Shown here in pieces: positions 1 through 64,000 of a stretch of 64,000 bases of DNA. Position 1 is the first letter of the stretch; each line of letters opens with the position of its first letter. Location: NCBI GenBank assembly GCA_051881315.1, contig JBJEPQ010000019.1, positions 16,570 through 80,569 of the forward strand. Direction: 5' to 3'. Below the pieces are notes generated by a model, which made no database searches, was not told the origin of the DNA, and was given only the letters and a program-made list of their open reading frames with translations. Both the position numbers and the translations under genes were made by a program. Source of the DNA: Acutalibacteraceae bacterium. GTDB taxonomy: Bacteria > Bacillota > Clostridia > Oscillospirales > Acutalibacteraceae.

Positions 1-58
1 CCGATATAATTATTTCAGCGGCGTTTTCATCGCCGATATAGCCCATAATTCCGCACAT
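1..58 (-). CDS. glmS: glutamine--fructose-6-phosphate aminotransferase, first 19 codons only (gene runs off the left edge)
   Basis: The reverse complement of 1..58 reads ATG TGC GGA ATT ATG GGC TAT ATC GGC GAT GAA... = MCGIMGYIGDENAAEIII. This is the Met-Cys-Gly-Ile-x-Gly-Tyr-Ile-Gly N-terminus typical of GlmS (Ntn amidotransferase with catalytic Cys2). The fragment is too short to exclude another Ntn amidotransferase. Confidence 0.6.
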   Translation of the reverse strand, partial: MCGIMGYIGDENAAEIIIS

Positions 59-60
59 AG

Positions 61-110
61 AAAAACCCTCTTCAAAGAAATAGATTTATATCTATTCTAT
101 GCAGAGGGTT
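61..110 (-). terminator. long hairpin between the ABC ATPase stop and the glmS start; terminator-like
   Basis: Outer stem 64..71 (aaccctct) pairs with 103..110 (agagggtt). Inner stem is aatagat/atctatt. On the minus strand it is followed by a short U run (61..63/65) and then, 3 nt later, the glmS ATG. Confidence 0.45.
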
Positions 111-124
111 TATATTTATCCTTT

Positions 125-841
125 TTATTTACTCAAATTGCTTTCAGGCGTAATATTTTCATTAGTATAATCGTCAACGATTTTGCCGTCGCTTATTCTT
201 ATAACACGGTGGGCGGTCTCGGCGATAGAATCGTCGTGGGTGATGAGAATTACCGTTCTGCCCTCAGCCCAAAGCTCGTTGATTATTCGCATTACTTCCT
301 TGCCTGAGGTCGAGTCGAGATTTCCCGTAGGCTCATCGGCGAGGATAACGGGAGGCTTTGCCGCAACGGCACGGGCAATGGCAACTCTCTGTTGCTGACC
401 GCCCGACATATGATTCGGCAGATGCTCCATTCGCTTTTCAAGTCCGACTCGTTTGAGCGCCTCGGTGGAAAGCCTGTGCCTTTCCTCGGCTTTCATTCCT
501 CTGTAAATCAGCGGAAGCTCAACGTTTCCCTGAGCCGTGAGGCTCGGTATGAGGTTGAAGCCCTGGAAAATAAAGCCGATTTCACGGTTTCTGATACTGC
601 TCAGCTCGTCGTCGTCCATATCGGAAACATCCTTGCCGTTGAGAATATATGTTCCGCTTGTCACAACGTCAAGCAGTCCGAGCATATTCATCAGCGTAGA
701 TTTGCCCGATCCGGAGTGACCGACGATCGCAACGAAGTCACCCTGATCTATGCAAAGATCCACTCCGTCAAGCGCTCTGACCTCGTTTTCGCCCGGGTTG
801 TATATTTTGTATGCGTTTTTCAGTTCAATAAGATGAGACAT
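125..841 (-). CDS. ABC transporter ATP-binding protein, MacB/LolD/FtsE-like, no adjacent permease gene
   Basis: 238-aa ORF with Walker A GHSGSGKST, ABC signature MSGGQQQRVAIARA and Walker B ILADEPTGNLD. Confidence 0.9.
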   Translation of the reverse strand: MSHLIELKNAYKIYNPGENEVRALDGVDLCIDQGDFVAIVGHSGSGKSTLMNMLGLLDVVTSGTYILNGKDVSDMDDDELSSIRNREIGFIFQGFNLIPSLTAQGNVELPLIYRGMKAEERHRLSTEALKRVGLEKRMEHLPNHMSGGQQQRVAIARAVAAKPPVILADEPTGNLDSTSGKEVMRIINELWAEGRTVILITHDDSIAETAHRVIRISDGKIVDDYTNENITPESNLSK

Positions 842-1018
842 AGGCTACCTCGGATACTGTTTTTAATATAATGTATTTTACCACAGACAAGCCGGTTTTT
901 CAATCAAAATGACTGAAGTGATTGTAAAAAATATGTGAATAAAAATTAAATAATATTATTGTTGATTATAGACAAAAAGAAAGGGCGGAAAAGAAATATG
1001 ATTTGTAGACGGAGAGTG

Positions 1019-1046
1019 TTGACAAATGTTAATAATATGTTAAAAT
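1019..1046 (+). promoter_or_regulatory. sigma-A-type promoter for the riboswitch-xpt operon
   Basis: TTGACA (1019..1024), 16-nt spacer, TAAAAT (1041..1046) preceded by TGT (extended -10). It lies about 45 nt upstream of the riboswitch P1 stem. Confidence 0.5.
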
Positions 1047-1089
1047 ATAGTTGTTGTTAAGGAAATTTGCAACAAAAAACAATATCTTG

Positions 1090-1153
1090 CCGATATATTG
1101 CCGGATGAATGGCCCGGCAGTCTCTACGACAGTGCCGTAACTGTCTCTATTGG
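1090..1153 (+). promoter_or_regulatory. purine riboswitch aptamer, guanine/xanthine class
   Basis: Three-way junction readable by eye. P1 is 1090..1095 with 1148..1153. P2 is 1100..1104 with 1114..1118. J2/3 is AGUCUCUAC. P3 is 1128..1133 with 1140..1145, with an L3 containing CCGUAA. J3/1 is UC followed by UAUUGG, and the C at the specificity position indicates the guanine class. It sits directly upstream of xpt, as in the B. subtilis xpt-pbuX leader. Confidence 0.8.
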
Positions 1154-1189
1154 TGAAAGATCTGCGGTGATTTGCGGATCTGTCTCTCG

Positions 1190-1223
1190 GCAGTAGGGAT
1201 CATCCCGCTGCTTATTTTATTTT
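1190..1223 (+). terminator. intrinsic terminator forming the riboswitch expression platform
   Basis: Stem GCAGU(A)GGGA / UCCCGCUGC (1190..1211) followed by TTATTTTATTTT. The SD GGAGG (1224..1228) and the xpt ATG follow immediately. Confidence 0.65.
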
Positions 1224-1236
1224 GGAGGACTTTGAA

Positions 1237-1812
1237 ATGCAGCTTCTGGAAGAAAGAATTGTTAAAGACGGAAAGGTTTTTCCGGGTAATGTTCTGAAAG
1301 TTGACAGTTTTCTTAATCACCAGGTAGACGTAGAGCTGATCAATGAGATCGGCAAGGAATTTCACAGACTTTTTAAGGACTGCGGAGTGAACAAGATCTT
1401 TACGATCGAGGCGTCCGGCATCGGTATCGCCTGCATCACTGCGCAGTATTTTCATGTCCCGGTTGTCTTTGCGAAAAAGACTCTGGGCAAAAATATTGCC
1501 GCCGATGTTTATTCGACGCCTATAAAATCCTTTACCCACGGCAAAACTTATGATGTAATAGTATCGCAGGAATTTCTTAATGAAAACGACAAAATTCTCA
1601 TAATTGACGATTTCCTCGCTCAGGGCTGTGCTCTTAACGGTCTTATCCGCCTTATCAAATCGGCGGGAGCGGAAATTGTCGGAGCAGGAATAGTTATCGA
1701 AAAAGCGTTTCAGCAGGGCGGAGATATGATCCGCAGCGAGGGTATCCGTGTTGAATCGCTTGCCCGTATCGCCTCAATGACGGACGACGGAAAGATAACC
1801 TTCTGTGACTAA
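1237..1812 (+). CDS. xpt: xanthine phosphoribosyltransferase
   Basis: MQLLEERIVKDGKVFPGNVLKVDSFLNHQVD... and the PRPP-binding motif ILIIDDFLAQG. The ATG at 1237 lies 8 nt after GGAGG. The ORF-track start at 1222 (TTG) lies inside the terminator T-run and SD. Confidence 0.92.
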   Translation: MQLLEERIVKDGKVFPGNVLKVDSFLNHQVDVELINEIGKEFHRLFKDCGVNKIFTIEASGIGIACITAQYFHVPVVFAKKTLGKNIAADVYSTPIKSFTHGKTYDVIVSQEFLNENDKILIIDDFLAQGCALNGLIRLIKSAGAEIVGAGIVIEKAFQQGGDMIRSEGIRVESLARIASMTDDGKITFCD

Positions 1813-1860
1813 ATTTGGTAGCAAAAATTGCTATATATTAAAAATTTGGAGGAAGAACAC

Positions 1861-3108
1861 ATGAAAAAGATTCTCGCAATTCTCATGGCTATTGCTATGG
1901 TCTTTTCTTTCGCTGCTTGCGGCACAAAGAAAGACGGCGGCGACACCGAGAAGAAACTCAAGGTAGGATTTATTTTCCTGCACGATGAGAACTCAACCTA
2001 TGACAACAACTTCCTTACTGGTGCTGAAGAAGCATGTAAGAAGCTTGGTGTCGAGATGATCACAAAGAAGAACATTCCTGAGCAGAACGCTTGCTACGAT
2101 GCAGCTGCCGAGCTTGTTGACAGCGGATGCAGCATCATCTTCGCAGACAGCTTCGGTCATGAGGATTTCATGATAAAGGCTGCTAAGGACTTCACAGACG
2201 TTCAGTTCTGCCACGCAACCGGTACAAAGGCTCACACAGAGAACCTTCCCAACTTCCATAACGCTTTCGCTTCAATCTACGAGGGCCGCTATCTTGCAGG
2301 CGTTGCCGCAGGTCTCAAGCTCAACGAGATGATCGCAGCCGGCAAGTTCAAGGCTGAGGAAGCAAAGATGGGTTATGTCGGCGCATTCACATATGCAGAG
2401 GTTATCTCAGGTTACACCGCTTTCTACCTTGGTGCAAAGTCAGTTTGCCCGACCGTTACAATGGATGTTTCGTTCACCGGTTCATGGTATGACGAGACTC
2501 TTGAGAAGGAAGCTGCAAACACCCTCATTCAGAAGGGCTGTAAGCTCATCAGCCAGCACGCTGACTCAATGGGCGCTCCGACAGCTTGTGAGACAGCAGG
2601 TATTCCGAACGTTTCCTACAACGGAAGCACCGTTTCACAGTGCCCGAACACCTTCATCGTTTCTTCCAGAATCAACTGGGAGCCGTACTTCGAGTACATG
2701 ATCAAGTGCGTTCAGGACGGCAAGGCTATCGACACAGACTGGACAGGCAATCTCGGAACAGGTTCAGTTGTTCTTACCGAAGTAAACGGCAAGGCTGCTG
2801 CCGCAAACACTCAGGCTGAGCTTGATAAGGTTAAGGCTCAGTTCGACGCAGGCACACTTCATGTATTTGATGTGAACAATTTCACAGTTACTGTTGACGC
2901 TGAAAAGAAGCTTAACGTCAACGCTAAGGTTGATGCTAACGGTCACCTCACAAACTATATGGCAGACGTTGATACCGACGCTAACTACACCGCCGATACA
3001 GAGGTTGTTAAGGACGGTTACTTCCACGAGTCCGAATTCCGTTCAGCTCCGTATTTCGATGTACAGATCGACGGTATTACTCTTCTTAATTTTGACTACG
3101 GTGACTAA
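1861..3108 (+). CDS. BMP-family (Med/PnrA/NupN-like) nucleoside-binding lipoprotein of an ABC importer
   Basis: Signal peptide with lipobox MKKILAILMAIAMVFSFAAC-G. BMP-family body (KVGFIFLHDENSTYD, GYVGAFTYAEVISG). Start placed at the ATG at 1861. Confidence 0.88.
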   Translation: MKKILAILMAIAMVFSFAACGTKKDGGDTEKKLKVGFIFLHDENSTYDNNFLTGAEEACKKLGVEMITKKNIPEQNACYDAAAELVDSGCSIIFADSFGHEDFMIKAAKDFTDVQFCHATGTKAHTENLPNFHNAFASIYEGRYLAGVAAGLKLNEMIAAGKFKAEEAKMGYVGAFTYAEVISGYTAFYLGAKSVCPTVTMDVSFTGSWYDETLEKEAANTLIQKGCKLISQHADSMGAPTACETAGIPNVSYNGSTVSQCPNTFIVSSRINWEPYFEYMIKCVQDGKAIDTDWTGNLGTGSVVLTEVNGKAAAANTQAELDKVKAQFDAGTLHVFDVNNFTVTVDAEKKLNVNAKVDANGHLTNYMADVDTDANYTADTEVVKDGYFHESEFRSAPYFDVQIDGITLLNFDYGD

Positions 3109-3129
3109 ATAGGAAGAACTTTATTTATG

Positions 3130-3152
3130 GGCGGAGCCTTAAAAGCTCCGCC
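3130..3152 (+). other. intercistronic GC-rich hairpin after the binding-protein gene
   Basis: GGCGGAGC (3130..3137) pairs with GCTCCGCC (3145..3152) around loop CTTAAAA, then TTGGTTGGTTTT. This is the typical arrangement for higher expression of the binding protein than of the membrane components. Confidence 0.45.
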
Positions 3153-3251
3153 TTGGTTGGTTTTATAATTATCTGTTTTATTATGAAAAATACGTTAAAA
3201 CTAAAAATCGGTTTAACATATTTTTGACAATAAAAATTTGGAGGGCATAAG

Positions 3252-4790
3252 GTGAGTACACAGGTTGCTATTGAACTTAAAAACATTACAAAGACCTTTG
3301 GCTCTGTTGTCGCCAACAAGGACGTCAACCTCACCGTCAACAGGGGAGAGATCCTCTCGATTCTCGGTGAGAACGGAAGCGGTAAAACAACGCTGATGAA
3401 TATGATATCGGGTATCTATTTCCCGGATCACGGTCAGATCTTTGTTGACGGTAAAGAGGTCGTTATCAGATCGCCCAAGGACGCTTTTGATTTGAAGATC
3501 GGAATGATCCACCAGCATTTCAAGCTTGTTGATGTCTTTTCGGCGGCGGAAAATATCGTTCTCGGCTATGACGACGGCAGATTTAATATGAAAAAGTCCG
3601 CGGAAAAAATCCAGGAGATTCTTGACCGTTACGGCTTCGAGCTTGATCTTAACAAAAAGATATATCAGATGTCTGTCTCCGAAAAGCAGACGGTCGAGAT
3701 CGTCAAGGTGCTTTACAGGGGTGCTGATATCCTGATTCTTGACGAGCCGACTGCCGTTCTCACTCCTCAGGAGACGGAGAAGCTTTTCAACGTTCTGCGA
3801 AATATGCGCCGGGACGACAAGTCCATCATCATTATCACGCATAAGCTCAACGAGGTTATGGAGATTTCCGACAAGGTCGCCGTTCTCAGAAAAGGTGAGT
3901 ATATCGGCACGGTCAACACCTCGGAGACTACGGAATCCGTTCTTACCGAAATGATGGTCGGCAAGAAGATTGACCTCAACATCGAGAGGACAGAGGTGGA
4001 GAATAAAGAGGACAGGCTCATCGTCAACAATATGTGCTATGTCAACCGTGACGGAGTTAAGGTGCTCAACCATGTTTCTTTCACCGCAAAGTCGGGCGAA
4101 ATCCTCGGTATCGCAGGTATTGCTGGAAGCGGACAGCGTGAATTGCTTGAGTCGATCGCAGGTCTTCGTCACCTTACCCACGGCTCAATTCTCTACAATA
4201 ATGCAAAGACAGGCAAGCAGGACAATCTCAGAGACAAAACTCCCGTGCAGATCAGGGAGCTTGGAATCAGACTTTCCTTTGTCCCCGAGGACAGACTCGG
4301 TATGGGACTTGTCGGCAATATGGACATCGTTGATAATATGATGCTCAGAAGCTACAAGAAGGGTAAAACCGCTTTCCTTGAAAAGAAAGAGCCGAGAGAC
4401 CTTGCAGAAAAGATTATAGACGAGCTTGAGGTTGTCACTCCGAGCGTGAACACTCCCGTTCGCCGTCTTTCGGGCGGTAACGTTCAGAAGGTTCTTGTCG
4501 GACGTGAAATTGCCGCTTCACCGACAGTTCTTATGGCGGCATATCCCGTCCGAGGACTTGATATCAACTCATCTTACCTTATTTATAACCTGCTCAATGA
4601 GCAGAAGCAGAAAGGCGTTGCCGTCATTTTTGTCGGTGAGGATCTTGACGTTCTCCTTGAACTTTGCGACAGAATTGTTGTTATCAGCTCAGGTCAGATC
4701 TCCGATATCGTTGACGCAAGAACGGCAACTAAAGAGCAGCTCGGTCTGCTTATGACTAAATCGAAGGGAGACAGCGACGATGACAAATAA
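3252..4790 (+). CDS. ABC transporter ATP-binding protein with duplicated ATPase domains (NupO/RbsA-like)
   Basis: 512 aa. First Walker A is GENGSGKTT, first signature is VSEKQTVEI and Walker B is LILDEPT. The second half has GIAGSGQRE, LSGGNVQK and FVGEDLD. GTG start 5 nt after GGAGGG. Confidence 0.9.
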   Translation: MSTQVAIELKNITKTFGSVVANKDVNLTVNRGEILSILGENGSGKTTLMNMISGIYFPDHGQIFVDGKEVVIRSPKDAFDLKIGMIHQHFKLVDVFSAAENIVLGYDDGRFNMKKSAEKIQEILDRYGFELDLNKKIYQMSVSEKQTVEIVKVLYRGADILILDEPTAVLTPQETEKLFNVLRNMRRDDKSIIIITHKLNEVMEISDKVAVLRKGEYIGTVNTSETTESVLTEMMVGKKIDLNIERTEVENKEDRLIVNNMCYVNRDGVKVLNHVSFTAKSGEILGIAGIAGSGQRELLESIAGLRHLTHGSILYNNAKTGKQDNLRDKTPVQIRELGIRLSFVPEDRLGMGLVGNMDIVDNMMLRSYKKGKTAFLEKKEPRDLAEKIIDELEVVTPSVNTPVRRLSGGNVQKVLVGREIAASPTVLMAAYPVRGLDINSSYLIYNLLNEQKQKGVAVIFVGEDLDVLLELCDRIVVISSGQISDIVDARTATKEQLGLLMTKSKGDSDDDK

Positions 4791-5886
4791 TCCGTCAAAG
4801 GTTCATGAGCCTTTGTTTCATATCATCAAGCGCACGGCAATGCCCAAGTGGCAGAGCTGGGTTGTGCGTATCGTTTCCGTTTTGGCGGCTCTTGTTGTTT
4901 GCGGTGTTGTTACCGTCCTCCTGACGGGCGAGGATCCCATTCAGGTTTATGTCAAGATGGTCGAGGGCGCTATCGGTACAGAGAGAAGAATCTGGACTCT
5001 TGCACAGAACACGGCGATGCTTCTTTGCGTTGCCTTGGCGGTTACTCCGGCTTTCAAAATGAAATTCTGGAACATCGGAGCCGAGGGACAGGTGCTTGCA
5101 GGAGGTCTTGCAACGGCGGCCTGTATGATATTCCTTAACGATAAGCTTTCACCGGTTCTGCTGATACTTGTTATGCTTGTTGTCAGCGTTGCCGCAGGCG
5201 CAATTTGGGGACTTATTCCGGCGTTCTTCAAGGCGCATTGGAACACAAACGAAACCCTGTTCACTCTTATGATGAACTATATCGCAATGTGTATAGTTTC
5301 GTATTTTTCTTATGAATGGTCGGTTCCCAAGGGATCGGGACACATCGGCGTTATCAATGACGCAACCGAGGCAGGCTGGCTTCCGTCGATCGGCGGCAAG
5401 GCTTACCTTTGCAACATTCTTGTTGTTGCGGCGCTCACGGTGTTTATGTATATTTACCTCAAATACAGCAAGCACGGTTATGAAATTTCCGTTGTCGGCG
5501 AGAGTGAAAACACGGCGAAGTACATCGGAATAAACGTTAAAAAAGTTATTCTCAGAACGATGCTTCTTTCGGGCGCACTCTGCGGAATTGCAGGATTCTT
5601 GCTTGTCAGCGGAACGGATCACACCGTCAACCGTGACACGGCAGGCGGCAGGGGATTTACGGCGATCATGGTTTCATGGCTTGCAAAGTTTGATCCGCTT
5701 TATATGATACTTACTTCACTCCTTATTGTTTTTCTCCAGAGAGGAGCGGGCGAGATTTCGACGAGCTTCGGTCTCAACGATTCTTTCTCGGAGATCATTA
5801 CGGGAATTATTATTTTCTTCATCATCGGCAGCGAATTTTTCGTTAATTATCAGCTTAAATTCCGTGAGAAGGAGGCGAACAAATAA
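4780..5886 (+). CDS. ABC transporter permease (NupP-like, branched-chain/sugar-type permease family)
   Basis: 368-aa polytopic membrane protein. It overlaps the ATPase stop and sits directly between the ATPase and a second permease. Confidence 0.85.
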   Translation: MTNNPSKVHEPLFHIIKRTAMPKWQSWVVRIVSVLAALVVCGVVTVLLTGEDPIQVYVKMVEGAIGTERRIWTLAQNTAMLLCVALAVTPAFKMKFWNIGAEGQVLAGGLATAACMIFLNDKLSPVLLILVMLVVSVAAGAIWGLIPAFFKAHWNTNETLFTLMMNYIAMCIVSYFSYEWSVPKGSGHIGVINDATEAGWLPSIGGKAYLCNILVVAALTVFMYIYLKYSKHGYEISVVGESENTAKYIGINVKKVILRTMLLSGALCGIAGFLLVSGTDHTVNRDTAGGRGFTAIMVSWLAKFDPLYMILTSLLIVFLQRGAGEISTSFGLNDSFSEIITGIIIFFIIGSEFFVNYQLKFREKEANK

Positions 5887-6863
5887 TGTTAGTTGCGTTT
5901 ATTCAGCGTGCAGTCGTTCAGGGTATTCCTCTTTTGTTCGGCTCAACGGGCGAAATCCTTACCGAAAAGAGCGGTAACCTCAATCTCGGTACGGCGGGAG
6001 TTATGTATGTCGGCGGAATTACGGGAGTTATCGGAGCTTTCCTCTATGAGCAGAATGCGGCTCAGATGAACACCTTCCTGACAATTCTTATTCCGATCCT
6101 TTCTTCTATTCTCGGTTCGCTTTTCATGGGACTTATCTATGCTTTTCTTACGGTTACGCTCCGTGCAAACCAGAACGTTACCGGTCTTGCGCTCACAACC
6201 TTCGGAGTCGGCTTCGGTAACTTCTTCGGCGGCTCGCTCATTAAGCTCACGGACAGCGATGTTCCGTCTGTTACACTTTCTGCAACGAGTCTCGCATTTA
6301 AAAAGGGACTTCCGTTTGCCGATAAGCTCGGCTGGTTCGGAGAGGTTTTCCTCTCATACAGCTTCCTTGCCTATGCCGCAATAGCTATCGCTATCATCGT
6401 TTCGGTTTATTTCAACCGTACTCGTTCGGGACTTAATCTCCGTGCGGTCGGTGAAAATCCGGCAACTGCGGACGCCGCAGGTATCAATGTCGGCAGATAC
6501 AAGTATGTTTCGATCTGTCTCGGCAGTATAATTGCAGGCTTCGGCGGACTTTACTATGTTATGGACTATGCCTGCGGAGTTTGGTCAAACAACGCATTTG
6601 GCGACAGAGGATGGCTTGCAATCGCACTCGTTATCTTCGCTATCTGGAGACCTAATTTCAGCATCATCGGTTCAATCCTGTTCGGCGGACTTTTTATCAT
6701 TCACAACTATATTCCGAATCTCAGCATGAGCGATCAGGAGCTTTTCAAAATGACGCCGTACCTTGTTACGATCATTGTTCTTGTTGTAATCAGTATGCTC
6801 AAGAAGAGGGAGTTCCAGCCGCCGGAGAGTTTGGGACTGTCATACTTCCGTGAAGACCGATGA
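5886..6863 (+). CDS. ABC transporter permease (NupQ-like)
   Basis: 325-aa polytopic membrane protein. ATG overlaps the preceding stop (TAATG). Confidence 0.85.
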   Translation: MLVAFIQRAVVQGIPLLFGSTGEILTEKSGNLNLGTAGVMYVGGITGVIGAFLYEQNAAQMNTFLTILIPILSSILGSLFMGLIYAFLTVTLRANQNVTGLALTTFGVGFGNFFGGSLIKLTDSDVPSVTLSATSLAFKKGLPFADKLGWFGEVFLSYSFLAYAAIAIAIIVSVYFNRTRSGLNLRAVGENPATADAAGINVGRYKYVSICLGSIIAGFGGLYYVMDYACGVWSNNAFGDRGWLAIALVIFAIWRPNFSIIGSILFGGLFIIHNYIPNLSMSDQELFKMTPYLVTIIVLVVISMLKKREFQPPESLGLSYFREDR

Positions 6864-6965
6864 GGATTGTTTATTTCGGCGAATAAGGAATTTTTTGCGG
6901 TTCGACGTACCTGTGTACGCCATCACCGCAAGAAAATCCCTTCTTCATCCGAACTAAAGCAATCC
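6863..6965. repeat. approx. 100-nt imperfect long hairpin (complete copy of a local repeat)
   Basis: Left arm 6863..6900 (aggattgtttatttcggcgaataaggaattttttgcgg) is largely complementary to right arm 6926..6965 (ccgcaagaaaatcccttcttcatccgaactaaagcaatcct). The loop (6901..6925) contains the small palindrome cgtac-ctgt-gtacg. Confidence 0.6.
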
Positions 6966-6972
6966 TGAGAAA

Positions 6973-7027
6973 ATTGTTTTTCTGCGAATAAGGAATTTTT
7001 TACGGTTCGACGTACCTATGTACGCCA
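6973..7027. repeat. second, truncated copy (left arm plus loop) of the 6863..6965 element
   Basis: attgtttttctgcgaataaggaattttttacggttcgacgtacctatgtacgcca matches 6867..6922 with a few substitutions. No matching right arm follows. Confidence 0.55.
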
Positions 7028-7153
7028 GTCTCGGGAAAAATCAATAATACACAGATTCGTTTTTTACTTATTGTTAAAACGCATACACCATTTTGTATAA
7101 ACTGTTTACTTGTTTGGCAAAAAGGGTTTTTCAGAAATTTTATTTCAAAACCC

Positions 7154-7182
7154 TTTACAAAACCGCTTTCGGGTGGTATAAT
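7154..7182 (+). promoter_or_regulatory. sigma-A-type promoter for rpsO
   Basis: TTTACA (7154..7159), 17-nt spacer, TATAAT (7177..7182) preceded by TGG (extended -10). Confidence 0.55.
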
Positions 7183-7189
7183 AATAACG

Positions 7190-7290
7190 TTGTGTTTCCG
7201 CTTTCTCGGATTACGGGTTATACCGCAATGCGGTCTTCACCTGCCGTAACCTGGGAGGTCGGCGCAAAAAATATAAATGAGGTGAAAATT
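7190..7290 (+). promoter_or_regulatory. structured rpsO 5' leader, possible S15 autoregulatory element
   Basis: An approx. 100-nt UTR. The helix ttacgg/ccgtaa encloses the hairpin accgc-aat-gcggt, just upstream of the SD GAGGTG. S15 autoregulation through leader structures is established in several phyla. I cannot assign this leader to a known class by eye. Confidence 0.3.
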
Positions 7291-7554
7291 ATGACACAGG
7301 CAGAAAAGCAGGCTATCATGGCCGAGTATGCTCTTCACGAGGGCGACACAGGTTCACCCGAAGTACAGATCGCTGTTCTCACAAAGAGAATTAACGACCT
7401 TACTGAGCATCTCAAGACTCACAAGAAGGATCACCACTCAAGAAGAGGTCTTCTGAAGATGGTTGGTCACAGACGTAACCTTCTTGCATATTTGCAGAAA
7501 GTTGATATCGAAAGATATCGTTCTATCATTGCAAGACTCGGTATTCGTAAATAA
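7291..7554 (+). CDS. rpsO: 30S ribosomal protein S15
   Basis: [68 protein letters not shown]... is the canonical S15 sequence. The ORF-track N-terminal extension back to 7093 is rejected. Confidence 0.95.
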
Positions 7555-7574
7555 TTTCGGCTTTATGAGGCAGA

Positions 7575-7608
7575 CAGCATTTTCTTACTGTCTGCCTCAG
7601 TGTCGGTT
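7575..7608 (+). terminator. hairpin downstream of rpsO
   Basis: 12-bp perfect stem tgaggcagacag/ctgtctgcctca. The trailing T-tract is weak, consistent with partial read-through into pnp. Confidence 0.5.
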
Positions 7609-7740
7609 ATTTGAAATGCATCTATTTGTCGGGCAGCTTATTGGTTTTAGCAGTGAATCGACAGCTTGAAGCTCAAACTGCGGATTTATTGCTAAATCCT
7701 TGCCCGACGTAGAAATAAATTTTACAGAGAGGTATAAACA

Positions 7741-9939
7741 ATGTTTTTCAAGGATTTCAGAAAATTTGAAACAACTCTTGCAGGACGTCCGCTCGTAGTC
7801 GAGACCGGTAAAATGGCTCAGCTTGCAGGCGGCTCATGTCTTATCCGCTACGGTGAGACCGAAGTTCTTTGTACTGCTACAATGGCAGACAAGCCCAGAG
7901 AGGGCGTTGATTTCTTCCCTCTTTCGGTTGACTTCGAGGAGAAGCTCTATTCCGTCGGCCGTATTCCCGGCTCTTTCCAGCGCCGTGAGGGCAAGGCTTC
8001 CGAAAAGGCAACTCTTGCTTCCCGTGTTATCGACCGTCCTATCCGTCCGCTTTTCCCCAAGGATATGCGTAACGATGTAGGCGTTGTTGCAACAGTTATG
8101 TCAGTTGATCCCGACTGCTCACCCGAGATCACCGCTATGATCGGTGTTTCGGTTGCTATTTCAATTTCAGCTATTCCGTGGGACGGCCCGATCTCAGGCG
8201 TATCCGTCGGACTTATTGACGGTGAGTACGTCATCAACCCGACAGAGGAGCAGAGAAAGGTCTCTCAGATGGCAGTTACCGTTGCTTCTACCAAGGATCT
8301 TGTTGCAATGATCGAGGCAGGTGCAAACGAGGTTTCCAACGAAGATATGTTCGACGGAATTATGTACGCTCACAAGGTAAACCAGGAGATCGTTAAGTTC
8401 ATCGAGGGTATCCGTGATGAGATCGGTAAGGAGAAGATCGACTTCCCGTCAAACGATCCGGCTCCCGAAATGTTCGAGGCTATCAAGGAGTTTGCCATTG
8501 ATGATGTTAAGGTTGCCCTTGACACGGACGACAAGAGAGTCCGTGACGAGGCTCTCCGTCCGATCTATGCGGCAGTTCACGAGAAGTTCGACGAGGTTTA
8601 TCCCGACGATATCGCAAAGATCGACGACTGTCTTTATAAGCTCCAGAAGTTCATCGTTCGCCGCTGGCTTCTTGACGAGGGCAAGCGTGTTGACGGACGT
8701 GCTATCGACGAGATCCGTCCGCTTAACGCAGAGATTGACCTCCTCAGCCGTGTTCACGGTTCAGGTATGTTTACCCGCGGTCAGACTCAGTGCCTTTCTG
8801 TTACAACGCTCGGACCTATGAGCGATGTTCAGATGCTTGACGGCATTGATAACGAGACCGAAAAGAGATATATTCATCACTACAATTTCCCGTCATACTC
8901 AGTCGGTGAAACCCGTCCGAGCAGAGGACCGGGACGCCGTGAGATCGGTCACGGTGCTCTTGCGGAGAGAGCTCTCCTGCCGGTAATCCCGTCTGTTGAG
9001 GAGTTCCCGTACTGCATCCGTGTCGTTTCCGAGGTTCTTTCCTCCAACGGTTCAACCTCACAGGGTTCAATCTGCGGATCTACGCTTTCCCTTATGGCGG
9101 CAGGTGTTCCCATCAAGGCTCCCGTTGCAGGTATTTCCTGCGGACTTGTCACCGAGGGCGACCGCTTTATGACAATGGTTGATATTCAGGGACTTGAGGA
9201 CTTCTTCGGCGATATGGACTTCAAGGTTGCAGGTACAAAGAAGGGTATCACAGCAATTCAGATGGACCTCAAGGTTCACGGTCTTACTCCCGAAATCATC
9301 AAGGAAGCCCTTGAAAAGACCTACAAGGCTCGTTGCTATATCCTTGACGAGATTATGCTTCCCGTTATCGCTGAGCCGAGAGCAGAGCTTTCAAAGTATG
9401 CTCCCAAGATGCTTTCCACCAAGGTTCCCGTTGACAAGATTGCCGAGGTTATCGGTAAGCAGGGCAAGGTTATTCAGAAGATCTGCGCCGAGTGCGACTG
9501 TAAGGTCGATGTCGAGGAGGACGGAAGTGTATTTGTTTGCTCTCAGGATATTGAGAATGCAAAGCGTGCGATCTTTATGATCGAGACGATCGCAAACGAT
9601 CCTGAGGTCGGCGCTATCTATAAGGGCGTTGTCACAAGAATTATGGACTTCGGCGCATTCGTCGAGATCGCTCCGGGCAAAGAGGGACTTGTTCATATCA
9701 GCCACCTTGATGTCAAGAGAGTTGACAAGGTAACCGATGTTGTCAATGTCGGCGACGAGGTTATTGTCAAGGTTCGTGAGATAGACGATCAGGGCAGAAT
9801 TAACCTCTCACGCCGTGAGGCTCTTATCGAGGTTGAGGGACTTGTTCCGGAGAATGAGATCTCCGACGCTCCGAGACGTCCTTCGGGTGATCGCCGCAGA
9901 GGCGGTCCGAGAGGCAGCAAAAGAGGAGACCGTAAATAA
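7741..9939 (+). CDS. pnp: polyribonucleotide nucleotidyltransferase (PNPase)
   Basis: 732 aa with two RNase PH domains, a KH domain and an S1 domain (GAIYKGVVTRIMDFGAFVEI). Conserved rpsO-pnp order. Confidence 0.97.
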   Translation: MFFKDFRKFETTLAGRPLVVETGKMAQLAGGSCLIRYGETEVLCTATMADKPREGVDFFPLSVDFEEKLYSVGRIPGSFQRREGKASEKATLASRVIDRPIRPLFPKDMRNDVGVVATVMSVDPDCSPEITAMIGVSVAISISAIPWDGPISGVSVGLIDGEYVINPTEEQRKVSQMAVTVASTKDLVAMIEAGANEVSNEDMFDGIMYAHKVNQEIVKFIEGIRDEIGKEKIDFPSNDPAPEMFEAIKEFAIDDVKVALDTDDKRVRDEALRPIYAAVHEKFDEVYPDDIAKIDDCLYKLQKFIVRRWLLDEGKRVDGRAIDEIRPLNAEIDLLSRVHGSGMFTRGQTQCLSVTTLGPMSDVQMLDGIDNETEKRYIHHYNFPSYSVGETRPSRGPGRREIGHGALAERALLPVIPSVEEFPYCIRVVSEVLSSNGSTSQGSICGSTLSLMAAGVPIKAPVAGISCGLVTEGDRFMTMVDIQGLEDFFGDMDFKVAGTKKGITAIQMDLKVHGLTPEIIKEALEKTYKARCYILDEIMLPVIAEPRAELSKYAPKMLSTKVPVDKIAEVIGKQGKVIQKICAECDCKVDVEEDGSVFVCSQDIENAKRAIFMIETIANDPEVGAIYKGVVTRIMDFGAFVEIAPGKEGLVHISHLDVKRVDKVTDVVNVGDEVIVKVREIDDQGRINLSRREALIEVEGLVPENEISDAPRRPSGDRRRGGPRGSKRGDRK

Positions 9940-9955
9940 ATAACAGTCAATAATT

Positions 9956-10008
9956 GAGGGCTGTATCTTCGCTCGGTTTTGAGCGACGGTACAGCTCTTT
10001 TTCTTTTT
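9956..10008 (+). terminator. intrinsic terminator of pnp
   Basis: Compound stem (gctgta..tcgctc-ggtttt-gagcga..tacagc) followed by TTTTTCTTTTT. Confidence 0.75.
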
Positions 10009-10029
10009 AAAATAGAATAAAGGGTAACA

Positions 10030-10065
10030 TAAAAAAGAACTGCCGTACCAAAATACGACAGTTCT
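10030..10065 (-). terminator. intrinsic terminator of the minus-strand operon
   Basis: agaactgccgta / tacgacagttct stem (one mismatch). On the minus strand it is followed by TTTTTT (plus-strand 10031..10036). Confidence 0.65.
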
Positions 10066-10080
10066 GCGAATGTTTGTTGT

Positions 10081-10887
10081 TTAACCCTGTGCGTATGCAC
10101 CGACCTGCATCATAAAGTCGCCGATCTGTGCGCCGAACTCAGGAGCACCGTCCATGATGAGCTTGCCCTTCTTTGTGGATTCAAGCATATCGTCCGTTGA
10201 AAGGAGAATACCGAATGCGCTTTCAAGGCAATCAAATCTCATGGTGAAGAACGGCATAGCTCTCTTGTAAGTGCCGCGTCCCGCTCTGGTCTTACCTGCC
10301 TTAACACGCAGGAATGCGCTGACCTCGGGATGTCCGTCAACCGCCCATGCATAAACACGGTCGGGGCTCTTCTTTGCCCAGTCGTGAACAGCCTCGTGAC
10401 CGTTCTTGTTGAGCTGGCTGATGCCTGAGGAGAGGAGATAGAAGAAGCACTTGCAGGCGAGAACCTGTGTTGCCTCGTCCTCGGGACAGGCTTTGATATT
10501 AAGAAGAGATGACATCTTGAGAAGAACAGCCATAAAAGCTGCAAACTCAACGGGCTTTTTGAGTACGCCCTTCATCTTCGGCAGAGTCGCAGGAGCGATC
10601 TTACCCTTGAAGAATGCGTTCATCGTCTCCATTGACTTGAACTCAAGCTCAATGTGAGCGTTTGTCGCAACCTTGTCTGCACAGACTTTCCACTCACCGT
10701 TGTTTACGGTGAAATGAGTTGCATACTTGCCGTTCGGAGCATCGGGATCCAATGTACTGACCTGATAGATACAGTGAATATGCTCGAATTTCTTTGCAAT
10801 CTTAGGATCGTCGGTAGCAATAACCTTGAGCAACGGCAATGCAGCGTTAAGGAAGATCTTATTGGTTAACAATACATCATTTGCCAT
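10081..10887 (-). CDS. uncharacterised protein with two SCP2-like halves (paralogue of 14157..14915)
   Basis: The C-terminus DDMLESTKKGKLIMDGAPEFGAQIGDFMMQV and the mid-region ELEFKSMETMNAFFKGKIAPATLPKMKGVLKK resemble the ...GKL.....F..GKLKI.GN... signature of SCP2/sterol-carrier folds. It has the same length and layout as 14157..14915. Start placed at the ATG at 10887 (the ORF track gives a TTG at 10893). Confidence 0.55.
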   Translation of the reverse strand: MANDVLLTNKIFLNAALPLLKVIATDDPKIAKKFEHIHCIYQVSTLDPDAPNGKYATHFTVNNGEWKVCADKVATNAHIELEFKSMETMNAFFKGKIAPATLPKMKGVLKKPVEFAAFMAVLLKMSSLLNIKACPEDEATQVLACKCFFYLLSSGISQLNKNGHEAVHDWAKKSPDRVYAWAVDGHPEVSAFLRVKAGKTRAGRGTYKRAMPFFTMRFDCLESAFGILLSTDDMLESTKKGKLIMDGAPEFGAQIGDFMMQVGAYAQG

Positions 10888-10908
10888 TATCAATCAATCC
10901 TTTCGATA

Positions 10909-11928
10909 TTATACATCGTCGTCCCAGTTATCGTCTTCCTCGAAGTCCTTATTCATTGCTTCACGGACAGCGGCAACGATACCGTTGCAGTCGATGCCGA
11001 TCATGGACATAATGTCCTCATGAAGACCGATAGGAGCGAACTTATCCTGAAGTCCGAGACGTGTGAAAGCACAGCCCTTTCCGGCTTCAGCCATAACCTC
11101 TGCAACAGCAGAGCCGAGACCGCCGATAACGCTGTGATCCTCAACCGTGATTATACGGCGAGTGTCCATAACTGCCTTGAGAACAGCTTCCTTATCAAGA
11201 GGCTTGATGGTGTGCATATCAAGAACACGAACTTTAAGTCCGTCTGCCTGCTCAAGGAACTTAGCTGCCTGGTAAGCCTGGAATACGCAGGATCCGCAAG
11301 CGATAACAGTGATATCTGTACCGGGATTGACCTCGATAGCCTTGCCTACTTCAAACTTGTACTCACGGGGATAATCCTTACCGTAAAGGGTACGGTCAAA
11401 TCCACGGTTGATTCTGATGTAGTAGGGGCCGAAGTTCTCATATGCCGCCTTAACAGCCTCTGCTGTCTCAATACCGTCAGCAGGGCAGATGAGCGTCATA
11501 TTCGGGAGGGAACGGATAACCGCCATATCGCAGATAGCGTGGTGAGTTGAACCCGCCTGACCGAAAGAAGTACCCGAATGGGTGGCTATTGTCTTAACAT
11601 TGATGTTCTGATAGCAGATGTCGGTGTGAATCTGATCTGCCGAACGAAGAGATGCGAAGGTTGAGAAAGTGGAAACAAAGGGAACAAGTCCTGCCTTTGC
11701 CATACCTGCGGCAATACCGAACATATTCTGCTCGGCAATACCTACATTGAAGAAACGGTCAGGAAATTCCTTGCCGAAAACGCCGATCTTGGTAGATCCT
11801 GCAAGGTCTGCCGAAAGTCCAACGATGTCCTTATGCTCACGACCGAGGTCAACAAGTGTCTGGCCGTAGATTTCCGCTGTTGAAAGCTCTGTGGATTCAA
11901 GAGCCGTATATGAAAGTCCGCCTGCCAT
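10909..11928 (-). CDS. transketolase, C-terminal subunit (pyrimidine-binding plus C-terminal domains)
   Basis: 339 aa: IYGQTLVDLGREHKDIVGLSADLAGSTK, FFNVGIAEQNMFGIAAGMA. The start overlaps the upstream stop (TAATG). Confidence 0.9.
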   Translation of the reverse strand: MAGGLSYTALESTELSTAEIYGQTLVDLGREHKDIVGLSADLAGSTKIGVFGKEFPDRFFNVGIAEQNMFGIAAGMAKAGLVPFVSTFSTFASLRSADQIHTDICYQNINVKTIATHSGTSFGQAGSTHHAICDMAVIRSLPNMTLICPADGIETAEAVKAAYENFGPYYIRINRGFDRTLYGKDYPREYKFEVGKAIEVNPGTDITVIACGSCVFQAYQAAKFLEQADGLKVRVLDMHTIKPLDKEAVLKAVMDTRRIITVEDHSVIGGLGSAVAEVMAEAGKGCAFTRLGLQDKFAPIGLHEDIMSMIGIDCNGIVAAVREAMNKDFEEDDNWDDDV

Positions 11929-12797
11929 TATTTTGCCTCCTTTTCTACACGAGCAATACGCTTCTCATAATGCTTTTTAAGGCTTTCCTTAGCCTGATTG
12001 TATTTTTCCTCATCAACTGCGCCGTAGTGCCAATGGTAGTCGCCCTCCATGAAGTCGATACCCTCACCCTTAACGGTGTTGGCAATGATCATAACGGGAG
12101 CGTCGGGCTCGCCGAGAGCGTAGTCGATAGCGTTTGAAAGCTCGTTCATGTTGTGACCGTCAATGTCGAAAACATGGAAGCCGAATGCACGCCACTTGTC
12201 GGCGAAAGGCTCAAGAGGCATAACATCCTCTGTCGGTCCGTCGATCATGCACTTGTTACGGTCAACGAAGGAGATAACGTTGGTTGCGTGGAAAGCGTTT
12301 ATGGACATAGCTGCCTCCCAGTTTGAACCCTCGTCGCACTCGCCGTCGCCGAGAATGCAGTAGGTCTTGTAGCTCTTGCCGAGAACACGGGCGGCAAGAC
12401 CTGTGCCGAGAGCGATTGAAAGTCCGTGGCCGAGTGAACCTGTTGAAGCGTCAACGCCGACAACCTTGTTGGAATCAAGATGGATACCCATCTTTGAGTT
12501 TGTGAGGTTGAAAGTCTTGAGCTGCTCAGGATCGTTGTAACCAAAGTCGCAGAGAACGGGAGCATAAGCGATTCCCGAATGTCCCTTTGAAAGGATAAAG
12601 CGGTCTCTGTCCTCCCAGTTGGGATCGTCAACCTTGATGTTAAGGTACTTGTGGTAGAGAATGGTCATCATATCCATAACGCTCATACCGCCGCCGATGT
12701 GGCCGCTGCCTGCCCAGTATGTAGTGTCAAGGCAGAGGTTACGAAGCTCGAAAGCTTTCTTTTCGAGAGCCAACCATTCCTGTTTGGTCAATGCCAT
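11928..12797 (-). CDS. transketolase, N-terminal (thiamine-diphosphate-binding) subunit
   Basis: 289 aa: AGSGHIGGGMSVMDMMTILY, ILSKGHSGIAYAPV, and the ThDP/metal motif ILGDGECDEGSNWEA. Confidence 0.9.
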   Translation of the reverse strand: MALTKQEWLALEKKAFELRNLCLDTTYWAGSGHIGGGMSVMDMMTILYHKYLNIKVDDPNWEDRDRFILSKGHSGIAYAPVLCDFGYNDPEQLKTFNLTNSKMGIHLDSNKVVGVDASTGSLGHGLSIALGTGLAARVLGKSYKTYCILGDGECDEGSNWEAAMSINAFHATNVISFVDRNKCMIDGPTEDVMPLEPFADKWRAFGFHVFDIDGHNMNELSNAIDYALGEPDAPVMIIANTVKGEGIDFMEGDYHWHYGAVDEEKYNQAKESLKKHYEKRIARVEKEAK

Positions 12798-12839
12798 AAG
12801 AGTTTTCCTCCCTGTTTTTTTATTATTTATCTCAGGCGG

Positions 12840-12868
12840 TAGCTTTCACCGCCTGAGAATAGGTTCTA
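12840..12868 (-). other. perfect 11-bp intercistronic hairpin between the aminotransferase and transketolase genes
   Basis: tctcaggcggt (12840..12850) pairs with accgcctgaga (12858..12868) around a 7-nt loop. On the minus strand it is followed by an A-rich run, not a U-rich one, so it looks like a processing or stability element rather than a canonical terminator. Confidence 0.5.
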
Positions 12869-12876
12869 TGATATTT

Positions 12877-14142
12877 TTAGAATGCTTCCGGATGCTCTTT
12901 CTTAACAACCTTGAATGCCTCGTCGGCAACCTCAAGGGTGTGTTTGATGTCAGCGTCGGAAAGAGCATAGTTGATGAAGTGGTTGTGGTGTCCTGCGAAG
13001 AAGATACCTCTCTTGACGCACTCTGCGATCCATGCCTGATGGAGCATCATTGTGTTGTCGTTTGCAATTCTGAGATAGAAGAGTGCCGGCTCACCGGAAA
13101 CAACGAGATCGAAGCCGTTGTTCTTTCCTGCCTCCTTGAGACCGTCGCAGAGCTTCTGTCCCTTTTCTTTAAGGATAACGGGGAGATTAAGCTCTCTCAT
13201 CTTGGTGATGTTTGCGATACCTGCCGCAAAGGGGATAGCGCTCATCCAGTAAGAACCGGTGTATGACATTCCGGAAACAGCGTCCTTGAGGAAGTCCTTA
13301 CCGCAGAGGCAGGATACGTTCCAGCCGTTTGCGATAGCCTTACAGAAGCAGATCATATCTGCCTCGAAGCCGTAGTAGTGGTCGGAACCTGCAACGTCAA
13401 GACGGAAGCCTGCACGAACGTCGTCAACGATAAGTACGATGCCCTTCTCTGTGCAGAGGTTACGAACCTTCTGCCAGTAACCGTCAGCGGGAAGCTGATT
13501 GTCAAAGTAGTTACCGTGGAGATAAGGAGTTGAGATGAATGCGGCGATCTCGCCCTCATTCTCTGCAACGAGCTTCTCAAGAGCGTCGAAGTCGTTCCAG
13601 TCAACATAGAGATTGTTTGCAACGTCCTCGGGAAGAACGCCCGGATAGTCGATCTTCTGAACGACTGCGGAAACACCGTGATAGAAGCCGTTTACGAAGA
13701 TGATCTTCTTTCTGTGAGTAGCGTTACGGGCAGCCATGATGGCAAGAGTCGTAACGTCGTTACCGTTCTTTGCAAAGAAAGCCCAGTCGGCTGACTTAAC
13801 TGTGTCAACCATAAGCTCTGCAAGCTCAACCATCTTGTAGGACGGGGAGGTGATGCAGTTGCCGGACTTAGCCTGCTCAAGAGCAGCCTTGTCAACATCG
13901 GGATCGTTGTAACCCATGATGTTGGGACCGTATGCACACATATAGTCGATGAATTTATTGCCGTCAACATCCCAGAAGTATGTACCCTTTGCTTTCTCTG
14001 AGAAGAAAGGCCATGCGCTTACGGGAATGAAGTTACCTTCAGCCGGGCCGAGATGACCGTAAACACCTGAAGGGATTACTTTGGTAGCACGGTTGAACCA
14101 TTCACGGCTCTTATCGTACTCATTGATCTTAAAATTTGCCAT
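12877..14142 (-). CDS. class-III (GSA-aminomutase/omega-transaminase-like) PLP-dependent aminotransferase
   Basis: 421 aa: GTYFWDVDGNKFIDYMCAYGPNIMGY, LIVDDVRAGFR, and probable PLP lysine in CFCKAIANG. Substrate unknown. Confidence 0.88.
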   Translation of the reverse strand: MANFKINEYDKSREWFNRATKVIPSGVYGHLGPAEGNFIPVSAWPFFSEKAKGTYFWDVDGNKFIDYMCAYGPNIMGYNDPDVDKAALEQAKSGNCITSPSYKMVELAELMVDTVKSADWAFFAKNGNDVTTLAIMAARNATHRKKIIFVNGFYHGVSAVVQKIDYPGVLPEDVANNLYVDWNDFDALEKLVAENEGEIAAFISTPYLHGNYFDNQLPADGYWQKVRNLCTEKGIVLIVDDVRAGFRLDVAGSDHYYGFEADMICFCKAIANGWNVSCLCGKDFLKDAVSGMSYTGSYWMSAIPFAAGIANITKMRELNLPVILKEKGQKLCDGLKEAGKNNGFDLVVSGEPALFYLRIANDNTMMLHQAWIAECVKRGIFFAGHHNHFINYALSDADIKHTLEVADEAFKVVKKEHPEAF

Positions 14143-14156
14143 TTTTCGTATCCCCC

Positions 14157-14915
14157 TTATGCAAGATAGAGACCGACTCTGTCAAGAATTCGGTTCATAT
14201 TATCGAGCATGTTAATCATGCCGCTCATTGTGATATTGCCTTCGCCGATCTGTGCCATTGCGCTCACCTTACCGTTGAAGAGGTCGTTGGCAAGCTTCAT
14301 GGAACCGAATTCCATAACGGAACGGGGATCTTCGGGAGCTTTTTTGATTGTAACAAGGTGACCGTTCTTTGCGCGGATCGTAGACTTGGGACCGCCCTTA
14401 ATGGACATCATGATGTCGCCGTCTACGATGTGATCTGCGGAGAACTTGCCGATCTTGTCATAGTTACCGATCTGAGAGATAGCAACGGTGATGGTATAGA
14501 ACATAAGCGTTGTGCTCATGTTGAAGAACTCCTCATCCTTGAGATCCTCCTCACTCGGACGCATATATGCTGTGAGGATGTCGGTGAGCTTCGTGAATGT
14601 GTTCAAAAGGAACTTGATATGAATAAAGCCTTTTGAGGGAATGGGTGTGACTGTACCGTCGATAAGACCGTTGAACTTCTCGCATGATGAGAACGGAAGC
14701 TTGATGTCGCAGTCTGTACAACCCTGCTCCATACGGCATCTGCCGTTTTTGAAGGTGATTGTTGCAGACGGGCCGTCCTTAACCTCAAAGCCTACGGAGA
14801 TAGGCTTAATATCAGCTACAAGGGCGCTTGCTTTCGGATCGAGCTCGCACAGGTTTTCAAGTGTGCCGAGCACGGCATACATATTGATGTATGCAAGTGT
14901 TTTTGCATCTGTCAA
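14157..14915 (-). CDS. uncharacterised protein with two SCP2-like halves (paralogue of 10081..10887)
   Basis: The C-terminus ANDLFNGKVSAMAQIGEGNITMSGMINMLDNMNRIL closely follows the SCP2 pattern (compare human SCP2 [35 protein letters not shown]). The N-half FEVKDGPSATITFKNGRCRMEQG...FNGLIDGTVTP follows it too. Start moved to the TTG at 14915, 8 nt after AAGGAGG, because the ORF-track start (14972) lies inside the promoter. Confidence 0.55.
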   Translation of the reverse strand: MTDAKTLAYINMYAVLGTLENLCELDPKASALVADIKPISVGFEVKDGPSATITFKNGRCRMEQGCTDCDIKLPFSSCEKFNGLIDGTVTPIPSKGFIHIKFLLNTFTKLTDILTAYMRPSEEDLKDEEFFNMSTTLMFYTITVAISQIGNYDKIGKFSADHIVDGDIMMSIKGGPKSTIRAKNGHLVTIKKAPEDPRSVMEFGSMKLANDLFNGKVSAMAQIGEGNITMSGMINMLDNMNRILDRVGLYLA

Positions 14916-14962
14916 GGTGCATTCCTCCTTATCGCTTTTATACAAAGCATATTTTCCATAAT

Positions 14963-14991
14963 ATTGTACCAAATAAATCGTTCAAAGTCAA
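14963..14991 (-). promoter_or_regulatory. sigma-A-type promoter of the SCP2/aminotransferase/transketolase operon
   Basis: On the minus strand: TTGACT (14991..14986), 17-nt spacer, TACAAT (14968..14963). Confidence 0.6.
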
Positions 14992-15065
14992 ATGAAATTG
15001 ACAAAAAAACAGCAAAATTTTTTGAACTTATTATTATAATTGTTGCAACATTTTTATCAACTTTG

Positions 15066-16262
15066 TCAAATTATTGTAATGCCGTTGGTTTTTTCTCTGC
15101 CGCAGGGGAAGATGACCGGCGAAGCCAGCGAATATACATCGGTGCACATATCCTCAAGGGCGAAAACATGACGGCCGTAATCGTCAAGCTCATTGAAATC
15201 CGAAGCCTTTGTCACGATCGGCTTGGTCGCCTTTTCTTTAGCCTCTTTCAGTATTTCTTTGCCCTTGTCGTTCATTGCAAGGACGTGGATATACGGCGGC
15301 TCACCCCTGTAATCGTCGGCAACAAAGCCCATAAAGGCGTGAAGAACAATTCGTCTGATCCTTGCGTGAGAGTACCTCTTGGTCTTGGCAAGCTGGAAAA
15401 GCTCCTCAAGCGAGCTTGCTCTGAGAGCGGCGTCGTGTATTCTGTATTCCATACCCTCGCTGACGTCGGGAGAAAGTCCTATATCCTCGGCGCTGAGCTG
15501 ACGCATACAGCAGAGGATACTGAATTCAAGCTTGGAGATAGGGCAGGGTGCTTTGCCGTTCTCAACCTCACGGGCATAGATGTCCGCAACGGACTGCGGA
15601 ACGTACATTTCCCACTCCTTGTTTTCTTCAAGCATCATACGGCGGATATCCGAGGCACAGGCGAAGTTTTCGCTTCTCATAACGGAATCGTGAGACGCTC
15701 CGATTCTTCTGATCGTCATCGGTATCATATCCGAGCCGAGCTTGTCCAAAGCCTGAAGATATTCAACTCCGAGGGTGTTGTTCGGTTCTTCAAGTATGTC
15801 AAAGAAGCGGTTGCCGCAGACGGCTTTGAGGGCTTCCGAGCGTGCGGAAGCGAAGCTCAGACCGTATTCAAGGTTTTCCTTGAGCCTTTCGCTGACAGCC
15901 TCGCTGTTGATAGCGTCTTTACACTCTATAAGCTCGTCGATGTTACCGCACTCACTGCCGAAGCTGAGCATATCTACGCAGCCGAGACTGTTGAGAAGCG
16001 ATACTCCGCCGTAAGCGAAACGCTGAGCGTAGGAGGTGCTCCAGAGCGTCGGAATTTCAATAACCAGATCAACTCCGTTTTTGACCGCCATTTCGGCTCT
16101 TGCCCACTTTGAGATAAGGGCGGTTTCTCCCCGCTGAACATAGTTTGAGCTCATTGCGGCTACAACGTGAGTCCACTCTCCGAGCTCCTTGCTCTTTTCA
16201 ATCTGATAGCTGTGACCGTTGTGGAACGGATTGTATTCCGCCACAATTCCTCCGATTTTCAT
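15066..16262 (-). CDS. tmcAL: tRNA(Met) cytidine acetate ligase (YlbM/UPF0348 nucleotidyltransferase family)
   Basis: N-terminus MKIGGIVAEYNPFHNGHSYQIEKSKE... has the HxGH-type nucleotidyltransferase motif. The length (398 aa) is characteristic of the TmcAL/YlbM family. Confidence 0.8.
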   Translation of the reverse strand: MKIGGIVAEYNPFHNGHSYQIEKSKELGEWTHVVAAMSSNYVQRGETALISKWARAEMAVKNGVDLVIEIPTLWSTSYAQRFAYGGVSLLNSLGCVDMLSFGSECGNIDELIECKDAINSEAVSERLKENLEYGLSFASARSEALKAVCGNRFFDILEEPNNTLGVEYLQALDKLGSDMIPMTIRRIGASHDSVMRSENFACASDIRRMMLEENKEWEMYVPQSVADIYAREVENGKAPCPISKLEFSILCCMRQLSAEDIGLSPDVSEGMEYRIHDAALRASSLEELFQLAKTKRYSHARIRRIVLHAFMGFVADDYRGEPPYIHVLAMNDKGKEILKEAKEKATKPIVTKASDFNELDDYGRHVFALEDMCTDVYSLASPVIFPCGREKTNGITII

Positions 16263-16321
16263 AAAATTCCTCCTTGTTTCGGTTTATTATCCAAAAATTC
16301 CGTAAAATTTACAATCTTTAC

Positions 16322-16350
16322 TTGAAAAACATATTTCACAGTAATATAAT
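16322..16350 (+). promoter_or_regulatory. sigma-A-type promoter for ackA
   Basis: TTGAAA (16322..16327), 17-nt spacer, TATAAT (16345..16350). Confidence 0.55.
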
Positions 16351-16393
16351 ATAACAGAAATCTTTTTGATACAATATCTTGGAGGGAAAAATT

Positions 16394-17599
16394 TTGAAGA
16401 TTCTCGTTGTCAACGCAGGAAGCTCATCCCTGAAGTATCAGCTTATTGATATGGATAATGAGTCGGTTCTTGCAAAAGGAAACTGCGAACAGATCGGAAC
16501 CGAAAGCACATTCACACACAAGGTACCGGCAGATGAAACCAAAAACATTAAGGCACTTCCCATGGAGATGCAGGATCACGCTGCGGCTCTCAAGATCGTG
16601 CTTGACACTCTTGTTGACGGTGAGCACGGCGTTATCGGCTCTGTCAAGGAGATCGACGCAGTAGGTCACCGTGTTCTTCACGGCGGCGAAAAGTTCAGCG
16701 GCTCCGTCCTTGTGGACGATAAGGTTGAGGACGCTATAAAGGAATGTTTCGATCTCGGTCCGCTTCACAATCCCGCAAACCTTACGGGTATCAAGGCTTG
16801 TCAGCAGATTATGCCCGATGTTCCCCAGGTTGCCGTGTTCGACACAGGCTTCCACCAGACGATGCCCGACTACGCATATATGTATGCTCTGCCGTATGAG
16901 TATTATGAGAAGTACGGCATCCGCCGCTACGGCTTCCACGGCACATCTCACCGCTTTGTAAGCAAGAAGTGCAACGAGCTTCTCGGCAATCCCGAGCACA
17001 GCAAGATCGTTACCTGCCACCTCGGCAACGGTTCTTCAATTTCCGCTGTTGTTGACGGCAAGTGCTTCGACACAACGATGGGCGTTACTCCTCTTGAGGG
17101 TATTATGATGGGTACACGCTGCGGCTCGATCGACCCTGCCATCGTCCCGATTATTATGAAAAAAGAGGGACTTTCTCCCGATGAGATGGATACCGTGATG
17201 AACAAGAAGTCGGGTATGCTCGGTCTTTGCGGAACAAGCGACAACAGAACTATCGAAGCGAGAGCAAAAGAGGGCGACGAGAGAGCGAAGCTCATCGAGT
17301 CCATGCTCTGCCATCAGCTCACGAAGTACATAGGCGGCTTTGCGGCAGCTATGGGCGGTCTTGACGCAATCGTATTCACGGGCGGCATCGGCGAGAACAA
17401 TCCGCAGTACAGAGACAGAGTATGCGATCAGCTCAAGTTTATGGGCGTTGAGATCGACTACGACATCAACGACAAGCTCAAGAGAGGCCCCGAGGGTGAG
17501 ATCTCAACTCCGAATTCAAAGGTTAAGGTCTATGTCATCTGCACCAACGAGGAGCTTATGATCGCAAGAGACACCAAGGAGATTGTAGAAGCTCTTTAA
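16394..17599 (+). CDS. ackA: acetate kinase
   Basis: MKILVVNAGSSSLKYQL..., GHRVLHGGEKF, GFHGTSHRFV, FTGGIGEN. Probable TTG start at 16394, after GGAGGG. The ORF track starts five codons earlier at 16379. Confidence 0.95.
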   Translation: MKILVVNAGSSSLKYQLIDMDNESVLAKGNCEQIGTESTFTHKVPADETKNIKALPMEMQDHAAALKIVLDTLVDGEHGVIGSVKEIDAVGHRVLHGGEKFSGSVLVDDKVEDAIKECFDLGPLHNPANLTGIKACQQIMPDVPQVAVFDTGFHQTMPDYAYMYALPYEYYEKYGIRRYGFHGTSHRFVSKKCNELLGNPEHSKIVTCHLGNGSSISAVVDGKCFDTTMGVTPLEGIMMGTRCGSIDPAIVPIIMKKEGLSPDEMDTVMNKKSGMLGLCGTSDNRTIEARAKEGDERAKLIESMLCHQLTKYIGGFAAAMGGLDAIVFTGGIGENNPQYRDRVCDQLKFMGVEIDYDINDKLKRGPEGEISTPNSKVKVYVICTNEELMIARDTKEIVEAL

Positions 17600-17600
17600 T

Positions 17601-18041
17601 ATGAAAATCTTGATTGATGCGGACGGCTGTCCCGTTGTTGATCTGACGGTGAGACTGGCGGCAAAGCACGGTGCAGAGTGCGTTATACTCTGTGACACGG
17701 CGCATGAATTTAACCGTGAGGGTGCTCAAACCGTTGTTGTCGAAAAGGGTGCGGACAGCGTGGATTTTAAGCTTGTCAATCTTGTGCGTGAGGGCGATAT
17801 CGTCGTTACACAGGATTACGGACTTGCCGCGATGTGCCTTGCAAGAAAGGCTGTACCCCTCAGTCAGAACGGAATGGTTTACACCGACAAAAACATAGAT
17901 CAGCTCCTTTTCACACGCTATGTATCAAAGAAGATACGAAACTCAGGCGGCAGACTGAAAGGACCGTCAAAGCGTAAACCCGAACAGGATAAGGCTTTTG
18001 AAGAAGCGCTTGAAAGGCTGATTAAGGATATTTCAAAATAA
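17601..18041 (+). CDS. YaiI/YqxD (UPF0178) family protein
   Basis: MKILIDADGCPVVD...DIVVTQDYGLAAMCLARKA matches the conserved UPF0178 pattern. Confidence 0.8.
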   Translation: MKILIDADGCPVVDLTVRLAAKHGAECVILCDTAHEFNREGAQTVVVEKGADSVDFKLVNLVREGDIVVTQDYGLAAMCLARKAVPLSQNGMVYTDKNIDQLLFTRYVSKKIRNSGGRLKGPSKRKPEQDKAFEEALERLIKDISK

Positions 18042-18048
18042 AAGTATA

Positions 18049-18089
18049 ACGACTGCAGGTAATCCCGAAAGGATATGCTTGCAGTCGTT
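18049..18089 (+). terminator. hairpin after the yaiI-like gene
   Basis: aacgactgca / tgcagtcgtt outer stem with inner stem atcc-cgaaa-ggat. A short T run follows. Confidence 0.5.
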
Positions 18090-18124
18090 TAGATTTTAGA
18101 CGGTAGATGTTAGACTTTAGACGA
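18090..18124. repeat. five tandem heptamers, TAGAnnn
   Basis: tagattt tagacgg tagatgt tagactt tagacga, read directly from the sequence. tagacttta recurs at 18284..18292 on the other side of the palindrome cluster. Confidence 0.6.
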
Positions 18125-18156
18125 TACAGTTTTAAAGTTTGAAGAGACCTTACAAG

Positions 18157-18277
18157 GCTTCCCCTTGAGGGGAAGCTCCGCCGCAGGCGGTGATGAGGTG
18201 TAACAGGTTTTATGAAATTACATAACACCTCATCCGTCACGACCTACGGTCGTGCCACCTTCCCCTCAAGGGGAAGG
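18157..18277. repeat. compound palindromic (REP-like) element made of five consecutive hairpins with overall dyad symmetry
   Basis: H1 is gcttcccc-ttga-ggggaagc (18157..18176). H2 is ccgcc-gca-ggcgg (18178..18190). H3 is gatgaggtgt (18192..18201) pairing with acacctcatc (18225..18234). H4 is cacgacc-tac-ggtcgtg (18238..18254). H5 is ccttcccc-tcaa-ggggaagg (18258..18277). H1 and H5 are reverse complements of each other. Confidence 0.65.
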
Positions 18278-18310
18278 CAAAATAGACTTTAAATAGTATT
18301 ATTGAAATCT

Positions 18311-19765
18311 TTACGCAAAGATGAACAGCAACGCCGAGGAAAGGACAATACAGAAAAGATAGTGCAGTTTGACGGAAACACTGCTTTCAAGACACTCGAA
18401 AAATGCGGTTGTTCCGCCGGCTTCGGGGTGTTCGGAAAGGTATTTCGGAAGTGCTTTTTTTGCTCTGATGACGCAGAGAAATACCGTTTCAAGGAAATAG
18501 GACAGGCAGTACATTATAAAGGTCGATTTATATCCGTAGTTTATACCCGTGACAACAGGCAGTACGCTCAGAATGACCGTCAAAGCTATGCAGATACCTG
18601 TTGCAATTCCCGAATGTTTGTATTTTTCCTGCGGTAATGAAACAAAGCAGAACTCCTCAACTCCCGCCCAAAGCAGAAGTGAGAACGAGGCGAAAATTGC
18701 GGCTTGTTTCGCTCCGAGCAGGCAGAGACACAGTACGCTGTACGAAAACAGAGGTCTGCGGCAAAGGGTGACAAGACGGCTGAATTTTTCGCTCGGATTT
18801 TTAATGCAATGGTGCAGAGCGTCAAGCACAATCAATGCAATCCACACAGCGGAGAGGACGGCGGACAGGTCAAACCGATCTGAATTTTCCGAAAGGGGAG
18901 ACCAAAGCCCTCCGTTAAATTCTATAACACGGTAATAGGAGAAAAGAATGCTTCGGCTTGAAAAGAAGCCGATCAGTATTCCGAGACTGCCGAGTGCGCC
19001 GTAGGAAAACTCCATGATCTTCCAGTTGTCGATTTTTCCTCTTTCCTGAAATTTTCCGAAGAAATACTTGCCGTTCCGTCTCTGAGGAAAAAGGGTATAT
19101 GCGTTGAGAAAGTTGGAAATAAGCCAGCCGACGCTTCCGCTGACCGTTCCGCAGAAAATCAGCTTCAATGAAAAGAAATCGTGACGCAGGATCATAAACC
19201 CGATCATCGTCAGCAGTATTCCCAAAAGTCCGCCCCATTCCTCCTGACTTGTATCGGAAAAATAATAACGCGGAAATATCTTTTTGTCGGGATCAAGCGG
19301 CTTGTTGAAAATACGCACTCCGAGATACCTCATAATCACGGCGATAACAAACATGAGCGGAATGTCTGCCGCTTTGTAATAGCAGCCCGTTGCCGCAGTA
19401 TAGCTCATTCCGATAAATCCGCCGGCGATTCCGAACCACGCCGCTCCCTTTATTCCGAGACCGAGGTTGTGCTTTTTGACATCACGGCGATCTATATATT
19501 TCTCTCCCCAATAAAGCTTCGCCATTGTCTGAGCATACGGCTCTGTTCCGCCCATAAACATTGCGGCGGCACCGACAGCGGCAAAGACGAAGAAATTTTC
19601 TTTTATTATCTCACTGCCCGAAAAAACGGCAAGGCAGAGACCGAGCACCGCACCCGGAAGCATTGCGCCCTCCTCGCCGCCGATGAGGTCACCCCTCATT
19701 CCCCATGCGTAGCTCACAGCCGTCAAGGTGACGGCAAAAGCGATGATAACCGTGAAAGCAGACAT
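18311..19765 (-). CDS. uncharacterised polytopic membrane protein (about 12 hydrophobic segments)
   Basis: 484-aa ORF, hydrophobic throughout (for example FVFAAVGAAAMFMGG, AAWFGIAGGFIGMSY, WGGLLGILLTMIGFMIL). I do not recognise a family. It appears monocistronic. Confidence 0.7.
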   Translation of the reverse strand: MSAFTVIIAFAVTLTAVSYAWGMRGDLIGGEEGAMLPGAVLGLCLAVFSGSEIIKENFFVFAAVGAAAMFMGGTEPYAQTMAKLYWGEKYIDRRDVKKHNLGLGIKGAAWFGIAGGFIGMSYTAATGCYYKAADIPLMFVIAVIMRYLGVRIFNKPLDPDKKIFPRYYFSDTSQEEWGGLLGILLTMIGFMILRHDFFSLKLIFCGTVSGSVGWLISNFLNAYTLFPQRRNGKYFFGKFQERGKIDNWKIMEFSYGALGSLGILIGFFSSRSILFSYYRVIEFNGGLWSPLSENSDRFDLSAVLSAVWIALIVLDALHHCIKNPSEKFSRLVTLCRRPLFSYSVLCLCLLGAKQAAIFASFSLLLWAGVEEFCFVSLPQEKYKHSGIATGICIALTVILSVLPVVTGINYGYKSTFIMYCLSYFLETVFLCVIRAKKALPKYLSEHPEAGGTTAFFECLESSVSVKLHYLFCIVLSSALLFIFA

Positions 19766-19854
19766 AAAATCGCCACCTCAATTTTTCATATAATCATTAT
19801 AACAGCACAGATTTGACAGCACAAGAAAAATCTGCGAAAAATCAAAATTTTCTA

Positions 19855-19883
19855 TTGACAAACTTTAAAATAGGCTTTATAAT
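19855..19883 (+). promoter_or_regulatory. consensus sigma-A promoter of the aromatic amino acid operon leader
   Basis: TTGACA (19855..19860), 17-nt spacer, TATAAT (19878..19883). Confidence 0.65.
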
Positions 19884-19915
19884 ATAGAAAATTTTTTAGG
19901 TGGGAGGAAGCTTCG

Positions 19916-19999
19916 ATGTTAAACAAAAAAATATACAATCGATTTTATTACTTTTATTACCATCAATGCGGCCTTTCTTCCTTTAAAAAACTCGGCTGA
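19916..19999 (+). CDS. 27-codon leader peptide MLNKKIYNRFYYFYYHQCGLSSFKKLG (candidate attenuation leader)
   Basis: The ATG lies 8 nt after the SD GGGAGG (19902..19907). Codons 10-15 are TTT TAT TAC TTT TAT TAC (F Y Y F Y Y), and there is a further Tyr at codon 7. TGA stop at 19997. Not in the ORF track because it is too short. Confidence 0.55.
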   Translation: MLNKKIYNRFYYFYYHQCGLSSFKKLG

Positions 20000-20044
20000 C
20001 CTGATGGCTTTTTCGCCGTTGCCGAAAAATAAAGTGTAGAGACA

Positions 20045-20086
20045 CCGCATAGAAAATTCGTAAGAATGAACTATGCGGGTTTTTTA
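20045..20086 (+). terminator. intrinsic terminator (attenuator) between the leader peptide and pheA
   Basis: ccgcatag (20045..20052) pairs with ctatgcgg (20071..20078). Inner stem attc-gtaa-gaat. Followed by GTTTTTT. The pheA start is 31 nt downstream. Confidence 0.75.
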
Positions 20087-20116
20087 ATGCAAATTTCTGA
20101 AAACGAGGGATATTCA

Positions 20117-21220
20117 ATGAACGATCTGCAAAACGCAAGAAGAACGATCGAAAAGATTGACGCCGAGATGGCGGAGCTTTTTGAAAAGAGAATGAAAGCG
20201 GCGGAAACTGTCGCTGAATTTAAAAAGGAAAACGCATTGCCCATAGAGGATAAAAAGCGTGAGGCCGAATTGACAGCGAAAAACTGCGAGTTTGTTTCAT
20301 TTGAATACCGTCCGTATTACGAAAGTTTTATCGAAAATGTTATGGACGTTTCCAAAAAGTATCAGAAGCGTCTTCTCGAGGGTATGAGAATTGCATACAG
20401 CGGAGTGGAGGGTGCATTTGCCCACATTGCCGCAATGAGGATCTTCAAATGCGGCGAAGCGGTGTCCTGCCCCGATTTTGACAGCGCATACAAGGCGGTC
20501 GAGGACGGAGAGTGCGACTGTGCCGTTCTGCCGATAGAGAACAGCTACGCCGGTGACGTTGACCGTGTGCTTGACCTTGCTTTCCACGGCAAGCTTTCCG
20601 TTTCGGGTATCTACGATATGCCCCTCGGTCAGAGCTTGCTTGCAAAGCCGGGAACGAATATTGAAGATATCACGGAGGTCAGAAGCCATCCGCAGGCGCT
20701 TTCCCAATGTATGCCTTATCTCAGGGAGCACGGCTGGAAGCTGACTCAGGCAGTCAATACCGCAGTTGCGGCGAAGTCCGTTGCGGAGGGCGAAAGAAAC
20801 GACATCGCCGTCGTAGCCTCCAAGGATGCGGCTGAGCTTTACGGATTGAAGATTTTGCAGGAGGATATTAACGAAAATAAGAAGAACACAACGAGATTTG
20901 CGGTGTTCACAAGGTCTGAATGTAAGGTAACTCCAAAGGACGAGCATTTCCTGATTATGTTCACGACCAAGAATGAACCCGGCTCCCTCGGCGGTGCGAT
21001 CGCCGTTATCGGCGAATACAGGTTTAATCTGAGAAGCCTGAAAAGTCGTCCGACGGGTAATGCGAACTGGGAATACTATTTCTATGCCGAGGGCGAGGGC
21101 AATATCGACTCCCTTGACGGCAGAAAGATGATACACGACTTAAAGAAGCTTTGTGAGAATGTTAAAATTCTCGGCAGCTTTTCGGACGAGAAGATCCTTG
21201 ACGAAAGGAGAGCTATATAA
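20117..21220 (+). CDS. pheA: bifunctional chorismate mutase / prephenate dehydratase (P-protein)
   Basis: The N-terminal AroQ-type chorismate mutase region is RRTIEKIDAEMAELFEKRMKAAETVAEFK. The prephenate dehydratase body is RIAYSGVEGAFAHIAA and NTTRFAVF. The C-terminal ACT region is GSLGGAIAVIGEYRFNLRSLKSRP. ATG at 20117 after GAGGGA. Confidence 0.9.
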   Translation: MNDLQNARRTIEKIDAEMAELFEKRMKAAETVAEFKKENALPIEDKKREAELTAKNCEFVSFEYRPYYESFIENVMDVSKKYQKRLLEGMRIAYSGVEGAFAHIAAMRIFKCGEAVSCPDFDSAYKAVEDGECDCAVLPIENSYAGDVDRVLDLAFHGKLSVSGIYDMPLGQSLLAKPGTNIEDITEVRSHPQALSQCMPYLREHGWKLTQAVNTAVAAKSVAEGERNDIAVVASKDAAELYGLKILQEDINENKKNTTRFAVFTRSECKVTPKDEHFLIMFTTKNEPGSLGGAIAVIGEYRFNLRSLKSRPTGNANWEYYFYAEGEGNIDSLDGRKMIHDLKKLCENVKILGSFSDEKILDERRAI

Positions 21221-22242
21221 TGAGCGTTTTGCATATGGAGCTTGGAGCAAACAGCTATGACATAACCGTTGAACGCGGTGCGCTGAACAGAGCAGGCGAG
21301 CTGTTGAAGCTTGACAGAAAGGTGCTTATAGTGACCGATGACGGCGTACCGAAGGAATATGCCGAAAAAATTGCCTCCTTTTGCGCCGAGCCGTACACGG
21401 TCACTCTCCCGATGGGCGAGCAGAACAAGTGTATGAAAACATATTCCGATCTGCTTGAAGTGATGGTGAAAAACGAATTTGACCGCAATGACTGCGTTGT
21501 AGCCGTCGGAGGCGGAGTGATGGGCGACCTTGCAGGCTTTGTCGCTTCCACCTATATGAGGGGCGTTGACTTCTACAATGTGCCGACAACCCTCCTTTCT
21601 CAGATTGATTCTTCGATCGGCGGCAAGGTTGCCGTGGATTTTGCGGGATATAAAAATCTTGTCGGTGCGTTTTATCAGCCGAAAGCCGTGCTGATAGATC
21701 CGGATGTTCTCTCAACCCTTTCATCAAGGCAGTTTGCCTGCGGAATGGCGGAGGCTGTGAAGATGTTTGCAACCTTTAATGCGGAGATGTTTGAAGCGGT
21801 CGAGAAAAATCCCGACGAGGATATTGATAAGATAATAATTGAAGCACTCAAAATCAAAAGAGATGTTGTCGAAAAGGACGAAAAGGAAAAAGGACTTCGC
21901 AAGGTGCTGAACTTCGGTCACACGGTAGGTCACGCCATAGAGAGCATCGAGGAAAACAGCGATTATCCGCTGTTCCACGGCGAATGTGTGGGCATCGGAA
22001 TGCTCTGCCTGAGCAGTCCCGAGGTCGCAAGACGGCTCAGACACATACTTCACAGAATGGATATTCCGACCTCCTGGAGAGGCGGCGAGGAAGAGCTGAA
22101 AGCGGCTATGCTCCACGACAAGAAAGCCAAGGGCGACAGGATAACGGTCATAACGGTGGACACAATCGGAACCTTTAAAGAGGAAAAGCTGACGGTCGAT
22201 GAGATCGTAAAACGATGTGAGGAGGTGCTTGTGCTGTCATGA
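21220..22242 (+). CDS. aroB: 3-dehydroquinate synthase
   Basis: 340 aa: VAVGGGVMGDLAGFVASTYMRGVDFYNVPTTLLSQIDSSIGGKVAVD, NFGHTVGHAIE. Confidence 0.92.
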   Translation: MSVLHMELGANSYDITVERGALNRAGELLKLDRKVLIVTDDGVPKEYAEKIASFCAEPYTVTLPMGEQNKCMKTYSDLLEVMVKNEFDRNDCVVAVGGGVMGDLAGFVASTYMRGVDFYNVPTTLLSQIDSSIGGKVAVDFAGYKNLVGAFYQPKAVLIDPDVLSTLSSRQFACGMAEAVKMFATFNAEMFEAVEKNPDEDIDKIIIEALKIKRDVVEKDEKEKGLRKVLNFGHTVGHAIESIEENSDYPLFHGECVGIGMLCLSSPEVARRLRHILHRMDIPTSWRGGEEELKAAMLHDKKAKGDRITVITVDTIGTFKEEKLTVDEIVKRCEEVLVLS

Positions 22243-23330
22243 AGAATACATTCGGAAACGTGCTTACGGTAACTCTGTTCGGCGAGAGCCACGGCGAAGC
22301 TATCGGAGCGGTGATAGACGGCATAGCTCCCGGAGTGAAGATAGACAGGGATTATATTGATACAAAAATGGCTCTGCGCAGACCGAGCGGAAAAATTTCG
22401 ACCGCTCGAAGTGAAAAGGACGAGATCGTTTTTGAAAGCGGAGTTTATGAGGGACACACAACCGGTACGCCGATCTGTATGGTTATCAAAAATGCCGACA
22501 CTCACAGCTCGGATTATTCCTCCCTTGCAGGCAAGGCGAGACCGGGACACGCCGATTTTCCTGCGTTTTGCAAGTATCACGGCTTTGAGGACGCAAGGGG
22601 CGGCGGTCATTTCAGCGGCAGAATTACTGCGGCTCTCGTTGCCGCAGGCGCAATAGTTCAAAGTGCGCTGAAAGAAAAAGGAATTGTCATCGGTACACAC
22701 ATCAGCCGCCTTGCAGGTATCAGCGACAGCAAAATGAACCCGACGGAAGATGTTGAAAGACTTGAAAATTTGGAGTTTCCGCTTGTTGACGGAAGCCTTG
22801 AGGAAAAGATGAAAGCGGCAATTATGCAGGCGAGAACAGAGGGCGACAGCGTCGGAGGAATCCTTGAAACGGCTGTTGTCGGTATGCCTGCCGGGGTGGG
22901 CGAGCCGTGGTTCGACACGGTTGAAAGCCTGCTTTCCCATGCGCTTTTCTCCGTTCCGGCGGTCAAGGGAGTTGAGTTCGGAGACGGCTTTGCCCTTGCC
23001 GATATGAGGGGAAGCGAGTCCAATGACGCTTACCGTGTTGATGAAAGCGGAAGGATAATCACCGAAACCAACAGCAACGGCGGAATAGGCGGAGGCATAA
23101 CGAACGGTCAGCCGATAGTTTTCCGCTGTGCCGTCAAGCCGACTCCGTCGATAGTCAAGAAGCAGGACACGGTCGATTTTGTCAATGTATGCAATACGGA
23201 AATTGCCATAAAGGGCAGGCACGATCCCTGCATAGTTCACCGTGCGAGAGCGGTTGTTGACGCCGTAACTGCGCTTACTCTGGCGGATATGCTCAGTTTG
23301 AGATACGGCACGGACTGGCTTGCGAGGTAA
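22239..23330 (+). CDS. aroC: chorismate synthase
   Basis: MKNTFGNVLTVTLFGESHGEAIGAVIDGIAPG, RPGHADF, GGGHFSGRITA, GRHDPCIV. Confidence 0.95.
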   Translation: MKNTFGNVLTVTLFGESHGEAIGAVIDGIAPGVKIDRDYIDTKMALRRPSGKISTARSEKDEIVFESGVYEGHTTGTPICMVIKNADTHSSDYSSLAGKARPGHADFPAFCKYHGFEDARGGGHFSGRITAALVAAGAIVQSALKEKGIVIGTHISRLAGISDSKMNPTEDVERLENLEFPLVDGSLEEKMKAAIMQARTEGDSVGGILETAVVGMPAGVGEPWFDTVESLLSHALFSVPAVKGVEFGDGFALADMRGSESNDAYRVDESGRIITETNSNGGIGGGITNGQPIVFRCAVKPTPSIVKKQDTVDFVNVCNTEIAIKGRHDPCIVHRARAVVDAVTALTLADMLSLRYGTDWLAR

Positions 23331-23334
23331 CGGT

Positions 23335-24594
23335 ATGGAGTACGGATGTATCGGTAAAAAACTCGGTCACAGCTTTTCGGCTGTCATTCACGCAAAGCTC
23401 GGCGATTACGATTATCGGCTTGTTGAGCTGACGGAGGACGAGCTGACCGAATTTATGAATAAAAAGGATTTTAAAGGCATCAACGTTACGATACCTTATA
23501 AGGAGACGGTAATTCCGTTCCTCGATCATATAGATGTTTCGGCACGTCGGATAGGAGCGGTAAACACGATCGTCAATGAAAACGGCGTACTGACAGGCTA
23601 CAACACCGATTTTTACGGAATGACGCAGTTACTGAAAAAGGGCGGCATTGATGTTGACGGAAAGAGCGTTTACATTCTCGGAACGGGCGGCACGTCAAAA
23701 ACGGCAAGAGCAGTTGCGGCGTCACTCGGAGCAAAGGAGATTTACGTTGTTTCGAGAACTCCGAAAAACGGTGAGATCTCTTATGATGATATGTATGCGA
23801 ACGCAGAGAACGTCGAGGTTATCATCAACACCACGCCTGTCGGAATGTTCCCCAAGCCCGATGCTTCGGCGGTCGAGCCGTCACAATTTCCCAATCTCAG
23901 CGGAGCGGCGGACGCAGTTTACAATCCGCTGACGACTGAATTTATTCGGAAAGCCCAAAATTGCAAAGCGAACGCCGTAAACGGTCTTTATATGCTTGTC
24001 GCTCAGGCGGCAAGGGCGGCGGAGCTGTTTTTTAACGACAAAACCATGACTTCAAAAACCGATGAAGTTTTTGCCGAAATATATAAAGAAAAGCTCAATG
24101 TTGTGCTTATCGGTATGCCCGGAAGCGGTAAGACCACGATCGGTAAGCTCGTTGCAAAAAGCCTCGGCAGAGAGTTTTACGACACAGACGAGGTGTTTGT
24201 GGCAGAGGAGCAAACGACAATTTCCGATTACTTTGCATCGCATACCGAGAAGGATTTCCGTGACAGGGAAAGCGAGATTGTCGCAAGTCTCGGAGCGAAG
24301 AACTCCCTTGTCATCGCCACGGGCGGAGGTGCAGTCCTCAGAGAGGAGAATGTAAGACATCTCAAACAAAACGGAGTGATCTTCTTCCTTGACCGTGATG
24401 TTGAAAACATTGTTCCGACCTCGGACAGACCTCTCGGCAGCAGCAGGGAAGCGATAGAAAAAAGATACCGTGAACGCTATCCGATCTATTGCTCGGCGGC
24501 GGATATAAAGCTTGACTCCAATTCCTGCGTTGAGACGGTCGCCGCAAACCTTGCCGAAGAATTTATCAGCTTTTGCCGAAAGGAGCAGTTATGA
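23335..24594 (+). CDS. aroE: fused shikimate dehydrogenase (N-terminal) / shikimate kinase (C-terminal)
   Basis: The N-terminal part has GINVTIPYKETVIPFLD and GAVNTIV (AroE). The C-terminal part has LIGMPGSGKTTIGKLVAKSLGREFYDTDEV and ATGGGAV (AroK). It is one continuous ORF with no internal stop. ATG at 23335 after GAGG. Confidence 0.85.
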   Translation: MEYGCIGKKLGHSFSAVIHAKLGDYDYRLVELTEDELTEFMNKKDFKGINVTIPYKETVIPFLDHIDVSARRIGAVNTIVNENGVLTGYNTDFYGMTQLLKKGGIDVDGKSVYILGTGGTSKTARAVAASLGAKEIYVVSRTPKNGEISYDDMYANAENVEVIINTTPVGMFPKPDASAVEPSQFPNLSGAADAVYNPLTTEFIRKAQNCKANAVNGLYMLVAQAARAAELFFNDKTMTSKTDEVFAEIYKEKLNVVLIGMPGSGKTTIGKLVAKSLGREFYDTDEVFVAEEQTTISDYFASHTEKDFRDRESEIVASLGAKNSLVIATGGGAVLREENVRHLKQNGVIFFLDRDVENIVPTSDRPLGSSREAIEKRYRERYPIYCSAADIKLDSNSCVETVAANLAEEFISFCRKEQL

Positions 24595-25013
24595 AGATAT
24601 TAGTTATTAACGGACCGAATTTGAATATGCTCGGCATCAGAGAGCCTGATATCTACGGCAGAGAAACATATTCGGATCTGCTGGAGAAGATAAAACGTCA
24701 CGCTGACAAAAAGGAAATCGAGGTTGAGTTTTTCCAGTCCAATCATGAGGGCAGCATCGTAGATAAAATTCAGGAGGCATACGGGAAAATCGACGGTATT
24801 GTCTTAAATCCCGGCGCCTACACCCACACGAGCGTTGCCATTCCCGACGCATTGAAGGCTGTCGGAATACCGACCGTTGAGGTGCACATTTCCGATGTTG
24901 ACACCCGTGAGGAATTTCGTCAGATCAGCTATGTCCGACCGTGCTGTGTTGCGTGCGTCAAGGGGCATGGGACGGACGGCTACTGCGAAGCGATAGATAT
25001 TCTGATCGGCTGA
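24591..25013 (+). CDS. aroQ: type II 3-dehydroquinate dehydratase
   Basis: [23 protein letters not shown]...[16 protein letters not shown]...[13 protein letters not shown]...VEVHISD. The ATG overlaps the preceding stop (ATGA). Confidence 0.93.
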   Translation: [140 protein letters not shown]

Positions 25014-25019
25014 AATTGT

Positions 25020-25054
25020 CCACAGCACATTTTTCGCTCGGGGCAGTAACCTTT
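25020..25054. repeat. 35-nt copy of a dispersed intergenic element (also at 50134..50168)
   Basis: ccacagcacatttttcgctcggggcagtaaccttt versus ccacggcacatttttcgttcggggcagtaccttt at 50135..50168 (two substitutions and one indel). It lies in the 70-nt aroQ-aroA spacer. Confidence 0.7.
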
Positions 25055-25083
25055 AAAAGACTCAACCAAAAGGATTGGTAAGC

Positions 25084-26295
25084 ATGAATGTAACAATAAA
25101 AACGGGGACGGCGTCGGGTGAGGTGAAAATACCCTCGTCCAAGAGCGTTGCCCACCGTTTGCTGATAAATGCCGCCTTGACCGACGGCAAAACCGTACTC
25201 GAAGATCTTTCTTTGAACGAGGACATCAGCGCAACGATTGACTGCCTGAGGGTTCTCGGAGCAAGGATCGAATTGCCGCAGGCGGGTATATGCGAGGTCA
25301 CGGGAGCTTCGGAAAAGACTGTTGACGGGGTGCGCAGACTTTATTGCAGAGAGAGCGGAAGCACGCTTAGGTTTATGCTTCCTCTTTGTCTCGACGGAGT
25401 GAAAACGGAGCTTTACGGCTCGCCGAGGCTCATCGAAAGACCTCACTCCGTTTACCGTGAAATCTGCGAAAAGAACGGCTTTCTCTGGCAGTCTGACGGT
25501 GAGAAAATAACCGTACAGGGAAAACTGACGGCAGGAATATATGAAATCCCCGGTAACATCAGCAGTCAGTTTATTACCGGACTTATGCTGAGCTTGCCGA
25601 CGCTTGAAAAGGACAGCGTTATCAGGCTGACGACCGAGCCTGAAAGCCTTTCCTATATTGAAATGACGGTCAATTCCCTCGCCGAGTTCGGAATAAAAAT
25701 CGAGAAACGCTCCGACCGTGAGTGGTATATCGTGGGCGGACAGACGAGAAAAACTCCGAACAAAATCAGCGTTGAAGCCGACGAATCGGGAGCGGCTTTC
25801 TTTGCGGCTCTGAACTTTATCGGCGGCGATGTAAAGCTTAATAATCTCAACGAAAACAGCCGTCAGGGCGACAGGGTTTGGAGATCGCTTTTTCCCTTGC
25901 TTTCGGACGGAAAACCCGAAATCTCAATCAAGGACTGTCCCGATCTCGGACCGATACTGATGTCGCTTGCCGCCTGTCTCAACGGTGCGGTGCTGACCGA
26001 CACGGCAAGACTTAGAATAAAGGAGAGCGACAGGGGAGAGGCGATGGCGCAGGAGCTTGCAAAATCGGGCGTTAAGGTCAAGGTGGACGAAAACCGTATA
26101 ACGGTCGATCCTGCGGATATTCATGCTCCCACGGAAGCTTTGGACGGTCATAACGACCACAGAATAGTGATGTCGCTGGCAGTCCTGCTGACAAAATACG
26201 GCGGAACAATAAAAGGAGCCGAAGCCGTGGCGAAAAGTATGCCGCAGTTTTTTGAAATGCTCAGGTCAATAGGTATAGATACAGAAGAAGGTTAA
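25084..26295 (+). CDS. aroA: 3-phosphoshikimate 1-carboxyvinyltransferase (EPSP synthase)
   Basis: IPSSKSVAHRLLINAAL, CRESGSTLRF, DHRIVMSLAV. Start placed at the ATG at 25084 (the ORF track gives a TTG at 25075). Confidence 0.92.
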   Translation: MNVTIKTGTASGEVKIPSSKSVAHRLLINAALTDGKTVLEDLSLNEDISATIDCLRVLGARIELPQAGICEVTGASEKTVDGVRRLYCRESGSTLRFMLPLCLDGVKTELYGSPRLIERPHSVYREICEKNGFLWQSDGEKITVQGKLTAGIYEIPGNISSQFITGLMLSLPTLEKDSVIRLTTEPESLSYIEMTVNSLAEFGIKIEKRSDREWYIVGGQTRKTPNKISVEADESGAAFFAALNFIGGDVKLNNLNENSRQGDRVWRSLFPLLSDGKPEISIKDCPDLGPILMSLAACLNGAVLTDTARLRIKESDRGEAMAQELAKSGVKVKVDENRITVDPADIHAPTEALDGHNDHRIVMSLAVLLTKYGGTIKGAEAVAKSMPQFFEMLRSIGIDTEEG

Positions 26296-26296
26296 T

Positions 26297-27172
26297 ATGA
26301 AAAGGATTGATTCAGACACAAAGGTGCTGATCGTAGGTCTCGGTCTTATCGGAGGAAGCTACGCAAAGGCATTGACAAAAAAAGGCTGTAAGGTCAGGGC
26401 GATAACCCGTAAAGACAGCGATATTGAATATTCCGTCAAAGAGGGATTTATCGAGGACGGTACAACGGCGGTGACAAAGGAATATCTCGCATGGGCGGAT
26501 ATTATCGTCTTTTCACTCTATCCGCACACGTTGCTCGAATGGCTGAAAAAATACGCAGGTCTTATTAAAAAAGGTACGGTTTGCACCGATGTTACGGGTG
26601 TTAAAAGCTGTATAGTTTATGACGCTCAGGCTCTTATGCCCGACGGAGTGGAGTTTATTGCCGCTCACCCGATGGCAGGCCGTGAAAGAAGCGGCGTCCG
26701 TCACAGCGACGATTCCGTTTTCAAAGGAGCAAACTATATTGTTGTTCCGACAGATAATAACACACCCGAAGCGGTCGAATACTGCAAACAGCTCGGAGAA
26801 GCGCTTGGCTTTTACCGTATCAGCGTGCTTGACCCCGAATCGCACGACAGGATGATAGCTTTCCTGTCTCAGCTTACCCACTGCATTGCCGTTTCGCTGA
26901 TGTGTACGAACGACACACCAGGCTTTGAGGCTTACACGGGTGACTCGTTCAGGGATCTTACAAGGATCGCAAAGATCAACGGAGAAATGTGGAGCGAGCT
27001 TTTTATCAGCAATAAGCAGTTCCTACTCGACGAGATGGATAATTTTATAAATCAGTTTACACTTCTGCGCGATATGCTTGAAAATGAAGATAAAGAGGGT
27101 ATGTGCAGAATGATGCAAATATCAACACAGCGCAGAGAAAAATTTGATAAACCCAAAGTAAAGGAAGGCTAA
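26297..27172 (+). CDS. tyrA: prephenate dehydrogenase
   Basis: Rossmann motif VGLGLIGGSYAKAL, then AAHPMAGRERSG and DRMIAFLSQLTH. Confidence 0.88.
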   Translation: MKRIDSDTKVLIVGLGLIGGSYAKALTKKGCKVRAITRKDSDIEYSVKEGFIEDGTTAVTKEYLAWADIIVFSLYPHTLLEWLKKYAGLIKKGTVCTDVTGVKSCIVYDAQALMPDGVEFIAAHPMAGRERSGVRHSDDSVFKGANYIVVPTDNNTPEAVEYCKQLGEALGFYRISVLDPESHDRMIAFLSQLTHCIAVSLMCTNDTPGFEAYTGDSFRDLTRIAKINGEMWSELFISNKQFLLDEMDNFINQFTLLRDMLENEDKEGMCRMMQISTQRREKFDKPKVKEG

Positions 27173-27175
27173 TCT

Positions 27176-28204
27176 ATGAACATGAATTTTTACCACAAGC
27201 TGCCGATACCCCAGGATGTAAAGGCGCACTACCCCGTAACAGACAGTATGAAAGCTGTCAAGGCAAAAAGAGACGCTGAAATCAAGGCGGTATTTGAAGG
27301 CAAGAGCGACAAGTTTCTCCTTATAATCGGTCCCTGCTCGGCGGACAGGAACGACTCCGTTCTCGACTATATCGGCAGACTGAAAAAAGTCAGCGAGCAG
27401 GTCGAGGACAAGATCATTATTATTCCGAGAATTTATACCAACAAGCCGAGAACTACAGGTGACGGCTACAAGGGAATGCTTCATCAGCCCGATCCCAATT
27501 CTCACCCCGATATGCTCAAGGGCATTGTCGCTATCCGTGAGCTTCATATGAGCGCACTCCGTGATTACGGTCTTTCTTCGGCGGATGAGATGCTTTATCC
27601 CGACAATCACAGATATCTTTCCGACATTCTTTCTTATGTTGCGGTCGGTGCAAGATCTGTTGAAAATCAACAGCACAGGCTGACAGCGAGCGGACTTGAT
27701 GTTCCCGTAGGACTTAAAAACCCGACAGGCGGCGATCTTTCCGTTATGATGAACGCCATCACAGCCGCCCAACACAGCCATACGTTTATTTACCGCGGCT
27801 GGGAGGTTGAAAGCTTCGGCAATCCGCTTTCCCATGCTATTCTCAGAGGTTTCCAGACAACGGACGGCGCAACGGTTTCAAACTATCACTATGAGGATCT
27901 TCTCAAGGTCAGCGAGCTTTATCAGAAAATGGGTCTTGAGAATCCCGCCGTTATCGTTGACACAAACCATGCAAACTCAGGCAAGAAGTACAGGGAACAG
28001 CCGAGAATTGCGCTCGATGTTATCCACAGCATGAGAGAAAACTCCGATATCAGAAAGCTCTGCAAAGGTCTTATGATCGAGAGCTACATTGAAGACGGAG
28101 CGCAGAAGACCGACGGATGCGTCTACGGACAGTCGATCACCGATCCCTGCCTCGGCTGGGAAAAGACCGAAAAGCTCATCTTCGATATTGCGGATAAATT
28201 ATAA
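27176..28204 (+). CDS. aroF: 3-deoxy-7-phosphoheptulonate (DAHP) synthase, class I (AroF/G/H-like)
   Basis: LLIIGPCSADRNDSV, RIYTNKPRTTGDGYKGMLHQPDP, GLKNPTGG, IVDTNHANSGK. Confidence 0.9.
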   Translation: MNMNFYHKLPIPQDVKAHYPVTDSMKAVKAKRDAEIKAVFEGKSDKFLLIIGPCSADRNDSVLDYIGRLKKVSEQVEDKIIIIPRIYTNKPRTTGDGYKGMLHQPDPNSHPDMLKGIVAIRELHMSALRDYGLSSADEMLYPDNHRYLSDILSYVAVGARSVENQQHRLTASGLDVPVGLKNPTGGDLSVMMNAITAAQHSHTFIYRGWEVESFGNPLSHAILRGFQTTDGATVSNYHYEDLLKVSELYQKMGLENPAVIVDTNHANSGKKYREQPRIALDVIHSMRENSDIRKLCKGLMIESYIEDGAQKTDGCVYGQSITDPCLGWEKTEKLIFDIADKL

Positions 28205-28214
28205 AAATTATTAC

Positions 28215-28250
28215 GGCTTTCGTTTGTTTTTCGGCAAATGAAAGCCTTTT
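28215..28250 (+). terminator. intrinsic terminator of the aromatic operon
   Basis: ggctttc..tttg / caaa..gaaagcc stem (28215..28246) followed by TTTT. Confidence 0.6.
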
Positions 28251-28268
28251 GACTAAGTTAAGAAAAAA

Positions 28269-28296
28269 TTGACAATAATTTCAAATATGATATAAT
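28269..28296 (+). promoter_or_regulatory. sigma-A-type promoter
   Basis: TTGACA (28269..28274), 16-nt spacer, TGA-TATAAT (28291..28296, extended -10). Confidence 0.55.
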
Positions 28297-28334
28297 ATAA
28301 AATAAGAATAAAAGTGAAAGGGTAGGGGCGGAAT

Positions 28335-29702
28335 ATGTCGGATATTATTGTTGCCGGAGCAGGTCACGGCGGACTGGTTGCCGCATGGAAGCTGGCACAG
28401 CTCGGTCACAGAGTTACGGTTTATGAGCGTAATGCCGAAAAAAACCTCGGCTACGATCAAAAGGATCCCGTGGACGCCGCATATTTTGATTTTGCCGAGA
28501 TTGAATACCCCGAAAGCTGGAAAGCTCCGAACAATGTTATCACCCTTGTCCCGTTAGATAAAAATGTTGAGCCGTTTACGCTCCCTCAGGAAAAGGGTGC
28601 GTCAACCTTGATTGTTGAACGCAGGGAGCTTTTGGCTTTTCTGATTGATCTTTGCAAAAAAGCAGGGGTTAAGTTCGTTTTTAACTGCACAGTCCGTGAG
28701 CCTGTTATGCTCGGAAGCCGTGTCATCGGAATTATGACTGATCAGGGCATCAGACTTGCCGATCTTATTATCGACGCCTGCGGAATAGATTCTCCCGTGC
28801 GTACGGGACTTCCCGATTTTATGAACATTCAAAAGCATCTCGGAGTTTTTGACCGCCTGCATGTTTACCGAGCATATTACGAAAGAATTCCCGACAAGCC
28901 CGATCCGCCGCATCGATACAATGTCTATGTCAACCGCAACGGTACTGTCGGCTTTACATGGCTTATAACAGAGAGCGACTGCGTGGATGTTCTTGTTGCG
29001 AGATTTAATGACATTACCGAGGAGGACATTCGGGAGAATATTGATTTCCTCTGCGAGGGAAATGAGCATATGAGCCGCAAGCTTGTCAGGGGCGGAGAGA
29101 TTGTCGATATCCCTGTTCGTCAGCCCTTGGCGGTGTTTGTTGCCGACGGTTATGCCGCAGTGGGCGACAGCGCATGTATGACCGTCCCGATAAAGGGCTC
29201 CGGCATAGGCTATTCGATCAAAGCGGGAGTTCTTCTTGCCGAAGCGGTCAGGGAGGATACAGACGGACTGTTCAACTGCGATACGCTTTGGAAATATGAA
29301 CACAGCTTTTTCCGTGAAATAGGCTTCAGTGCCTGCACGGTCGCTGTCGAAAAAAATCTTCTCCCGTATCTGACGGCTAAAGAGGTCAGCGACTTTATAA
29401 ACAGCGGAATACTTACGGGCGAGGAGCTTGCCGAGCTGAGTGTTGATAAGATCGAATATCTCAGAAAGAATAATATAGTTTCGACCTTGAGAAACAAGCT
29501 GAAGCTGCTCAACGGTATGCCTGAGCTGAGAAATAAGGCACTCAGGTTTGTGACATGGTTTGGCAGGGAAAAGCTTGTCGAGCCTTTGCTTCCTGCCGAA
29601 TACGACCGTGAAGCCGTGGCAAAGTGGGCGGAGCATTATAACGAATTTTTTGAGTCGATAAAGACCGACAAAATTCCCGGTGAGACCGAGGACGAAGAAT
29701 AA
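28335..29702 (+). CDS. FAD/NAD(P)-dependent oxidoreductase (geranylgeranyl-reductase-like family)
   Basis: N-terminal dinucleotide fold MSDIIVAGAGHGGLVAAWKLAQLGHRVTVYER and a later GDSACM motif. Substrate unknown. Confidence 0.7.
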   Translation: MSDIIVAGAGHGGLVAAWKLAQLGHRVTVYERNAEKNLGYDQKDPVDAAYFDFAEIEYPESWKAPNNVITLVPLDKNVEPFTLPQEKGASTLIVERRELLAFLIDLCKKAGVKFVFNCTVREPVMLGSRVIGIMTDQGIRLADLIIDACGIDSPVRTGLPDFMNIQKHLGVFDRLHVYRAYYERIPDKPDPPHRYNVYVNRNGTVGFTWLITESDCVDVLVARFNDITEEDIRENIDFLCEGNEHMSRKLVRGGEIVDIPVRQPLAVFVADGYAAVGDSACMTVPIKGSGIGYSIKAGVLLAEAVREDTDGLFNCDTLWKYEHSFFREIGFSACTVAVEKNLLPYLTAKEVSDFINSGILTGEELAELSVDKIEYLRKNNIVSTLRNKLKLLNGMPELRNKALRFVTWFGREKLVEPLLPAEYDREAVAKWAEHYNEFFESIKTDKIPGETEDEE

Positions 29703-29848
29703 AAAATAGCTGAAAATTGTAGTATTAAACGGTTGTAAGCTGACGGAAGCTGACTGCTTTCTATAGCATATAACCGTTTTTATTTATGCTTTATACTTGT
29801 AAAAAATGTAAAAACATAATAAAATAATCTCATTAAGAGGGTGATTGA

Positions 29849-31588
29849 ATGAAAGATTTAAAAAGGTATCTTATCATGGCAAAGCCGTATTGGGGGCTGC
29901 TTGTCTTGACGGTTGCCGCACTTATTGGAGTATCTGCCGTAAGCCTTGTAACTCCGGAAATGGTGCGTAGGCTGACGGCGATGCTGACCGAGGGAACGGC
30001 GACAAAGGAGAGGGTTATTACCTATGCCGTCATACTTCTTGCCGCTTATGTTGCAAAGGCTTTCCTTACTTTTATTTCCAAATTCAAGGCTCACGAAGCG
30101 GCTTGGAATTTTGTCGGAGATCTGATGCTCAGGGTTTACGGAAAGCTCCAGACTCTTTCAATGAGATATTTCGGCGATAAGCAGACGGGTGAAATAATGA
30201 GCCGTGTTATCAACGATTCAAGGAATATGGAAACGCTTATTGCCCATGCTCTGCCCGATCTGTTTTCAAATATTCTTATCGTAATAATGGTTACGATAAT
30301 GATATTTACTATCAATCCGATCCTTGCGGCGCTTTCTCTTATTCCTGTTCCGTTTATCATTTTTGTCAGCGCAAGGTTTTCGGGCAGGGTACACTCGCTT
30401 TTCAGAAGAAATCAGGAGGTTCTTGCCGACCTGAACAGCAAGGTGCAGGACGATGTTTCGGGTATCCGTGAGATCCAGTCCTTCGGCAGGGAGGCTTATG
30501 AATATGACAGTATGAAAGAGTGCTGTAAATATTACAGCTATGTCAACATACGGGCAAATTTCTTCGCCGCAATTTTCCACCCGTCGATAGAGTTTCTGAC
30601 CTCTATCGGCTCGGTTCTGGTAATGGGAATAGGCGGAGCGCTTGCCTTGAAGGACGTGCTTTCTGTCTCCGACGTTGTTGGATTTTTTATGTATCTTTCG
30701 CTTTTCTATTCGCCGATAGCAACGCTTTCCCGTATTGTCGAGGATATGCAGAACGCTTTTGCCGGCGGTCACAGGGTGCTCAGTATTCTTGATATGGAGC
30801 CTGAAATCAAGGACAGCGAAAATGCGGTCGATATCGGCAGAGCCAAGGGTGAAATAGAGTTCAGAGATGTTTCCTTTTATTATAAGGAGAGCGAGCCTGT
30901 TCTCAGAGATCTTTCATTTAAGGTGGAAACAGGAAAGATGGTTGCCTTTGTCGGAGCAACGGGAGTCGGAAAATCGACGATTGTTTCGCTTATGGAGAGA
31001 TTTTACGATCCCGTCAGCGGAGCGGTGCTTCTTGACGGAAAGGATATCAGGGATATCACCGTTGAATCGCTGAGAAGAAACATATCAATGGTCTTGCAGG
31101 ACGTTTTCCTTTTCAACGGCTCAATTTACGACAATATTGCGTTCGGAAATCCTGCGGCGAGCAGAGAGGAGATTATGAAAGCCGCAGAAACAGCGAGGGT
31201 AAGCGACTTTGTCTGCCGTATGCCCGACGGCTACGACACCGTGATCGGCGAAAGAGGAGTAAGGCTTTCGGGCGGTCAGAAGCAGAGAATTGCCATTGCA
31301 AGGGCTATCCTGAAAAATACACCCATTCTGATTCTTGACGAGGCAACCTCGGCGGTGGATAACGAAACGGAAGCTCTTATTCAGCAGGCGATTGACGAGC
31401 TTTCAAAGAGCAGAACGGTTGTTGTTATAGCTCACAGACTTTCCACGGTTATGAAGGCGGATAATATTATTGTCCTTGAGGACGGAAAAATTGCCGAACA
31501 GGGCAACCATAAAGAGCTGTTGGAGCTCGGCGGAATATATGCCAAGCTCAGCAATATAAATACAGAAAAAATAAGAACGGAGATATGA
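29849..31588 (+). CDS. ABC exporter, fused transmembrane and ATP-binding domains (MsbA/multidrug type)
   Basis: 579 aa with an N-terminal six-helix domain, Walker A GATGVGKST, signature [14 protein letters not shown] and Walker B LILDEATSAVD. Confidence 0.9.
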   Translation: MKDLKRYLIMAKPYWGLLVLTVAALIGVSAVSLVTPEMVRRLTAMLTEGTATKERVITYAVILLAAYVAKAFLTFISKFKAHEAAWNFVGDLMLRVYGKLQTLSMRYFGDKQTGEIMSRVINDSRNMETLIAHALPDLFSNILIVIMVTIMIFTINPILAALSLIPVPFIIFVSARFSGRVHSLFRRNQEVLADLNSKVQDDVSGIREIQSFGREAYEYDSMKECCKYYSYVNIRANFFAAIFHPSIEFLTSIGSVLVMGIGGALALKDVLSVSDVVGFFMYLSLFYSPIATLSRIVEDMQNAFAGGHRVLSILDMEPEIKDSENAVDIGRAKGEIEFRDVSFYYKESEPVLRDLSFKVETGKMVAFVGATGVGKSTIVSLMERFYDPVSGAVLLDGKDIRDITVESLRRNISMVLQDVFLFNGSIYDNIAFGNPAASREEIMKAAETARVSDFVCRMPDGYDTVIGERGVRLSGGQKQRIAIARAILKNTPILILDEATSAVDNETEALIQQAIDELSKSRTVVVIAHRLSTVMKADNIIVLEDGKIAEQGNHKELLELGGIYAKLSNINTEKIRTEI

Positions 31589-31591
31589 ATT

Positions 31592-32044
31592 ATGATAGTT
31601 ACGGATTACAGAAACCTTGAATTTTATTCCGAAGTGCCTCACGCAAAAGAGGTAATTGATTTTATTGACGGTTTTAAAAAGACCGAGATGAAAACGGGCA
31701 GATATGATATTCTCGGTGACGAGCTTTTTGCCGCTGTCAGCAGATATGACACCGAGCCGAGAGAGGACAGAAGATTTGAAAGCCACAGGAAATACATAGA
31801 TATCCAGATTGTTCTTGACGGAAAAGAGGAGCTTGATTGGGCGGAAACAAGCTCTCTCAAAATGACCGACAATGGCTTTGAGAGGGGAGACGATATCGCT
31901 TTTTATGACGGAGAGGCACTCTCAACGGTTATTCTCAGCTCAGCTCAGTGCGCCGTCCTTTTTCCCGAAGACGGTCACAGACCTAACGTTATGCACAAAG
32001 AAATTGAAAATGTACTCAAAATAGTATTTAAAATCAAAAAATAA
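31592..32044 (+). CDS. YhcH/YjgK/YiaL family protein (beta-galactosidase beta-subunit-like fold)
   Basis: 150 aa: GRYDILGDELFAAVSRYDTEPREDRRFESHRKYIDIQIVLDGKE...FPEDGHRP is typical of this family. Confidence 0.7.
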   Translation: MIVTDYRNLEFYSEVPHAKEVIDFIDGFKKTEMKTGRYDILGDELFAAVSRYDTEPREDRRFESHRKYIDIQIVLDGKEELDWAETSSLKMTDNGFERGDDIAFYDGEALSTVILSSAQCAVLFPEDGHRPNVMHKEIENVLKIVFKIKK

Positions 32045-32075
32045 ATTAAACAATGAATAAATATTCGCTTTTTGC

Positions 32076-32104
32076 TTGACACTTTTAAGTCAAAGTGGTA
32101 TATT
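32076..32104 (+). promoter_or_regulatory. sigma-A-type promoter of the amino acid ABC transporter operon
   Basis: TTGACA (32076..32081), 17-nt spacer, TATATT (32099..32104) preceded by TGG. The ORF-track start at 32076 is the -35 hexamer itself. Confidence 0.6.
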
Positions 32105-32138
32105 GTTCACGTCTAAAAATAAGAGGAGGACAAAAAGT

Positions 32139-32915
32139 ATGAAAAAGATTATTGCTATTGTAATGTCATTGGTGCTTCTTGCAGGCGTTGCTATGCTTGC
32201 AGGCTGCGGATCAAAGAAAGAGGAAAAGAAAACTCTTATCCTTGCAACAAGCGCAGACTTCCCGCCGTATGAGTTTGTAGGTGACGACGGTGCATATGCA
32301 GGTATTGATATTGAGGTTTCAAAGCTCATCGCAGAGAAGCTCGGCATGGAGCTTCAGGTTGAGAACATGGACTTCAACTCTGTTATCAGCTCCGTTCAGA
32401 CAGGCAAGGCCGATATCGGTATGTCCGGTATCACAGTTACAGACGAGCGTAAGCAGAGCGTTGATTTCACCGATTCTTACGCTACGGGCGTTCAGGTAAT
32501 TATCGTTAAGGAAGGCTCGGCTATCAAGACGGTTGACGATCTTTATGCAACAGGCGCAAAGTACAAGATCGGCGTTCAGCTTTCAACAACAGGCGATATT
32601 TATATTTCCGGCGATATTGAAGATAAGAAGATGTCTTGCTCCGTTGAGGAGTACAAGACAGGCGCAGACGCTGTTGCCGCTCTCGTTGCAGGCAAGATCG
32701 ACTGTGTTGTTATCGACAACGAGCCTGCAAAGTCTTTCGTAGCTGCTAACAGCGGACTTACAATTCTTGAGACAGAGTATGTCACCGAGGATTACGCTAT
32801 CTGCGTATCCAAGGAGAACACAGAGCTTCGCGATCAGATCAACGCCGCTCTCAAGGAGCTTATTGCAGACGGATCTGTTCAGAAGGTTGTTGACAAGTAT
32901 ATCCCGGCTGAATAA
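32139..32915 (+). CDS. polar amino acid ABC transporter substrate-binding lipoprotein
   Basis: Lipoprotein signal MKKIIAIVMSLVLLAGVAMLAGC-G, then family-3 binding-protein motifs (ATSADFPPYEF, GKADIGMSGITVTDERK). ATG at 32139 after AGGAGG. Confidence 0.9.
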   Translation: MKKIIAIVMSLVLLAGVAMLAGCGSKKEEKKTLILATSADFPPYEFVGDDGAYAGIDIEVSKLIAEKLGMELQVENMDFNSVISSVQTGKADIGMSGITVTDERKQSVDFTDSYATGVQVIIVKEGSAIKTVDDLYATGAKYKIGVQLSTTGDIYISGDIEDKKMSCSVEEYKTGADAVAALVAGKIDCVVIDNEPAKSFVAANSGLTILETEYVTEDYAICVSKENTELRDQINAALKELIADGSVQKVVDKYIPAE

Positions 32916-32941
32916 TAAAAGGCACATCAACGCTTTTGCGT

Positions 32942-32968
32942 AAATCGAGGGCGATAAACCCTCGATTT
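32942..32968 (+). other. intercistronic hairpin after the binding-protein gene
   Basis: aaatcgaggg (32942..32951) pairs with ccctcgattt (32959..32968) around a 7-nt loop. Confidence 0.5.
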
Positions 32969-32993
32969 GTGCGTTTATGAAAGGAAATCCGAA

Positions 32994-33731
32994 ATGACGG
33001 AAACTATCGCAAAATGGTTCGCTGACTTTAAGGCGGACTTCATTCTCAATTTTATAGACGGCAACCGCTGGCAGCTTTTGCTGAACGGTCTTGCTTCAAC
33101 TCTCAAGATTACAGCCTGCGCCGTGCTTCTCGGTATTGCCATAGGTATAGTAATTGCGGCAATACGTTCAAGTCATGATAAAAACCAAACCAAGCTCCGC
33201 GGAGTCGGCGGCTTTATCCTGAAGCTTTTCAATGCTGTTGCAAAGCTTTATCTGACCGTTATCAGAGGTACTCCCGTCGTCGTTCAGCTTATGATAATGT
33301 ATTTTGTTATCTTTGCTTCATCGAACAACAAGTTTCTCATTGCCGTGCTCGCTTTCGGTATCAATTCGGGCGCATATGTTGCCGAGATATTCCGAAGCGG
33401 TATTATGGCTGTCGATGAGGGACAGATGGAGGCAGGCCGCTCGCTCGGTCTCAACTATTTCCAGACTATGATATACATTATAATTCCGCAGGCTTTCAAG
33501 ACTGTACTTCCGACTCTTGCTAACGAATTTATCGTTCTCCTCAAGGAAACGTCGGTTGCAGGCTATGTCGGAATGATGGATCTCACCCGTGCGGGCGATA
33601 TGATCCGAGGCGTAACCTTCTCGGCGTTTATGCCTCTCATTGCCGTTGCGCTTATTTACCTTGTAATGGTCATAATCCTTACGAAGCTTGTGTCAATTCT
33701 TGAAAGGAGGTTGCGTAACAGTGAGCGATAA
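32994..33731 (+). CDS. amino acid ABC transporter permease (HisM/GlnP type)
   Basis: Polytopic, with the EAA-like loop [25 protein letters not shown] at 32994. Confidence 0.88.
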
Positions 33732-34461
33732 TGCACTTATAAAAGTTACTGATCTCCACAAGATTTACGGTGAGCTTCACGCTCTTGACGGAGTTTCCAC
33801 AGAGATCAAAAAGGGCGAGGTTGTTGTTATAATCGGACCCTCGGGCTCGGGAAAATCGACTTTCCTGCGCTCTCTCAATCTCCTTGAGGAGCCGTCAAGC
33901 GGTAAAATCGAGTTTGAGGGTGTTGATATCACGGATAAAAAGGTTGATATCAATGTTCACCGTCAGAAGATGGGTATGGTTTTCCAGCATTTCAACCTTT
34001 TTCCTCATATGACGGTATTGAGAAACCTTACGCTTGCTCCGATGAAGCTTCACAAGATCAGCAAAGAGCAGGCGGAAAAAGAGGCTATGGAGCTTCTGAA
34101 AAAGGTCGGACTTGCAGACAGGGCGAATGCCTATCCGTCCCAGCTTTCCGGCGGACAGAAACAGCGAATTGCAATCGTCCGTGCACTTGCAATGAAGCCC
34201 GATGTAATGCTTTTTGACGAGCCGACCTCGGCTCTTGATCCCGAAATGGTCGGAGAGGTTCTTGAGGTTATGCAGTCGCTTGCAAAAGAGGGTATGACGA
34301 TGGTTGTCGTAACTCACGAAATGGGCTTTGCCAAAGAGGCGGCAACAAGGGTTATCTTTATGGACGAGGGCAAGATGGTCGAGGAAAATACTCCCGACGA
34401 ATTCTTCTCCTGTCCCAAAACCGACCGCTGTAAGGACTTCCTGTCCAAGGTTCTTGTATAA
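33721..34461 (+). CDS. amino acid ABC transporter ATP-binding protein (GlnQ type)
   Basis: [41 protein letters not shown]. Probable GTG start at 33721, 10 nt after AAGGAGG. Confidence 0.9.
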
Positions 34462-34473
34462 AAATTGCACAAA

Positions 34474-34517
34474 AAATGCACGCTATTTTTGTGATAACGT
34501 GCATTTACTTTTTTTGC
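34474..34517 (+). terminator. intrinsic terminator
   Basis: aaatgcacg / cgtgcattt 9-bp stem followed by ACTTTTTTT. Confidence 0.7.
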
Positions 34518-34567
34518 TGAAAAAAGTATAATATAGTAAACGTTTATGCTTTGAAAGGGGTAACATT

Positions 34568-35707
34568 ATGAGCTCAAAGAAGAAAAAAGCAAAGAAAGAA
34601 GTTTCCGAAGCTGTTGATTCGGAAGTATTAGAGACTGAAGCAGTCGATACCAAAAAGAAGAAAAAGAAGGCTAAGAAGGAAAAGACTCCGATGGATCTTG
34701 ACTCCAAGAAGACTCTTTTAAAGAGCGTTACGGCTTTGATCTGCGTTATCGCCGTCTGCATCACCGCAGTTGTTAATACCGGCAAAATGTGCGATGCCGC
34801 AAAGAAAGCCGCAGAGCAGAGAGGCTCAGCCGCAACCGAAGCAATGGGCGACGACGCCGCAGTTGACGGAGAGGTTCCGGCAGATGGTGCCGTTGTTGAT
34901 GAAGTACCGACTGACGCAAGCGGTGAGGAAGTTCCGACAGATGCCGCTCCTGCCGACGATACAAGCGCAGGTGCTTCGAGCACGGGTACAAGCTCAAGCG
35001 CAGGAACAGCTTCAACAGGCAACAAGACTACTGCTGCCGCAAGCTCAGGCATACCGACAGGCGTTGCTCAGATCGTAAGCTATTACAACACAGCAACAGC
35101 TAAGGTTGCCGCTAAGAAGGCTCCGTTCAGCAAGTCAAGAACGACCGTTGAAAAGTCCTACGAAGCAGGTCTTCCGCTCAAGGCATCAAAGAGCCTTGTT
35201 AACAAGTTTATGGGAGTCGGCGATGATAATAAATTCACCAAGTCTGTAACATCAGCTGATGCTGAAAGCTATCATAAGTACTTCCAGGCTTCCAAGTTTA
35301 CTGTGTCCGATGTCACAAAAGCAACCTGCACAAAGAGCGGAAGCAACTATACCATAACGCTTTACATTAAGGACGGCTCAAGCTCCGTTAAGGACGGCAA
35401 GGTAGTTTCTTCAAACAACGCTCCGCTTGACAGAAGCGGACTTGCCTGCGGTGACAAGGATAAGGATTACTGGGATCACAAGACTGCGGAAAATGTTATG
35501 TCGGCAGTTTCTGATGTTGCCGGAAGCGCTAATATCAGCGAAAGCTACAGCAATGCTGTTATCACCGCTGTTGTCAATGCAACAACAGGCAACCTTGTTT
35601 CCCTTACCGCAAAGTTTGACTTTAAGTTTGAGCTTTCAAACATTATGGGATCGTCAGGTAAATCCACAGCTTCTTCAACAGTCAGCATGACTGGCTTTAA
35701 GATGTAA
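34568..35707 (+). CDS. hypothetical membrane-anchored protein: Lys-rich N-tail, one TM helix, acidic/Ser-Thr-Ala linker, unknown C-terminal domain
   Basis: MSSKKKKAKKE...KKKKKKAKKEK, then the TM segment LLKSVTALICVIAVCITAVVNTG, then a repetitive linker (DGEVPADGAVVDEVPTDASGEEVPTDAAPADD, SSTGTSSSAGTASTG), then about 200 aa of non-repetitive sequence. Flanked by terminators, so monocistronic. Confidence 0.65.
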   Translation: MSSKKKKAKKEVSEAVDSEVLETEAVDTKKKKKKAKKEKTPMDLDSKKTLLKSVTALICVIAVCITAVVNTGKMCDAAKKAAEQRGSAATEAMGDDAAVDGEVPADGAVVDEVPTDASGEEVPTDAAPADDTSAGASSTGTSSSAGTASTGNKTTAAASSGIPTGVAQIVSYYNTATAKVAAKKAPFSKSRTTVEKSYEAGLPLKASKSLVNKFMGVGDDNKFTKSVTSADAESYHKYFQASKFTVSDVTKATCTKSGSNYTITLYIKDGSSSVKDGKVVSSNNAPLDRSGLACGDKDKDYWDHKTAENVMSAVSDVAGSANISESYSNAVITAVVNATTGNLVSLTAKFDFKFELSNIMGSSGKSTASSTVSMTGFKM

Positions 35708-35725
35708 CATAAGTTAAATAATAAA

Positions 35726-35757
35726 GGGATGTCGCTTAGCGGCATCCCAAATTTTTT
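35726..35757 (+). terminator. intrinsic terminator
   Basis: gggatg..cgc-ttag-cg..catccc followed by AAATTTTTT. Confidence 0.65.
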
Positions 35758-35771
35758 ATGCAAACTTTTGG

Positions 35772-35800
35772 TTGAAATGAAGTAAATATATGTGTATAAT
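35772..35800 (+). promoter_or_regulatory. sigma-A-type promoter
   Basis: TTGAAA (35772..35777), 17-nt spacer, TATAAT (35795..35800) preceded by GTG (extended -10). Confidence 0.55.
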
Positions 35801-35843
35801 AAAGTCGGTAATTATATAAAAAATTGAGAACACAGGTGATTTT

Positions 35844-36398
35844 TTGAAAAGCAAACCGTATAAACTCGGAATACTGGTCGGTAGATTTCAGACGCTTCAT
35901 TCGGGGCACGAGATGATGATAAACAAGGCGTGCGAGCTTTGCGACAAGGTCGGTATATTCATCGGCTCGTCCGATGAAAATGGGACATACAAAAATCCCT
36001 TTTCATTTGAAACAAGAGAGGATATGCTGAGATCGGTTTTCGGCGAAGATATTTATATCTATCCTCTTCCTGATATCGGAGTGGGAAACAACTCGTCATG
36101 GGGAGATTATGTCCTCAGAAATGTCGTTGACCGATTCGGAGAGATGCCCGATCTGCTGATTTCGGGTAAGGAGGCAAGGCGCATAAGCTGGTTTGACAGC
36201 GTAGAGGGCGCTTCGATAGCCGAGCTTTATATCCCGAAAACGATCGACATTTCCGCAACCGAAATGCGGGAGTGCTTTATCAACGGCAATATTGACCGCT
36301 GGAAAGAATATACCAATCCTAAGCTGTGGGACAAGTTCGATGTGCTCAGAAAGGAAATGCTTGCCGCAAAGGATAATACGGAAACGCACAGCATTTGA
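35844..36398 (+). CDS. cytidylyl/adenylyltransferase-family protein, NadM/NadR-type NMN adenylyltransferase-like
   Basis: GILVGRFQTLHSGHEMMI carries the (H/T)xGH nucleotidyltransferase motif in the GRFQP.H.GH context of NMNATs. The ISATEMRE motif lies near the C-terminus. TTG start. Confidence 0.65.
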   Translation: MKSKPYKLGILVGRFQTLHSGHEMMINKACELCDKVGIFIGSSDENGTYKNPFSFETREDMLRSVFGEDIYIYPLPDIGVGNNSSWGDYVLRNVVDRFGEMPDLLISGKEARRISWFDSVEGASIAELYIPKTIDISATEMRECFINGNIDRWKEYTNPKLWDKFDVLRKEMLAAKDNTETHSI

Positions 36399-36413
36399 TG
36401 TGAACAAAATCAA

Positions 36414-36446
36414 CCACGCTGAGATTAACCGTCTCAGCGTGGCTTT
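36414..36446 (+). terminator. hairpin terminator
   Basis: ccacgctgag / ctcagcgtgg 10-bp stem followed by CTTT. Confidence 0.55.
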
Positions 36447-36576
36447 ATGTAGTGTGCTCGGCATGCGTAATAACTTGGCGGTGAAGGTTCGATACATTTC
36501 TTTTACAGGGAACGTCATTTTTCTATTGTATAAATCCTTTTTTTATGTTATTATATAATTTAGCTTAGGCTAATTT

Positions 36577-37998
36577 ATGAAAGTTGGTATCAATATGGAT
36601 AAAAAAGTTCCTTTCAGAGAAAAAATCGGATATGGCGTCGGCGCAGTCGGTCTTGATCTCAGCTACGGTTTATTCTATTCCTACCTGTCATTGTATCTGA
36701 CAAACGCACTCGGAATCAGTCCGCTGTTCCTTCTCATCCTTGCTCCGATAGCAAGACTTTGGGACGGAATCAACGATCCGATGATGGGAACGCTGGTTGA
36801 TATTTCAAACAGCAAAATGGGCAAATACCGTCCGTGGATACTAAGAGGTGCGGTGGCAAACGCCGTTGTTCTGTGCCTGCTTTTCAACAATCCCGGAATT
36901 GACACTAAATCGGTCTGGATGTATGTCTATGTCGCCGTGTTCTATGTCCTTTGGGGAATGACGAACACACTTGCCGACATTCCGTACTGGTCGATGATAC
37001 CATCCTTTGCAACAGAGGAAAAGGACAGAAACTTCATCTCCACAATCGCAAGAACCTTCTCCGGTCTCGGTCAGGGAATTGTGCTTATTCTCACCGCACC
37101 GATCGTTGCCTTTTTCGGCAGATCGAGTGCCGACAGCCTGAGCGCAATGACGCCGGAGAGCCTCAGAGTAGGCTTCGGTAAGTGGTCAATCCTTGCGTCG
37201 GTACTGCTTGTGCTTTTTGCTTTTATCTGCGTTATTTCCACCAAGGAAAGAAACGTTGTCAAGGGCGGCGAAAAGTTCTCGTTTAAGGACGCTATCAACG
37301 TTGTAAGACAGAACGATCAGCTTATGGTATTTATGCTCTTTGCGATGATTTCGAACGCAGGCTATTATATGACCTCCGGTATCAGCAGTTATTATTTCAC
37401 CTCCGTTGCAGGTGATCTCGGTCTCCAGTCAAAGTTCAATATGTTCGGTGCGGTCGGCTCGATCATAGGTATCGCCGTTATTCCCGTTTGCTCCAAGTTT
37501 ATGAACAACCGTTCTATTTACAAGCTTTCTCTCGGTATGGCCGCCGCAGGATATATCGGTATGGCGATAATCGGCTACGGATTCGGCGGCAATGTTTACG
37601 GGCTCGGCGCATGCTATCTGCTCACCTCGGTCGGTATAGGAAGTATGTTCGTCAATCAGACGGTTATGCTCGCCGATGTTGTTGACTACGGTGAGTACAA
37701 GCTCGGCAAGAGAAATCAAAGCCTGACATTCTCGATGAAGGGCTTTTTGCAGAAAATGGCGTACACGGTACAGTGCATCATTATGTACCTGACCTTCAGC
37801 GTCACAAAATATGAGGGAACAGCACCCGAACAGACTCAGACGGCTAAGGACGCTATTTCTGCGCTCATGTTTATTGTGCCGCCGGTGCTCATCATAATTT
37901 CATTCATTGTTTTCTCAAAGAAGTACAAGATCTACGGCGATTTTAAGAGGGAAGTGCTTGCGGCTGTTTCCGAGAAGCACAACAAAGAGGAAAAATAA
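36577..37998 (+). CDS. glycoside-pentoside-hexuronide (GPH/MelB-type) cation symporter
   Basis: GYGVGAVGLDLSYGLFYSYLSLYLTN and ARLWDGINDPMMGTLVD are hallmark GPH motifs. There are about 12 TM segments. An alternative start is the ATG at 36595. Confidence 0.85.
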   Translation: MKVGINMDKKVPFREKIGYGVGAVGLDLSYGLFYSYLSLYLTNALGISPLFLLILAPIARLWDGINDPMMGTLVDISNSKMGKYRPWILRGAVANAVVLCLLFNNPGIDTKSVWMYVYVAVFYVLWGMTNTLADIPYWSMIPSFATEEKDRNFISTIARTFSGLGQGIVLILTAPIVAFFGRSSADSLSAMTPESLRVGFGKWSILASVLLVLFAFICVISTKERNVVKGGEKFSFKDAINVVRQNDQLMVFMLFAMISNAGYYMTSGISSYYFTSVAGDLGLQSKFNMFGAVGSIIGIAVIPVCSKFMNNRSIYKLSLGMAAAGYIGMAIIGYGFGGNVYGLGACYLLTSVGIGSMFVNQTVMLADVVDYGEYKLGKRNQSLTFSMKGFLQKMAYTVQCIIMYLTFSVTKYEGTAPEQTQTAKDAISALMFIVPPVLIIISFIVFSKKYKIYGDFKREVLAAVSEKHNKEEK

Positions 37999-38019
37999 AT
38001 TGCGGCAGGTGTTGACCTT

Positions 38020-39141
38020 ATGAAAAAAATTGTATTTTTCTCGCACGGACTCAGCGCAAACGGAATTGAAACCTTTCTTGTAAATGTGCTGAAAAAAATC
38101 AACAGGGAAAAATATGACATTGCCGTTGTTATTGCCATTGACGAGGGAGTTGAGTGTCTGCACGAAAAGACCGTGACCGATCTCGGTATCAGAGTTATTC
38201 ACGCAGGTGATCTTGACGCTCCGCAGAAAAAGCTGATTTATATTAAAAATGTAAAAAAGATTTTAGCTTCCGAGCATTTTGACATTGCTCACTCAAATAT
38301 GGATCTGCTAAACGGCATCACCCTTACGCTCGCAAAACGATGCGGAATACCCGTGCGGATATGTCACGCACATAATTCAAAAAGTCAGTACGCTCCGGTC
38401 GGCAGATTGGCTTCGCTTAAAAAGCTTTTGCAAAAGCTTTACAGCCGAACGATGAAAAGGCTGATAATCCGCTCCTCGACAAAGCTGCTTGCCTGTTCCG
38501 ATGTTGCGTCGGACTATTTCTACGGCGGCAGAAAGTCAACTCTGATTTACAACGGAATTGACACGCAGAGCTTCATTATGCCCGACGGCTTTGATCGCAG
38601 GGAATATTCAAAGGCTTTCGGAGCAAGCGGAGACGAAAACCGACTTGTTGTTTCGGTCGGCAGACTTTCCGCTCAGAAAAATCCCGTGTTTGCCGTTGAG
38701 ATAATATCAGAGCTTGCAAAGCTGAGGAATGATTTCAAATATGTCTGGGTGGGCGCAGGCGAGCTTGAAGCCGAAGCGAAAGGGAGAGCCGAACAGCTCG
38801 GAATTTCCGACAGAATTATTTTCACGGGAGTGAGAACCGACGTCAGGGAAATCCTTGCCTGCTGTGACTGCTTCCTGATGCCGTCGCTCTTTGAGGGACT
38901 TCCGTTTTCGCTTGTCGAGGCTCAGGCGGCAGGACTTAGGTGCGTGGTTTCCGATGTTGTAACAAGAGAAGCCGACGTCGGACTGATAGAGTATTTCTCC
39001 CTTGAAAACGGAGCCTCTCAATGGGCGGAAAAAATAAATAAAATGCTTGACGAGCCGAAAAAAACGGCCGACAAAGACAAGCTTGCGCTGTTTGATATTT
39101 CCAATACAGTTCGCCAGCTTGAAGAAATATACGATAAATAA
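38020..39141 (+). CDS. glycosyltransferase, GT-B fold (GT4 / Glycos_transf_1 type)
   Basis: LVVSVGRLSAQKN... and MPSLFEGLPFSLVEAQAAGLRCVVSD (the E-x7-E region). Confidence 0.85.
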   Translation: MKKIVFFSHGLSANGIETFLVNVLKKINREKYDIAVVIAIDEGVECLHEKTVTDLGIRVIHAGDLDAPQKKLIYIKNVKKILASEHFDIAHSNMDLLNGITLTLAKRCGIPVRICHAHNSKSQYAPVGRLASLKKLLQKLYSRTMKRLIIRSSTKLLACSDVASDYFYGGRKSTLIYNGIDTQSFIMPDGFDRREYSKAFGASGDENRLVVSVGRLSAQKNPVFAVEIISELAKLRNDFKYVWVGAGELEAEAKGRAEQLGISDRIIFTGVRTDVREILACCDCFLMPSLFEGLPFSLVEAQAAGLRCVVSDVVTREADVGLIEYFSLENGASQWAEKINKMLDEPKKTADKDKLALFDISNTVRQLEEIYDK

Positions 39142-39159
39142 AACGAAAGGAGATGCGAT

Positions 39160-41217
39160 ATGAGCAGGAAAAAGTGGATAGTCAAAAGCGGAAACAAAGA
39201 GAACGCAACGCTTATTTCCGAAAAGCTCGGAATCAGTCCTTATTCCGCTCTGATCGCATCGACGAGAGGAATAAATACGGTTGAGCAGGCGAGGGAATTT
39301 TTCGGACTTGATGAACGCAAAAGCGTTGATCCAATGGACTTTCCCGATATGTACCCTGCGGTTAAGAGGATACAGAAGGCCCTTGACGGATTTGAAAGAA
39401 TTGCCGTCTACGGCGATTATGACGCAGACGGAGTGACCTCGACTGCGCTGTTGTATTCTTACCTTGAAATGCAGGGTGCTGACGTTGTCTATTACGTTCC
39501 GAACCGCCACACCGAGGGCTACGGTCTGAGCTATGAGGCTATCGACAAGCTCAGCCTGATGGGCGTTAAGCTGATAATCACCGTCGATAACGGAATAAGT
39601 GCAATCGACGAGGCGAAATATATCAACGAGCTTGAAATGGAGCTTATCGTCACGGATCATCATCTTCCGTCGAACACTCTGCCGCAGGCGGTCGCCGTGG
39701 TTGATCCTCACAGAGAGGACTGCAATTTAGAGTTCAAAGACTATGCAGGCGTAGGAGTTGCATATAAATTGATATGCGCCCTTGAGGGAGAGGAGAACGG
39801 AGTGACCGACAGCTTTGCCGACCTTGCGGCTATCGGAACGGTTGCCGATATTATGCCCCTCATCAAAGAGAACAGGGACATTGTACGCCGTGGAGTGGAG
39901 CTGATAGCGGATTCCGACAGAATCGGACTTCAGGCTCTCATCGAGGTCGGAGGACTGGGAAATAGAGCGATCACCTCAACCTCCGTTGCTTTCGGTATCT
40001 GTCCGAGGATAAATGCCGCAGGACGAATGGGCTCTGCCGACAGAGCGATAAGACTTCTGCTGACGGACGATTACGACGAGGCAACTCTCCTTGCTCAGGA
40101 GATAAACGACGAAAATGTTTTAAGACAGCAGACGGAGCAGGAGATACTCGGTCAGGCTGTTGAACAGATAAAAGCAAATCCCGATTGGCAGTATCAGAAT
40201 GTGCTTGTCGTCGCAGGCGAGGGCTGGCACGACGGAGTTGTGGGAATTGTCGCTTCAAGGCTCGTTGAAAAATACGGCAAGCCGACTCTTGTAATTACGG
40301 TTGACGGCGAGGAGGCAAAAGGATCCGGCAGAAGCATTGAGGGTTTCAGTCTCTATGACGCGCTCAACGCCTGCGGTGAATGTCTGACACACTTCGGCGG
40401 ACATACTCTTGCCGCAGGAATAGGGCTAAAAACCTCGGATATAGACGCTTTCAGAAAGGCGATAAACGACTATGCCGACAGTATGGAAATGCCGTGTCCG
40501 ATACAGAATATCGACTTCAAGCTCAATCCTGCCTGCGTCAGCGTAGAAATGCTGGAAACGATAAATCAGCTTGAGCCGTTCGGCTCGGGCAATCCTCAGC
40601 CGATATTCGGTCTTTACAATATGACCGTGGCAGATATACAGCCTATCGGCAACGGAAAGCATCTGAGAATAATACTTGAACGCAACGGTGTTTCCCTGCA
40701 AACGGTGAAGTTCAAAACCGTACAGGCGGAGTTCCCGTACCGAAAGGGCGATGTTGTGGACGCCGCCGTTCAGCTTGAGGCGAATGAATATCTCGGTCAA
40801 CTGAGAGTCAACATATTGTTAAAAAACATTAAACTTCACGATATGGTCGAGGAGGATCTTTTCAGCTCGATGAGCGATTTTTCAAAGCTTATGCGAGGTA
40901 AAACTCAGGGCTTTGACGCGGAGTTACTCATTCCGCAAAGGGAGACCTCCGCCAAGGTTTACAGATTTATCCGCTCCGTCGGAAGATGGAATTACGATAT
41001 CGAAACCCTCTGCCACAGGCTTGATTTCTGGGCGGAGGACTACGGACAGGTAGCGGTGTCCGTTGAAGCGATGCTCGAAATGGGCATACTTATTAAAGAC
41101 GAAAATCAGGGCTTGAGCGTTTCGAAAACAAGCGAGAAGGTCAACTTGCAGGATGCGCCCATACTCAAAAGATTAACAGAATTGTCAAAGGGATCGGCAA
41201 ACAATGCCGAGTGGTAA
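39160..41217 (+). CDS. recJ: single-stranded-DNA-specific exonuclease RecJ
   Basis: DHH-family motifs: VYGDYDADGVTS, ITVDNG, VTDHH, GGHTLAAG. 685 aa. Confidence 0.93.
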   Translation: MSRKKWIVKSGNKENATLISEKLGISPYSALIASTRGINTVEQAREFFGLDERKSVDPMDFPDMYPAVKRIQKALDGFERIAVYGDYDADGVTSTALLYSYLEMQGADVVYYVPNRHTEGYGLSYEAIDKLSLMGVKLIITVDNGISAIDEAKYINELEMELIVTDHHLPSNTLPQAVAVVDPHREDCNLEFKDYAGVGVAYKLICALEGEENGVTDSFADLAAIGTVADIMPLIKENRDIVRRGVELIADSDRIGLQALIEVGGLGNRAITSTSVAFGICPRINAAGRMGSADRAIRLLLTDDYDEATLLAQEINDENVLRQQTEQEILGQAVEQIKANPDWQYQNVLVVAGEGWHDGVVGIVASRLVEKYGKPTLVITVDGEEAKGSGRSIEGFSLYDALNACGECLTHFGGHTLAAGIGLKTSDIDAFRKAINDYADSMEMPCPIQNIDFKLNPACVSVEMLETINQLEPFGSGNPQPIFGLYNMTVADIQPIGNGKHLRIILERNGVSLQTVKFKTVQAEFPYRKGDVVDAAVQLEANEYLGQLRVNILLKNIKLHDMVEEDLFSSMSDFSKLMRGKTQGFDAELLIPQRETSAKVYRFIRSVGRWNYDIETLCHRLDFWAEDYGQVAVSVEAMLEMGILIKDENQGLSVSKTSEKVNLQDAPILKRLTELSKGSANNAEW

Positions 41218-43501
41218 GAAAATGTCAGAAGCAAATGAAAAAAATAAATTAACTTCTTCGATAACTGCACCCGAGGGAAAGCCGGACGGAGAAAAAAACT
41301 TCGTACCCGAAAACCCCGACGAGCTTTATTCAAAGCTGATTACGCTTGTCAGGGAGAATATGACGGAAAATGACGTTTCACTCGTTGAAAAAGCGTACTT
41401 CGTTGCAAAAAAGGCTCATGAGGGGCAGTTCAGATTTTCGGGCGAGCCTTATATAATTCATCCAATCTCTGTCGCAATTATCCTTTATAACTTAGGTATG
41501 GACGGGGAGTCGATGGCTGCGGCCTTGCTGCACGATGTTGTCGAAGATACGGATATGACAAAAGAGAATATTCAGGAGGAATTCGGCGAGGATGTTGCAA
41601 ACCTTGTTGAGGGCGTTACAAAGCTCGGCAAGGTGCCTATCTTTACCAAGGAGGAGCAGCAGGCGGAGAATGTCCGCAAGATGCTTATGGCGATGTCGCA
41701 GGATATCCGTGTCATTATCATCAAGCTGGCAGACCGCATACACAATATGAGAACCTTGTCTTTTATGCGACCGGATAAAAGACGTGAAAAAGCTCAGGAA
41801 ACCTTAGAAATATATGCTCCCATTGCTCACCGTCTCGGTATCAGAGGCGTCAAGGAGGAGCTTGAGGATTTGGCGATCAGTTACCTTGATCCCGTTGCTT
41901 ATAAGGAAATTCAGGAAAATCTTGAGCATCAGCAGTCCAAGAGAAAAGAATATCTTGACAGTATTCAGAAGAAGATCAGCGACAGAATTAAACAGGTTGT
42001 GCCCAACAGCAGTATTTCCGGCAGAATAAAGAGTGTTCACGGAATTTACCGTAAGATGTATATGCAGGGCAAGAGCTTCGACGAGATTTACGACATCTAT
42101 GCCGTCAGAATTATCGTTGACGACGTTATCGACTGTTACAACTGTCTCGGAATAATTCACGATATGTTCAAGTCCATTCCCGGACGTTTCAAGGACTATA
42201 TTTCAACTCCCAAGGCGAATATGTATCAGTCGCTCCATACAACTGTTATCGGCGACGAGGGTATTCCGTTTGAGGTTCAGATCAGAACATGGGAGATGCA
42301 CCGCACCGCCGAATACGGTGTTGCCGCCCATTGGAAGTATAAGCTCGGAATGAACGGCAGACAGAAGTTTGAGGAGAAATTCTCGTGGATCCGTCAGCTT
42401 CTTGAGAGCCAGAACGTTTCGGAAAATCCGCAGGATATCGTCAACACGATCAAAACCGACCTCGTTCAGGAGGAGGTTTTCGTGTTCACACCGAAGGGAA
42501 GCGTTATCAATCTTCCCGCAGGCTCTACCGTTGTTGACTTTGCCTATGCTATCCATTCGGCGGTCGGCAACAGAATGGTCGGAGCCAAGGTGGACGGCAG
42601 AATAGTTCCGATAGATTATGTTGTCAAGACGGGTGAGATCGTTGAGATTGTAACCTCGTCACAGCAGAATAAAGGACCGAGCCGTGACTGGCTCAAATTC
42701 GTCAAGACAAGCGGCGCAAGAAATAAGATCCGCTCATGGTTCAAGAAAGAACGCAGGGAGGAAAACATTCTTGAGGGCAAAATGGAGGTTGAGCGTGAGT
42801 TCAAGCGCAACTTTATCCGCCTGACGGATCAGCAGTTTGAAAAGTTTGTTCTTGAGATCGCACAGCGCCAGCGTTTTAACAGCGCCGACGATTTCTTTGC
42901 CGCCATCGGCTACGGCGGAATTTCAATCAACAAGCTGATGCCGCATATCAAGGACGAATATGTCAAGGAGTTTAAACAGCCCGAGCCCGTTGAGGAGGAT
43001 GTTATCAAGATATCCAAGCCTGCTCAGCAAAAGCGGACAAAAAGTCAGGAGGGCGTTGTTATCGAGGGCATCGACAACTGCCTTATAAAGCTTTCCAAGT
43101 GCTGCAGTCCCCTGCCGGGCGACAATATAATCGGATTTATCACAAGAGGACACGGAGTTTCCATACACAAGCGTGACTGCACGAACGTGCCGAAGGTCAT
43201 TGAGCTTTCCGACGAGCCTGACAGATGGATCGCCGCAAGCTGGGATAATTCCGCCAAGGAGGACTTTACGGCAACGGTTTCGCTTGTCTGTCTTGACCGT
43301 GTCGGATTGATGGCAGATATTTCAAAAATGATAGCCGATATGCGTGTTATGATCTACGGAATTAACACAAAGAGCAAAAAGGACGGCAGAGCCTCGCTTG
43401 AGCTGACGATCGGCGTAAACGGAAAAGAGCATCTGAACAGCGTTATGGCAAAGCTCAGAAAAATAAACGGCGTTCTTGATATCGAAAGAGCCAACAGCTA
43501 A
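41204..43501 (+). CDS. relA: bifunctional (p)ppGpp synthetase/hydrolase, RelA/SpoT (Rel) family
   Basis: HD domain (HPISVA, LLHDVVEDT), synthetase domain (RIKSVHGIYRKM, YQSLHTTV), and TGS and C-terminal ACT regions. An alternative start is the ATG at 41222. Confidence 0.95.
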   Translation: MPSGKKMSEANEKNKLTSSITAPEGKPDGEKNFVPENPDELYSKLITLVRENMTENDVSLVEKAYFVAKKAHEGQFRFSGEPYIIHPISVAIILYNLGMDGESMAAALLHDVVEDTDMTKENIQEEFGEDVANLVEGVTKLGKVPIFTKEEQQAENVRKMLMAMSQDIRVIIIKLADRIHNMRTLSFMRPDKRREKAQETLEIYAPIAHRLGIRGVKEELEDLAISYLDPVAYKEIQENLEHQQSKRKEYLDSIQKKISDRIKQVVPNSSISGRIKSVHGIYRKMYMQGKSFDEIYDIYAVRIIVDDVIDCYNCLGIIHDMFKSIPGRFKDYISTPKANMYQSLHTTVIGDEGIPFEVQIRTWEMHRTAEYGVAAHWKYKLGMNGRQKFEEKFSWIRQLLESQNVSENPQDIVNTIKTDLVQEEVFVFTPKGSVINLPAGSTVVDFAYAIHSAVGNRMVGAKVDGRIVPIDYVVKTGEIVEIVTSSQQNKGPSRDWLKFVKTSGARNKIRSWFKKERREENILEGKMEVEREFKRNFIRLTDQQFEKFVLEIAQRQRFNSADDFFAAIGYGGISINKLMPHIKDEYVKEFKQPEPVEEDVIKISKPAQQKRTKSQEGVVIEGIDNCLIKLSKCCSPLPGDNIIGFITRGHGVSIHKRDCTNVPKVIELSDEPDRWIAASWDNSAKEDFTATVSLVCLDRVGLMADISKMIADMRVMIYGINTKSKKDGRASLELTIGVNGKEHLNSVMAKLRKINGVLDIERANS

Positions 43502-43525
43502 AGATAGAATATAAGAGGATTTTTT

Positions 43526-43987
43526 ATGAAAGCAGTAGTTCAAAGAGTAAAATCGTCCGCAGTCGTTGTTGACGGCGAAACAATAGGTGAGATCGGACGG
43601 GGATATAATGTCCTTTTAGGAGTTTTTCCCGACGATACAAAAAAGGACGCAGAGATACTTGCCGCAAAGATAGCAAAACTGCGTGTCTTTGAGGACGAGG
43701 ACGAAAAGATGAATTTGTCGATCATGGATATCGGCGGTGAGGTGCTTGCAATTTCGCAGTTTACGCTGTGTGCGGACATCAAGAAAGGCAACCGTCCCTC
43801 GTTCATTACCGCCGCAAAGCCCGAATATGCCAACGAGCTTTATGAATACTTTATGGAACAGCTCAAAGCAAACGGCATAAAAAAGGTTGAACACGGCTCA
43901 TTCGGAGCGGATATGCAGGTCGAGATACACAATGACGGCCCCGTGACGATAATTATGGACACTACAATTTGGAATAAGAGGGATTGA
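43526..43987 (+). CDS. dtd: D-aminoacyl-tRNA deacylase
   Basis: MKAVVQRVKSSAVVVDGE...ISQFTLCADIKKGNRPSF...NDGPVT is canonical Dtd. It follows relA as in Bacillus. Confidence 0.93.
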   Translation: MKAVVQRVKSSAVVVDGETIGEIGRGYNVLLGVFPDDTKKDAEILAAKIAKLRVFEDEDEKMNLSIMDIGGEVLAISQFTLCADIKKGNRPSFITAAKPEYANELYEYFMEQLKANGIKKVEHGSFGADMQVEIHNDGPVTIIMDTTIWNKRD

Positions 43988-43988
43988 A

Positions 43989-44621
43989 ATGACGGTTGAA
44001 ACACTTGTTCTCGGTCCCGTAAGTGCCAATACCTACATTGTCACGGACGATGTAAGCGGCGAAACAGCGGTGATCGATTGCGGCGAATGTACCGCAGAGC
44101 TGCTTGAAAAGCTCAGCGACAAAAATGTAAAATATATTCTTCTGACCCACGGTCACGCTGACCATATCCTCGGAGTTTACGGTCTCAGGCAGGCCTTTCC
44201 CGAAGCGAAGATCGTTATTCACAGGGAGGATGCGATCTGTCTTACGGACGAAAGATTCAGCCTCGGAGTAAGTATTGCTCCCGGCAGGCAGAAAAATACC
44301 GAAGCCGATATCACGGTGGACGAGGGCGACCGGATAACTCTCGGAAGCCTTGTTTTCACCGTTATGCACACTCCCGGTCACACCAAGGGAAGCGTATGCT
44401 ACTATGTTGAGAGCGAGCGTGCTCTCTTTACGGGCGACACTCTTTTCTGCCTTACCGTGGGCAGGACCGATCTCTACGGCGGAAACGATGATGAAATGTA
44501 TGCTTCAATCAAAAGGCTTTATGAAATGCCGGGAGATTATGCGATATATACAGGTCACAACAGATCAACAACGATGGAATACGAAAGAAGAAGAAACAGA
44601 TATATGAGGAGATTTAAATGA
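43989..44621 (+). CDS. MBL-fold metallo-hydrolase (glyoxalase II-like)
   Basis: LLTHGHADHILG (HxHxDH motif), HTPGHTKGS, GDTLF. Confidence 0.85.
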   Translation: MTVETLVLGPVSANTYIVTDDVSGETAVIDCGECTAELLEKLSDKNVKYILLTHGHADHILGVYGLRQAFPEAKIVIHREDAICLTDERFSLGVSIAPGRQKNTEADITVDEGDRITLGSLVFTVMHTPGHTKGSVCYYVESERALFTGDTLFCLTVGRTDLYGGNDDEMYASIKRLYEMPGDYAIYTGHNRSTTMEYERRRNRYMRRFK

Positions 44622-46069
44622 TACTCAGGGTCGTCGATCATCAATTTCATTATGAAATGGAAAACCTTTGCAGGGTTTTCTATCCTCACGAAACGATCCG
44701 TGTTATCAGGGAGTACAACGGTGAAACCGACAAAATAACCGTCACAACCGAGCTTTGCGGTGAATACCTTGTTAAAGTCAGCGTTGATATTGACGGAGAA
44801 ATCGGCGAAAAGGAGAAGATTGTTGCCGATTTTGACGACTGCGAGAGGGAAATGGCGATCCTGCTTTTCTCTCTGCTTTCCGAAAAAACGGGTTACACTC
44901 CGAAATGGGGCATACTTACGGGTGTAAGACCGTCAAAGCTGATGAACACTCTGATCTCCGACTTTGGCGACGAGGGCGCAAAGGCTTATTTTAAAGATAA
45001 GCTGCTTGTAAGCGAGAACAAAACCGAGCTTGCCTATTCCGTTGCCAAGGCAGAGGAAAGAATAATGTCCCTCTCCGACGAAAAAAGCTTCAGTCTCTAT
45101 GTTTCGATCCCTTTCTGCCCGACAAGGTGCAACTATTGCTCATTCGTTTCCCATTCCATAGCTCAGGCGAAAAAGCTTTTGCCCGAATATGTTGAAAACC
45201 TTTGCAGGGAAATAAAAATGACGGCGGATATCGCCAACGATCTGGGCTTGAGGCTTGAATCAATTTACTGGGGCGGCGGCACACCGACCACCCTCCCGGC
45301 TCAGGATATTGAAAGAATCTGCGCCGAGATAAACGCAGATTTTGACCTTTCCGATATCCGTGAATATACGATTGAGGCAGGCAGACCTGATACGGTTACG
45401 CCCGAAAAGCTCAGGGTGATAAAGTCGGCAGGTGTCGGAAGAATAAGCATAAATCCGCAGACCTTTAACGACGATGTTCTCAAGGCGATCGGCAGACGTC
45501 ACACCGTCGATGATTTTATGCGTGTGTTCACCGAAGCAAGGAACGCAGGCTTTGACAATATCAATACCGATCTTATCGCAGGTCTGACGGACGACACCTA
45601 CGAAAGCTTTTGCAATTCCGTTGACAGGGCGATTGAGCTGAATCCCGAAAACATCACCCTGCACACCCTCGCTCTCAAGCGTTCATCGACTATCGTAACT
45701 CACGGAGTTGATGTTCAGAACGGTGAAACCGCAAATAAAATGCTGGAATATGCTCAGAATAAGTTCTATTCATCGGGGTACAGACCGTACTATATGTATA
45801 GGCAGTCACGCTCACTCGGCAATCTTGAGAATGTCGGCTGGTGCAAGGAGGGCTATGAGTGCCTTTACAACGTGTTTATGATGGAGGAGTGCCACACGGT
45901 GCTTGCCGTCGGTGCAGGAGCGGTCACCAAGCTCAAAGATCCGTACAGCCGAAACATTGAGAGAATTTTTAACTACAAATACCCGTACGAATATAATTCG
46001 AGATTTGATGTCCTTGCCGGGCGCAAGGAGCAGATCAGGGATTTTTATCAACGAATACAGAGGTGCTGA
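44618..46069 (+). CDS. hemZ: radical SAM protein, HemN/HemZ-like oxygen-independent coproporphyrinogen oxidase family
   Basis: CxxxCxxC cluster motif FCPTRCNYCSF, and GGGTPT. The extended N-terminal region resembles HemZ. The true substrate is uncertain for this family. Confidence 0.7.
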   Translation: MILRVVDHQFHYEMENLCRVFYPHETIRVIREYNGETDKITVTTELCGEYLVKVSVDIDGEIGEKEKIVADFDDCEREMAILLFSLLSEKTGYTPKWGILTGVRPSKLMNTLISDFGDEGAKAYFKDKLLVSENKTELAYSVAKAEERIMSLSDEKSFSLYVSIPFCPTRCNYCSFVSHSIAQAKKLLPEYVENLCREIKMTADIANDLGLRLESIYWGGGTPTTLPAQDIERICAEINADFDLSDIREYTIEAGRPDTVTPEKLRVIKSAGVGRISINPQTFNDDVLKAIGRRHTVDDFMRVFTEARNAGFDNINTDLIAGLTDDTYESFCNSVDRAIELNPENITLHTLALKRSSTIVTHGVDVQNGETANKMLEYAQNKFYSSGYRPYYMYRQSRSLGNLENVGWCKEGYECLYNVFMMEECHTVLAVGAGAVTKLKDPYSRNIERIFNYKYPYEYNSRFDVLAGRKEQIRDFYQRIQRC

Positions 46070-46978
46070 ATGGCATACTTTACTTTAAACGATATAAATA
46101 AAAATGTTGAGTCGAATGTTGAATCGTTTATCAACGATGCCGAGAGCCGATTTGAAAGCTCCGTCTCCGAGCTTGCGGATCGGTTTAGCTCCGACTGCGA
46201 CATTGTTCTGCTTGCAGGTCCCAGCTCGTCGGGCAAGACCACGACAGCAGGCAAAATAGCTCAGAAGATAAAAAACAGCGGCAGAAACGCATATACCCTG
46301 TCGCTGGACGACTATTACAGAAACGCCGCCGATATTCCTGTGACGGCTGAGGGACTGAAGGACTTTGAGAATGTCAGCGCACTGGATATTGACCTTATTC
46401 ACAAGACCTTCAGCGACCTGATTGAAAAAAGAACGGCTCAGGTGCCCGAATTTGATTTTGTCAGCGGAACGAGAAAGTCCGAGACCAAAAGGATGGAGCT
46501 GAAAAAGGACGATTTGATAATCGTTGAGGGTATCCATGCCCTCAACCCTATAATCACAAAAGGACTTGATGAAAGTCATATCACGAAAGTTTATATCAGC
46601 GTTTCGTCAAGAGTGACCGACGATTCAGGCAGGGTGATTTTCAGCAAGAGAAATCTTCGCCTTGTCCGCAGAATGATAAGGGATTATCATTACAGAAACA
46701 CCTCGGTTGAAAAGACGCTTTCCCAATGGTCCGAGGTGCTCAAGGGCGAGAATAAATATATCTTCCCGTTTGAGAGGAACTCAAGCTTCAGAATTGACTC
46801 CTTCCACCCGTATGAGCCGTGCCTTTTCAAGAGCGAAGCCGTTGAATTGCTCAAAAGCGTGGGGGAGGACAGCGACGTGTATCCGATAGCCTCCGAGCTG
46901 AAAAACAGCTTCTCGGAGCTTGACACAATAGATATGTCAAAGCTTCCTGCAAATTCTTTACTCAGAGAATTTGTTTAA
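46070..46978 (+). CDS. uridine kinase-family nucleoside kinase-like protein
   Basis: P-loop LLAGPSSSGKTTTAGK, SLDDYY, and IIVEGIHALNP, as in the Udk/PRK family. Confidence 0.7.
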   Translation: MAYFTLNDINKNVESNVESFINDAESRFESSVSELADRFSSDCDIVLLAGPSSSGKTTTAGKIAQKIKNSGRNAYTLSLDDYYRNAADIPVTAEGLKDFENVSALDIDLIHKTFSDLIEKRTAQVPEFDFVSGTRKSETKRMELKKDDLIIVEGIHALNPIITKGLDESHITKVYISVSSRVTDDSGRVIFSKRNLRLVRRMIRDYHYRNTSVEKTLSQWSEVLKGENKYIFPFERNSSFRIDSFHPYEPCLFKSEAVELLKSVGEDSDVYPIASELKNSFSELDTIDMSKLPANSLLREFV

Positions 46979-47004
46979 GCATTTGTAAAATGTTTTGAAA
47001 AATA

Positions 47005-47033
47005 TTGATAATTCAGTTTTTTTATGGTAAAAT
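47005..47033 (+). promoter_or_regulatory. sigma-A-type promoter
   Basis: TTGATA (47005..47010), 17-nt spacer, TAAAAT (47028..47033) preceded by TGG. Confidence 0.5.
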
Positions 47034-47102
47034 AAATTTCACCGATTTTTTATAGATAAATGTTTTCTTTATTATATAGAGATCTGAACAGGAGGAAACA
47101 CG

Positions 47103-48887
47103 ATGGCTGAGGAAAAGTCAGGTAAAAAGTCTCAATCGCTGTTGAGCGGAGCCTTTATACTTGTTGTTGCCACAATTCTCGTTAAGGTTATAGGAGCGTT
47201 ATTCAAAATACCGCTTTCCATGCTGATCGGAGAGGTCGGCAGAGGATATTTCAGCACGGCATATGAGATTTACACTCCGCTTTATTCAATATCAATGGCA
47301 GGCTTGCCTGTCGCTGTTTCAAGGCTTGTTGCCAAGGAACGCTCACTCGGTAATTTCCGTGATGTCAGAATGATAAGGCGCGTCGCAAGGCGGCTGTTTC
47401 TTATCATGGGTGTGCTCGGCACGGTTCTGCTTCTGCTGATAGCTTATCCGTACACAAAATACGTTGTCGGCTTTGTTGAGAATGTTTACTGCGTCCTTGC
47501 CATTGCACCGTCAATCTTTTTCTGCTGCTGTATGTCAACCTACAGAGGTTACTACGAGGGTATGCAGAATATGGTGCCAACGGCGATATCCGAGGTTATC
47601 GAGGTTGTCGGCAAGCTTGTTGTCGGTCTCGGCGCAAGCTATATTCTTCTCAAAACTCAGCTTGCCAAGTTTGCGGCAGGTCAGCCTGTCTTCGGCGCTG
47701 TCAGGGCGACCGAGGAGGAAGCTCTTGCCGCCATTTATCCTTTTGCCGCCGCAGCGGCAGTTCTCGGAGTTACCTCCGGTACGATTCTCGGTCTTATCTA
47801 CCTCGTTATCAGGCATAAGATTGCCGGCGACGGAATTACAAAGTCGGAGCTTTTAGCTTCACCCAAGCCGCAGAGCGGCAGAACGCTTGCCAAGATAATT
47901 ATTATGACGGCTCTGCCGATTGCGGCAAGCTCTCTTGTTACCAATATCACAAACCTCATCGACGCCGCAACAATTCAGAACAGACTTAAATATGCTTTTG
48001 AAAAAGCACCCGATGTTATCAACGCTCTTTACGGCGCAGAGTTTGAGGCTATGAAAATTGCCGATTCTCAGGTTGTAAAATATATCTACGGAATTTACAA
48101 CGAGGTTCTTGACTTCAAAAATCTAATTCCGACCATCACAATGACGCTCGGAATTAGTGCAATTCCCGTGCTTTCTGCGGCGTGGGCAAACCGCCAGCGC
48201 AACGATATCAAGGTTGCCGTTGAGTCGGTTATCAGGGTAACGATGCTCATCTCTCTCCCGACAGGCTTCGGTCTCGCGGCTGTCGCCCACTCGCTTCTGG
48301 ATATGTTCTATCCTGCGGCTACGGCTAATATAGGCGCACCGATACTTGCGGTTTATGGCTGTACAATATTCATCTTTGCCGTTTCGTCACCGATAACGAG
48401 TATGCTCCAGGGACTCGGCAGAACCGATATTCCGCTAAAGTCGCTGATCGTCGGCGCAGTAATAAAAATTGTGCTCAACTATGTGCTTATCGGAAATCCG
48501 CATATCAATATTCAGGGTGCTCCGATCGCTTCAATCGCCTGCTATCTCGTTGTTGTGATAATCAATATGTATTCGATCATCAAGCTCACGGGAGTGAAGA
48601 TCAACTTTATGTCGGTTTTCATCAAGCCTTGCATCTGCTCGGCGATCAGTGCTGTCGTAGCTTTCCTGACCAATCTTGTATTCGGCAAGTTCCTCGGCAA
48701 TCTCGGCAATCCCGACGGAATGTTTAACGGAAACTCCGTTGCTCTGATAATCGCCGTCATTGCGGCAGTTATTTCGTACGTTATTACTATACTTCTTTTC
48801 AAGGGAATTTCAAAAGATGACCTCCTTATGATACCAAAGGGAGAAAAAATTGCCGAAGCCCTTGAAAAACGAGGATTTTTAGGTTAA
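47103..48887 (+). CDS. MOP-superfamily polysaccharide/lipid-II flippase-like protein (YabM/SpoVB/MurJ-like)
   Basis: 594 aa with about 14 TM segments and N-terminus LLSGAFILVVATILVKVIGALFKIPL. Its position before mazG-yabO-yabP-yabQ matches yabM in B. subtilis. Confidence 0.8.
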   Translation: MAEEKSGKKSQSLLSGAFILVVATILVKVIGALFKIPLSMLIGEVGRGYFSTAYEIYTPLYSISMAGLPVAVSRLVAKERSLGNFRDVRMIRRVARRLFLIMGVLGTVLLLLIAYPYTKYVVGFVENVYCVLAIAPSIFFCCCMSTYRGYYEGMQNMVPTAISEVIEVVGKLVVGLGASYILLKTQLAKFAAGQPVFGAVRATEEEALAAIYPFAAAAAVLGVTSGTILGLIYLVIRHKIAGDGITKSELLASPKPQSGRTLAKIIIMTALPIAASSLVTNITNLIDAATIQNRLKYAFEKAPDVINALYGAEFEAMKIADSQVVKYIYGIYNEVLDFKNLIPTITMTLGISAIPVLSAAWANRQRNDIKVAVESVIRVTMLISLPTGFGLAAVAHSLLDMFYPAATANIGAPILAVYGCTIFIFAVSSPITSMLQGLGRTDIPLKSLIVGAVIKIVLNYVLIGNPHINIQGAPIASIACYLVVVIINMYSIIKLTGVKINFMSVFIKPCICSAISAVVAFLTNLVFGKFLGNLGNPDGMFNGNSVALIIAVIAAVISYVITILLFKGISKDDLLMIPKGEKIAEALEKRGFLG

Positions 48888-48893
48888 AATAAT

Positions 48894-49697
48894 ATGGATA
48901 TGAAAAACGGATTTGAATTTAAAGAGAAATACAACGTTTACGATCTTGTTGAGATCATGAGAATACTCCGCTCCGAGGGCGGCTGTCCCTGGGACATCAA
49001 GCAGACTCACGAGAGCATCAAGAAAAATCTCATCGAGGAGACATATGAGACGATCGAAGCGATCAATAAGAACGATCCCGATATGCTTCGTGAGGAGCTC
49101 GGAGATGTGCTGATGCAGGTGGTTTTCCACACTCAGATCGAGAGGGAAAAGGGCGTCTTTGATATTGACGACGTTGCCGATGAAAACTGCAAAAAGTTGA
49201 TCGAGCGTCATCCCCATGTTTTCGGAGAGGTCAATGTTAATTCGGTTGACGATGTGCTGACAAATTGGGACGCTATCAAAAGAAAGTCCAAGGGGCAGAA
49301 ATCAACCTCACAGGCGATCGACTCGGTTCCGAGGGAGCTTCCTGCACTTATGAGAGCTGCGAAAATTCAGTCCAAAGCCGCAAAGGCAGGCTTTGACTGG
49401 GACGAGGTCGGCGGTGCGCTTGACAAGCTTTCCGAGGAGATCGCAGAGCTTAAAGAAGCGATCGCAAACGGAGATAAGGATAACATCAATGAAGAGCTCG
49501 GCGACGTTCTTTTCTCCGCCGTCAATGTTTCCCGCTTTGTCGATGCCGATGCCGAAGAGTCTCTCACCGACGCAACGGACAAGTTTGTTGCACGTTTCAA
49601 GACTGTTGAAAAGCTTGCCCGTGAAAGAAATATAGATATGAAGCAGTCGGATATCGAAACGCTTGACAGGCTTTGGGACGAAGCCAAACAAAACTAA
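48894..49697 (+). CDS. mazG: nucleoside triphosphate pyrophosphohydrolase MazG
   Basis: Tandem MazG domains: CPWDIKQTHESIKKNLIEETYE...ELGDVLMQVVFH and EEIAELKEA...EELGDVLFSAVN. Confidence 0.9.
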   Translation: MDMKNGFEFKEKYNVYDLVEIMRILRSEGGCPWDIKQTHESIKKNLIEETYETIEAINKNDPDMLREELGDVLMQVVFHTQIEREKGVFDIDDVADENCKKLIERHPHVFGEVNVNSVDDVLTNWDAIKRKSKGQKSTSQAIDSVPRELPALMRAAKIQSKAAKAGFDWDEVGGALDKLSEEIAELKEAIANGDKDNINEELGDVLFSAVNVSRFVDADAEESLTDATDKFVARFKTVEKLARERNIDMKQSDIETLDRLWDEAKQN

Positions 49698-49782
49698 TCA
49701 ATTCAAATGATATGCTTTAAGGCTGACGAATGGTGCTTCGGAGACCTTGGAGATTTCATAATAAAAAACTGGAGGAATTACA

Positions 49783-50055
49783 ATGAATAAGACAGAATTT
49801 ATCAACGCAGTTGCCGCTAAGGGTGAAATGGACAAGAAGGCTGCCGAGAAAGCAGTCAACGCTGTTATCGCCGCAACAACTGACGCACTCAAGAACGGTG
49901 AGAAGATCCAGCTTGTTGGCTTCGGCACATTCGAGATCAGAGAGCGTTCAGAGAAGCAGGCTCGCAACCCCAGAACAGGCGAAACAATGACTGTTCCCGC
50001 AAGCAAGGTACCGGCTTTCAAGGCAGGTAAGGCTCTCAAGGACGCTGTTAAATAA
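49783..50055 (+). CDS. hup: HU-family DNA-binding protein
   Basis: MNKTEFINAVAAKGEMDKKAAEKAVNAVIAATTDALKNGEKIQLVGFGTFEIRERSEKQARNPRTGETMTVPASKVPAFKAGKALKDAV is canonical HU. Confidence 0.97.
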   Translation: MNKTEFINAVAAKGEMDKKAAEKAVNAVIAATTDALKNGEKIQLVGFGTFEIRERSEKQARNPRTGETMTVPASKVPAFKAGKALKDAVK

Positions 50056-50079
50056 TTCTATTTTAGTTCGATTGTAATG

Positions 50080-50116
50080 GGCAGGGCAAACAAAAATGTC
50101 CTGCCTCTGTTTTTTA
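50080..50116 (+). terminator. intrinsic terminator of hup
   Basis: ggcagggca / tgtcctgcc stem followed by TCTGTTTTTT. Confidence 0.75.
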
Positions 50117-50133
50117 AATTTTGAATAAAACCG

Positions 50134-50168
50134 CCCACGGCACATTTTTCGTTCGGGGCAGTACCTTT
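50134..50168. repeat. copy of the dispersed element seen at 25020..25054
   Basis: cccacggcacatttttcgttcggggcagtaccttt. See 25020..25054. Confidence 0.7.
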
Positions 50169-50224
50169 GTACAGCACCGCTCGCTGCAAAAAGCACCGTG
50201 AACGGTTTTCTTGCAAAATTTTTT

Positions 50225-50249
50225 AAAGGTAACTGCCCACGGCACATTT
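50225..50249. repeat. chimeric partial copy: inverted right end fused to direct left end of the same element
   Basis: aaaggtaactgccc is the reverse complement of gggcagt(t)accttt (50156..50168). It is immediately followed by ccacggcacattt, a direct repeat of 50135..50147. Confidence 0.6.
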
Positions 50250-50278
50250 ATGTTTCACCGAAAGGATCGGATAAGAAT

Positions 50279-50521
50279 ATGAGACTGGATAAATATCTCA
50301 AGGTTTCCCGTGTTATCAAGCGCAGAACTATTGCCAACGAGGTGTGCGACGCAAAGCACGTCCTTGTCAACGGCAAGATTGCCCGTGCTTCGTACGACGT
50401 CAAGGAGAATGATGTCATCGAGATAACCATGGGCTCGAACACTACCAAAATTCAGGTCACCAAGGTTACGGAGCACGCCAACAAGGACGATGCGGCTTTG
50501 ATGTATAGGGTAATAGATTGA
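50279..50521 (+). CDS. yabO: S4-domain RNA-binding protein YabO
   Basis: MRLDKYLKVSRVIKRRTIANEVCDAKHVLVNGKIARASYDVKENDVIEI is an S4 domain. ATG at 50279. The ORF-track N-terminal extension reads through the repeat element. Confidence 0.85.
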   Translation: MRLDKYLKVSRVIKRRTIANEVCDAKHVLVNGKIARASYDVKENDVIEITMGSNTTKIQVTKVTEHANKDDAALMYRVID

Positions 50522-50565
50522 ATATGTTCTGACCTCGCCTCATATATTTTTATGAGGTGTTTTTT

Positions 50566-50829
50566 ATGTCTGAAGATTTTATCCACGATGTTGTAATAGA
50601 AAATCGGCAAAAGCTAAGCGCAACCGGCATCGAAAACGTTGACAGCTACGAGGAGGACTGCATAATCGCTCAGAGCGAGTGCGGTGAGATCGTAATCAGG
50701 GGACGTGATCTGAAAATAAGCCGTCTGTCCGTTGAAACAGGGGATATGACCGTCGAGGGCGGCATTGACAGCGTCGGCTACAATGCACCCAAGGTTAAAG
50801 GCAGTTTTCTGAACAGGGTGTTCCGATGA
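50566..50829 (+). CDS. yabP: sporulation protein YabP
   Basis: HDVVIENRQKLSATGIENVDSYEEDCIIAQSECGEIVIRGRDLKISRLSVETGDMTVEG follows the YabP pattern. Position before yabQ. Confidence 0.85.
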   Translation: MSEDFIHDVVIENRQKLSATGIENVDSYEEDCIIAQSECGEIVIRGRDLKISRLSVETGDMTVEGGIDSVGYNAPKVKGSFLNRVFR

Positions 50830-51239
50830 TCGACTATCTTCCTAAAACCTCCGAACAGCTTTTAGGGTTTATCTATTCCGTCGGGATAGGGCTTGCCCTC
50901 GGGTTTGTCTACGGATTGCTGAGAATATTATTTTTTTTCCTGTCAGGAAGTGATAAAAAATTCACTCTTACAAGGGATATAATATTTCTGCTGTTCTGCC
51001 TGACCGTCACCTTCTTTTTCTTCCTTATCCGATACAACGGCAAGGTGATGTTTTTCGCCGTGGCAGGGGAGCTCCTCGGAGGATACGGTGCGTTTAAGCT
51101 AACGGATTCGTTTATCTCTTACCTGATCCGAAAAATTCTCAGAAAGGTGAGGAAAAGAATTTCCGGCTTTGTCCTCTCTGTAAGGCGCAAAGCGATATCT
51201 TTCGTCAGAAAAATCCAAAACTGTAAAAAAATATTATAA
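50826..51239 (+). CDS. yabQ: spore cortex biosynthesis protein YabQ
   Basis: Small membrane protein: LLGFIYSVGIGLALGFVYGLLRILFFF. It overlaps the yabP stop, and the yabP-yabQ-divIC order is conserved. Confidence 0.75.
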   Translation: MIDYLPKTSEQLLGFIYSVGIGLALGFVYGLLRILFFFLSGSDKKFTLTRDIIFLLFCLTVTFFFFLIRYNGKVMFFAVAGELLGGYGAFKLTDSFISYLIRKILRKVRKRISGFVLSVRRKAISFVRKIQNCKKIL

Positions 51240-51265
51240 AATATAAAAAATTTTCTAAAAATGAC

Positions 51266-51295
51266 TTGCATAATCGACACAATATAGTGTATAAT
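51266..51295 (+). promoter_or_regulatory. sigma-A-type promoter for divIC
   Basis: TTGCAT (51266..51271), 18-nt spacer, TATAAT (51290..51295) preceded by GTG (extended -10). Confidence 0.5.
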
Positions 51296-51350
51296 CATTC
51301 CGTAACGGAGTGTCCGTTGCAAGAAGAAATTCGGAATCGAGGTGACTGAA

Positions 51351-51644
51351 ATGGCTGAAAAGAAGAAGCGCAAGCATAGTTTCATTGTTTCATTCTGCAT
51401 TATTGCGCTGTGTGCATATTTCGCCATTTCGTTGATAACCATACATAGAGAGATCAGAGAAACCAAAGCTGAAATTGCCGATGTCAAGGCATCCTATGAC
51501 GAGCAGGTTGCGGAAAACGCTCAGATTAAGAAAAGAATTGACAGCGGTGAAATAGATGAATACGTCGAAAAGATTGCAAGAGATGAGCTTGGGTATGTTA
51601 AGCCCGGCGAGCACGTCTATTACGAAGTCTCTGTGAACGATTGA
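51351..51644 (+). CDS. divIC: septum formation initiator, FtsB/DivIC family
   Basis: A single TM segment (FIVSFCIIALCAYFAISLITI), a coiled coil, then ARDELGYVKPGE. ATG at 51351 after GAGGTGA. Confidence 0.85.
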   Translation: MAEKKKRKHSFIVSFCIIALCAYFAISLITIHREIRETKAEIADVKASYDEQVAENAQIKKRIDSGEIDEYVEKIARDELGYVKPGEHVYYEVSVND

Positions 51645-51674
51645 CGGTTCGGAAAAAAGAGGAGTACGCATTTT

Positions 51675-52118
51675 ATGCAGTTGGAAGTTGGTTCAATAGT
51701 TGAGGGAAAAGTAACAGGTTTTACGTCTTTCGGCGCCTTTGTCGATCTTGATGACGGCAAAAAGGGAATGGTACATATTTCCGAGGTGGCGACGGAATTT
51801 GTAAAGGATATCAAGGATCATCTGAAAGTCGGTCAGCAGGTCAAGGTAAAGGTTCTTTCTATTGCAGATGACGGTAAGATCAGCCTGTCTATCCGAAAAG
51901 CCGTTGAACAGCCTAAAACTCAGAAGCCAAAGTCCACCCAGCAGAGAAGACCTGCGGCGAACGTTTGGCAGGGCAATAAGAGCACGGATAATCAACCTCA
52001 GTCCTTTGAAAGCATGATGGCGAAATTCAAGCAGGTAAGCGACGAGAAGATGTCGGATTTGAAGCGTGACTCCAAGCACGGCGGCGGATACAACCGTCGC
52101 GGTACAAATAAACTGTGA
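51675..52118 (+). CDS. yabR: S1-domain RNA-binding protein YabR
   Basis: GSIVEGKVTGFTSFGAFVDLDDGKKGMVHISEVATEFVKDIKDHLKVGQQVKVKVLSI is an S1 domain. It follows divIC as in Bacillus. Confidence 0.88.
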   Translation: MQLEVGSIVEGKVTGFTSFGAFVDLDDGKKGMVHISEVATEFVKDIKDHLKVGQQVKVKVLSIADDGKISLSIRKAVEQPKTQKPKSTQQRRPAANVWQGNKSTDNQPQSFESMMAKFKQVSDEKMSDLKRDSKHGGGYNRRGTNKL

Positions 52119-52125
52119 GGTATTT

Positions 52126-52153
52126 CAGGGGCAGGTTTCTGCTCCTGTTTTTT
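52126..52153 (+). terminator. intrinsic terminator after yabR
   Basis: caggggcag-gttt-ctgctcctg (9 bp including one G-U pair) followed by TTTTTT. Confidence 0.75.
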
Positions 52154-52166
52154 GTAGGTGATTATT

Positions 52167-53012
52167 TTGAGAGAAATAGATGTAAGCGTAATAACAAAGA
52201 CGGTTGCCGAGCTTTGCATCAGGGCAAACAAGCTCCTGCCCGACGACCTTGCCGAAACAATTTCTTCCTGCCGAGGCTGTGAGAGAAATCCTCTTGCCGA
52301 AAGCGTGCTCGGAGATATCGAGGCAAATCTTGATGCGGCAAAGGAGTTGGATATACCGATCTGTCAGGATACGGGTATGGCGGTCGTTTTTCTTGATATA
52401 GGTCAGGACGTGCATTTTGTCGGCGGCAGTCTTTACGATGCGGTCAACAGGGGAGTCCATGACGGTTATGTGGACGGCTATCTGCGCTGTTCGGTGGTGT
52501 CCGATCCGCTCAGAAGGGTGAACACCAGGGACAACACTCCTGCCGTTATTCACACGAATATTGTTGACGGCGACGGCGTGAAGATCACCGTTGCTCCTAA
52601 GGGCTTCGGCAGCGAGAATATGAGCTGTCTTAAAATGATGACGCCTGCGAGGGGCAGGGAGGATATCATCGAATATGTTCTTGACTGCGTGAAAACCGCA
52701 GGCGGCAATCCCTGTCCGCCCATCGTTCTCGGCATAGGCATCGGCGGCGACTTTGAGCAATGTGCCTTCCTTGCCAAAAAGGCTCTTTGCAGGAGCGTTT
52801 CTCAGAAAAATCCCGATGAATTTTATAACGATATGGAAGCTGAAATTCTTGACCGCATCAACAGGGAAACGGGCGTAGGCCCTCAGGGCTTCGGCGGCGA
52901 CACGAGCGCTCTTTCCGTTGCCATTGAGACCGCTCCGACGCATATTGCAGGACTTCCCGTTGCGGTGAATTTCGGATGCCACGTCACCCGTCACGCAAGT
53001 GAAAATCTTTAA
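52167..53012 (+). CDS. class I (Fe-S) fumarate/L-tartrate hydratase, alpha (N-terminal) subunit
   Basis: (M)REIDVSVITKTVAELCIRAN..., PICQDTGMAVVFLDIGQDV, GFGSENMS. Probable TTG start at 52167, 6 nt after AGGTG. No beta-subunit gene follows. Confidence 0.85.
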   Translation: MREIDVSVITKTVAELCIRANKLLPDDLAETISSCRGCERNPLAESVLGDIEANLDAAKELDIPICQDTGMAVVFLDIGQDVHFVGGSLYDAVNRGVHDGYVDGYLRCSVVSDPLRRVNTRDNTPAVIHTNIVDGDGVKITVAPKGFGSENMSCLKMMTPARGREDIIEYVLDCVKTAGGNPCPPIVLGIGIGGDFEQCAFLAKKALCRSVSQKNPDEFYNDMEAEILDRINRETGVGPQGFGGDTSALSVAIETAPTHIAGLPVAVNFGCHVTRHASENL

Positions 53013-53116
53013 AATCGTCCACAGAGAGTTTTTGACGGTTTTTTTCGTCAAAAGGTGAAGTAATTCCGTCATACAGCCCAAGCCTTCTTGTCAATACACT
53101 TATTTGAGGTTAGATA

Positions 53117-54232
53117 ATGAACATTAGATTTGTAATACCGTGCTTGTTAGGTCTTGAATCTATCATAGCGAACGAGATGAAAACCCTCGGCGCAGAGGAC
53201 GTTGTTTCCGAAAACGGCAGAGTTCTTTTCAGCGGCGACGAAACGATGCTTGCAAGGGCGAATATCTGCTCAAGATATTCCGAAAGAATACAGATCCTTG
53301 TCGGAGAATTTTACGCAAGGAGCTTCGAGGAGCTTTTTCAGGGCACAAAGTCCCTTGCGTGGGAGGAGTGGATCGGCGCTTACGATGCTTTTCCCGTCAA
53401 GGGTTATTCCCTCAACTCCACTCTTTTCAGCGTCAGCGACTGCCAGTCGATAATCAAAAAGGCTGTTGTCGAGAGACTGAAATCAAAGTACGGAATAAGC
53501 TGGTTTGACGAGACGGGACCTGTCCATCAAATTCAGTTTTCTATAATGAAAGACAAGGTCAGTCTGCTTCTTGACACAACTGGAGCAGGTCTTCACAAGA
53601 GGGGCTACCGTCCGCAGGCTAATGCCGCTCCGATCAAGGAGACCTTGGCGGCGGCACTCTGTGACCTTGCAAGACTCCGCAGTTATCACACCCTTTACGA
53701 TCCGATGTGCGGAAGCGGAACAATACTCATAGAGGGTGCTATGATGGTGCACAACATCGCGCCCGGAGTGAACAGATATTTCTCGGCGGAACGCTGGGAC
53801 GTGATTGATGAAAATGTCTGGACTCAGGAGCGCAACCGTGCGAGGGAGCTTGTAAATTACGACACCGATTTTGTCGCATACGGCTCCGATATAGACGAAG
53901 CTGCTCTTGAAATCGCTCAGATAAATGCAAAGAGGGCAGGAGTTGAAAGAAAGATCAGGTTTGAAAAGGCGGATATCCGCAATTTTGAGCCGAAAAGCGA
54001 AAAGGGCACGGTGATATGCAATCCGCCCTACGGAGAGCGTTTGTTGGATATCGAGGAGGCCCAGAGGCTTTATAAAATTATGGGGGAAAAATTCATCAGA
54101 AAGCACGGTTGGGCGTATTATGTCATAAGTCCGTCCGAAGAATTTGAAAAGGAGTTCGGACGCAAGGCGGACAAACGCCGCAAGCTTTACAACGGTATGA
54201 TAAAGTGTCAGCTGTTTATGTATTTCAAATGA
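53117..54232 (+). CDS. THUMP-domain class I SAM-dependent RNA methyltransferase (RlmL/YpsC-like)
   Basis: N-terminal THUMP-like region (GLESIIANEMKTLG). Methyltransferase motifs DPMCGSGTILIEGA and the catalytic NPPYGERL. Confidence 0.85.
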   Translation: MNIRFVIPCLLGLESIIANEMKTLGAEDVVSENGRVLFSGDETMLARANICSRYSERIQILVGEFYARSFEELFQGTKSLAWEEWIGAYDAFPVKGYSLNSTLFSVSDCQSIIKKAVVERLKSKYGISWFDETGPVHQIQFSIMKDKVSLLLDTTGAGLHKRGYRPQANAAPIKETLAAALCDLARLRSYHTLYDPMCGSGTILIEGAMMVHNIAPGVNRYFSAERWDVIDENVWTQERNRARELVNYDTDFVAYGSDIDEAALEIAQINAKRAGVERKIRFEKADIRNFEPKSEKGTVICNPPYGERLLDIEEAQRLYKIMGEKFIRKHGWAYYVISPSEEFEKEFGRKADKRRKLYNGMIKCQLFMYFK

Positions 54233-54251
54233 TTTACGGAGGTATTTTGAA

Positions 54252-55208
54252 ATGAGACACCTATTTATTATCAATCCGAACGCCGGCAAGGGAAAGGCTT
54301 TTGATACGGTTATGCCGCTTATCAAAAAGGCAGTTGCGGATAGAGAAATAGACTACGAGGTGTATGTCAGCAGTTCCTCACAGGATACGCATGATTACTG
54401 TAAAAGAATGTGCGAGACCGGAGATCAGCTCCGTATTTATGCCTGCGGAGGAGACGGAACGATCTACGATGTTGTCAATGCGATACACGGCTTCGACAAT
54501 GTTGAATTTGCCGCAATTCCTCTCGGTTCGGGCAATGACTTTATCCGTCTTTTCGGAACAAAGGAGGAATTTACGGATATCGGCGCACAGATTGACGGTA
54601 CACCGATCAAGATCGACGCTATAAAGTGCGGCGACAGGATAGCCGTCAACCAATGCTCAATGGGAATGGACGCCGAGGTTTGCTCTAAGCAGTCGGATTT
54701 CAAAAAAATTCCGTGGCTTACGGGTGAGTCGGCTTACACGGCGTCCCTGCTTTACTGCCTATGGTCAAAGAGGACGAACCGTTTTACCGTCACCATCGAC
54801 GACGGAGAACCTATTACAGATGATTTTATCTTTGCTTTTTGCGGTAACAGCCGCTACTACGGCGGAGGTTATCAGGCGGCTCCCTATGCCGTACCCGAGG
54901 ATGGAAAGCTGGATTTCTGTCTTGTTACAACGATGAAGATTCCACGCCTGCTTTCTCAGATCGGTAACTATAAAAAGGGCAGACACTTTAACTGGCCGGA
55001 AACAACTTATGTCAGAGGAAAGAAAATGACCGTACACAGCGATATTCCTGCTTCGGTAAACGTTGACGGCGAATGTGATATGGTTACGGACAGCACCTTT
55101 GAAATTATTCCGTCGGCATTTAAATTTGTGATTCCCGCATCTTCGTCCTACATACAGGACAGAAAATCGGGAAAAATTTCAGATGAGATCGGCGTTCCCG
55201 TAAAATAA
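54252..55208 (+). CDS. diacylglycerol/lipid kinase family protein (YegS/DagK/BmrU type)
   Basis: FIINPNAGKGKA, ACGGDGTIYDVVNA, IPLGSGNDF. Confidence 0.88.
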   Translation: MRHLFIINPNAGKGKAFDTVMPLIKKAVADREIDYEVYVSSSSQDTHDYCKRMCETGDQLRIYACGGDGTIYDVVNAIHGFDNVEFAAIPLGSGNDFIRLFGTKEEFTDIGAQIDGTPIKIDAIKCGDRIAVNQCSMGMDAEVCSKQSDFKKIPWLTGESAYTASLLYCLWSKRTNRFTVTIDDGEPITDDFIFAFCGNSRYYGGGYQAAPYAVPEDGKLDFCLVTTMKIPRLLSQIGNYKKGRHFNWPETTYVRGKKMTVHSDIPASVNVDGECDMVTDSTFEIIPSAFKFVIPASSSYIQDRKSGKISDEIGVPVK

Positions 55209-55250
55209 CTGAACATAATAATAAATATACAGCTTTATTTCGGTGACAAT

Positions 55251-56993
55251 ATGGATATTTTCAATGCATTAACAATGGTCGGCGGTCTGTGCCTCTTCCT
55301 TTTCGGAATGAATATTATGGGACAGGCTCTTGAACGCCGTGCAGGAAACAGCCTCAGAAACACGCTTGAAAAACTGACTTCAAACAAAATTGCCGGATTT
55401 TTGACAGGTCTCGGCGTCACGGCCGTTATTCAAAGCTCGTCCGCAACGACGGTAATGGTTGTCGGATTTGTAAACTCCGGCTTGATGACGCTCAGACAGG
55501 CGATAAACGTCATTATGGGCGCAAACGTCGGCACGACGGTAACAAGCTGGGTGCTTTCGCTCGGCGGAATCAGCAGCGACAATGTTTTTGTAAAGATGCT
55601 CACTCCGACCGCTTTCACACCGGTGCTTGCCCTTGTCGGTATTGTTATGTATCTCTTTGTCAAGGACTCGAAAAAGAAGGACACGGGAGCCGTACTGCTC
55701 GGATTCTCCGTTCTGATGTTCGGAATGGAGACTATGTCGTCTGCGGTTTCCGGTCTTTCCGAAGTGCCCGAATTTCAGAAACTGTTTATAATGTTTAAAA
55801 ATCCGCTTTTAGGACTTCTTGTCGGTATGCTTCTTACGGCGGTCATTCAGTCAAGCTCCGCTTCGGTCGGTATCTTGCAGGCATTGACTGTAACGGGCCA
55901 GGTTTCGATCGGTGCGGCAATACCGATCGTTATGGGTGACGGTATCGGCACCTGCGTCACAGCGATGTTCTCAGGTATCGGCGCAAAGAGAGAAGCCAAG
56001 CGTGCCGCAGTTACCCACCTTTTGATAAATGCAATGGGCTCGATAATCTGGGTTACGGTTTATTGGATCATCAAGGTGATTTTCAAGCCGGCAATCCTTG
56101 ATTCTTCGGCAACCTTTGTCAGCATCGCTATCATCAACACAGGCTTCAAGGTGCTCAATACCGCCCTTTTCCTGCCTCTTTCGGGAGTGCTCGAAAAGCT
56201 TGTCTGCAAGCTCGTACCCGATTCGGATACGGTCGAGGAGGATGTCGAGCTGGACGAGAGACTTCTTTTCACTCCGACTCTTGCTCTCCAGCAATGCCGA
56301 GCCAAGGAGACCGAGATGGCAAAAATTGCACGGGAGGCTCTTTGCAACAGTATAAGCTCAATAACGGACTTTTCTGCGGAGCTTGCCGAAAGTGTCAGAA
56401 AAAAAGAAAACTCCTGTGACCATTATGAGGATATTCTGGCGACTTATCTTGTTAAAATAGGTGCGGAGCATCTTTCGGACAGCGACAGCGAGCAGGCTAC
56501 AATGCTGTTAAAGCTTCTCGGTGACTTTGAACGAATTTCCGACCATGCTGTCAATCTCATTGAATCGGCTGAGGAGCTGAGGGATAAGAAGCTTGTTTTC
56601 TCCGAGGAAGCGGCAAATGAATTTTCGGTTATTTCCTCGGCGGTCAACGAAATTCTTGAGCTTGCGATTGACGCTTTCGTCAACAATGACCGTGAAAAGG
56701 CGAGCTGCGTTGAGCCGCTTGAGCAGGTTATAGACGACATCAAGGAGATATTGAGAACCAACCATGTCAAGCGTATGAGAAACGGCGAGTGCGGAATTGA
56801 AATGGGCTTTATCTGGTCGGATATTCTGACGAATTTTGAGCGTGTTTCCGACCATTGTTCCAACATCGCAGGCTGTGTTATCGACACCGCAGACCACAAC
56901 CTCAATCTCCACGAAACTCTCAGCAATTTCAAGCACAATAACAAGAGCTTCGAGACAAGCTACCGCTATTTTGCGGAGAAATACAAGGTGTAA
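55251..56993 (+). CDS. Na/Pi cotransporter family protein with C-terminal PhoU-like domain
   Basis: GGLCLFLFGMNIMGQALE, VIQSSSATTVMVVGFVNSGLM (duplicated QSSSA motif), and a C-terminal helical repeat with ISDHAVNL / VSDHCSNI. Confidence 0.88.
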   Translation: MDIFNALTMVGGLCLFLFGMNIMGQALERRAGNSLRNTLEKLTSNKIAGFLTGLGVTAVIQSSSATTVMVVGFVNSGLMTLRQAINVIMGANVGTTVTSWVLSLGGISSDNVFVKMLTPTAFTPVLALVGIVMYLFVKDSKKKDTGAVLLGFSVLMFGMETMSSAVSGLSEVPEFQKLFIMFKNPLLGLLVGMLLTAVIQSSSASVGILQALTVTGQVSIGAAIPIVMGDGIGTCVTAMFSGIGAKREAKRAAVTHLLINAMGSIIWVTVYWIIKVIFKPAILDSSATFVSIAIINTGFKVLNTALFLPLSGVLEKLVCKLVPDSDTVEEDVELDERLLFTPTLALQQCRAKETEMAKIAREALCNSISSITDFSAELAESVRKKENSCDHYEDILATYLVKIGAEHLSDSDSEQATMLLKLLGDFERISDHAVNLIESAEELRDKKLVFSEEAANEFSVISSAVNEILELAIDAFVNNDREKASCVEPLEQVIDDIKEILRTNHVKRMRNGECGIEMGFIWSDILTNFERVSDHCSNIAGCVIDTADHNLNLHETLSNFKHNNKSFETSYRYFAEKYKV

Positions 56994-57099
56994 TCAAACA
57001 ACCGCTGAATTATGATTTGATAATTCGGCGGTTGTTGCTGTTAAAATATTGAAAACGTTTTTCGGATATGATATATTAAAAGAAAAAGGGGGATTTTCT

Positions 57100-57969
57100 G
57101 TGAAAGCGATTTTCTGTAAACTTCTTTCGGTTATTATCACTCTTATCTCTATGTTTGCCGTTGAATTAAATCAACCCGTAATTCCAAATCCGACGAAAAA
57201 GGTTGATTTGTCTCAGTTCAGAATGACGTTTGAAGATGAATTTGACGGCGAGCTTGACCGCAGCGTCTGGTCGGGACATTATACATACGGCGACGCTTCA
57301 TCAATCCGGAAAGGCACATACTGGAACAACAATATGGCATATACCGAGGACGGCAACCTGATTATACCGCTGAGATATCTGCCTGACGGTATGGGAGGAA
57401 CGGGAGCAGGCTGGTACACGGCAGGTCTTGACACCGACTCCGACGCACCGAACGGCTTTTCTCAGAAATACGGATATTTCGAGTGCCGATGTATTCTTCC
57501 TAAGGGCGCTGATATCTGGAGCGCATTCTGGATGTTTAATGACAGCGTGGGAAATGTTGACGGAGTGGGCAGGGACGGCACCGAGGTTGATATCTTTGAA
57601 AGCTTCAGCTACGGCGATCTGCTGTCGAATGTTGTTCAGTGCAATCTCCATTGGGACGGCTACGGCGAAGCGCATCAGAGCGGAGGTCATTGCAAGACCT
57701 ACGTCATCGGCAATAATCCTTATGAAGAATTTAACACATACGGTCTTGAATGGAACGAGAATGAATACATCTTCTATGTAAACGGCAAGGAATTTTACCG
57801 AACGAATGATGGCGGTGTGTGCCAAAATCCTCTGTTCCTTATCCTTTCCGTTGAGATGTGGGGAGAAAATGCAGTTCCCTCAGAGCGTGACGAAAATGCC
57901 GCACCTGCGGATTTCATAGTCGATTATGTCAGAGCATATCAGTATATCGACATTATTGACGCTAAATAA
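57100..57969 (+). CDS. glycoside hydrolase family 16 (beta-glucanase/laminarinase-like), N-terminally anchored or secreted
   Basis: Catalytic E-x-D-x-x-E motif in GTEVDIFES, plus GYFECRCILPKGADIWSAFWMF and YGLEWNENEYIFYVNG. Hydrophobic N-terminus. Probable GTG start at 57100 after AAGGGGG. Confidence 0.85.
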   Translation: MKAIFCKLLSVIITLISMFAVELNQPVIPNPTKKVDLSQFRMTFEDEFDGELDRSVWSGHYTYGDASSIRKGTYWNNNMAYTEDGNLIIPLRYLPDGMGGTGAGWYTAGLDTDSDAPNGFSQKYGYFECRCILPKGADIWSAFWMFNDSVGNVDGVGRDGTEVDIFESFSYGDLLSNVVQCNLHWDGYGEAHQSGGHCKTYVIGNNPYEEFNTYGLEWNENEYIFYVNGKEFYRTNDGGVCQNPLFLILSVEMWGENAVPSERDENAAPADFIVDYVRAYQYIDIIDAK

Positions 57970-58021
57970 ACATCGGACTGTAGAACTAAGCGAAGAACAA
58001 AAGAAACTAAACTAAACAGAG

Positions 58022-58057
58022 AGGCTTGTATCGGATTTTTTTAACCGATACAAGCCT
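58022..58057. terminator. bidirectional terminator between the convergent GH16 and fkp-like genes
   Basis: 13-bp perfect stem aggcttgtatcgg / ccgatacaagcct around an A/T-only loop. Confidence 0.7.
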
Positions 58058-58074
58058 TACTTGTTATATTATTA

Positions 58075-61000
58075 TTAAAAAACAAAATCACTTTGCCAGA
58101 CATCAACATCAAAGTCCTGAAAAACATCTTTCAGACGGTTATGGACGTCCATTTTGGTAACTCCCTTTTTGAGAATAACCTGTAAAAATCCGCCGCCGCC
58201 TGCGCCGACGATCATCTTTGCATCGGCAAGATCGTCAATGGTCATAATGATCTGGTCAATAAGGGTGTTTGTACTGCCCTCGTCGATCATCTTTGAAAGT
58301 CCCCAGTGATCGTTAAGCAGTTTTGCAAATTCGTCAACATCGCCTCTCTCAAGCGCAAAACGCATAAGAGCCGCAACCTTCTGAATTTCGCTGTGAGCCT
58401 TCAGGCTTTTCGGCTCGTTGCCGACATATCCGCCGACAACATCACGAAGCAGGTTTCTTGCCAATCGCCGCTGACCTGTATAAATAACCGCAAAGCGTTC
58501 GGAAAGCTCCTTTTTAGTCTGTTCGTCCAATTTAACATGCTCAACATTTATTTGCTGATTGATGCCGGGCGAGGAGGTTATGAACTTAATGCCCGGAGTG
58601 ACGCCGCCGACCTGATCCTGCCAGCCGCCGCCCGTGGACATAATCTGTTCCATTGCGAGCACGGTTGCATAGAGCGCATCGTCATCATATTCAATGCCAG
58701 TGAACTCGAAAACCGCCTTGACTGCCGCCGCCGAGAGGATTGACGAGGTGCCGAGTCCCGAACCCTTGGGCACATTTGTGACCTCGGAGTGCATCTCAAA
58801 TCCGCCGCCGAGACGGTTGAGAATCGCTTCAAGACTGCCGCCCTCTTTCGGAATGATACCGCAGGCAAGCAGACAAGCCTTCTGCAAAGCAAAGGGATCA
58901 AACGGATCGCCCGTATTTTGCAGGGGAGCGATGGTGTCAAATTCGCCGTGTACGTCCATATCACGGCTGTCAAAAATGATCTTGCGATCGGGAATTTTAA
59001 CAAGTCTGACCTCAACGGGAAGCTCTCCGTTGAGGGAGATCGCCGCATTGAGCACCACTCCGCCCCGTTCAAGACAGTGAGGACAGGTATCTGTCCAGCC
59101 GCCGCCCCAGTTCACTCGAAGCGGAAGCTTGACCACCGTTTCGTCGGAGACTATGCGGCAGGAGTCGTTGTAGCGAAGTCCCTTCATAGTTGAATTGAGT
59201 ACCGTGTCGGCTATCGTGCTAAAGCAGTTGCCGACATATTTTTCGTCGTTCAGCGCAACGCCGAGATAGTAGTAAAGCCTGATCGCATAGGAAAAATCGG
59301 ACAGCTTTGAAGTATCGAGCTTTTTAAGCTCCCTTTCAAGCCATTTCGACTGTATGGGAGTCAGAGTGTCGGAATTAAGTATACCTGCACAGTCACAGGC
59401 AGGCTTGCCGTCAAGAATGTAGGTTTTCAGCTCATCCATTCGGACAAGCTCCTCCATACGCTTTGTCCAGTCGATAATCGCCTGCGGATCGGCATCGTTA
59501 AAGCCCGAACACAGAGATTTTCTTGAGGCTTCAAGCCACGAAGCCTTGTCACCCTTGCCGCTGACTATCATATCGTAAAGAGTGAGCGCCGAAGCGACAG
59601 CTTCCTTTATAGTGTCACATTCGGGATAAAGGGCGGCGTTCCAGAGCGTGTGTCCGTCACCGTCGTTCCAGATGTCCTTGTCGGAAATTCCGAGCTGTTT
59701 TACAATTTCATCAAGCTCTCTGCCGAAAAGCAGAGAATTTTTCGGATTGTCGTGAACGTCCATAATTCGACAGACAAATCTTCCGTCGGTCTGTTTCAGA
59801 CCGTGCAGGAGGACGTTGTCGGGGATTTTCTCATCGTGAATGTCGATAAAGCTGATATAGCAATTCCTGCCTATTTTCGCCTCTGAGTGAACGTAGGACA
59901 CCTCTAAGTAGGTTGAATCTCCGACTTCTGCTCCCTCCGAGAGAACGGAATTGTAGCCAGCGATGTCGGGGCAGGGAATACTGCTGTTAATCTGTTTTTT
60001 CCAGCCGAGAGTTTTGTATTCTTCAACGCCGCTGTTCATCAGCTTCATTATTTCGGAAATCGAGCCGAAATGAATGAAACGTGCAGGGGAGAGGTTGAGA
60101 AGCTTCATATTAAACTGACCGATAGCCTCGAAAAGTGCCTTTCTCGCAAGGCTCAACTCGGGACAAAAACTGCCGTCGGGAGCCTGAGTATAAAAATCGT
60201 CCAGAGTGGAGCTTTCCGCAAGGCAGTAGGCGATATCGCCGTAAAGCGAAAGACGGGCCTTGTCGTTGACCATCACATCGTATTTTTCATCGGTATCGAC
60301 CGTGCCGTAGAGCTTATCCAAAACCTTGGGACTGAGCCACAGAACGCCCGTGTCGATACTGCACTTGTTTCTTTCGTCAACCGCACCCTCTGCCGTCAGG
60401 GTTTCAATCGGCTGTTTATGCAGGAATTTTTTAACGTTTCCGCGTTCGCTTTTAATGTAAACACCGTGATTTTTTGCTGTCTCGGCGTCCTCCTTGAAGC
60501 TGATTACAGCGGCGTCGGACGAGCCGAAATCGCACATCAGCGGATTGAAAAGCAGGGTAACGTCGCCTGAAAGAAGAAGCATACCGTTCTTGAGCCTGCC
60601 GGGAACGCTCGCCATTGTCACCATAAACATATCGAAAAGCGTTGCGGGAAAGCCGTCAAAGGCGGTCGGAATGGGGCTGAACAGCTTGCCGAGTGCGCTG
60701 TACTGCGGAGTTCGTGAGCTGTTGCCGCCTGCGTGGATAACCATAATCCTCTTTTCCGAGAAATCGCCGTATTTATTCTTTAATTCACGAATGACCGAAA
60801 GCGTGGAGCCTGCCGAGCCGACACGCTTGTTGTCCCTGTCGGGAACAATGAGAAAATCGGTGAACGAAGGTACTCTGCCGAGGGATCTCCGATATTCGAT
60901 TTGCTTGCGGTATCCGTCAGCCTGTGCCGTGTTGCTTGCCGTAATAACAATACAGTCCCAGTGGGGAAAATTCGGATTGCTGACCGAACGGTCAAAGTCG

Positions 61001-61086
61001 GCTTGAGAATCAAGCAAAGACTGCTGTAAGAACAGCGATATCATAGCGTTGTTTGTCAATTTGTTTGAAAAAACGTTGTCAGACAT
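58075..61086 (-). CDS. fkp: bifunctional L-fucokinase / fucose-1-phosphate guanylyltransferase-like protein (Fkp type)
   Basis: 1003 aa. The N-terminal region (WDCIVITASNTAQADGYRKQIEYR, RVGSAGSTLSVI, IHAGGNSSRTPQYS) resembles the nucleotidyltransferase/fucokinase N-domain of Fkp and eukaryotic FUK. The C-terminal part is a GHMP kinase (VPKGSGLGTSSILSAAAVKA, GAGGGGF). Sugar specificity is inferred, not shown. Confidence 0.75.
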   Translation of the reverse strand: MSDNVFSNKLTNNAMISLFLQQSLLDSQADFDRSVSNPNFPHWDCIVITASNTAQADGYRKQIEYRRSLGRVPSFTDFLIVPDRDNKRVGSAGSTLSVIRELKNKYGDFSEKRIMVIHAGGNSSRTPQYSALGKLFSPIPTAFDGFPATLFDMFMVTMASVPGRLKNGMLLLSGDVTLLFNPLMCDFGSSDAAVISFKEDAETAKNHGVYIKSERGNVKKFLHKQPIETLTAEGAVDERNKCSIDTGVLWLSPKVLDKLYGTVDTDEKYDVMVNDKARLSLYGDIAYCLAESSTLDDFYTQAPDGSFCPELSLARKALFEAIGQFNMKLLNLSPARFIHFGSISEIMKLMNSGVEEYKTLGWKKQINSSIPCPDIAGYNSVLSEGAEVGDSTYLEVSYVHSEAKIGRNCYISFIDIHDEKIPDNVLLHGLKQTDGRFVCRIMDVHDNPKNSLLFGRELDEIVKQLGISDKDIWNDGDGHTLWNAALYPECDTIKEAVASALTLYDMIVSGKGDKASWLEASRKSLCSGFNDADPQAIIDWTKRMEELVRMDELKTYILDGKPACDCAGILNSDTLTPIQSKWLERELKKLDTSKLSDFSYAIRLYYYLGVALNDEKYVGNCFSTIADTVLNSTMKGLRYNDSCRIVSDETVVKLPLRVNWGGGWTDTCPHCLERGGVVLNAAISLNGELPVEVRLVKIPDRKIIFDSRDMDVHGEFDTIAPLQNTGDPFDPFALQKACLLACGIIPKEGGSLEAILNRLGGGFEMHSEVTNVPKGSGLGTSSILSAAAVKAVFEFTGIEYDDDALYATVLAMEQIMSTGGGWQDQVGGVTPGIKFITSSPGINQQINVEHVKLDEQTKKELSERFAVIYTGQRRLARNLLRDVVGGYVGNEPKSLKAHSEIQKVAALMRFALERGDVDEFAKLLNDHWGLSKMIDEGSTNTLIDQIIMTIDDLADAKMIVGAGGGGFLQVILKKGVTKMDVHNRLKDVFQDFDVDVWQSDFVF

Positions 61087-61110
61087 CGGAAAACCTCCTT
61101 TGTGATCTAA

Positions 61111-62628
61111 TCAGCCGATATGAGATTTGAGTTTATTTAGTTTACTTTTGAAGATTGCCTTTTCCGTCTTGTTAGCTCCGAAGCTGAGCATACAAACAGC
61201 GAGTACGCCGCAGAATACAACGCCTCCAACAATCAGCGAAAGATAGTTATTTGAGATGAAATAGGACGCCGCTCCGCCGCATACGCAGGCGATCAGCATA
61301 GCAGGGAGAAGTCCCTTGAAGGACTGACCGAAAAGATATATGACATCAATATGAATACTCTTTTTGTAGTAAATATTCATAAGAATGATCTGTCCGATGG
61401 TGGTGAAGACAGCCGTTGCCGCCGCCGCACCGATCATTCCCCAGTATTTGATCCACCAGATTGTAAGCAGAATGTTTCCGACTGCCGTTATGCCGAGGCA
61501 GATCGAGCGGACGTGTCTCTTGCGCAGAACGTCAAGGACATTGACGATAATTCCGTTCGACATATTGACGAACATCGGCACCATAATGATAATTGCGATC
61601 AGCCACGCTTCAAGGTAATCCTTGCCGTAGACGACCGAGATAAACGGTCTGCCGACAGCAATAAATCCGAACAGGACAAGACCGCCGACGATTACGACAA
61701 GACGGCACGGCTGTACAAGAGTTTTGGTAAGCTCTGCGCCCTCCTTGCCCTCACGCATATTCCTTGCGACCTGCGGCATATACATTGAGATCGGCATGGT
61801 TGTAAGTGCGGAGAAGGTCGAAAAAATATACATTGCGACCGAGTAGACCGAAACCGCCTCGGGCGACATTGCGATACCGATAACGAATTTGTCCACGTTG
61901 TTGTTCGCCATATTGACTATCGTCTGCAAAAACATTGCGAGTGCCAGCGGCAAGATCTGACGGAAAATTCCGTAATTAAAATATCTGAATGTAAAACGTG
62001 CTTTAAGCTTTATTATGCAATAGCAGATAGTGAAGATGAAAATACATATCGTCAGCACCGTGTCGATCGTGACAAGTACGATTGCGCTGTGCTTTACAAT
62101 AAGAAGTGCAATCACAAGAATTGAACGGATTATTAGGTAGGTCAGAGAAACGATTGAGCCGAGGCTGTATTTTTCAAATCCGAGGACAACTCCGTTGAGC
62201 GTCTGAACAAGGAAATTGAAAACAAGCTTCACGGCGGAAATAATGAAAATTATTTTTCCCGTTTCAATCTGTTCGGGAGTCAGAGCTTTTTTGTAGATCG
62301 TGCCGATCAGCATATAAAAAACGAACACACCGATACAGATAATAAAGATGAGAATACAGGTCACGGTCCATACCGTTGAAATATTCTTTTTGATATCCTC
62401 GTTTTCCGTACCGTCCTTTTTGCACAGGGAGATGTTCCTCGTCATTATCGTGCCCGTGCCGAACTCGAACAGGGTGAGATAGGTCAGGAACGAGGTCATA
62501 GTCTGATAAACGCCGTAGTCGGTCTTGCCGAGCATTCTCAGCACGAATGCCGACATAAAGAAACCGATAACGGTGTTCAGTATTGTATAGATGTAGGAAA
62601 TTGCAATTCCTCTGCCTCTGCGATTCAT
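61111..62628 (-). CDS. wzx: oligosaccharide/polysaccharide flippase (Wzx, MOP superfamily)
   Basis: 505 aa with about 12-14 TM segments and a Wzx-like N-terminus (AISYIYTILNTVIGFFMSAFVLRMLGKTDYGVY). Confidence 0.8.
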   Translation of the reverse strand: MNRRGRGIAISYIYTILNTVIGFFMSAFVLRMLGKTDYGVYQTMTSFLTYLTLFEFGTGTIMTRNISLCKKDGTENEDIKKNISTVWTVTCILIFIICIGVFVFYMLIGTIYKKALTPEQIETGKIIFIISAVKLVFNFLVQTLNGVVLGFEKYSLGSIVSLTYLIIRSILVIALLIVKHSAIVLVTIDTVLTICIFIFTICYCIIKLKARFTFRYFNYGIFRQILPLALAMFLQTIVNMANNNVDKFVIGIAMSPEAVSVYSVAMYIFSTFSALTTMPISMYMPQVARNMREGKEGAELTKTLVQPCRLVVIVGGLVLFGFIAVGRPFISVVYGKDYLEAWLIAIIIMVPMFVNMSNGIIVNVLDVLRKRHVRSICLGITAVGNILLTIWWIKYWGMIGAAAATAVFTTIGQIILMNIYYKKSIHIDVIYLFGQSFKGLLPAMLIACVCGGAASYFISNNYLSLIVGGVVFCGVLAVCMLSFGANKTEKAIFKSKLNKLKSHIG

Positions 62629-63791
62629 TATTTGTCTCCGATCTTGCGCTTAATTCTCCGATATTTTCCGACTGCCCTTGTGAAAAGCGTCTGACGGTCA
62701 GCCGCCGTTCTCAGAAGAGCCGCCGCAGGTGATTTGCCGAAATTGTCAAAGAAATAATCTCGGTTGAAATTGTAGTCGGTCTGTATATACATGGATTGGT
62801 TTTCACGAAGTGCGTCGTTTTTTTCTATTTCTAACGTTTCTGTATCAGTTAAGCTGTCAAAAAATTCTGCACCCTTTTCGCTGTTGATGAACGTGAGAGT
62901 TATGCCCGTATTGTCGTTCATTTCGGGAGCCGATTTTTCGCATCCCCAGAAATCCGCCATTGTGAAATCGGATATTCTTTCCAACCTGCGAAACGGACAA
63001 CTGTAACAGCTTTTTCTGATCGTCACACTGCGGACGAACGCCCTCATATACGGATTTTCAGTCACTATAACGGTGAAATCCCTGCCGTTTTCAAACCGGG
63101 CGGAAAAGGAATATTTTTTCCATCCGCTGACCTTGTTTCGGAAATTTACCGAGCTGACAGGACTGCCGTTTTCTTTTTCCAACTCAGCGAGATAACTGCG
63201 CCAGACCTCGGGGGAGGGAACTCCGTGACAGATCATATCCGCAGTCAGGAGATTTTCGTAATCTTTTCTGAGGAAGCTTTTGAGTCCCTCGACCTGACAG
63301 GGTGTGCCCGAAAAAAGAACCAAGCGGCCGTCTTTCAGCTTGCTTTTTATTTCACGGAAAAGCTCCCGGTCGTTTTCGCACTGAATGTATTTTGAGCCGC
63401 GCAGAAGCCTAAGCTCCTCGGCGGTTTCAATTCCGATGTGGCGCACCTTTTTAAAGTCGGGAGAAAAAGCCGCACCGTAAACTATGCCGCCGCTTTCAAT
63501 AACCTTTGAGGCGAGCATGGTGAAAAAGCCGCCCGATGAGCTGTTAAGTCGAATTTGTTCGTCCTTTGTCCTTACGGCAACAATTCTCTTTGCCTGCGAA
63601 CGCTGACCTGAATTGTTTGTGACGGGGCAGACGTTGGCGCACATTCCGCAATTAACGCAAAGCCCGGTATTGATTTCGGGATAGCGGAAGCCCTCCGAAT
63701 CGGGTTTCATATCAACGGCGTTATGAGGACAGATTGCCGAACAGGCGGCACAACCCGTACAGTTTTTCGGTACTTTTATCACACTGCTCAT
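62628..63791 (-). CDS. Fe-S protein: 2x[4Fe-4S] ferredoxin domain fused to a coenzyme F420 hydrogenase/dehydrogenase beta-subunit-like (FrhB-like) domain
   Basis: CTGCAACSAICPHNAV and CVNCGMCANVCPV cluster motifs, then a FrhB-like body (GGIVYGAAF, SKYIQC, FSGTPCQV). ATG at 63791. The stop overlaps the wzx start (TAATG). Confidence 0.75.
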   Translation of the reverse strand: MSSVIKVPKNCTGCAACSAICPHNAVDMKPDSEGFRYPEINTGLCVNCGMCANVCPVTNNSGQRSQAKRIVAVRTKDEQIRLNSSSGGFFTMLASKVIESGGIVYGAAFSPDFKKVRHIGIETAEELRLLRGSKYIQCENDRELFREIKSKLKDGRLVLFSGTPCQVEGLKSFLRKDYENLLTADMICHGVPSPEVWRSYLAELEKENGSPVSSVNFRNKVSGWKKYSFSARFENGRDFTVIVTENPYMRAFVRSVTIRKSCYSCPFRRLERISDFTMADFWGCEKSAPEMNDNTGITLTFINSEKGAEFFDSLTDTETLEIEKNDALRENQSMYIQTDYNFNRDYFFDNFGKSPAAALLRTAADRQTLFTRAVGKYRRIKRKIGDK

Positions 63792-63795
63792 CTTT

Positions 63796-64000
63796 TTACC
63801 TTTCGTTGAAAACAATAAGATCCTCAGCGGCACTTTCCGCCTTCCTTTGATATTCGGGAATTACCTTTTCAAGTCTTGCACGGATTTCTTCCCTGTTATT
63901 TTGAATAAATTTAAATCCGTCAAACACCTCGTCTGAGCTTTTCAGCTCCTGAACGGGCAGAACGTAACCCTTGTAATCTCCGAAAAGATCGGTTGCAATT
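63796..64000 (-). CDS. 3' end of an upstream gene in the same glycan locus (C-terminal 68 codons only)
   Basis: The minus-strand frame reads ...IATDLFGDYKGYVLPVQELKSSDEVFDGFKFIQNNREEIRARLEKVIPEYQRKAESAAEDLIVFNER*. FrhB-like genes are often paired with polysaccharide pyruvyl transferases, but I cannot confirm that from this fragment. Confidence 0.4.
   Translation of the reverse strand, partial: IATDLFGDYKGYVLPVQELKSSDEVFDGFKFIQNNREEIRARLEKVIPEYQRKAESAAEDLIVFNER

Follow-up and report, generated by a model that had tools for sequence, protein, structure and literature searches.

FumI, the aminopentol aminotransferase of Sphingopyxis sp. MTA144, is a class-III PLP enzyme encoded in a proteobacterial catabolic cluster, where it strips the C2 amine from hydrolysed fumonisin B1, a sphinganine analogue, with pyruvate preferred (PMC3136697). 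It acts on a long-chain 2-amino-3-ol lipid like sphinganine and forms an alpha-hydroxyketone that has been likened to a simplified ketose (PMC3136697). A FumI-like gene (62 % identity) is present on a Novosphingobium plasmid between genes for a class II aldolase and a carbohydrate kinase, and is flanked by neither transketolase nor SCP2 genes; TetR, aldehyde dehydrogenase, TonB receptor and esterase genes are nearby. The plasmid arrangement is one of deamination followed by sugar-type C-C cleavage.

The split transketolase of Carboxydothermus hydrogenoformans shares its two-gene architecture with the enzyme investigated here. In Escherichia coli, transketolase variants D469A and D469T were chosen for improved activity on propionaldehyde only (PMC3657141), and D469A/T/S have increased activity on aliphatic aldehydes (PMC3657141, PMC5073344). 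Synthetic transketolase-transaminase cascades proceed from an aldehyde and a C2 ketol through a 1,3-dihydroxy-2-ketone to a 2-amino-1,3-diol (PMC5813273, PMC8719814). These variants and cascades were made in the laboratory and act on C2-C8 or aromatic aldehydes, whereas the present combination is natural, conserved and accompanied by probable lipid-carrier proteins.

An earlier note on this DNA knew of no characterized pathway with a transaminase, a C2-ketol transferase and two putative carriers of hydrophobic ligands. A natural pair of transketolase and aminotransferase was already known from anisomycin biosynthesis, in which the transketolase-family enzyme AniP forms an alpha-hydroxyketone that is aminated by AniQ (PMC11387542). 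AniP consists of one 603-aa chain and takes aromatic 2-oxo acids as donors, unlike the split enzyme described here. The anisomycin cluster belongs to the secondary metabolism of Streptomyces, Chromobacterium and Pseudomonas, and always contains the dehydrogenase AniN and no SCP2 proteins; in contrast, no AniN-like gene is conserved with the present genes in gut or environmental loci.

Organization of the locus

In the 64,000-nt stretch of Acutalibacteraceae DNA analysed (the window), five minus-strand genes make up a single unit that has a promoter and a terminator and contains a hairpin. All five ORFs and all three signals were found where the earlier note had placed them.

14157..14915, minus strand: gene A, tandem-SCP2 protein, 252 aa, TTG start
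12877..14142, minus strand: gene B, class-III (FumI-like) PLP aminotransferase, 421 aa
11928..12797, minus strand: gene C, transketolase N-terminal (PP-domain) subunit, TK-N, 289 aa
10909..11928, minus strand: gene D, transketolase C-terminal (Pyr + TKC) subunit, TK-C, 339 aa
10081..10887, minus strand: gene E, tandem-SCP2 paralogue of A, 268 aa
14963..14991, minus strand: promoter-like site TTGACT-17-TACAAT, 10/12 matches, TG extension before the -10 hexamer; the promoter of the earlier note (14991..14963)
15033..15060, minus strand: putative upstream promoter-like site TTGATA-16-TATAAT, 11/12 matches
10030..10065, minus strand: intrinsic terminator, 13-bp stem (hairpin 10065..10036), then TTTTTT
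12840..12868, minus strand: intercistronic GC-rich 11-bp hairpin between the aminotransferase and TK-N genes, confirmed in the sequence

The mechanical ORF of gene A extends to 14972; its start is placed at 14915 because a ribosome-binding site, AAGGAGG (14930..14924), precedes a TTG there and nearly all homologues are 252 aa long. The upstream site at 15033..15060 is a better match than that at 14963..14991 and sits between gene A and the preceding gene, which encodes a PF05636 HIGH_NTase1 nucleotidyltransferase. The TK-C ATG and the TK-N stop codon have one base in common (TAATG). The window also contains a complete shikimate operon, with a DAHP synthase gene, at a distance of 10-18 kb.

The hairpin at 12840..12868 is followed by an A-rich run instead of a U-tract, and it is therefore not a canonical terminator. 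Close relatives have a hairpin at the same site with different stem sequences, many other lineages have none in this spacer, and in another clade the spacer holds a true terminator and a conserved leader. The window hairpin probably acts in mRNA stability, processing or attenuation, dividing the sub-module of gene A and the aminotransferase from that of the transketolase and gene E.

Conservation of the module

Among 80 Oscillospirales genomes, drawn from at least 549 matching stretches, the order A-aminotransferase-TK-N-TK-C-E is kept in every sufficiently long locus while the flanking genes vary. The same order is found in most of the distant environmental loci, with identities to the window proteins of 30-39 % for A, 47-55 % for the aminotransferase and 51-64 % for the transketolase. 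In both gut and environmental loci gene A is always directly upstream of the aminotransferase gene, the transketolase of the module is always flanked by aminotransferase and SCP2 genes, and conservation in the 80-genome comparison is as high as that of PNPase. The pre-set test of co-conservation thus came out strongly in favour of a single unit, as had been proposed, and the five-gene order exceeds chance adjacency. The reported lack of a regulator or transporter applies to the gut lineages, in which the module has no conserved aldehyde dehydrogenase/reductase, transporter or regulator partner, but not to 10 environmental loci in which a TetR gene adjoins it.

In seven loci a variant module is present, in which the transketolase genes and gene E are replaced, and A and the aminotransferase gene are followed by one whose 850-890-aa product joins a probable SCP2 domain to PDH-type E1 alpha and beta. 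The SCP2 assignment of the N-terminal domain has weak scores (E 1e-3 to 2e-2). Gene E is absent from these seven loci, and is therefore missing exactly where the transketolase has given way to an E1 with its own probable SCP2 domain; the SCP2 domain would here probably be physically tied to the ThDP enzyme. No E2/E3 partner is found near the E1 variant. SNF, TRAP and MFS transporters adjoin some of the loci, differing by locus and not conserved. The exchange of modules points to an alpha-hydroxyketone as the common intermediate.

The encoded proteins

The SCP2 profile matches A weakly (21.5 bits vs a cut-off of 21.3) and does not match E, and the sequence family, which for gene A comprises 497 clusters at 50 % identity, is barely detected or missed by Pfam and NCBIfam. 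Aligned over their full length, A and E are remote paralogues (21 % identity, E 2e-5). The tandem SCP2 architecture suggested earlier is borne out by AF2 models, in which each protein has two SCP2 folds (pLDDT 93 and 90), and by Foldseek, for which the best matches are the C-terminal domain of the alkylsulfatase SdsA1, UbiJ and SCP2 proteins. The ligands of these matches are alkyl chains, fatty acids, sterols or polyprenyl quinones. In SdsA1 and in UbiJ, of the ubiquinone metabolon, the fold assists an enzyme with an alkyl or polyprenyl substrate; unlike these, A and E stand alone as double-SCP2 proteins of ~250 aa and have their own sequence family. No catalytic-looking residue is invariant across the wide SCP2-protein family. 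A may be a lipid carrier serving the aminotransferase, and E one serving the ThDP enzyme.

Gene B encodes an Aminotran_3 protein (E 3.8e-38) in which K268, within the motif CKAIANG, is the PLP lysine. Its best PDB match is FumI, 6HBS (E 3.6e-82, 37 % identity over 400 residues; E 1e-92 also reported), with which it has the lysine motif K-x-x-A-N-G-(Y/W) in common, and GSA aminomutases match at 2e-47 or weaker. Its placement in the GSA-aminomutase/omega-transaminase group is upheld, with FumI nearest. At 37 % identity the two are not orthologues, and whereas FumI has its catabolic cluster, gene B is found with transketolase and SCP2 genes and its substrate is predicted only. Identity as HemL was considered and rejected, since gene B is far under every NCBIfam HemL cut-off (201 bits vs 527.3) and FumI is a much better match.

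TK-N matches Transketolase_N (E 1.9e-44) and TK-C matches Transket_pyr (E 3e-43) and Transketolase_C (E 1e-27), and for both halves the best solved match is the C. hydrogenoformans enzyme 6YAJ/6YAK (E 2e-65 and 8.8e-79). The GDG...N cofactor motif, all catalytic His, the ketol-binding His, E418, S386 and R528 are kept, and the phosphate ligands S386 and R528 are invariant among module orthologues. Compared with yeast, R359 is replaced in TK-C by Ala18, E476 by Gln124 and D477 by Ala125. The D477 position (E. coli D469, the residue changed in the engineered variants) is Ala in 65/65 gut orthologues and Ala or Gly in 29/29 environmental ones; R359 is Ala or Ser in 66/66 gut orthologues, and Ala in 22/31 environmental ones with Arg in the other nine; and the E476 position is Gln, Ser, Ala, Thr or Pro. 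Four motifs are also changed and conserved within the module, GHPG to GH(I/V)G, GHP to (I/M)HL, LGQG to LGHG and WHG to WHY (GHIG, IHL, LGHG and WHY in the window), of which GHIG, (I/M)HL and WHY are more hydrophobic motifs near the active site. These changes set the enzyme apart from both C. hydrogenoformans and canonical transketolases. By alignment, the lost D477 corresponds to the residue binding the 2-hydroxyl of the acceptor and the usually lost R359 to a phosphate-binding Arg; because phosphate ligands are retained, the other substrate would still be a sugar phosphate.

The earlier note took the split itself as a sign of a specialized role. This does not hold, as C. hydrogenoformans has only the split enzyme and in archaea transketolase is absent or split (PMC7661550); judged from sequence, it is the active-site signature that appears to mark specialization. 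It is very improbable that this is a plain pentose-phosphate enzyme, also making erythrose 4-phosphate for the nearby shikimate operon, with unrelated neighbours or with HemL as the aminotransferase. A split transketolase can be the sole housekeeping enzyme (PMC7661550), the shikimate operon with its DAHP synthase is in the window, and gene B does match HemL models. However, the five-gene order persists between changing flanks down to A at 30 % identity, the 2-hydroxyl-reading residue is never Asp, one phosphate-binding Arg is usually gone, HemL scores are far too low beside those of FumI, and shikimate genes are unlinked to the module in other genomes. The pentose-phosphate reading is thus largely refuted.

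The change of D477 to Ala implies only an acceptor without a 2-hydroxyl, and such an acceptor could be an aldehyde other than a long-chain lipid, with a small amino-diol made or degraded. Candidates include the short aliphatic or aromatic aldehydes acetaldehyde, propanal, butanal and phenylacetaldehyde, or the anionic 2-deoxy compounds 2-deoxyribose 5-phosphate or a semialdehyde acid; the SCP2-fold proteins would then be scaffolds, reactive-aldehyde chaperones or regulatory subunits. E. coli D469 variants are more active on propanal and aromatic aldehydes (PMC3657141, PMC5073344), phenylacetaldehyde is already accepted by the C. hydrogenoformans enzyme (PMC7661550), the AniP/AniQ pair has aromatic or small substrates (PMC11387542), an anionic tail could be bound by the invariant S386 and R528, and solute transporters adjoin some variant loci. 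This is nevertheless unlikely, given two dedicated double-SCP2 proteins and a probable SCP2 domain fused to E1, all with lipid/alkyl binders as their best structural matches, an aminotransferase to which the lipid-amine enzyme FumI is far nearer than any small-molecule aminotransferase, and transporters that vary by locus. Of the 'amphiphilic or sugar-like' substrate suggested earlier, the amphiphilic amino/keto part is strengthened by FumI and by the lost 2-hydroxyl residue, and the sugar-like part is weakened.

Proposed pathway

Tentatively, we favour a module in which ThDP and PLP enzymes process a hydrophobic amino alcohol, probably long-chain, that is bound to SCP2 carriers, in the direction of breakdown. 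The substrate, the direction and the carrier-enzyme pairing are as we infer them: a 2-amino-1,3-diol lipid (a sphingoid-type long-chain base) would be interconverted with a 1,3-dihydroxy-2-ketone, and this with a fatty aldehyde and a C2 ketol unit. Carrier A would pull the long-chain base from the membrane, and the FumI-like aminotransferase would deaminate it at C2, with pyruvate or another 2-oxo acid as amino acceptor. The deaminated lipid would resemble a simplified ketose. With this lipid presented by carrier E, the variant transketolase would cut its C2-C3 bond, an aldose phosphate (for example glyceraldehyde 3-phosphate) would take up the glycolaldehyde unit, and the fatty aldehyde would be freed. 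In the variant module the PDH-type E1 with its fused probable SCP2 domain may act likewise on 1-deoxy (methyl-ketone) analogues.

We lean towards breakdown or detoxification of long-chain bases as the function, and serine-driven biosynthesis is a live rival. Counted for breakdown are the TetR gene of the 10 environmental loci and the aldolase/kinase neighbourhood of the Novosphingobium FumI-like gene. Deamination with pyruvate is also the thermodynamically easy direction for such aminotransferases. Against detoxification, PNPase-level conservation and a constitutive-looking promoter resemble core metabolism more than an accessory system; against cleavage, an E1 without nearby E2/E3 suits decarboxylative synthesis better; against a lipid, the transporters beside variant loci could mean soluble substrates; and the gut lineages conserve no aldehyde-processing, transport or regulatory gene with the module. 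Transketolases normally form or accept 3S ketols, and natural D-erythro sphingoid bases are 3R whereas fumonisins are 3S. Ordinary sphinganine may therefore not fit, barring a different stereochemistry in this subfamily.

The same chemistry run as synthesis, giving sphingoid-type long-chain bases without serine palmitoyltransferase, is rather doubtful. The aminotransferase would take L-serine as amino donor, giving hydroxypyruvate, which the transketolase would decarboxylate, placing the C2 ketol onto an SCP2-held fatty aldehyde, and the same aminotransferase would aminate the resulting 1,3-dihydroxy-2-ketone; the net reaction is serine + fatty aldehyde to 2-amino-1,3-diol + CO2. With the E1 variant, alanine and pyruvate would be used instead, giving 1-deoxy bases. 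This closed two-enzyme cycle would account for the co-conservation of only these genes, with no need of a kinase, isomerase or further enzyme, and for the change from transketolase to PDH-type E1 as one from hydroxypyruvate to pyruvate (Ser to Ala), E1 without nearby E2/E3 being suited to decarboxylative carboligation. FumI prefers the pyruvate/alanine pair (PMC3136697), and serine-aminotransferase and transketolase cascades, driven by CO2 loss, work in vitro (PMC8719814, PMC5813273, PMC7661550). Housekeeping-level conservation, a strong promoter and the lack of a regulator in gut lineages also agree with synthesis. However, the conserved neighbours in ~160 loci include no aldehyde-forming acyl reductase, N-acyltransferase (ceramide synthase) or head-group enzyme, long-chain bases are toxic when free, invariant S386 and R528 are unexpected with a hydroxypyruvate donor, and the nearest characterized aminotransferase is catabolic. 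A targeted literature search found no sphingoid lipids in these Clostridia, and we know of no such report.

If the favoured breakdown reading holds, or its reverse, the end points are those of known sphingoid-base pathways: the serine-derived C2-N head and fatty chain of serine palmitoyltransferase and 3-ketosphinganine reductase, or the fatty aldehyde and C2 fragment of sphingosine kinase and S1P lyase. The enzymes and intermediates are entirely different, with the keto group at C2, not C3, C-C chemistry that would be ThDP- and not PLP-dependent, no acyl-CoA and no phosphorylation, and the likeness is one of analogy only, not family membership.

The original observation is thus confirmed and its interpretation partly supported, including the statement that no characterized pathway matches the module. 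The module is found in hundreds of gut and sediment anaerobes and is conserved across many hundreds of species, and, if the proposal is right, it probably provides a route between sphingosine-like amino-alcohol lipids and fatty aldehydes that matches no characterized pathway.

Conservation of the five-gene module

The minus-strand module, with genes in the order A-AT-TKN-TKC-E, is securely a real, strongly conserved and uncharacterised metabolic unit. A and E encode tandem-SCP2 paralogues of 252 and 268 aa, AT a class-III aminotransferase, and TK-N and TK-C the two halves of a split transketolase. When one genome per species was scanned, at least 549 stretches were found to encode a relative of A. 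The best 80 of these at least 549 stretches were used to assess conservation in the gut, and come mostly from Acutalibacteraceae, Oscillospiraceae and unclassified Clostridia metagenome-assembled genomes (MAGs) of human and animal guts. The gene order is intact in every sufficiently long locus among these 80, and the five encoded proteins share 64-97 % identity with their window counterparts. The exact aminotransferase sequence of the window is also present on gut-metagenome contigs, including contigs from pig gut, with its neighbourhood unchanged, and an Acutalibacteraceae MAG contains a 99 %-identical locus (L007). The HIGH_NTase1 nucleotidyltransferase and PNPase genes that flank the module in the window are mostly absent from the 80 gut loci; no family of flanking genes is shared by more than 18 of these loci and no additional conserved neighbour was found. 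Since the order is kept in all of the loci that are long enough and the flanks are not, fortuitous adjacency, the alternative raised in the earlier note, is clearly ruled out.

The commonest gut neighbour is an MTA/SAH nucleosidase-like gene (predicted by sequence to be Pfs-like), seen in 18 of the 80 genomes directly upstream of the module, approximately 180 bp from gene A (L082:8614-9363 and 17 other gut loci). It is probably a matter of lineage synteny; an enzyme of this type would also give 5-deoxyribose-type products. Eight gut loci (L041:6298-7797, L042:5203-6426, also L048, L051, L056, L074, L076) have two extra genes 2-3.6 kb upstream of the module, encoding a second class-III, GSA-aminomutase-like aminotransferase of 499 aa and a 407-aa protein predicted by eye to be a double class II aldolase/adducin-like protein. 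This pair may represent a related or alternative cleavage system; class II aldolase genes likewise flank FumI-like genes on a Novosphingobium plasmid (L167).

More distant examples were retrieved using four members of the A family that are 31-34 % identical to A, giving 80 environmental metagenome loci from sediments, hypersaline mats, sludge and marine samples, with GC contents from 33 % to 65 %. Identity to the window proteins is 30-39 % for A, 47-55 % for the aminotransferase, 51-64 % for the transketolase and 33-40 % for E, and the five-gene order is present in every long-enough locus except for two groups. In the first, seven loci carry a different ThDP enzyme. In the second, no ThDP enzyme gene lies near A and the aminotransferase gene in L104, and L137 ends too soon after the aminotransferase to tell. 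The only recurrent neighbour in the environmental set is a TetR-family regulator, which adjoins the module in 10 of the 80 loci.

Organisation and signals in the window

The transcription unit described in the earlier note was borne out: five successive minus-strand genes, a promoter-like sequence in front of them, a strong terminator behind them, and transketolase halves coupled through an overlap of one base (TAATG). The features are as follows.

15060..15033, minus strand, second promoter-like site
14991..14963, minus strand, promoter-like TTGACT-17-TACAAT with a TG extension
14915 to 10081, minus strand, five successive module genes in the ORF listing
14915, minus strand, TTG start of gene A, with the ribosome-binding site AAGGAGG in front
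12840..12868, 11-bp hairpin between the aminotransferase gene and TK-N
10065..10036, minus strand, strong intrinsic terminator, followed by a T-run

The start of gene A is placed at 14915 based on the position of the ribosome-binding site and the fit to the 252-aa length of nearly all homologues. The hairpin is real, as had been noted, and is a feature of the clade to which the window belongs; because its stem is followed by an A-rich run in place of a U-tract, it was rejected as a canonical terminator.

In a clade of Oscillospiraceae (L034:12029-12296, L035, L037, L039, L044, L047, L055, L065) the spacer between the aminotransferase gene and TK-N is 240-260 nt long and contains a true terminator directly after the aminotransferase gene, then an AT-rich stretch, then a conserved leader. 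The leader includes an invariant GAAGCTTTGTGAT...TCACTCAGAyGAT and a stem in which UUUUCU pairs with the AGGAGG ribosome-binding site of TK-N. The long spacers match no Rfam family, and the leader may be a new cis-regulatory element of a TK-N/TK-C/E sub-operon. In locus L001, from a metagenome strain that elsewhere shares 99-100 % identity with the window, the match to gene E stops at approximately residue 210 of 268, with no gene called there (L001:13262-13995), and the spacer to pnp is approximately 200 bp shorter; this is either a natural truncation or an assembly artefact.

Double-SCP2 proteins

Against Pfam and NCBIfam, A has a borderline SCP2 match (Pfam score 21.5 against a threshold of 21.3) and E has none. 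Aligned over their full length, the two are distant paralogues (21 % identity, E 2e-5). When 1.84 billion representatives were scanned in full with HMMER, A fell into a family of approximately 250-aa proteins, comprising 497 clusters at 50 % identity and reaching down to 28 % identity. Among the few A and E homologues that carry a name from their source, the name is 'hypothetical protein' and, once, 'SCP2 sterol-binding domain-containing protein'; a profile search for distant homologues of A returned close orthologues only.

AlphaFold models built from the family alignments (A, pLDDT 93.2 and pTM 0.90; E, pLDDT 89.8 and pTM 0.87) have a common duplicated alpha/beta topology, and in Foldseek searches of the PDB the top matches of both are all SCP2-type domains, with probability 1.00 and TM of about 0.5-0.7 per target domain. 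They comprise the C-terminal SCP2-like domain of the alkylsulfatases SdsA1 (solved with 1-dodecanol or 1-decanesulfonate), Pisa1 and YjcS, as well as UbiJ-SCP2 and sterol or fatty-acid carrier proteins. The tandem-SCP2 reading of the earlier note therefore holds at the level of predicted structure, with A and E modelled as double SCP2 folds, and the fold assignment is considered secure. Few positions are near-invariant across the broad family and none resembles a catalytic set, which fits a role as binding proteins rather than enzymes.

The aminotransferase

The aminotransferase matches PF00202 (Aminotran_3; E 3.8e-38) and has the features of a class-III, fold type I PLP enzyme. Its lysine K268 aligns with the Schiff-base lysine of FumI and is invariant in 54 environmental orthologues, and the surrounding motif, K-A-(I/M/L)-(A/G)-N-G-(Y/W/H), is conserved. 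Among all PDB sequences the best match is FumI, an aminopentol aminotransferase from Sphingopyxis MTA144 (6HBS; E 3.6e-82), and direct comparison gives 37 % identity over 400 residues (E 1e-92). Identity as HemL was rejected: the scores are 201 bits for TIGR00713 (cut-off 527.3) and 228.6 for NF000818 (cut-off 398), and the GSA aminomutases in the PDB match at 2e-47 or weaker, far behind FumI. On homology, then, the enzyme is FumI-like. FumI takes the C2 amino group off hydrolysed fumonisin B1, a sphinganine mimic that is itself a 2-amino-3-hydroxy long-chain polyol, with pyruvate as the preferred acceptor, and the C1-C5 part of its product was described by its authors as one that 'resembles a simplified ketose structure' (PMC3136697).

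A closer relative of FumI (62 % identity) is encoded on a plasmid of Novosphingobium capsulatum (L167; NZ_CP140001.1, 567661-586806), where the gene has a class II aldolase gene on one side and a gene for a carbohydrate kinase on the other. Genes for TetR, P450, aldehyde dehydrogenase, TonB receptor and GDSL esterase are close neighbours. The arrangement resembles a catabolic cluster of fumonisin or sphingoid type, in which the kinase and aldolase would act after deamination. Between the TetR proteins of module loci and those of FumI-like plasmid loci, the match is confined to the HTH.

The split transketolase

The two halves together contain the PP, Pyr and C-terminal domains of a transketolase (Pfam Transketolase_N, E 1.9e-44; Transket_pyr, E 3e-43; Transketolase_C, E 1e-27), and for both the best match is the split enzyme of C. 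hydrogenoformans (E 2e-65 and 8.8e-79). Alignments to 6YAK, 6YAJ and human transketolase (residues in yeast numbering) show that the GDG...N metal/ThDP motif, E418, H30, H69, H103, H263, H469 and H481 are kept, and no variation is seen at these cofactor and catalytic positions among 64-72 gut and 29-33 environmental orthologues. Other active-site positions are changed: R359 to Ala18, E476 to Gln124 and D477 to Ala125, with GHPG becoming GHIG, GHP becoming IHL, LGQG becoming LGHG and WHG becoming WHY. Across 64-72 gut orthologues these replacements are all but constant. Position 477 is Ala in 65 of 65 gut sequences and Ala or Gly in 29 of 29 environmental sequences (27 and 2, respectively), never Asp. 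Position 359 is Ala or Ser in all 66 gut sequences, and in the environmental set it is Ala in 22 of 31 and Arg in nine. The remaining phosphate ligands S386, H469 and R528 are kept, and are invariant in the environmental orthologues. The canonical EC 2.2.1.1 signature, D477 with the full phosphate site (R359, S386, H469, R528), is thus absent; the NCBIfam transketolase equivalog cut-offs are not reached either, although a split subunit, being half the length, could never attain a cut-off set for full-length proteins.

D477, which is D469 in E. coli, hydrogen-bonds the C2 hydroxyl of the acceptor aldose in the yeast and E. coli enzymes. The module's transketolase subfamily has thus lost the residue that marks a sugar acceptor; the machinery for a dihydroxyethyl-ThDP intermediate is kept, as are some of the phosphate ligands. 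When E. coli transketolase was put through directed evolution, the D469A and D469T variants were found to improve activity for propionaldehyde only, and variants at D469 have also opened the site to aromatic aldehydes (PMC3657141, PMC5073344).

A housekeeping transketolase was rejected on the active-site signature and the conserved gene context. The split itself is no guide: the earlier note had taken it as a mark of a specialised role, which is invalid, as C. hydrogenoformans has only a split transketolase and archaea either lack the enzyme or have it in split form (PMC7661550). The SqwGH, AptAB and Rif15AB systems are set apart by gene context, since neither the sugar isomerase, reductase and transporter genes of SqwGH and AptAB nor the AHBA/aminoshikimate genes of Rif15 are conserved beside the module in the 160 loci. 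An aminoshikimate, Rif15-like role was likewise rejected, as the shikimate operon in the window is canonical, with a DAHP synthase, and such operons are elsewhere unlinked to the module.

That operon (20066..28204) is complete, with genes for chorismate mutase/prephenate dehydratase, DHQ synthase, chorismate synthase, shikimate dehydrogenase-kinase, EPSP synthase, prephenate dehydrogenase and DAHP synthase. This means that the organism requires erythrose 4-phosphate; it presumably has another, canonical transketolase elsewhere. Between the module and the operon, a 484-aa minus-strand ORF (18311..19765) has many hydrophobic stretches and no Pfam match; its called length is 462-516 aa across the near-identical strains L001-L006, with two genes in L006, and it may encode a membrane protein that evolves fast, or it may be turning into a pseudogene.

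Replacement of the transketolase by an E1-type enzyme

In the seven environmental loci with a different ThDP enzyme (L099, L100, L103, L112, L115, L135, L136), A and the aminotransferase gene are followed, convergently, by a gene for a single protein of 850-890 aa, for example:

L112, 12106-14709, fusion protein
L136, 12386-15058, fusion protein

The protein fuses E1 alpha (E1_dh, E 2e-80) and E1 beta (Transket_pyr and Transketolase_C) of the pyruvate-dehydrogenase type, and no E2 or E3 gene is adjacent in any of the seven loci. It has an additional N-terminal domain of approximately 135-220 aa. In two sequences this domain has a weak, nearly full-length Pfam SCP2 match (E 0.003 and 0.001); hhalign relates it to the A family (E 2.9e-4), and its best PDB profile match, nearly end to end, is the Yarrowia SCP2 fatty-acid-binding protein (E 0.023). 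These signals are weak but concordant, and the domain is probably SCP2. A is present and E absent in all seven loci, so that the fusion stands in for both the transketolase and E. The transporter genes beside the fusion differ, being SNF in L112, TRAP DctM/DctP in L115 and MFS in L136.

From this swap, in which A is kept and E is lost, we infer that the conserved core is an SCP2 carrier, a FumI-like aminotransferase and a ThDP enzyme making or breaking an alpha-hydroxyketone. A would be the partner of the aminotransferase and E that of the ThDP enzyme, and the transketolase version would handle a hydroxymethyl ketone and the E1 version a methyl ketone (1-deoxy). A division into A with the aminotransferase and transketolase with E is consistent with the transcript architecture, in which a hairpin, or a terminator and leader, lies between them.

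Proposed chemistry and direction

The sole chemistry that would use all of the parts is hydrophobic aldehyde + C2 ketol ⇄ 1,3-dihydroxy-2-ketone ⇄ 2-amino-1,3-diol, and a 2-amino-1,3-diol is the head group of sphingoid bases. This core chemistry (aldehyde ⇄ ketodiol ⇄ amino-diol) is proposed with moderate confidence; for the identity of the substrate and the direction, confidence is low to moderate. The direction leaned to is the breakdown and detoxification of long-chain bases, which are abundant in guts and sediments and toxic to Gram-positive bacteria. Beyond this abundance and toxicity, the closest aminotransferase to have been characterised works in catabolism, many environmental modules have a TetR gene beside them, the phosphate ligands that remain suggest an exchange of the C2 unit with sugar phosphates, and the FumI relative on the Novosphingobium plasmid suggests deamination followed by a sugar-style C-C cleavage.

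The main rival to breakdown is biosynthesis by a closed cycle, in which the aminotransferase would convert serine to hydroxypyruvate, the transketolase would join hydroxypyruvate and an aldehyde to give the ketodiol and CO2, and serine would then aminate the ketodiol. Such a cycle accounts for the self-containment of the module and the missing E2, makes the change from transketolase to pyruvate-dehydrogenase-type E1 a change from serine to alanine, and suits the housekeeping-like conservation; however, no aldehyde-forming or N-acylating enzyme is linked to the module. In its full form, the proposal is that strict anaerobes, among them a large proportion of gut Oscillospirales, produce sphingoid-type long-chain bases without serine palmitoyltransferase, by a closed ThDP/PLP cycle from serine and a fatty aldehyde to 2-amino-1,3-diol and CO2, with a 1-deoxy version from alanine through the E1 variant and dedicated double-SCP2 proteins channelling the lipid between the two enzymes; stated so completely, it is judged unlikely. 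Stereochemistry is a caveat on breakdown and biosynthesis alike, as transketolases are normally 3S-specific and natural sphinganine is 3R, although fumonisins are 3S. On a third reading, the substrate would be a non-lipid aldehyde without a 2-hydroxyl, for which the SCP2 proteins would be scaffolds, and some of the variable transporters beside the variant loci point this way.

Laboratory transketolase-transaminase cascades use the same reaction pair as is proposed for the module (PMC5813273, PMC8719814). There is one natural precedent for the pair, AniP/AniQ, with other substrates; there, a full-length AniP-type transketolase is always adjacent to AniQ and the AniN dehydrogenase (PMC11387542). 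Membership of that system was rejected, as the window transketolase is split and no short-chain dehydrogenase is conserved nearby.

Implications

Neither of the curated family libraries, Pfam and NCBIfam, describes the module, and literature searches, including those for transketolase with sphingoid bases and for bacterial sphingoid-base degradation, found no paper describing it. The enzyme families are known; what is new is their conserved combination, the natural remodelling of the transketolase acceptor site, the double-SCP2 family and the implied pathway. The scale is considerable, with at least 549 stretches at one genome per species, together with diverse anaerobes of sediment, hypersaline sites and sludge, and two of the five proteins annotated as little beyond hypothetical.

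If the module is synthetic, it would be a route to sphingoid bases that is independent of serine palmitoyltransferase, and the reading of sphingolipid potential from genomes would change; were the closed cycle true, the biosynthesis of sphingoid bases would have arisen a second time, independently, and the laboratory cascade would have its counterpart in nature. In either direction, the transketolase would be a natural enzyme pre-adapted to acceptors without a 2-hydroxyl, its natural partner aminotransferase would be of direct interest for biocatalysis, and the large new double-SCP2 family apparently serves soluble lipid-acting enzymes. If, as is leaned to here, the module is degradative, it would give Gram-positive gut anaerobes a new route to disarm and salvage antimicrobial sphingoid bases from the diet, the host and Bacteroides, feeding the C2 head into sugar phosphates, and would offer a lead for the anaerobic detoxification of fumonisin-type toxins.

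Follow-up and report, generated by a model that had tools for sequence, protein, structure and literature searches.

A candidate leader-peptide attenuator with phenylalanine and tyrosine codons upstream of the pheA-aro-tyrA operon in Acutalibacteraceae

Aromatic amino acid genes of Firmicutes are usually controlled by Tyr and Phe T-box leaders and by TRAP. In these systems, tRNA charging or the end product decides between a terminator and an antiterminator in the 5' leader, and the same kind of decision is proposed for the locus described here. However, this locus shows no specifier loop, T-box sequence, Rfam match or (G/U)AG repeats, and sensing would be mediated by a translating ribosome. 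Leader-peptide attenuation of this kind is a classic mechanism, but it has hardly been described in the Clostridia lineage or for Tyr. According to a later article, Tyr-sensing attenuation was long only hypothesised, for aroF-tyrA of E. coli (Camakaris 1980, cited in PMC2659441).

The pheL-pheA leader of E. coli, which is of the trpL/hisL type and represented in Rfam as Phe_leader, combines a leader ORF with codons for the end product, a terminator before pheA and an antiterminator that depends on the position of the ribosome, and it controls a CM-PDT gene (PMC3082878, PMC11802643). These features have counterparts in the candidate attenuator found in the 64,000 nt stretch of DNA that was analysed (the window), although there is no sequence or covariance-model similarity to pheL. 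While pheL carries Phe codons only, the codons here are mostly for Tyr, with one Phe to 2-7 Tyr codons in the family and two Phe and four Tyr codons in the window. Further differences are the downstream genes, which here comprise the whole common pathway and tyrA, and the ORF itself, which runs 12 codons past the aromatic run, across a proposed switch segment, so that its stop codon falls within a middle hairpin. The predicted antiterminator is a composite of this hairpin and a closing helix, and in the off state the SD sequence of the leader itself would be among the partners sequestering the switch segment.

Functionally similar leaders have been described in other lineages. The aroR leader of the aroF operon in Corynebacterium glutamicum is a Gram-positive attenuator with Phe-Tyr-Phe codons before a shikimate-pathway operon, and a response to Phe but not to Tyr limitation was reported for it (Neshat et al. 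2014 via PMC11802643). It belongs to a different phylum and, as described there, precedes a DAHP synthase operon rather than a pheA-to-tyrA supraoperon. In Acholeplasma, a lineage allied to the Firmicutes, the predicted uORFC-13-1 lies upstream of the shikimate-pathway gene aroF and likewise has an RBS, a start codon, Phe codons and an adjoining terminator stem (PMC8632094). It differs in its taxon and downstream gene, and also in its codons: at least one Phe codon, supplied by a U-run, was reported, but a run of Tyr was not (PMC8632094); no Rfam 15 match to the leader region was found. The likeness to both aroR and uORFC-13-1 is one of function, judged by their descriptions in these articles (PMC11802643, PMC8632094). 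For His, leader-peptide attenuators have been predicted in Firmicutes by comparative genomics, namely in the Bacillus cereus group, Peptostreptococcaceae and Erysipelotrichales (PMC9413887). These predictions, which include Clostridia, also consist of a leader peptide, a terminator and an antiterminator, but they concern another amino acid, another operon and other bacterial families, and their sequences are unrelated (PMC9413887). An initial inspection of the letters without database searches (the sequence-only reading) had called such a mechanism unusual for the phylum. It is unusual, but the predicted his operon leaders and the aroF leader of Acholeplasma are precedents in or near the Firmicutes.

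Anatomy and conservation of the leader

All features of the element lie on the forward strand (+). It starts with a sigma-70-type promoter (19855..19883) that matches the consensus at 12/12 positions in a promoter scan, with the -35 box TTGACA at 19855-19860, a spacer of 17 nt and the -10 box TATAAT at 19878-19883. Every related locus retains TTGACAAA and a -10 box, and the transcription start is predicted at about 19890. The leader ribosome-binding site and start codon, termed region 1 (19899..19918) on the basis of direct reading and folds, comprise the SD sequence GGGAGG (19902-19907) and, after a spacing of 8 nt, the ATG (19916-19918). The leader ORF (19916..19999), recognised by direct reading and by homologous ORFs in relatives, has 27 codons and a TGA and encodes MLNKKIYNRFYYFYYHQCGLSSFKKLG. 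Its codons 10-15, TTT TAT TAC TTT TAT TAC (19943..19960), form the putative regulatory run Phe-Tyr-Tyr-Phe-Tyr-Tyr, which is adjoined on its 5' side by the Arg codon CGA (19940..19942).

The run is followed by the switch segment or region 2, CCAUCAAUGCGGCCUUUCUUCCUUUA (19960..19985), which was delimited by nucleotide-level conservation and folds. A middle hairpin of -12.9 kcal/mol (19992..20025) was predicted next, and the leader stop TGA (19997-19999) lies inside its 5' strand. The proposed 3' strand of the antiterminator, region 3 (20030..20053), was obtained from ribosome-masked folds, reads UAAAGUGUAGAGACACCGCAUAGA and overlaps the 5' arm of the terminator at 20045-20052. This intrinsic terminator (20045..20085), seen by direct reading, folds with -15.1 kcal/mol and occupies the same place in all related loci. 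Its outer stem of 8 bp is formed by ccgcatag (20045-20052) and ctatgcgg (20071-20078) and is followed by a G and six T (20080-20085), while its loop contains an inner stem ATTC/GAAT closed by a GTAA loop. From the leader stop to the start of the terminator there are 45 nt, and from the end of the T-run to pheA 31 nt. The pheA ribosome-binding site and start (20105..20119), again read directly, are GAGGG at 20105-20109 and ATG at 20117-20119. Promoter and terminator thus bound a transcript of about 195 nt, and the fold of the whole leader is more stable than those of shuffled versions (z = -3.1).

The promoter, the strong SD sequence, the ORF with its six aromatic codons and the terminator with both of its distances had been described in the sequence-only reading, together with a segment CAATGCGG (19964-19971) that resembles the terminator 3' arm at 7 of 8 positions; direct reading and the promoter scan confirmed these descriptions. 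The ATG of pheA, the inner stem of the terminator and the second hairpin, which spans the leader stop, were added here.

Leader ORFs homologous to this one and equipped with an SD sequence and an ATG precede pheA or an aminotransferase-pheA pair at all related Clostridia loci that have upstream sequence, with the single exception of L103. They were found in 24/24 Clostridia genome loci having upstream sequence, in 7/7 contigs retrieved via PheA homologues (58-67% identity) and in 4/5 contigs around relatives of the PheA of locus L015, where L103 is the missing case. An exact-pattern scan of metagenomes gave 43 sites, and a PheA homologue was encoded downstream of all 38 sites that had at least 600 nt of downstream sequence.

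A common core Arg(CGA)-Phe-Tyr-Tyr(-Tyr) is kept across the subfamilies of this leader, and the N- and C-termini of the peptide differ. Within the core, the Tyr run comprises 2-7 codons (FYY to FYYYYYYY), and its only changes are TAT/TAC synonyms and 3-nt indels. Codons after the run show no change at their third positions, an indication that selection acts on the RNA and not on the peptide. The CGA codon is invariant: a synonymous Arg codon was never seen at this position in the 74 related loci with the core, in which CGATTTTATTAY has exactly one occurrence, within the leader. Since the two other frames around the core are also open, over 9-259 codons, the openness of the ORF does not discriminate as coding evidence, and it is the conservation of the SD sequence and the ATG that supports the assigned frame. 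Other leader-like short ORFs in the window lie, by their coordinates, inside longer ORFs or on the reverse strand of the leader and were set aside.

Alternative pairings and the proposed switch

The switch segment is conserved as nucleotides (CCATCAnnGCGGyCTTTCT) and has three complementary partners, namely the SD region, the stop-codon region (19994-20007) and the 5' arm of the terminator. When a ribosome mask covered the first Tyr codon and the RNA ended ahead of the terminator 3' arm, 19963-19985 paired with 20030-20053 in a predicted antiterminator of 19 bp, topped by the middle hairpin, with -30.3 kcal/mol for the whole structure. The pairing of 19964-19971 with 20045-20052, which the sequence-only reading had proposed as an alternative to the terminator, is contained in this fold. 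Alternatively, the 5' strand of the middle hairpin can pair with 19960-19973, giving a hairpin of -14.6 kcal/mol.

The position of the ribosome was modelled thermodynamically in 18 loci, again on RNA truncated ahead of the terminator 3' arm. With the ribosome on the first Tyr codon, the 5' arm paired with the switch segment in 14/18 loci if the 5' UTR was left free and in 18/18 if it was blocked, compared to only 3/18 loci with the ribosome at the stop codon. A ribosome on the last Tyr codon would cover CAATGCGG including its GCGG, and productive stalls are therefore expected on earlier codons. At the stop codon, GCGGCCUUUCU would lie just behind the trailing edge of the ribosome, so that exclusion of the antiterminator there rests on loop size and sterics.

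The complementarity itself is conserved. For the antiterminator, 81% of alignment cells are paired in the first subfamily compared to 38-62% in slid controls, and 98% compared to 17-46% in the second, with covariation in both subfamily alignments within the shuffle controls. Among members of a subfamily the switch segment hardly varies, and hence a covariance model could not add covariation. The hairpin between switch segment and stop region shows 93% paired cells against 8-45% in slid controls and two compensatory changes, a result matched by 1/500 shuffles; both subfamilies have a hairpin that contains the leader stop codon. Pairing of the SD region with the pyrimidine-rich switch segment is part of the minimum free energy fold of the window and of every locus folded from the first and second subfamilies, 10 from each. 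In the second subfamily, it involves 86% of cells compared to 39-73% in slid controls, with no covariation above shuffle controls. Duplex energies are -14 kcal/mol within a family and -10 kcal/mol across families, and from sequence comparison the two subfamilies appear to build the same architecture from different sequences.

Support for the antiterminator thus comes from conserved complementarity among fairly close relatives, and its covariation is weak. Shuffle tests of single loci are too weak to carry an argument: they gave z values of +0.5 to -2.8 for the duplex of switch segment and terminator arm, where the two weakest values come from loci with an over-shortened terminator arm, and of +0.5 to -3.7 for both duplexes including that of SD and switch segment, where many values are non-significant and two loci are mis-segmented. 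In equilibrium folding of the full leader, the terminator was always preferred, by 6-29 kcal/mol. A scan over transcript lengths with equilibrium folds did not separate a leader without a ribosome from one with a stalled ribosome, as the antiterminator was transiently favoured either way. It follows that the switch must be a kinetic one, and the off state expected without translation is beyond what equilibrium folding can display.

Taken together, the element is most probably a ribosome-mediated (leader-peptide) transcription attenuator that would tune the pheA-aro-tyrA operon to the availability of charged tRNA-Phe and tRNA-Tyr; a probability of roughly 85% is assigned to this reading on the basis of sequence comparison and folding models. 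A short ORF with its own RBS, a cluster of cognate codons, a terminator, an antiterminator, a suitable ribosome geometry in the thermodynamic model and conserved regulatory codons were all found. The sequence-only reading had proposed the same mechanism and named a non-conserved ORF, a known leader family or a fold without an alternative to the terminator as observations that would speak against it. The conservation, known-leader and folding checks all went in its favour: the short ORF and the F/Y run are kept in relatives while the flanking codons drift, Rfam gave no match to a T-box or another known leader, and an alternative to the terminator exists when a ribosome is masked on the first Tyr codon.

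According to this model, the pathway would very probably be switched on only when charged Phe or Tyr tRNAs run low. If both amino acids are plentiful, the ribosome would cross the switch segment and reach the stop codon in the 5' strand of the middle hairpin, where it would occupy or separate the segments so that the switch segment could not close onto the terminator 5' arm. After its release, the SD region or 19994-20007 would recapture the switch segment, the terminator would form and transcription would end at 20085. If Phe or Tyr is scarce, the ribosome would stall on 19943-19957 and cover the start of the switch segment, leaving GCGGCCUUUCU exposed and the middle hairpin free to fold. The emerging 5' arm of the terminator could then zip up with 19963-19985, below the middle hairpin. 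Once this antiterminator of about -30 kcal/mol has formed, the terminator 3' arm would stay unpaired and RNA polymerase would read into pheA. Without translation, pairing of SD and switch segment together with the terminator would constitute the off state.

Competing explanations

A different explanation for the conserved nucleotides is an RNA switch that binds a ligand, a tRNA or a protein, such as a riboswitch or a T-box-like or TRAP/PyrR-like element, in which the short ORF would be incidental and the nucleotides after the Tyr codons would be the binding site. Conservation after the run is seen at the nucleotide level and extends to third codon positions, and in the second subfamily about 45 nt are nearly invariant. 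The weak covariation of the proposed helices, the other open frames and the fact that such mechanisms are common in Firmicutes (PMC1262725) are also consistent with an RNA switch. However, Rfam searches at gathering score gave no match in the window or in 13 related loci, and no leader family, including T-box and Phe_leader, was found at E <= 10 in 19700-20250. Matches to isrI, CRISPR-DR21 and rteR in the Rfam output (E 2-6) were at chance level and were rejected. A T-box motif (GGTGGnACC-like) is absent from the leader by direct check. Compared with the 9-11 (G/U)AG repeats, 2-3 nt apart, that were taken as the criterion for a TRAP site, the leader has only six dispersed triplets, and no correctly spaced chain among them is longer than 1. 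In addition, a properly spaced SD sequence and ATG are kept in all lineages, and the subfamilies have just one part in common, the codon run CGA-TTT-TAT-TA(Y), in which variation is limited to TAT/TAC synonyms and 3-nt indels and whose amino acids correspond to what the operon produces. Leaders of the L015 type keep an F/Y-rich ORF despite a quite different RNA sequence. On this evidence, an RNA switch is considered very unlikely.

The strong promoter and the clean terminator delimit a short transcript that could also stem from a separate small gene, encoding either a small protein or a trans-acting small RNA, with read-through into pheA being constitutive leakage. Attenuator RNAs and leader peptides that act in trans exist, for example rnTrpL/peTrpL in Sinorhizobium (PMC7298713). 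Several observations make an independent gene highly improbable. There is no further promoter-like site in the 31 nt between terminator and pheA, and the element was found nowhere other than immediately before the aro operon or the aminotransferase-pheA variant of it. Moreover, the N- and C-terminal parts of the peptide drift or are constrained as RNA, and conservation extends to the alternative pairing of the terminator arm. A role in trans may exist on top of attenuation.

The peptide might instead act as an arrest peptide with the core RFYYYH, which would sense free Phe or Tyr in the exit tunnel, and not charged tRNA. A comparable case is TnaC, whose nascent peptide senses tryptophan. The Arg-Phe-Tyr-Tyr core and the following His are conserved in the first subfamily, and the otherwise unexplained invariance of the CGA codon could also fit with arrest. 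Nevertheless, ligand-induced arrest would have the wrong sign for a biosynthetic operon, which it would activate while the end products are plentiful. The amino acids that follow the run differ by subfamily (HHCGLS, ISADRR, FINKDC), and a run of 2-7 Tyr codons is unlike a precise arrest motif, leaving only a slim chance for this explanation.

Finally, the codons TTT, TAT and TAC are frequent in AT-rich DNA and other frames are open as well, but the notion that an AT-rich intergenic region happens to hold such an ORF and a terminator by chance appears effectively refuted by the conservation of the element between genomes with PheA identities as low as 56%, and a run of at least six F/Y codons occurs only once in all six frames of the window and was reached in only 3/100 dinucleotide-preserving shuffles of the whole window.

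Implications and the downstream operon

If the attenuator is functional, ribosome and RNA polymerase would be timed tightly enough for classical attenuation in a class of Firmicutes. This touches on the view that transcription in Firmicutes runs ahead of translation and that leaders sensing tRNAs or proteins have replaced attenuation. In Bacillus subtilis, transcription is described as running ahead of the ribosomes (Johnson et al. 2020, cited in PMC7858274). Since an attenuator needs a ribosome that keeps pace with RNA polymerase, the element bears on how general such 'runaway' transcription, as presented there, is among Firmicutes (PMC7858274). If transcription outruns the ribosomes here as it does in Bacillus subtilis, a polymerase pause would be needed.

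The element provides a testable regulatory signal for aromatic biosynthesis in abundant and poorly studied gut Clostridia (Acutalibacteraceae and relatives labelled 'Ruminococcus sp. CAG'). As it is absent from Rfam, it goes unannotated. A family with 2-7 Tyr codons is also a natural test case for Tyr sensing. Tentatively, and with considerable doubt, it might be the first clear Tyr-dominated attenuator family, Arg(CGA)-Phe-Tyr(2-7), widespread in gut Oscillospirales-type Clostridia and placed over an entire aromatic supraoperon, in which CGA would serve as a slow-decoding 'sensitiser' of the stall and the leader SD would be part of the switch.

The operon downstream (20117..28246, forward strand) was defined with Pfam, the ORF list and a terminator scan. 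Its eight genes are pheA, aroB, aroC, an aroE-aroK fusion, aroQ, aroA, tyrA and the gene for DAHP synthase according to Pfam, in agreement with the common pathway, pheA and tyrA named in the sequence-only reading, and it ends at a terminator at 28215-28246. The downstream genes match the codons of the leader: the operon contains pheA, tyrA and the common pathway and no trp genes, and the leader contains Phe and Tyr codons and no Trp codon. The translation of pheA from 20117 matches the Pfam domains CM_2, PDT and ACT, identifying the product as CM-PDT-ACT. Gene callers place the start of pheA within the terminator.

Conservation of a Phe/Tyr leader upstream of pheA

The Phe/Tyr leader is real and very probably belongs to a known kind of regulator, as a new family that is absent from Rfam. 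All elements listed in the sequence-only reading were found again on reading 19500-20400 (forward strand). These are a promoter (TTGACA 19855-19860, 17 nt, TATAAT 19878-19883; scan score 12/12), the SD GGGAGG (19902-19907) 8 nt upstream of the ATG at 19916, and the 27-codon ORF MLNKKIYNRFYYFYYHQCGLSSFKKLG with its TGA at 19997-19999, whose regulatory codons 10-15 (TTT TAT TAC TTT TAT TAC, 19943-19960) encode FYYFYY. They are followed by a terminator with the outer stem ccgcatag (20045-20052) / ctatgcgg (20071-20078), then G and T6 (20080-20085), which starts 45 nt past the leader stop codon and whose T-run ends 31 nt before pheA. The mimic segment CAATGCGG (19964-19971) equals the terminator 3' arm at 7/8 positions. 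An inner stem, ATTC/GAAT, within the terminator loop and a middle hairpin (19992-20025), whose 5' strand includes the leader stop codon, were added to this list. Across all frames of the 64-kb window there is only one run of at least six Phe/Tyr codons; the six-codon run was matched in 3 of 100 dinucleotide-preserving shuffles. The folding of the leader beats that of its own shuffles (z = -3.1).

A PheA protein scan with one genome per species yielded 25 Clostridia loci, 24 of them with upstream sequence, with record titles including Acutalibacteraceae and 'Ruminococcus sp. CAG:563 / CAG:488'. The same leader occurs in 13 loci with 84-99% identical PheA, mostly as MLNKKIYNRFYYYHHCGLSAFAKIG, where FYYY replaces FYYFYY. 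In 10 loci with about 57% PheA identity, an aminotransferase gene precedes pheA and is itself preceded by the leader MLFNARFYYYISADRRNSVGKTVRG and variants, with their own promoter, SD and terminator. One locus, L015, carries MKKYFAFYYFINKDCLYAN. Contigs collected via PheA homologues of 58-67% identity contain the leader in 7/7 cases (e.g. MIVLTNRFYYYHHCGLSAYAELG, MMQMTSRFYYYHQGGLSVRCS, MAAFINRFYYRQSGLSENC and MKYMISRFYYYYHQSGLSVHCA), and those around relatives of the L015 PheA in 4/5, among them FVKSYFRFYYYMNADCLYTCEA, whose CGATTTTATTACTAT core bridges the subfamilies. The expectation that a short ORF with an F/Y run is kept in related Clostridia while its N-terminal codons drift was borne out in the 24 loci and in all contigs of both sets but L103. 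Metagenome contigs, scanned with an exact pattern for the RNA element past the run, gave 43 sites with Tyr runs of up to seven codons, and a PheA homologue follows at all 38 sites with at least 600 nt downstream.

A third leader type (L015 2844-2984, L099, L100, L101) reads MKKYF(A/V/T)FY(Y/S)F..., MAAIYFYYFMNADC..., without the CGA core. Its likely antiterminator strand (UAAAACAG in L015) directly follows the stop codon, an arrangement nearer to the classical one. The related locus L102 stands between this type and the second subfamily. In L103, leader ORF and upstream terminator are both absent despite an aminotransferase-pheA-aro operon (L103 1050-1200, 2360-2515); there, a 135-nt spacer separates the aminotransferase gene from pheA.

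Among 53 distinct leader cores, the Phe/Tyr run varies only by TAT/TAC synonyms and 3-nt indels, and the N-terminal codons drift. Otherwise similar leaders contain 2-7 Tyr codons in 3-nt steps (FYY in L053, FYYYY in L054/L059, FYYYYYYY in L092 2176-2220). The TAT repeat is itself liable to 3-nt slippage; the window species has a 6-nt duplication instead (FYYFYY). The Arg codon directly before the run is CGA (window 19940-19942) in all 74 related loci with the core, without any synonymous replacement, though the preceding base varies. Slow decoding of this codon might make the stall more sensitive; alternatively, the codon may reflect an RNA constraint. After the run, the nucleotide sequence itself is kept, even at third codon positions (CCATCAnnGCGGyCTTTCT or CGGATCGCCGGAACTCTGTCGG, depending on the subfamily), which argues for a constraint on the RNA and not on the peptide. 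As the two other reading frames are likewise open around the core, the frame was assigned from codon meaning and from the SD and ATG, both of which are conserved.

Alternative structures of the leader RNA

The equilibrium fold of the full leader in the window has three hairpins, which recur in 20/20 related loci folded. These are the SD/start region paired with the pyrimidine-rich segment past the Tyr codons, the middle hairpin with the leader stop codon, and the terminator. A stalled ribosome was modelled by a 28-nt mask around the first Tyr codon, with the RNA truncated ahead of the terminator 3' arm. In the masked window fold, 19963-19985 pairs with 20030-20053 over 19 bp, enclosing the middle hairpin; the whole structure has -30.3 kcal/mol vs -15.1 for the terminator stem alone. 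The previously proposed pairing of 19964-19971 with 20045-20052 lies within this helix. When the ribosome was placed on the first Tyr codon, pairing of the terminator 5' arm with the post-run switch segment (19960-19985) was obtained in 14/18 loci of both subfamilies with a free 5' UTR and in 18/18 with a blocked one, compared to only 3/18 with the ribosome at the stop codon.

In the alignments, the antiterminator is paired in 81% of cells for the first subfamily (slid controls 38-62%) and in 98% for the second (17-46%). One subfamily uses GCGGyCUUUCU with GAAAG/AGAGA..CCGC, the other CGGAUCGCCGG with GCGAUCCG or CCGAGGUCCG, and duplexes average -14 kcal/mol within families vs -10 across them. 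In L055, where the terminator stem is replaced (GGCUUGC...GCAAGUC), the 5' arm has retained complementarity to the unchanged switch segment. Neither the antiterminator nor the SD pairing showed covariation above shuffle controls in the subfamily alignments; per-locus shuffle tests gave a modest signal.

The switch segment can also pair with the stop-codon region, CCAUCA (19960-19965) with UGAUGG (20002-20007) and CGGCC (19969-19973) with GGCUG (19994-19998). This hairpin is the best fold of 19958-20009 alone (-14.6 kcal/mol). Its pairs hold in 93% of cells vs 8-45% in slid controls and show one compensatory change each in L053 (A-U to G-C) and L050 (C-G to U-A), a level reached by 1/500 shuffles. 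Because its 5' end lies within the last Tyr codon, the hairpin would be opened by a stalled ribosome. Once its 3' arm is present, the terminator is always preferred at equilibrium, by 6-29 kcal/mol. In a length scan, the antiterminator was transiently favoured even without a ribosome, so the decision must be kinetic. No polymerase pause site was found. A stall at the last Tyr codon would mask GCGG.

Proposed attenuation and relation to known systems

The conserved leader, the alternative fold and the lack of a match to known leaders support the attenuator interpretation of the sequence-only reading. We consider it quite probable (roughly 0.85) that the leader acts as a ribosome-mediated attenuator, with a mechanism deduced from modelled folds. 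If charged tRNA-Phe and tRNA-Tyr are abundant, the ribosome would cross the switch segment and reach the stop codon within the middle hairpin, covering the switch segment or keeping it apart from the terminator arm. After its release, the SD region or the stop-codon segment would recapture the switch segment, the terminator would form, and transcription would end at 20085. If Phe or Tyr is short, the ribosome would stall within 19943-19957, exposing GCGGCCUUUCU and letting the middle hairpin fold; the emerging terminator 5' arm would then zip to the switch segment, allowing read-through into pheA. Absent translation, SD pairing and terminator would give the off state.

Rfam 15 matched only a purine riboswitch outside the leader region. 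Within that region, E <= 10 gave three chance-level matches, none of them a T-box, Phe_leader or other amino acid leader, and 13 related loci gave no matches. The T-box core motif and a (G/U)AG repeat array for TRAP are absent from the leader region.

The leader resembles the classical pheL/trpL/hisL attenuators in its working, but does not match their Rfam models. Its closest functional relatives are the aroR leader (Phe-Tyr-Phe) upstream of aroF in Corynebacterium glutamicum, reported to respond to Phe and not to Tyr (PMC11802643), the uORFC-13-1 motif predicted upstream of aroF in Acholeplasma (PMC8632094), and His leader attenuators predicted for several lineages of Firmicutes, Peptostreptococcaceae among them (PMC9413887). 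In Firmicutes, attenuation by leader peptides is thus rare, though with precedents. Prior comparative work emphasised Firmicutes T-boxes for tyrosine and aminoacyl-tRNA synthetase genes (PMC1262725), and no prior description of this family was found in the searchable literature. The family stands out by its Tyr-dominated run, the whole pheA-to-tyrA supraoperon as target, an ORF running through the switch segment into the middle hairpin, the composite antiterminator and the invariant CGA codon. It adds to the annotation of the aromatic regulon in common gut Clostridia and is a natural candidate for a Tyr-sensing leader. Attenuation would imply adequate ribosome-polymerase timing in a phylum where Bacillus subtilis transcription is described as uncoupled (Johnson et al. 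2020, via PMC7858274).

The operon and its surroundings

Pfam confirmed that the cargo comprises pheA, tyrA and the common pathway, in the order pheA, aroB, aroC, aroE-aroK fusion, aroQ, aroA, tyrA and DAHP synthase; the pheA product combines chorismate mutase, prephenate dehydratase and ACT domains. The pheA start, refined here, is the ATG at 20117, which has a proper SD (GAGGG, 20105-20109). Public gene calls place it at the ATG 20066 within the terminator loop, or even more upstream, adding 17-49 spurious residues, as in the proteins P0001/P0002 (384 aa) and a 416-aa group (e.g. P0062, L051 3001-4251). The aroE-aroK fusion joins an N-terminal shikimate dehydrogenase domain and shikimate kinase in a single 424-aa ORF (23320-24594, +). 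It is common to most related loci, with separate genes in L050 and L053.

The operon ends at a terminator (28215-28246, +), whose stem starts 10 nt past the last stop codon (28204-28246), a single data point. A short distance of this kind was treated by Johnson et al. 2020 (via PMC7858274) as a proxy for transcription ahead of ribosomes, and it bears on the timing of a leader-peptide attenuator in the source organism. Directly past this terminator lies a second perfect consensus promoter (28269-28296, +; TTGACA, 16 nt, TATAAT, TG extension), upstream of a 455-aa FAD-dependent oxidoreductase of the geranylgeranyl reductase family (28335-29702). Divergent from the leader promoter, a 484-aa ORF (18311-19765, -) had no Pfam or NCBIfam match. 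The purine riboswitch aptamer (RF00167, 1071-1169, +; 49.8 bits vs a gathering score of 37) sits upstream of ORFs 1222-1812 and 1828-3108.
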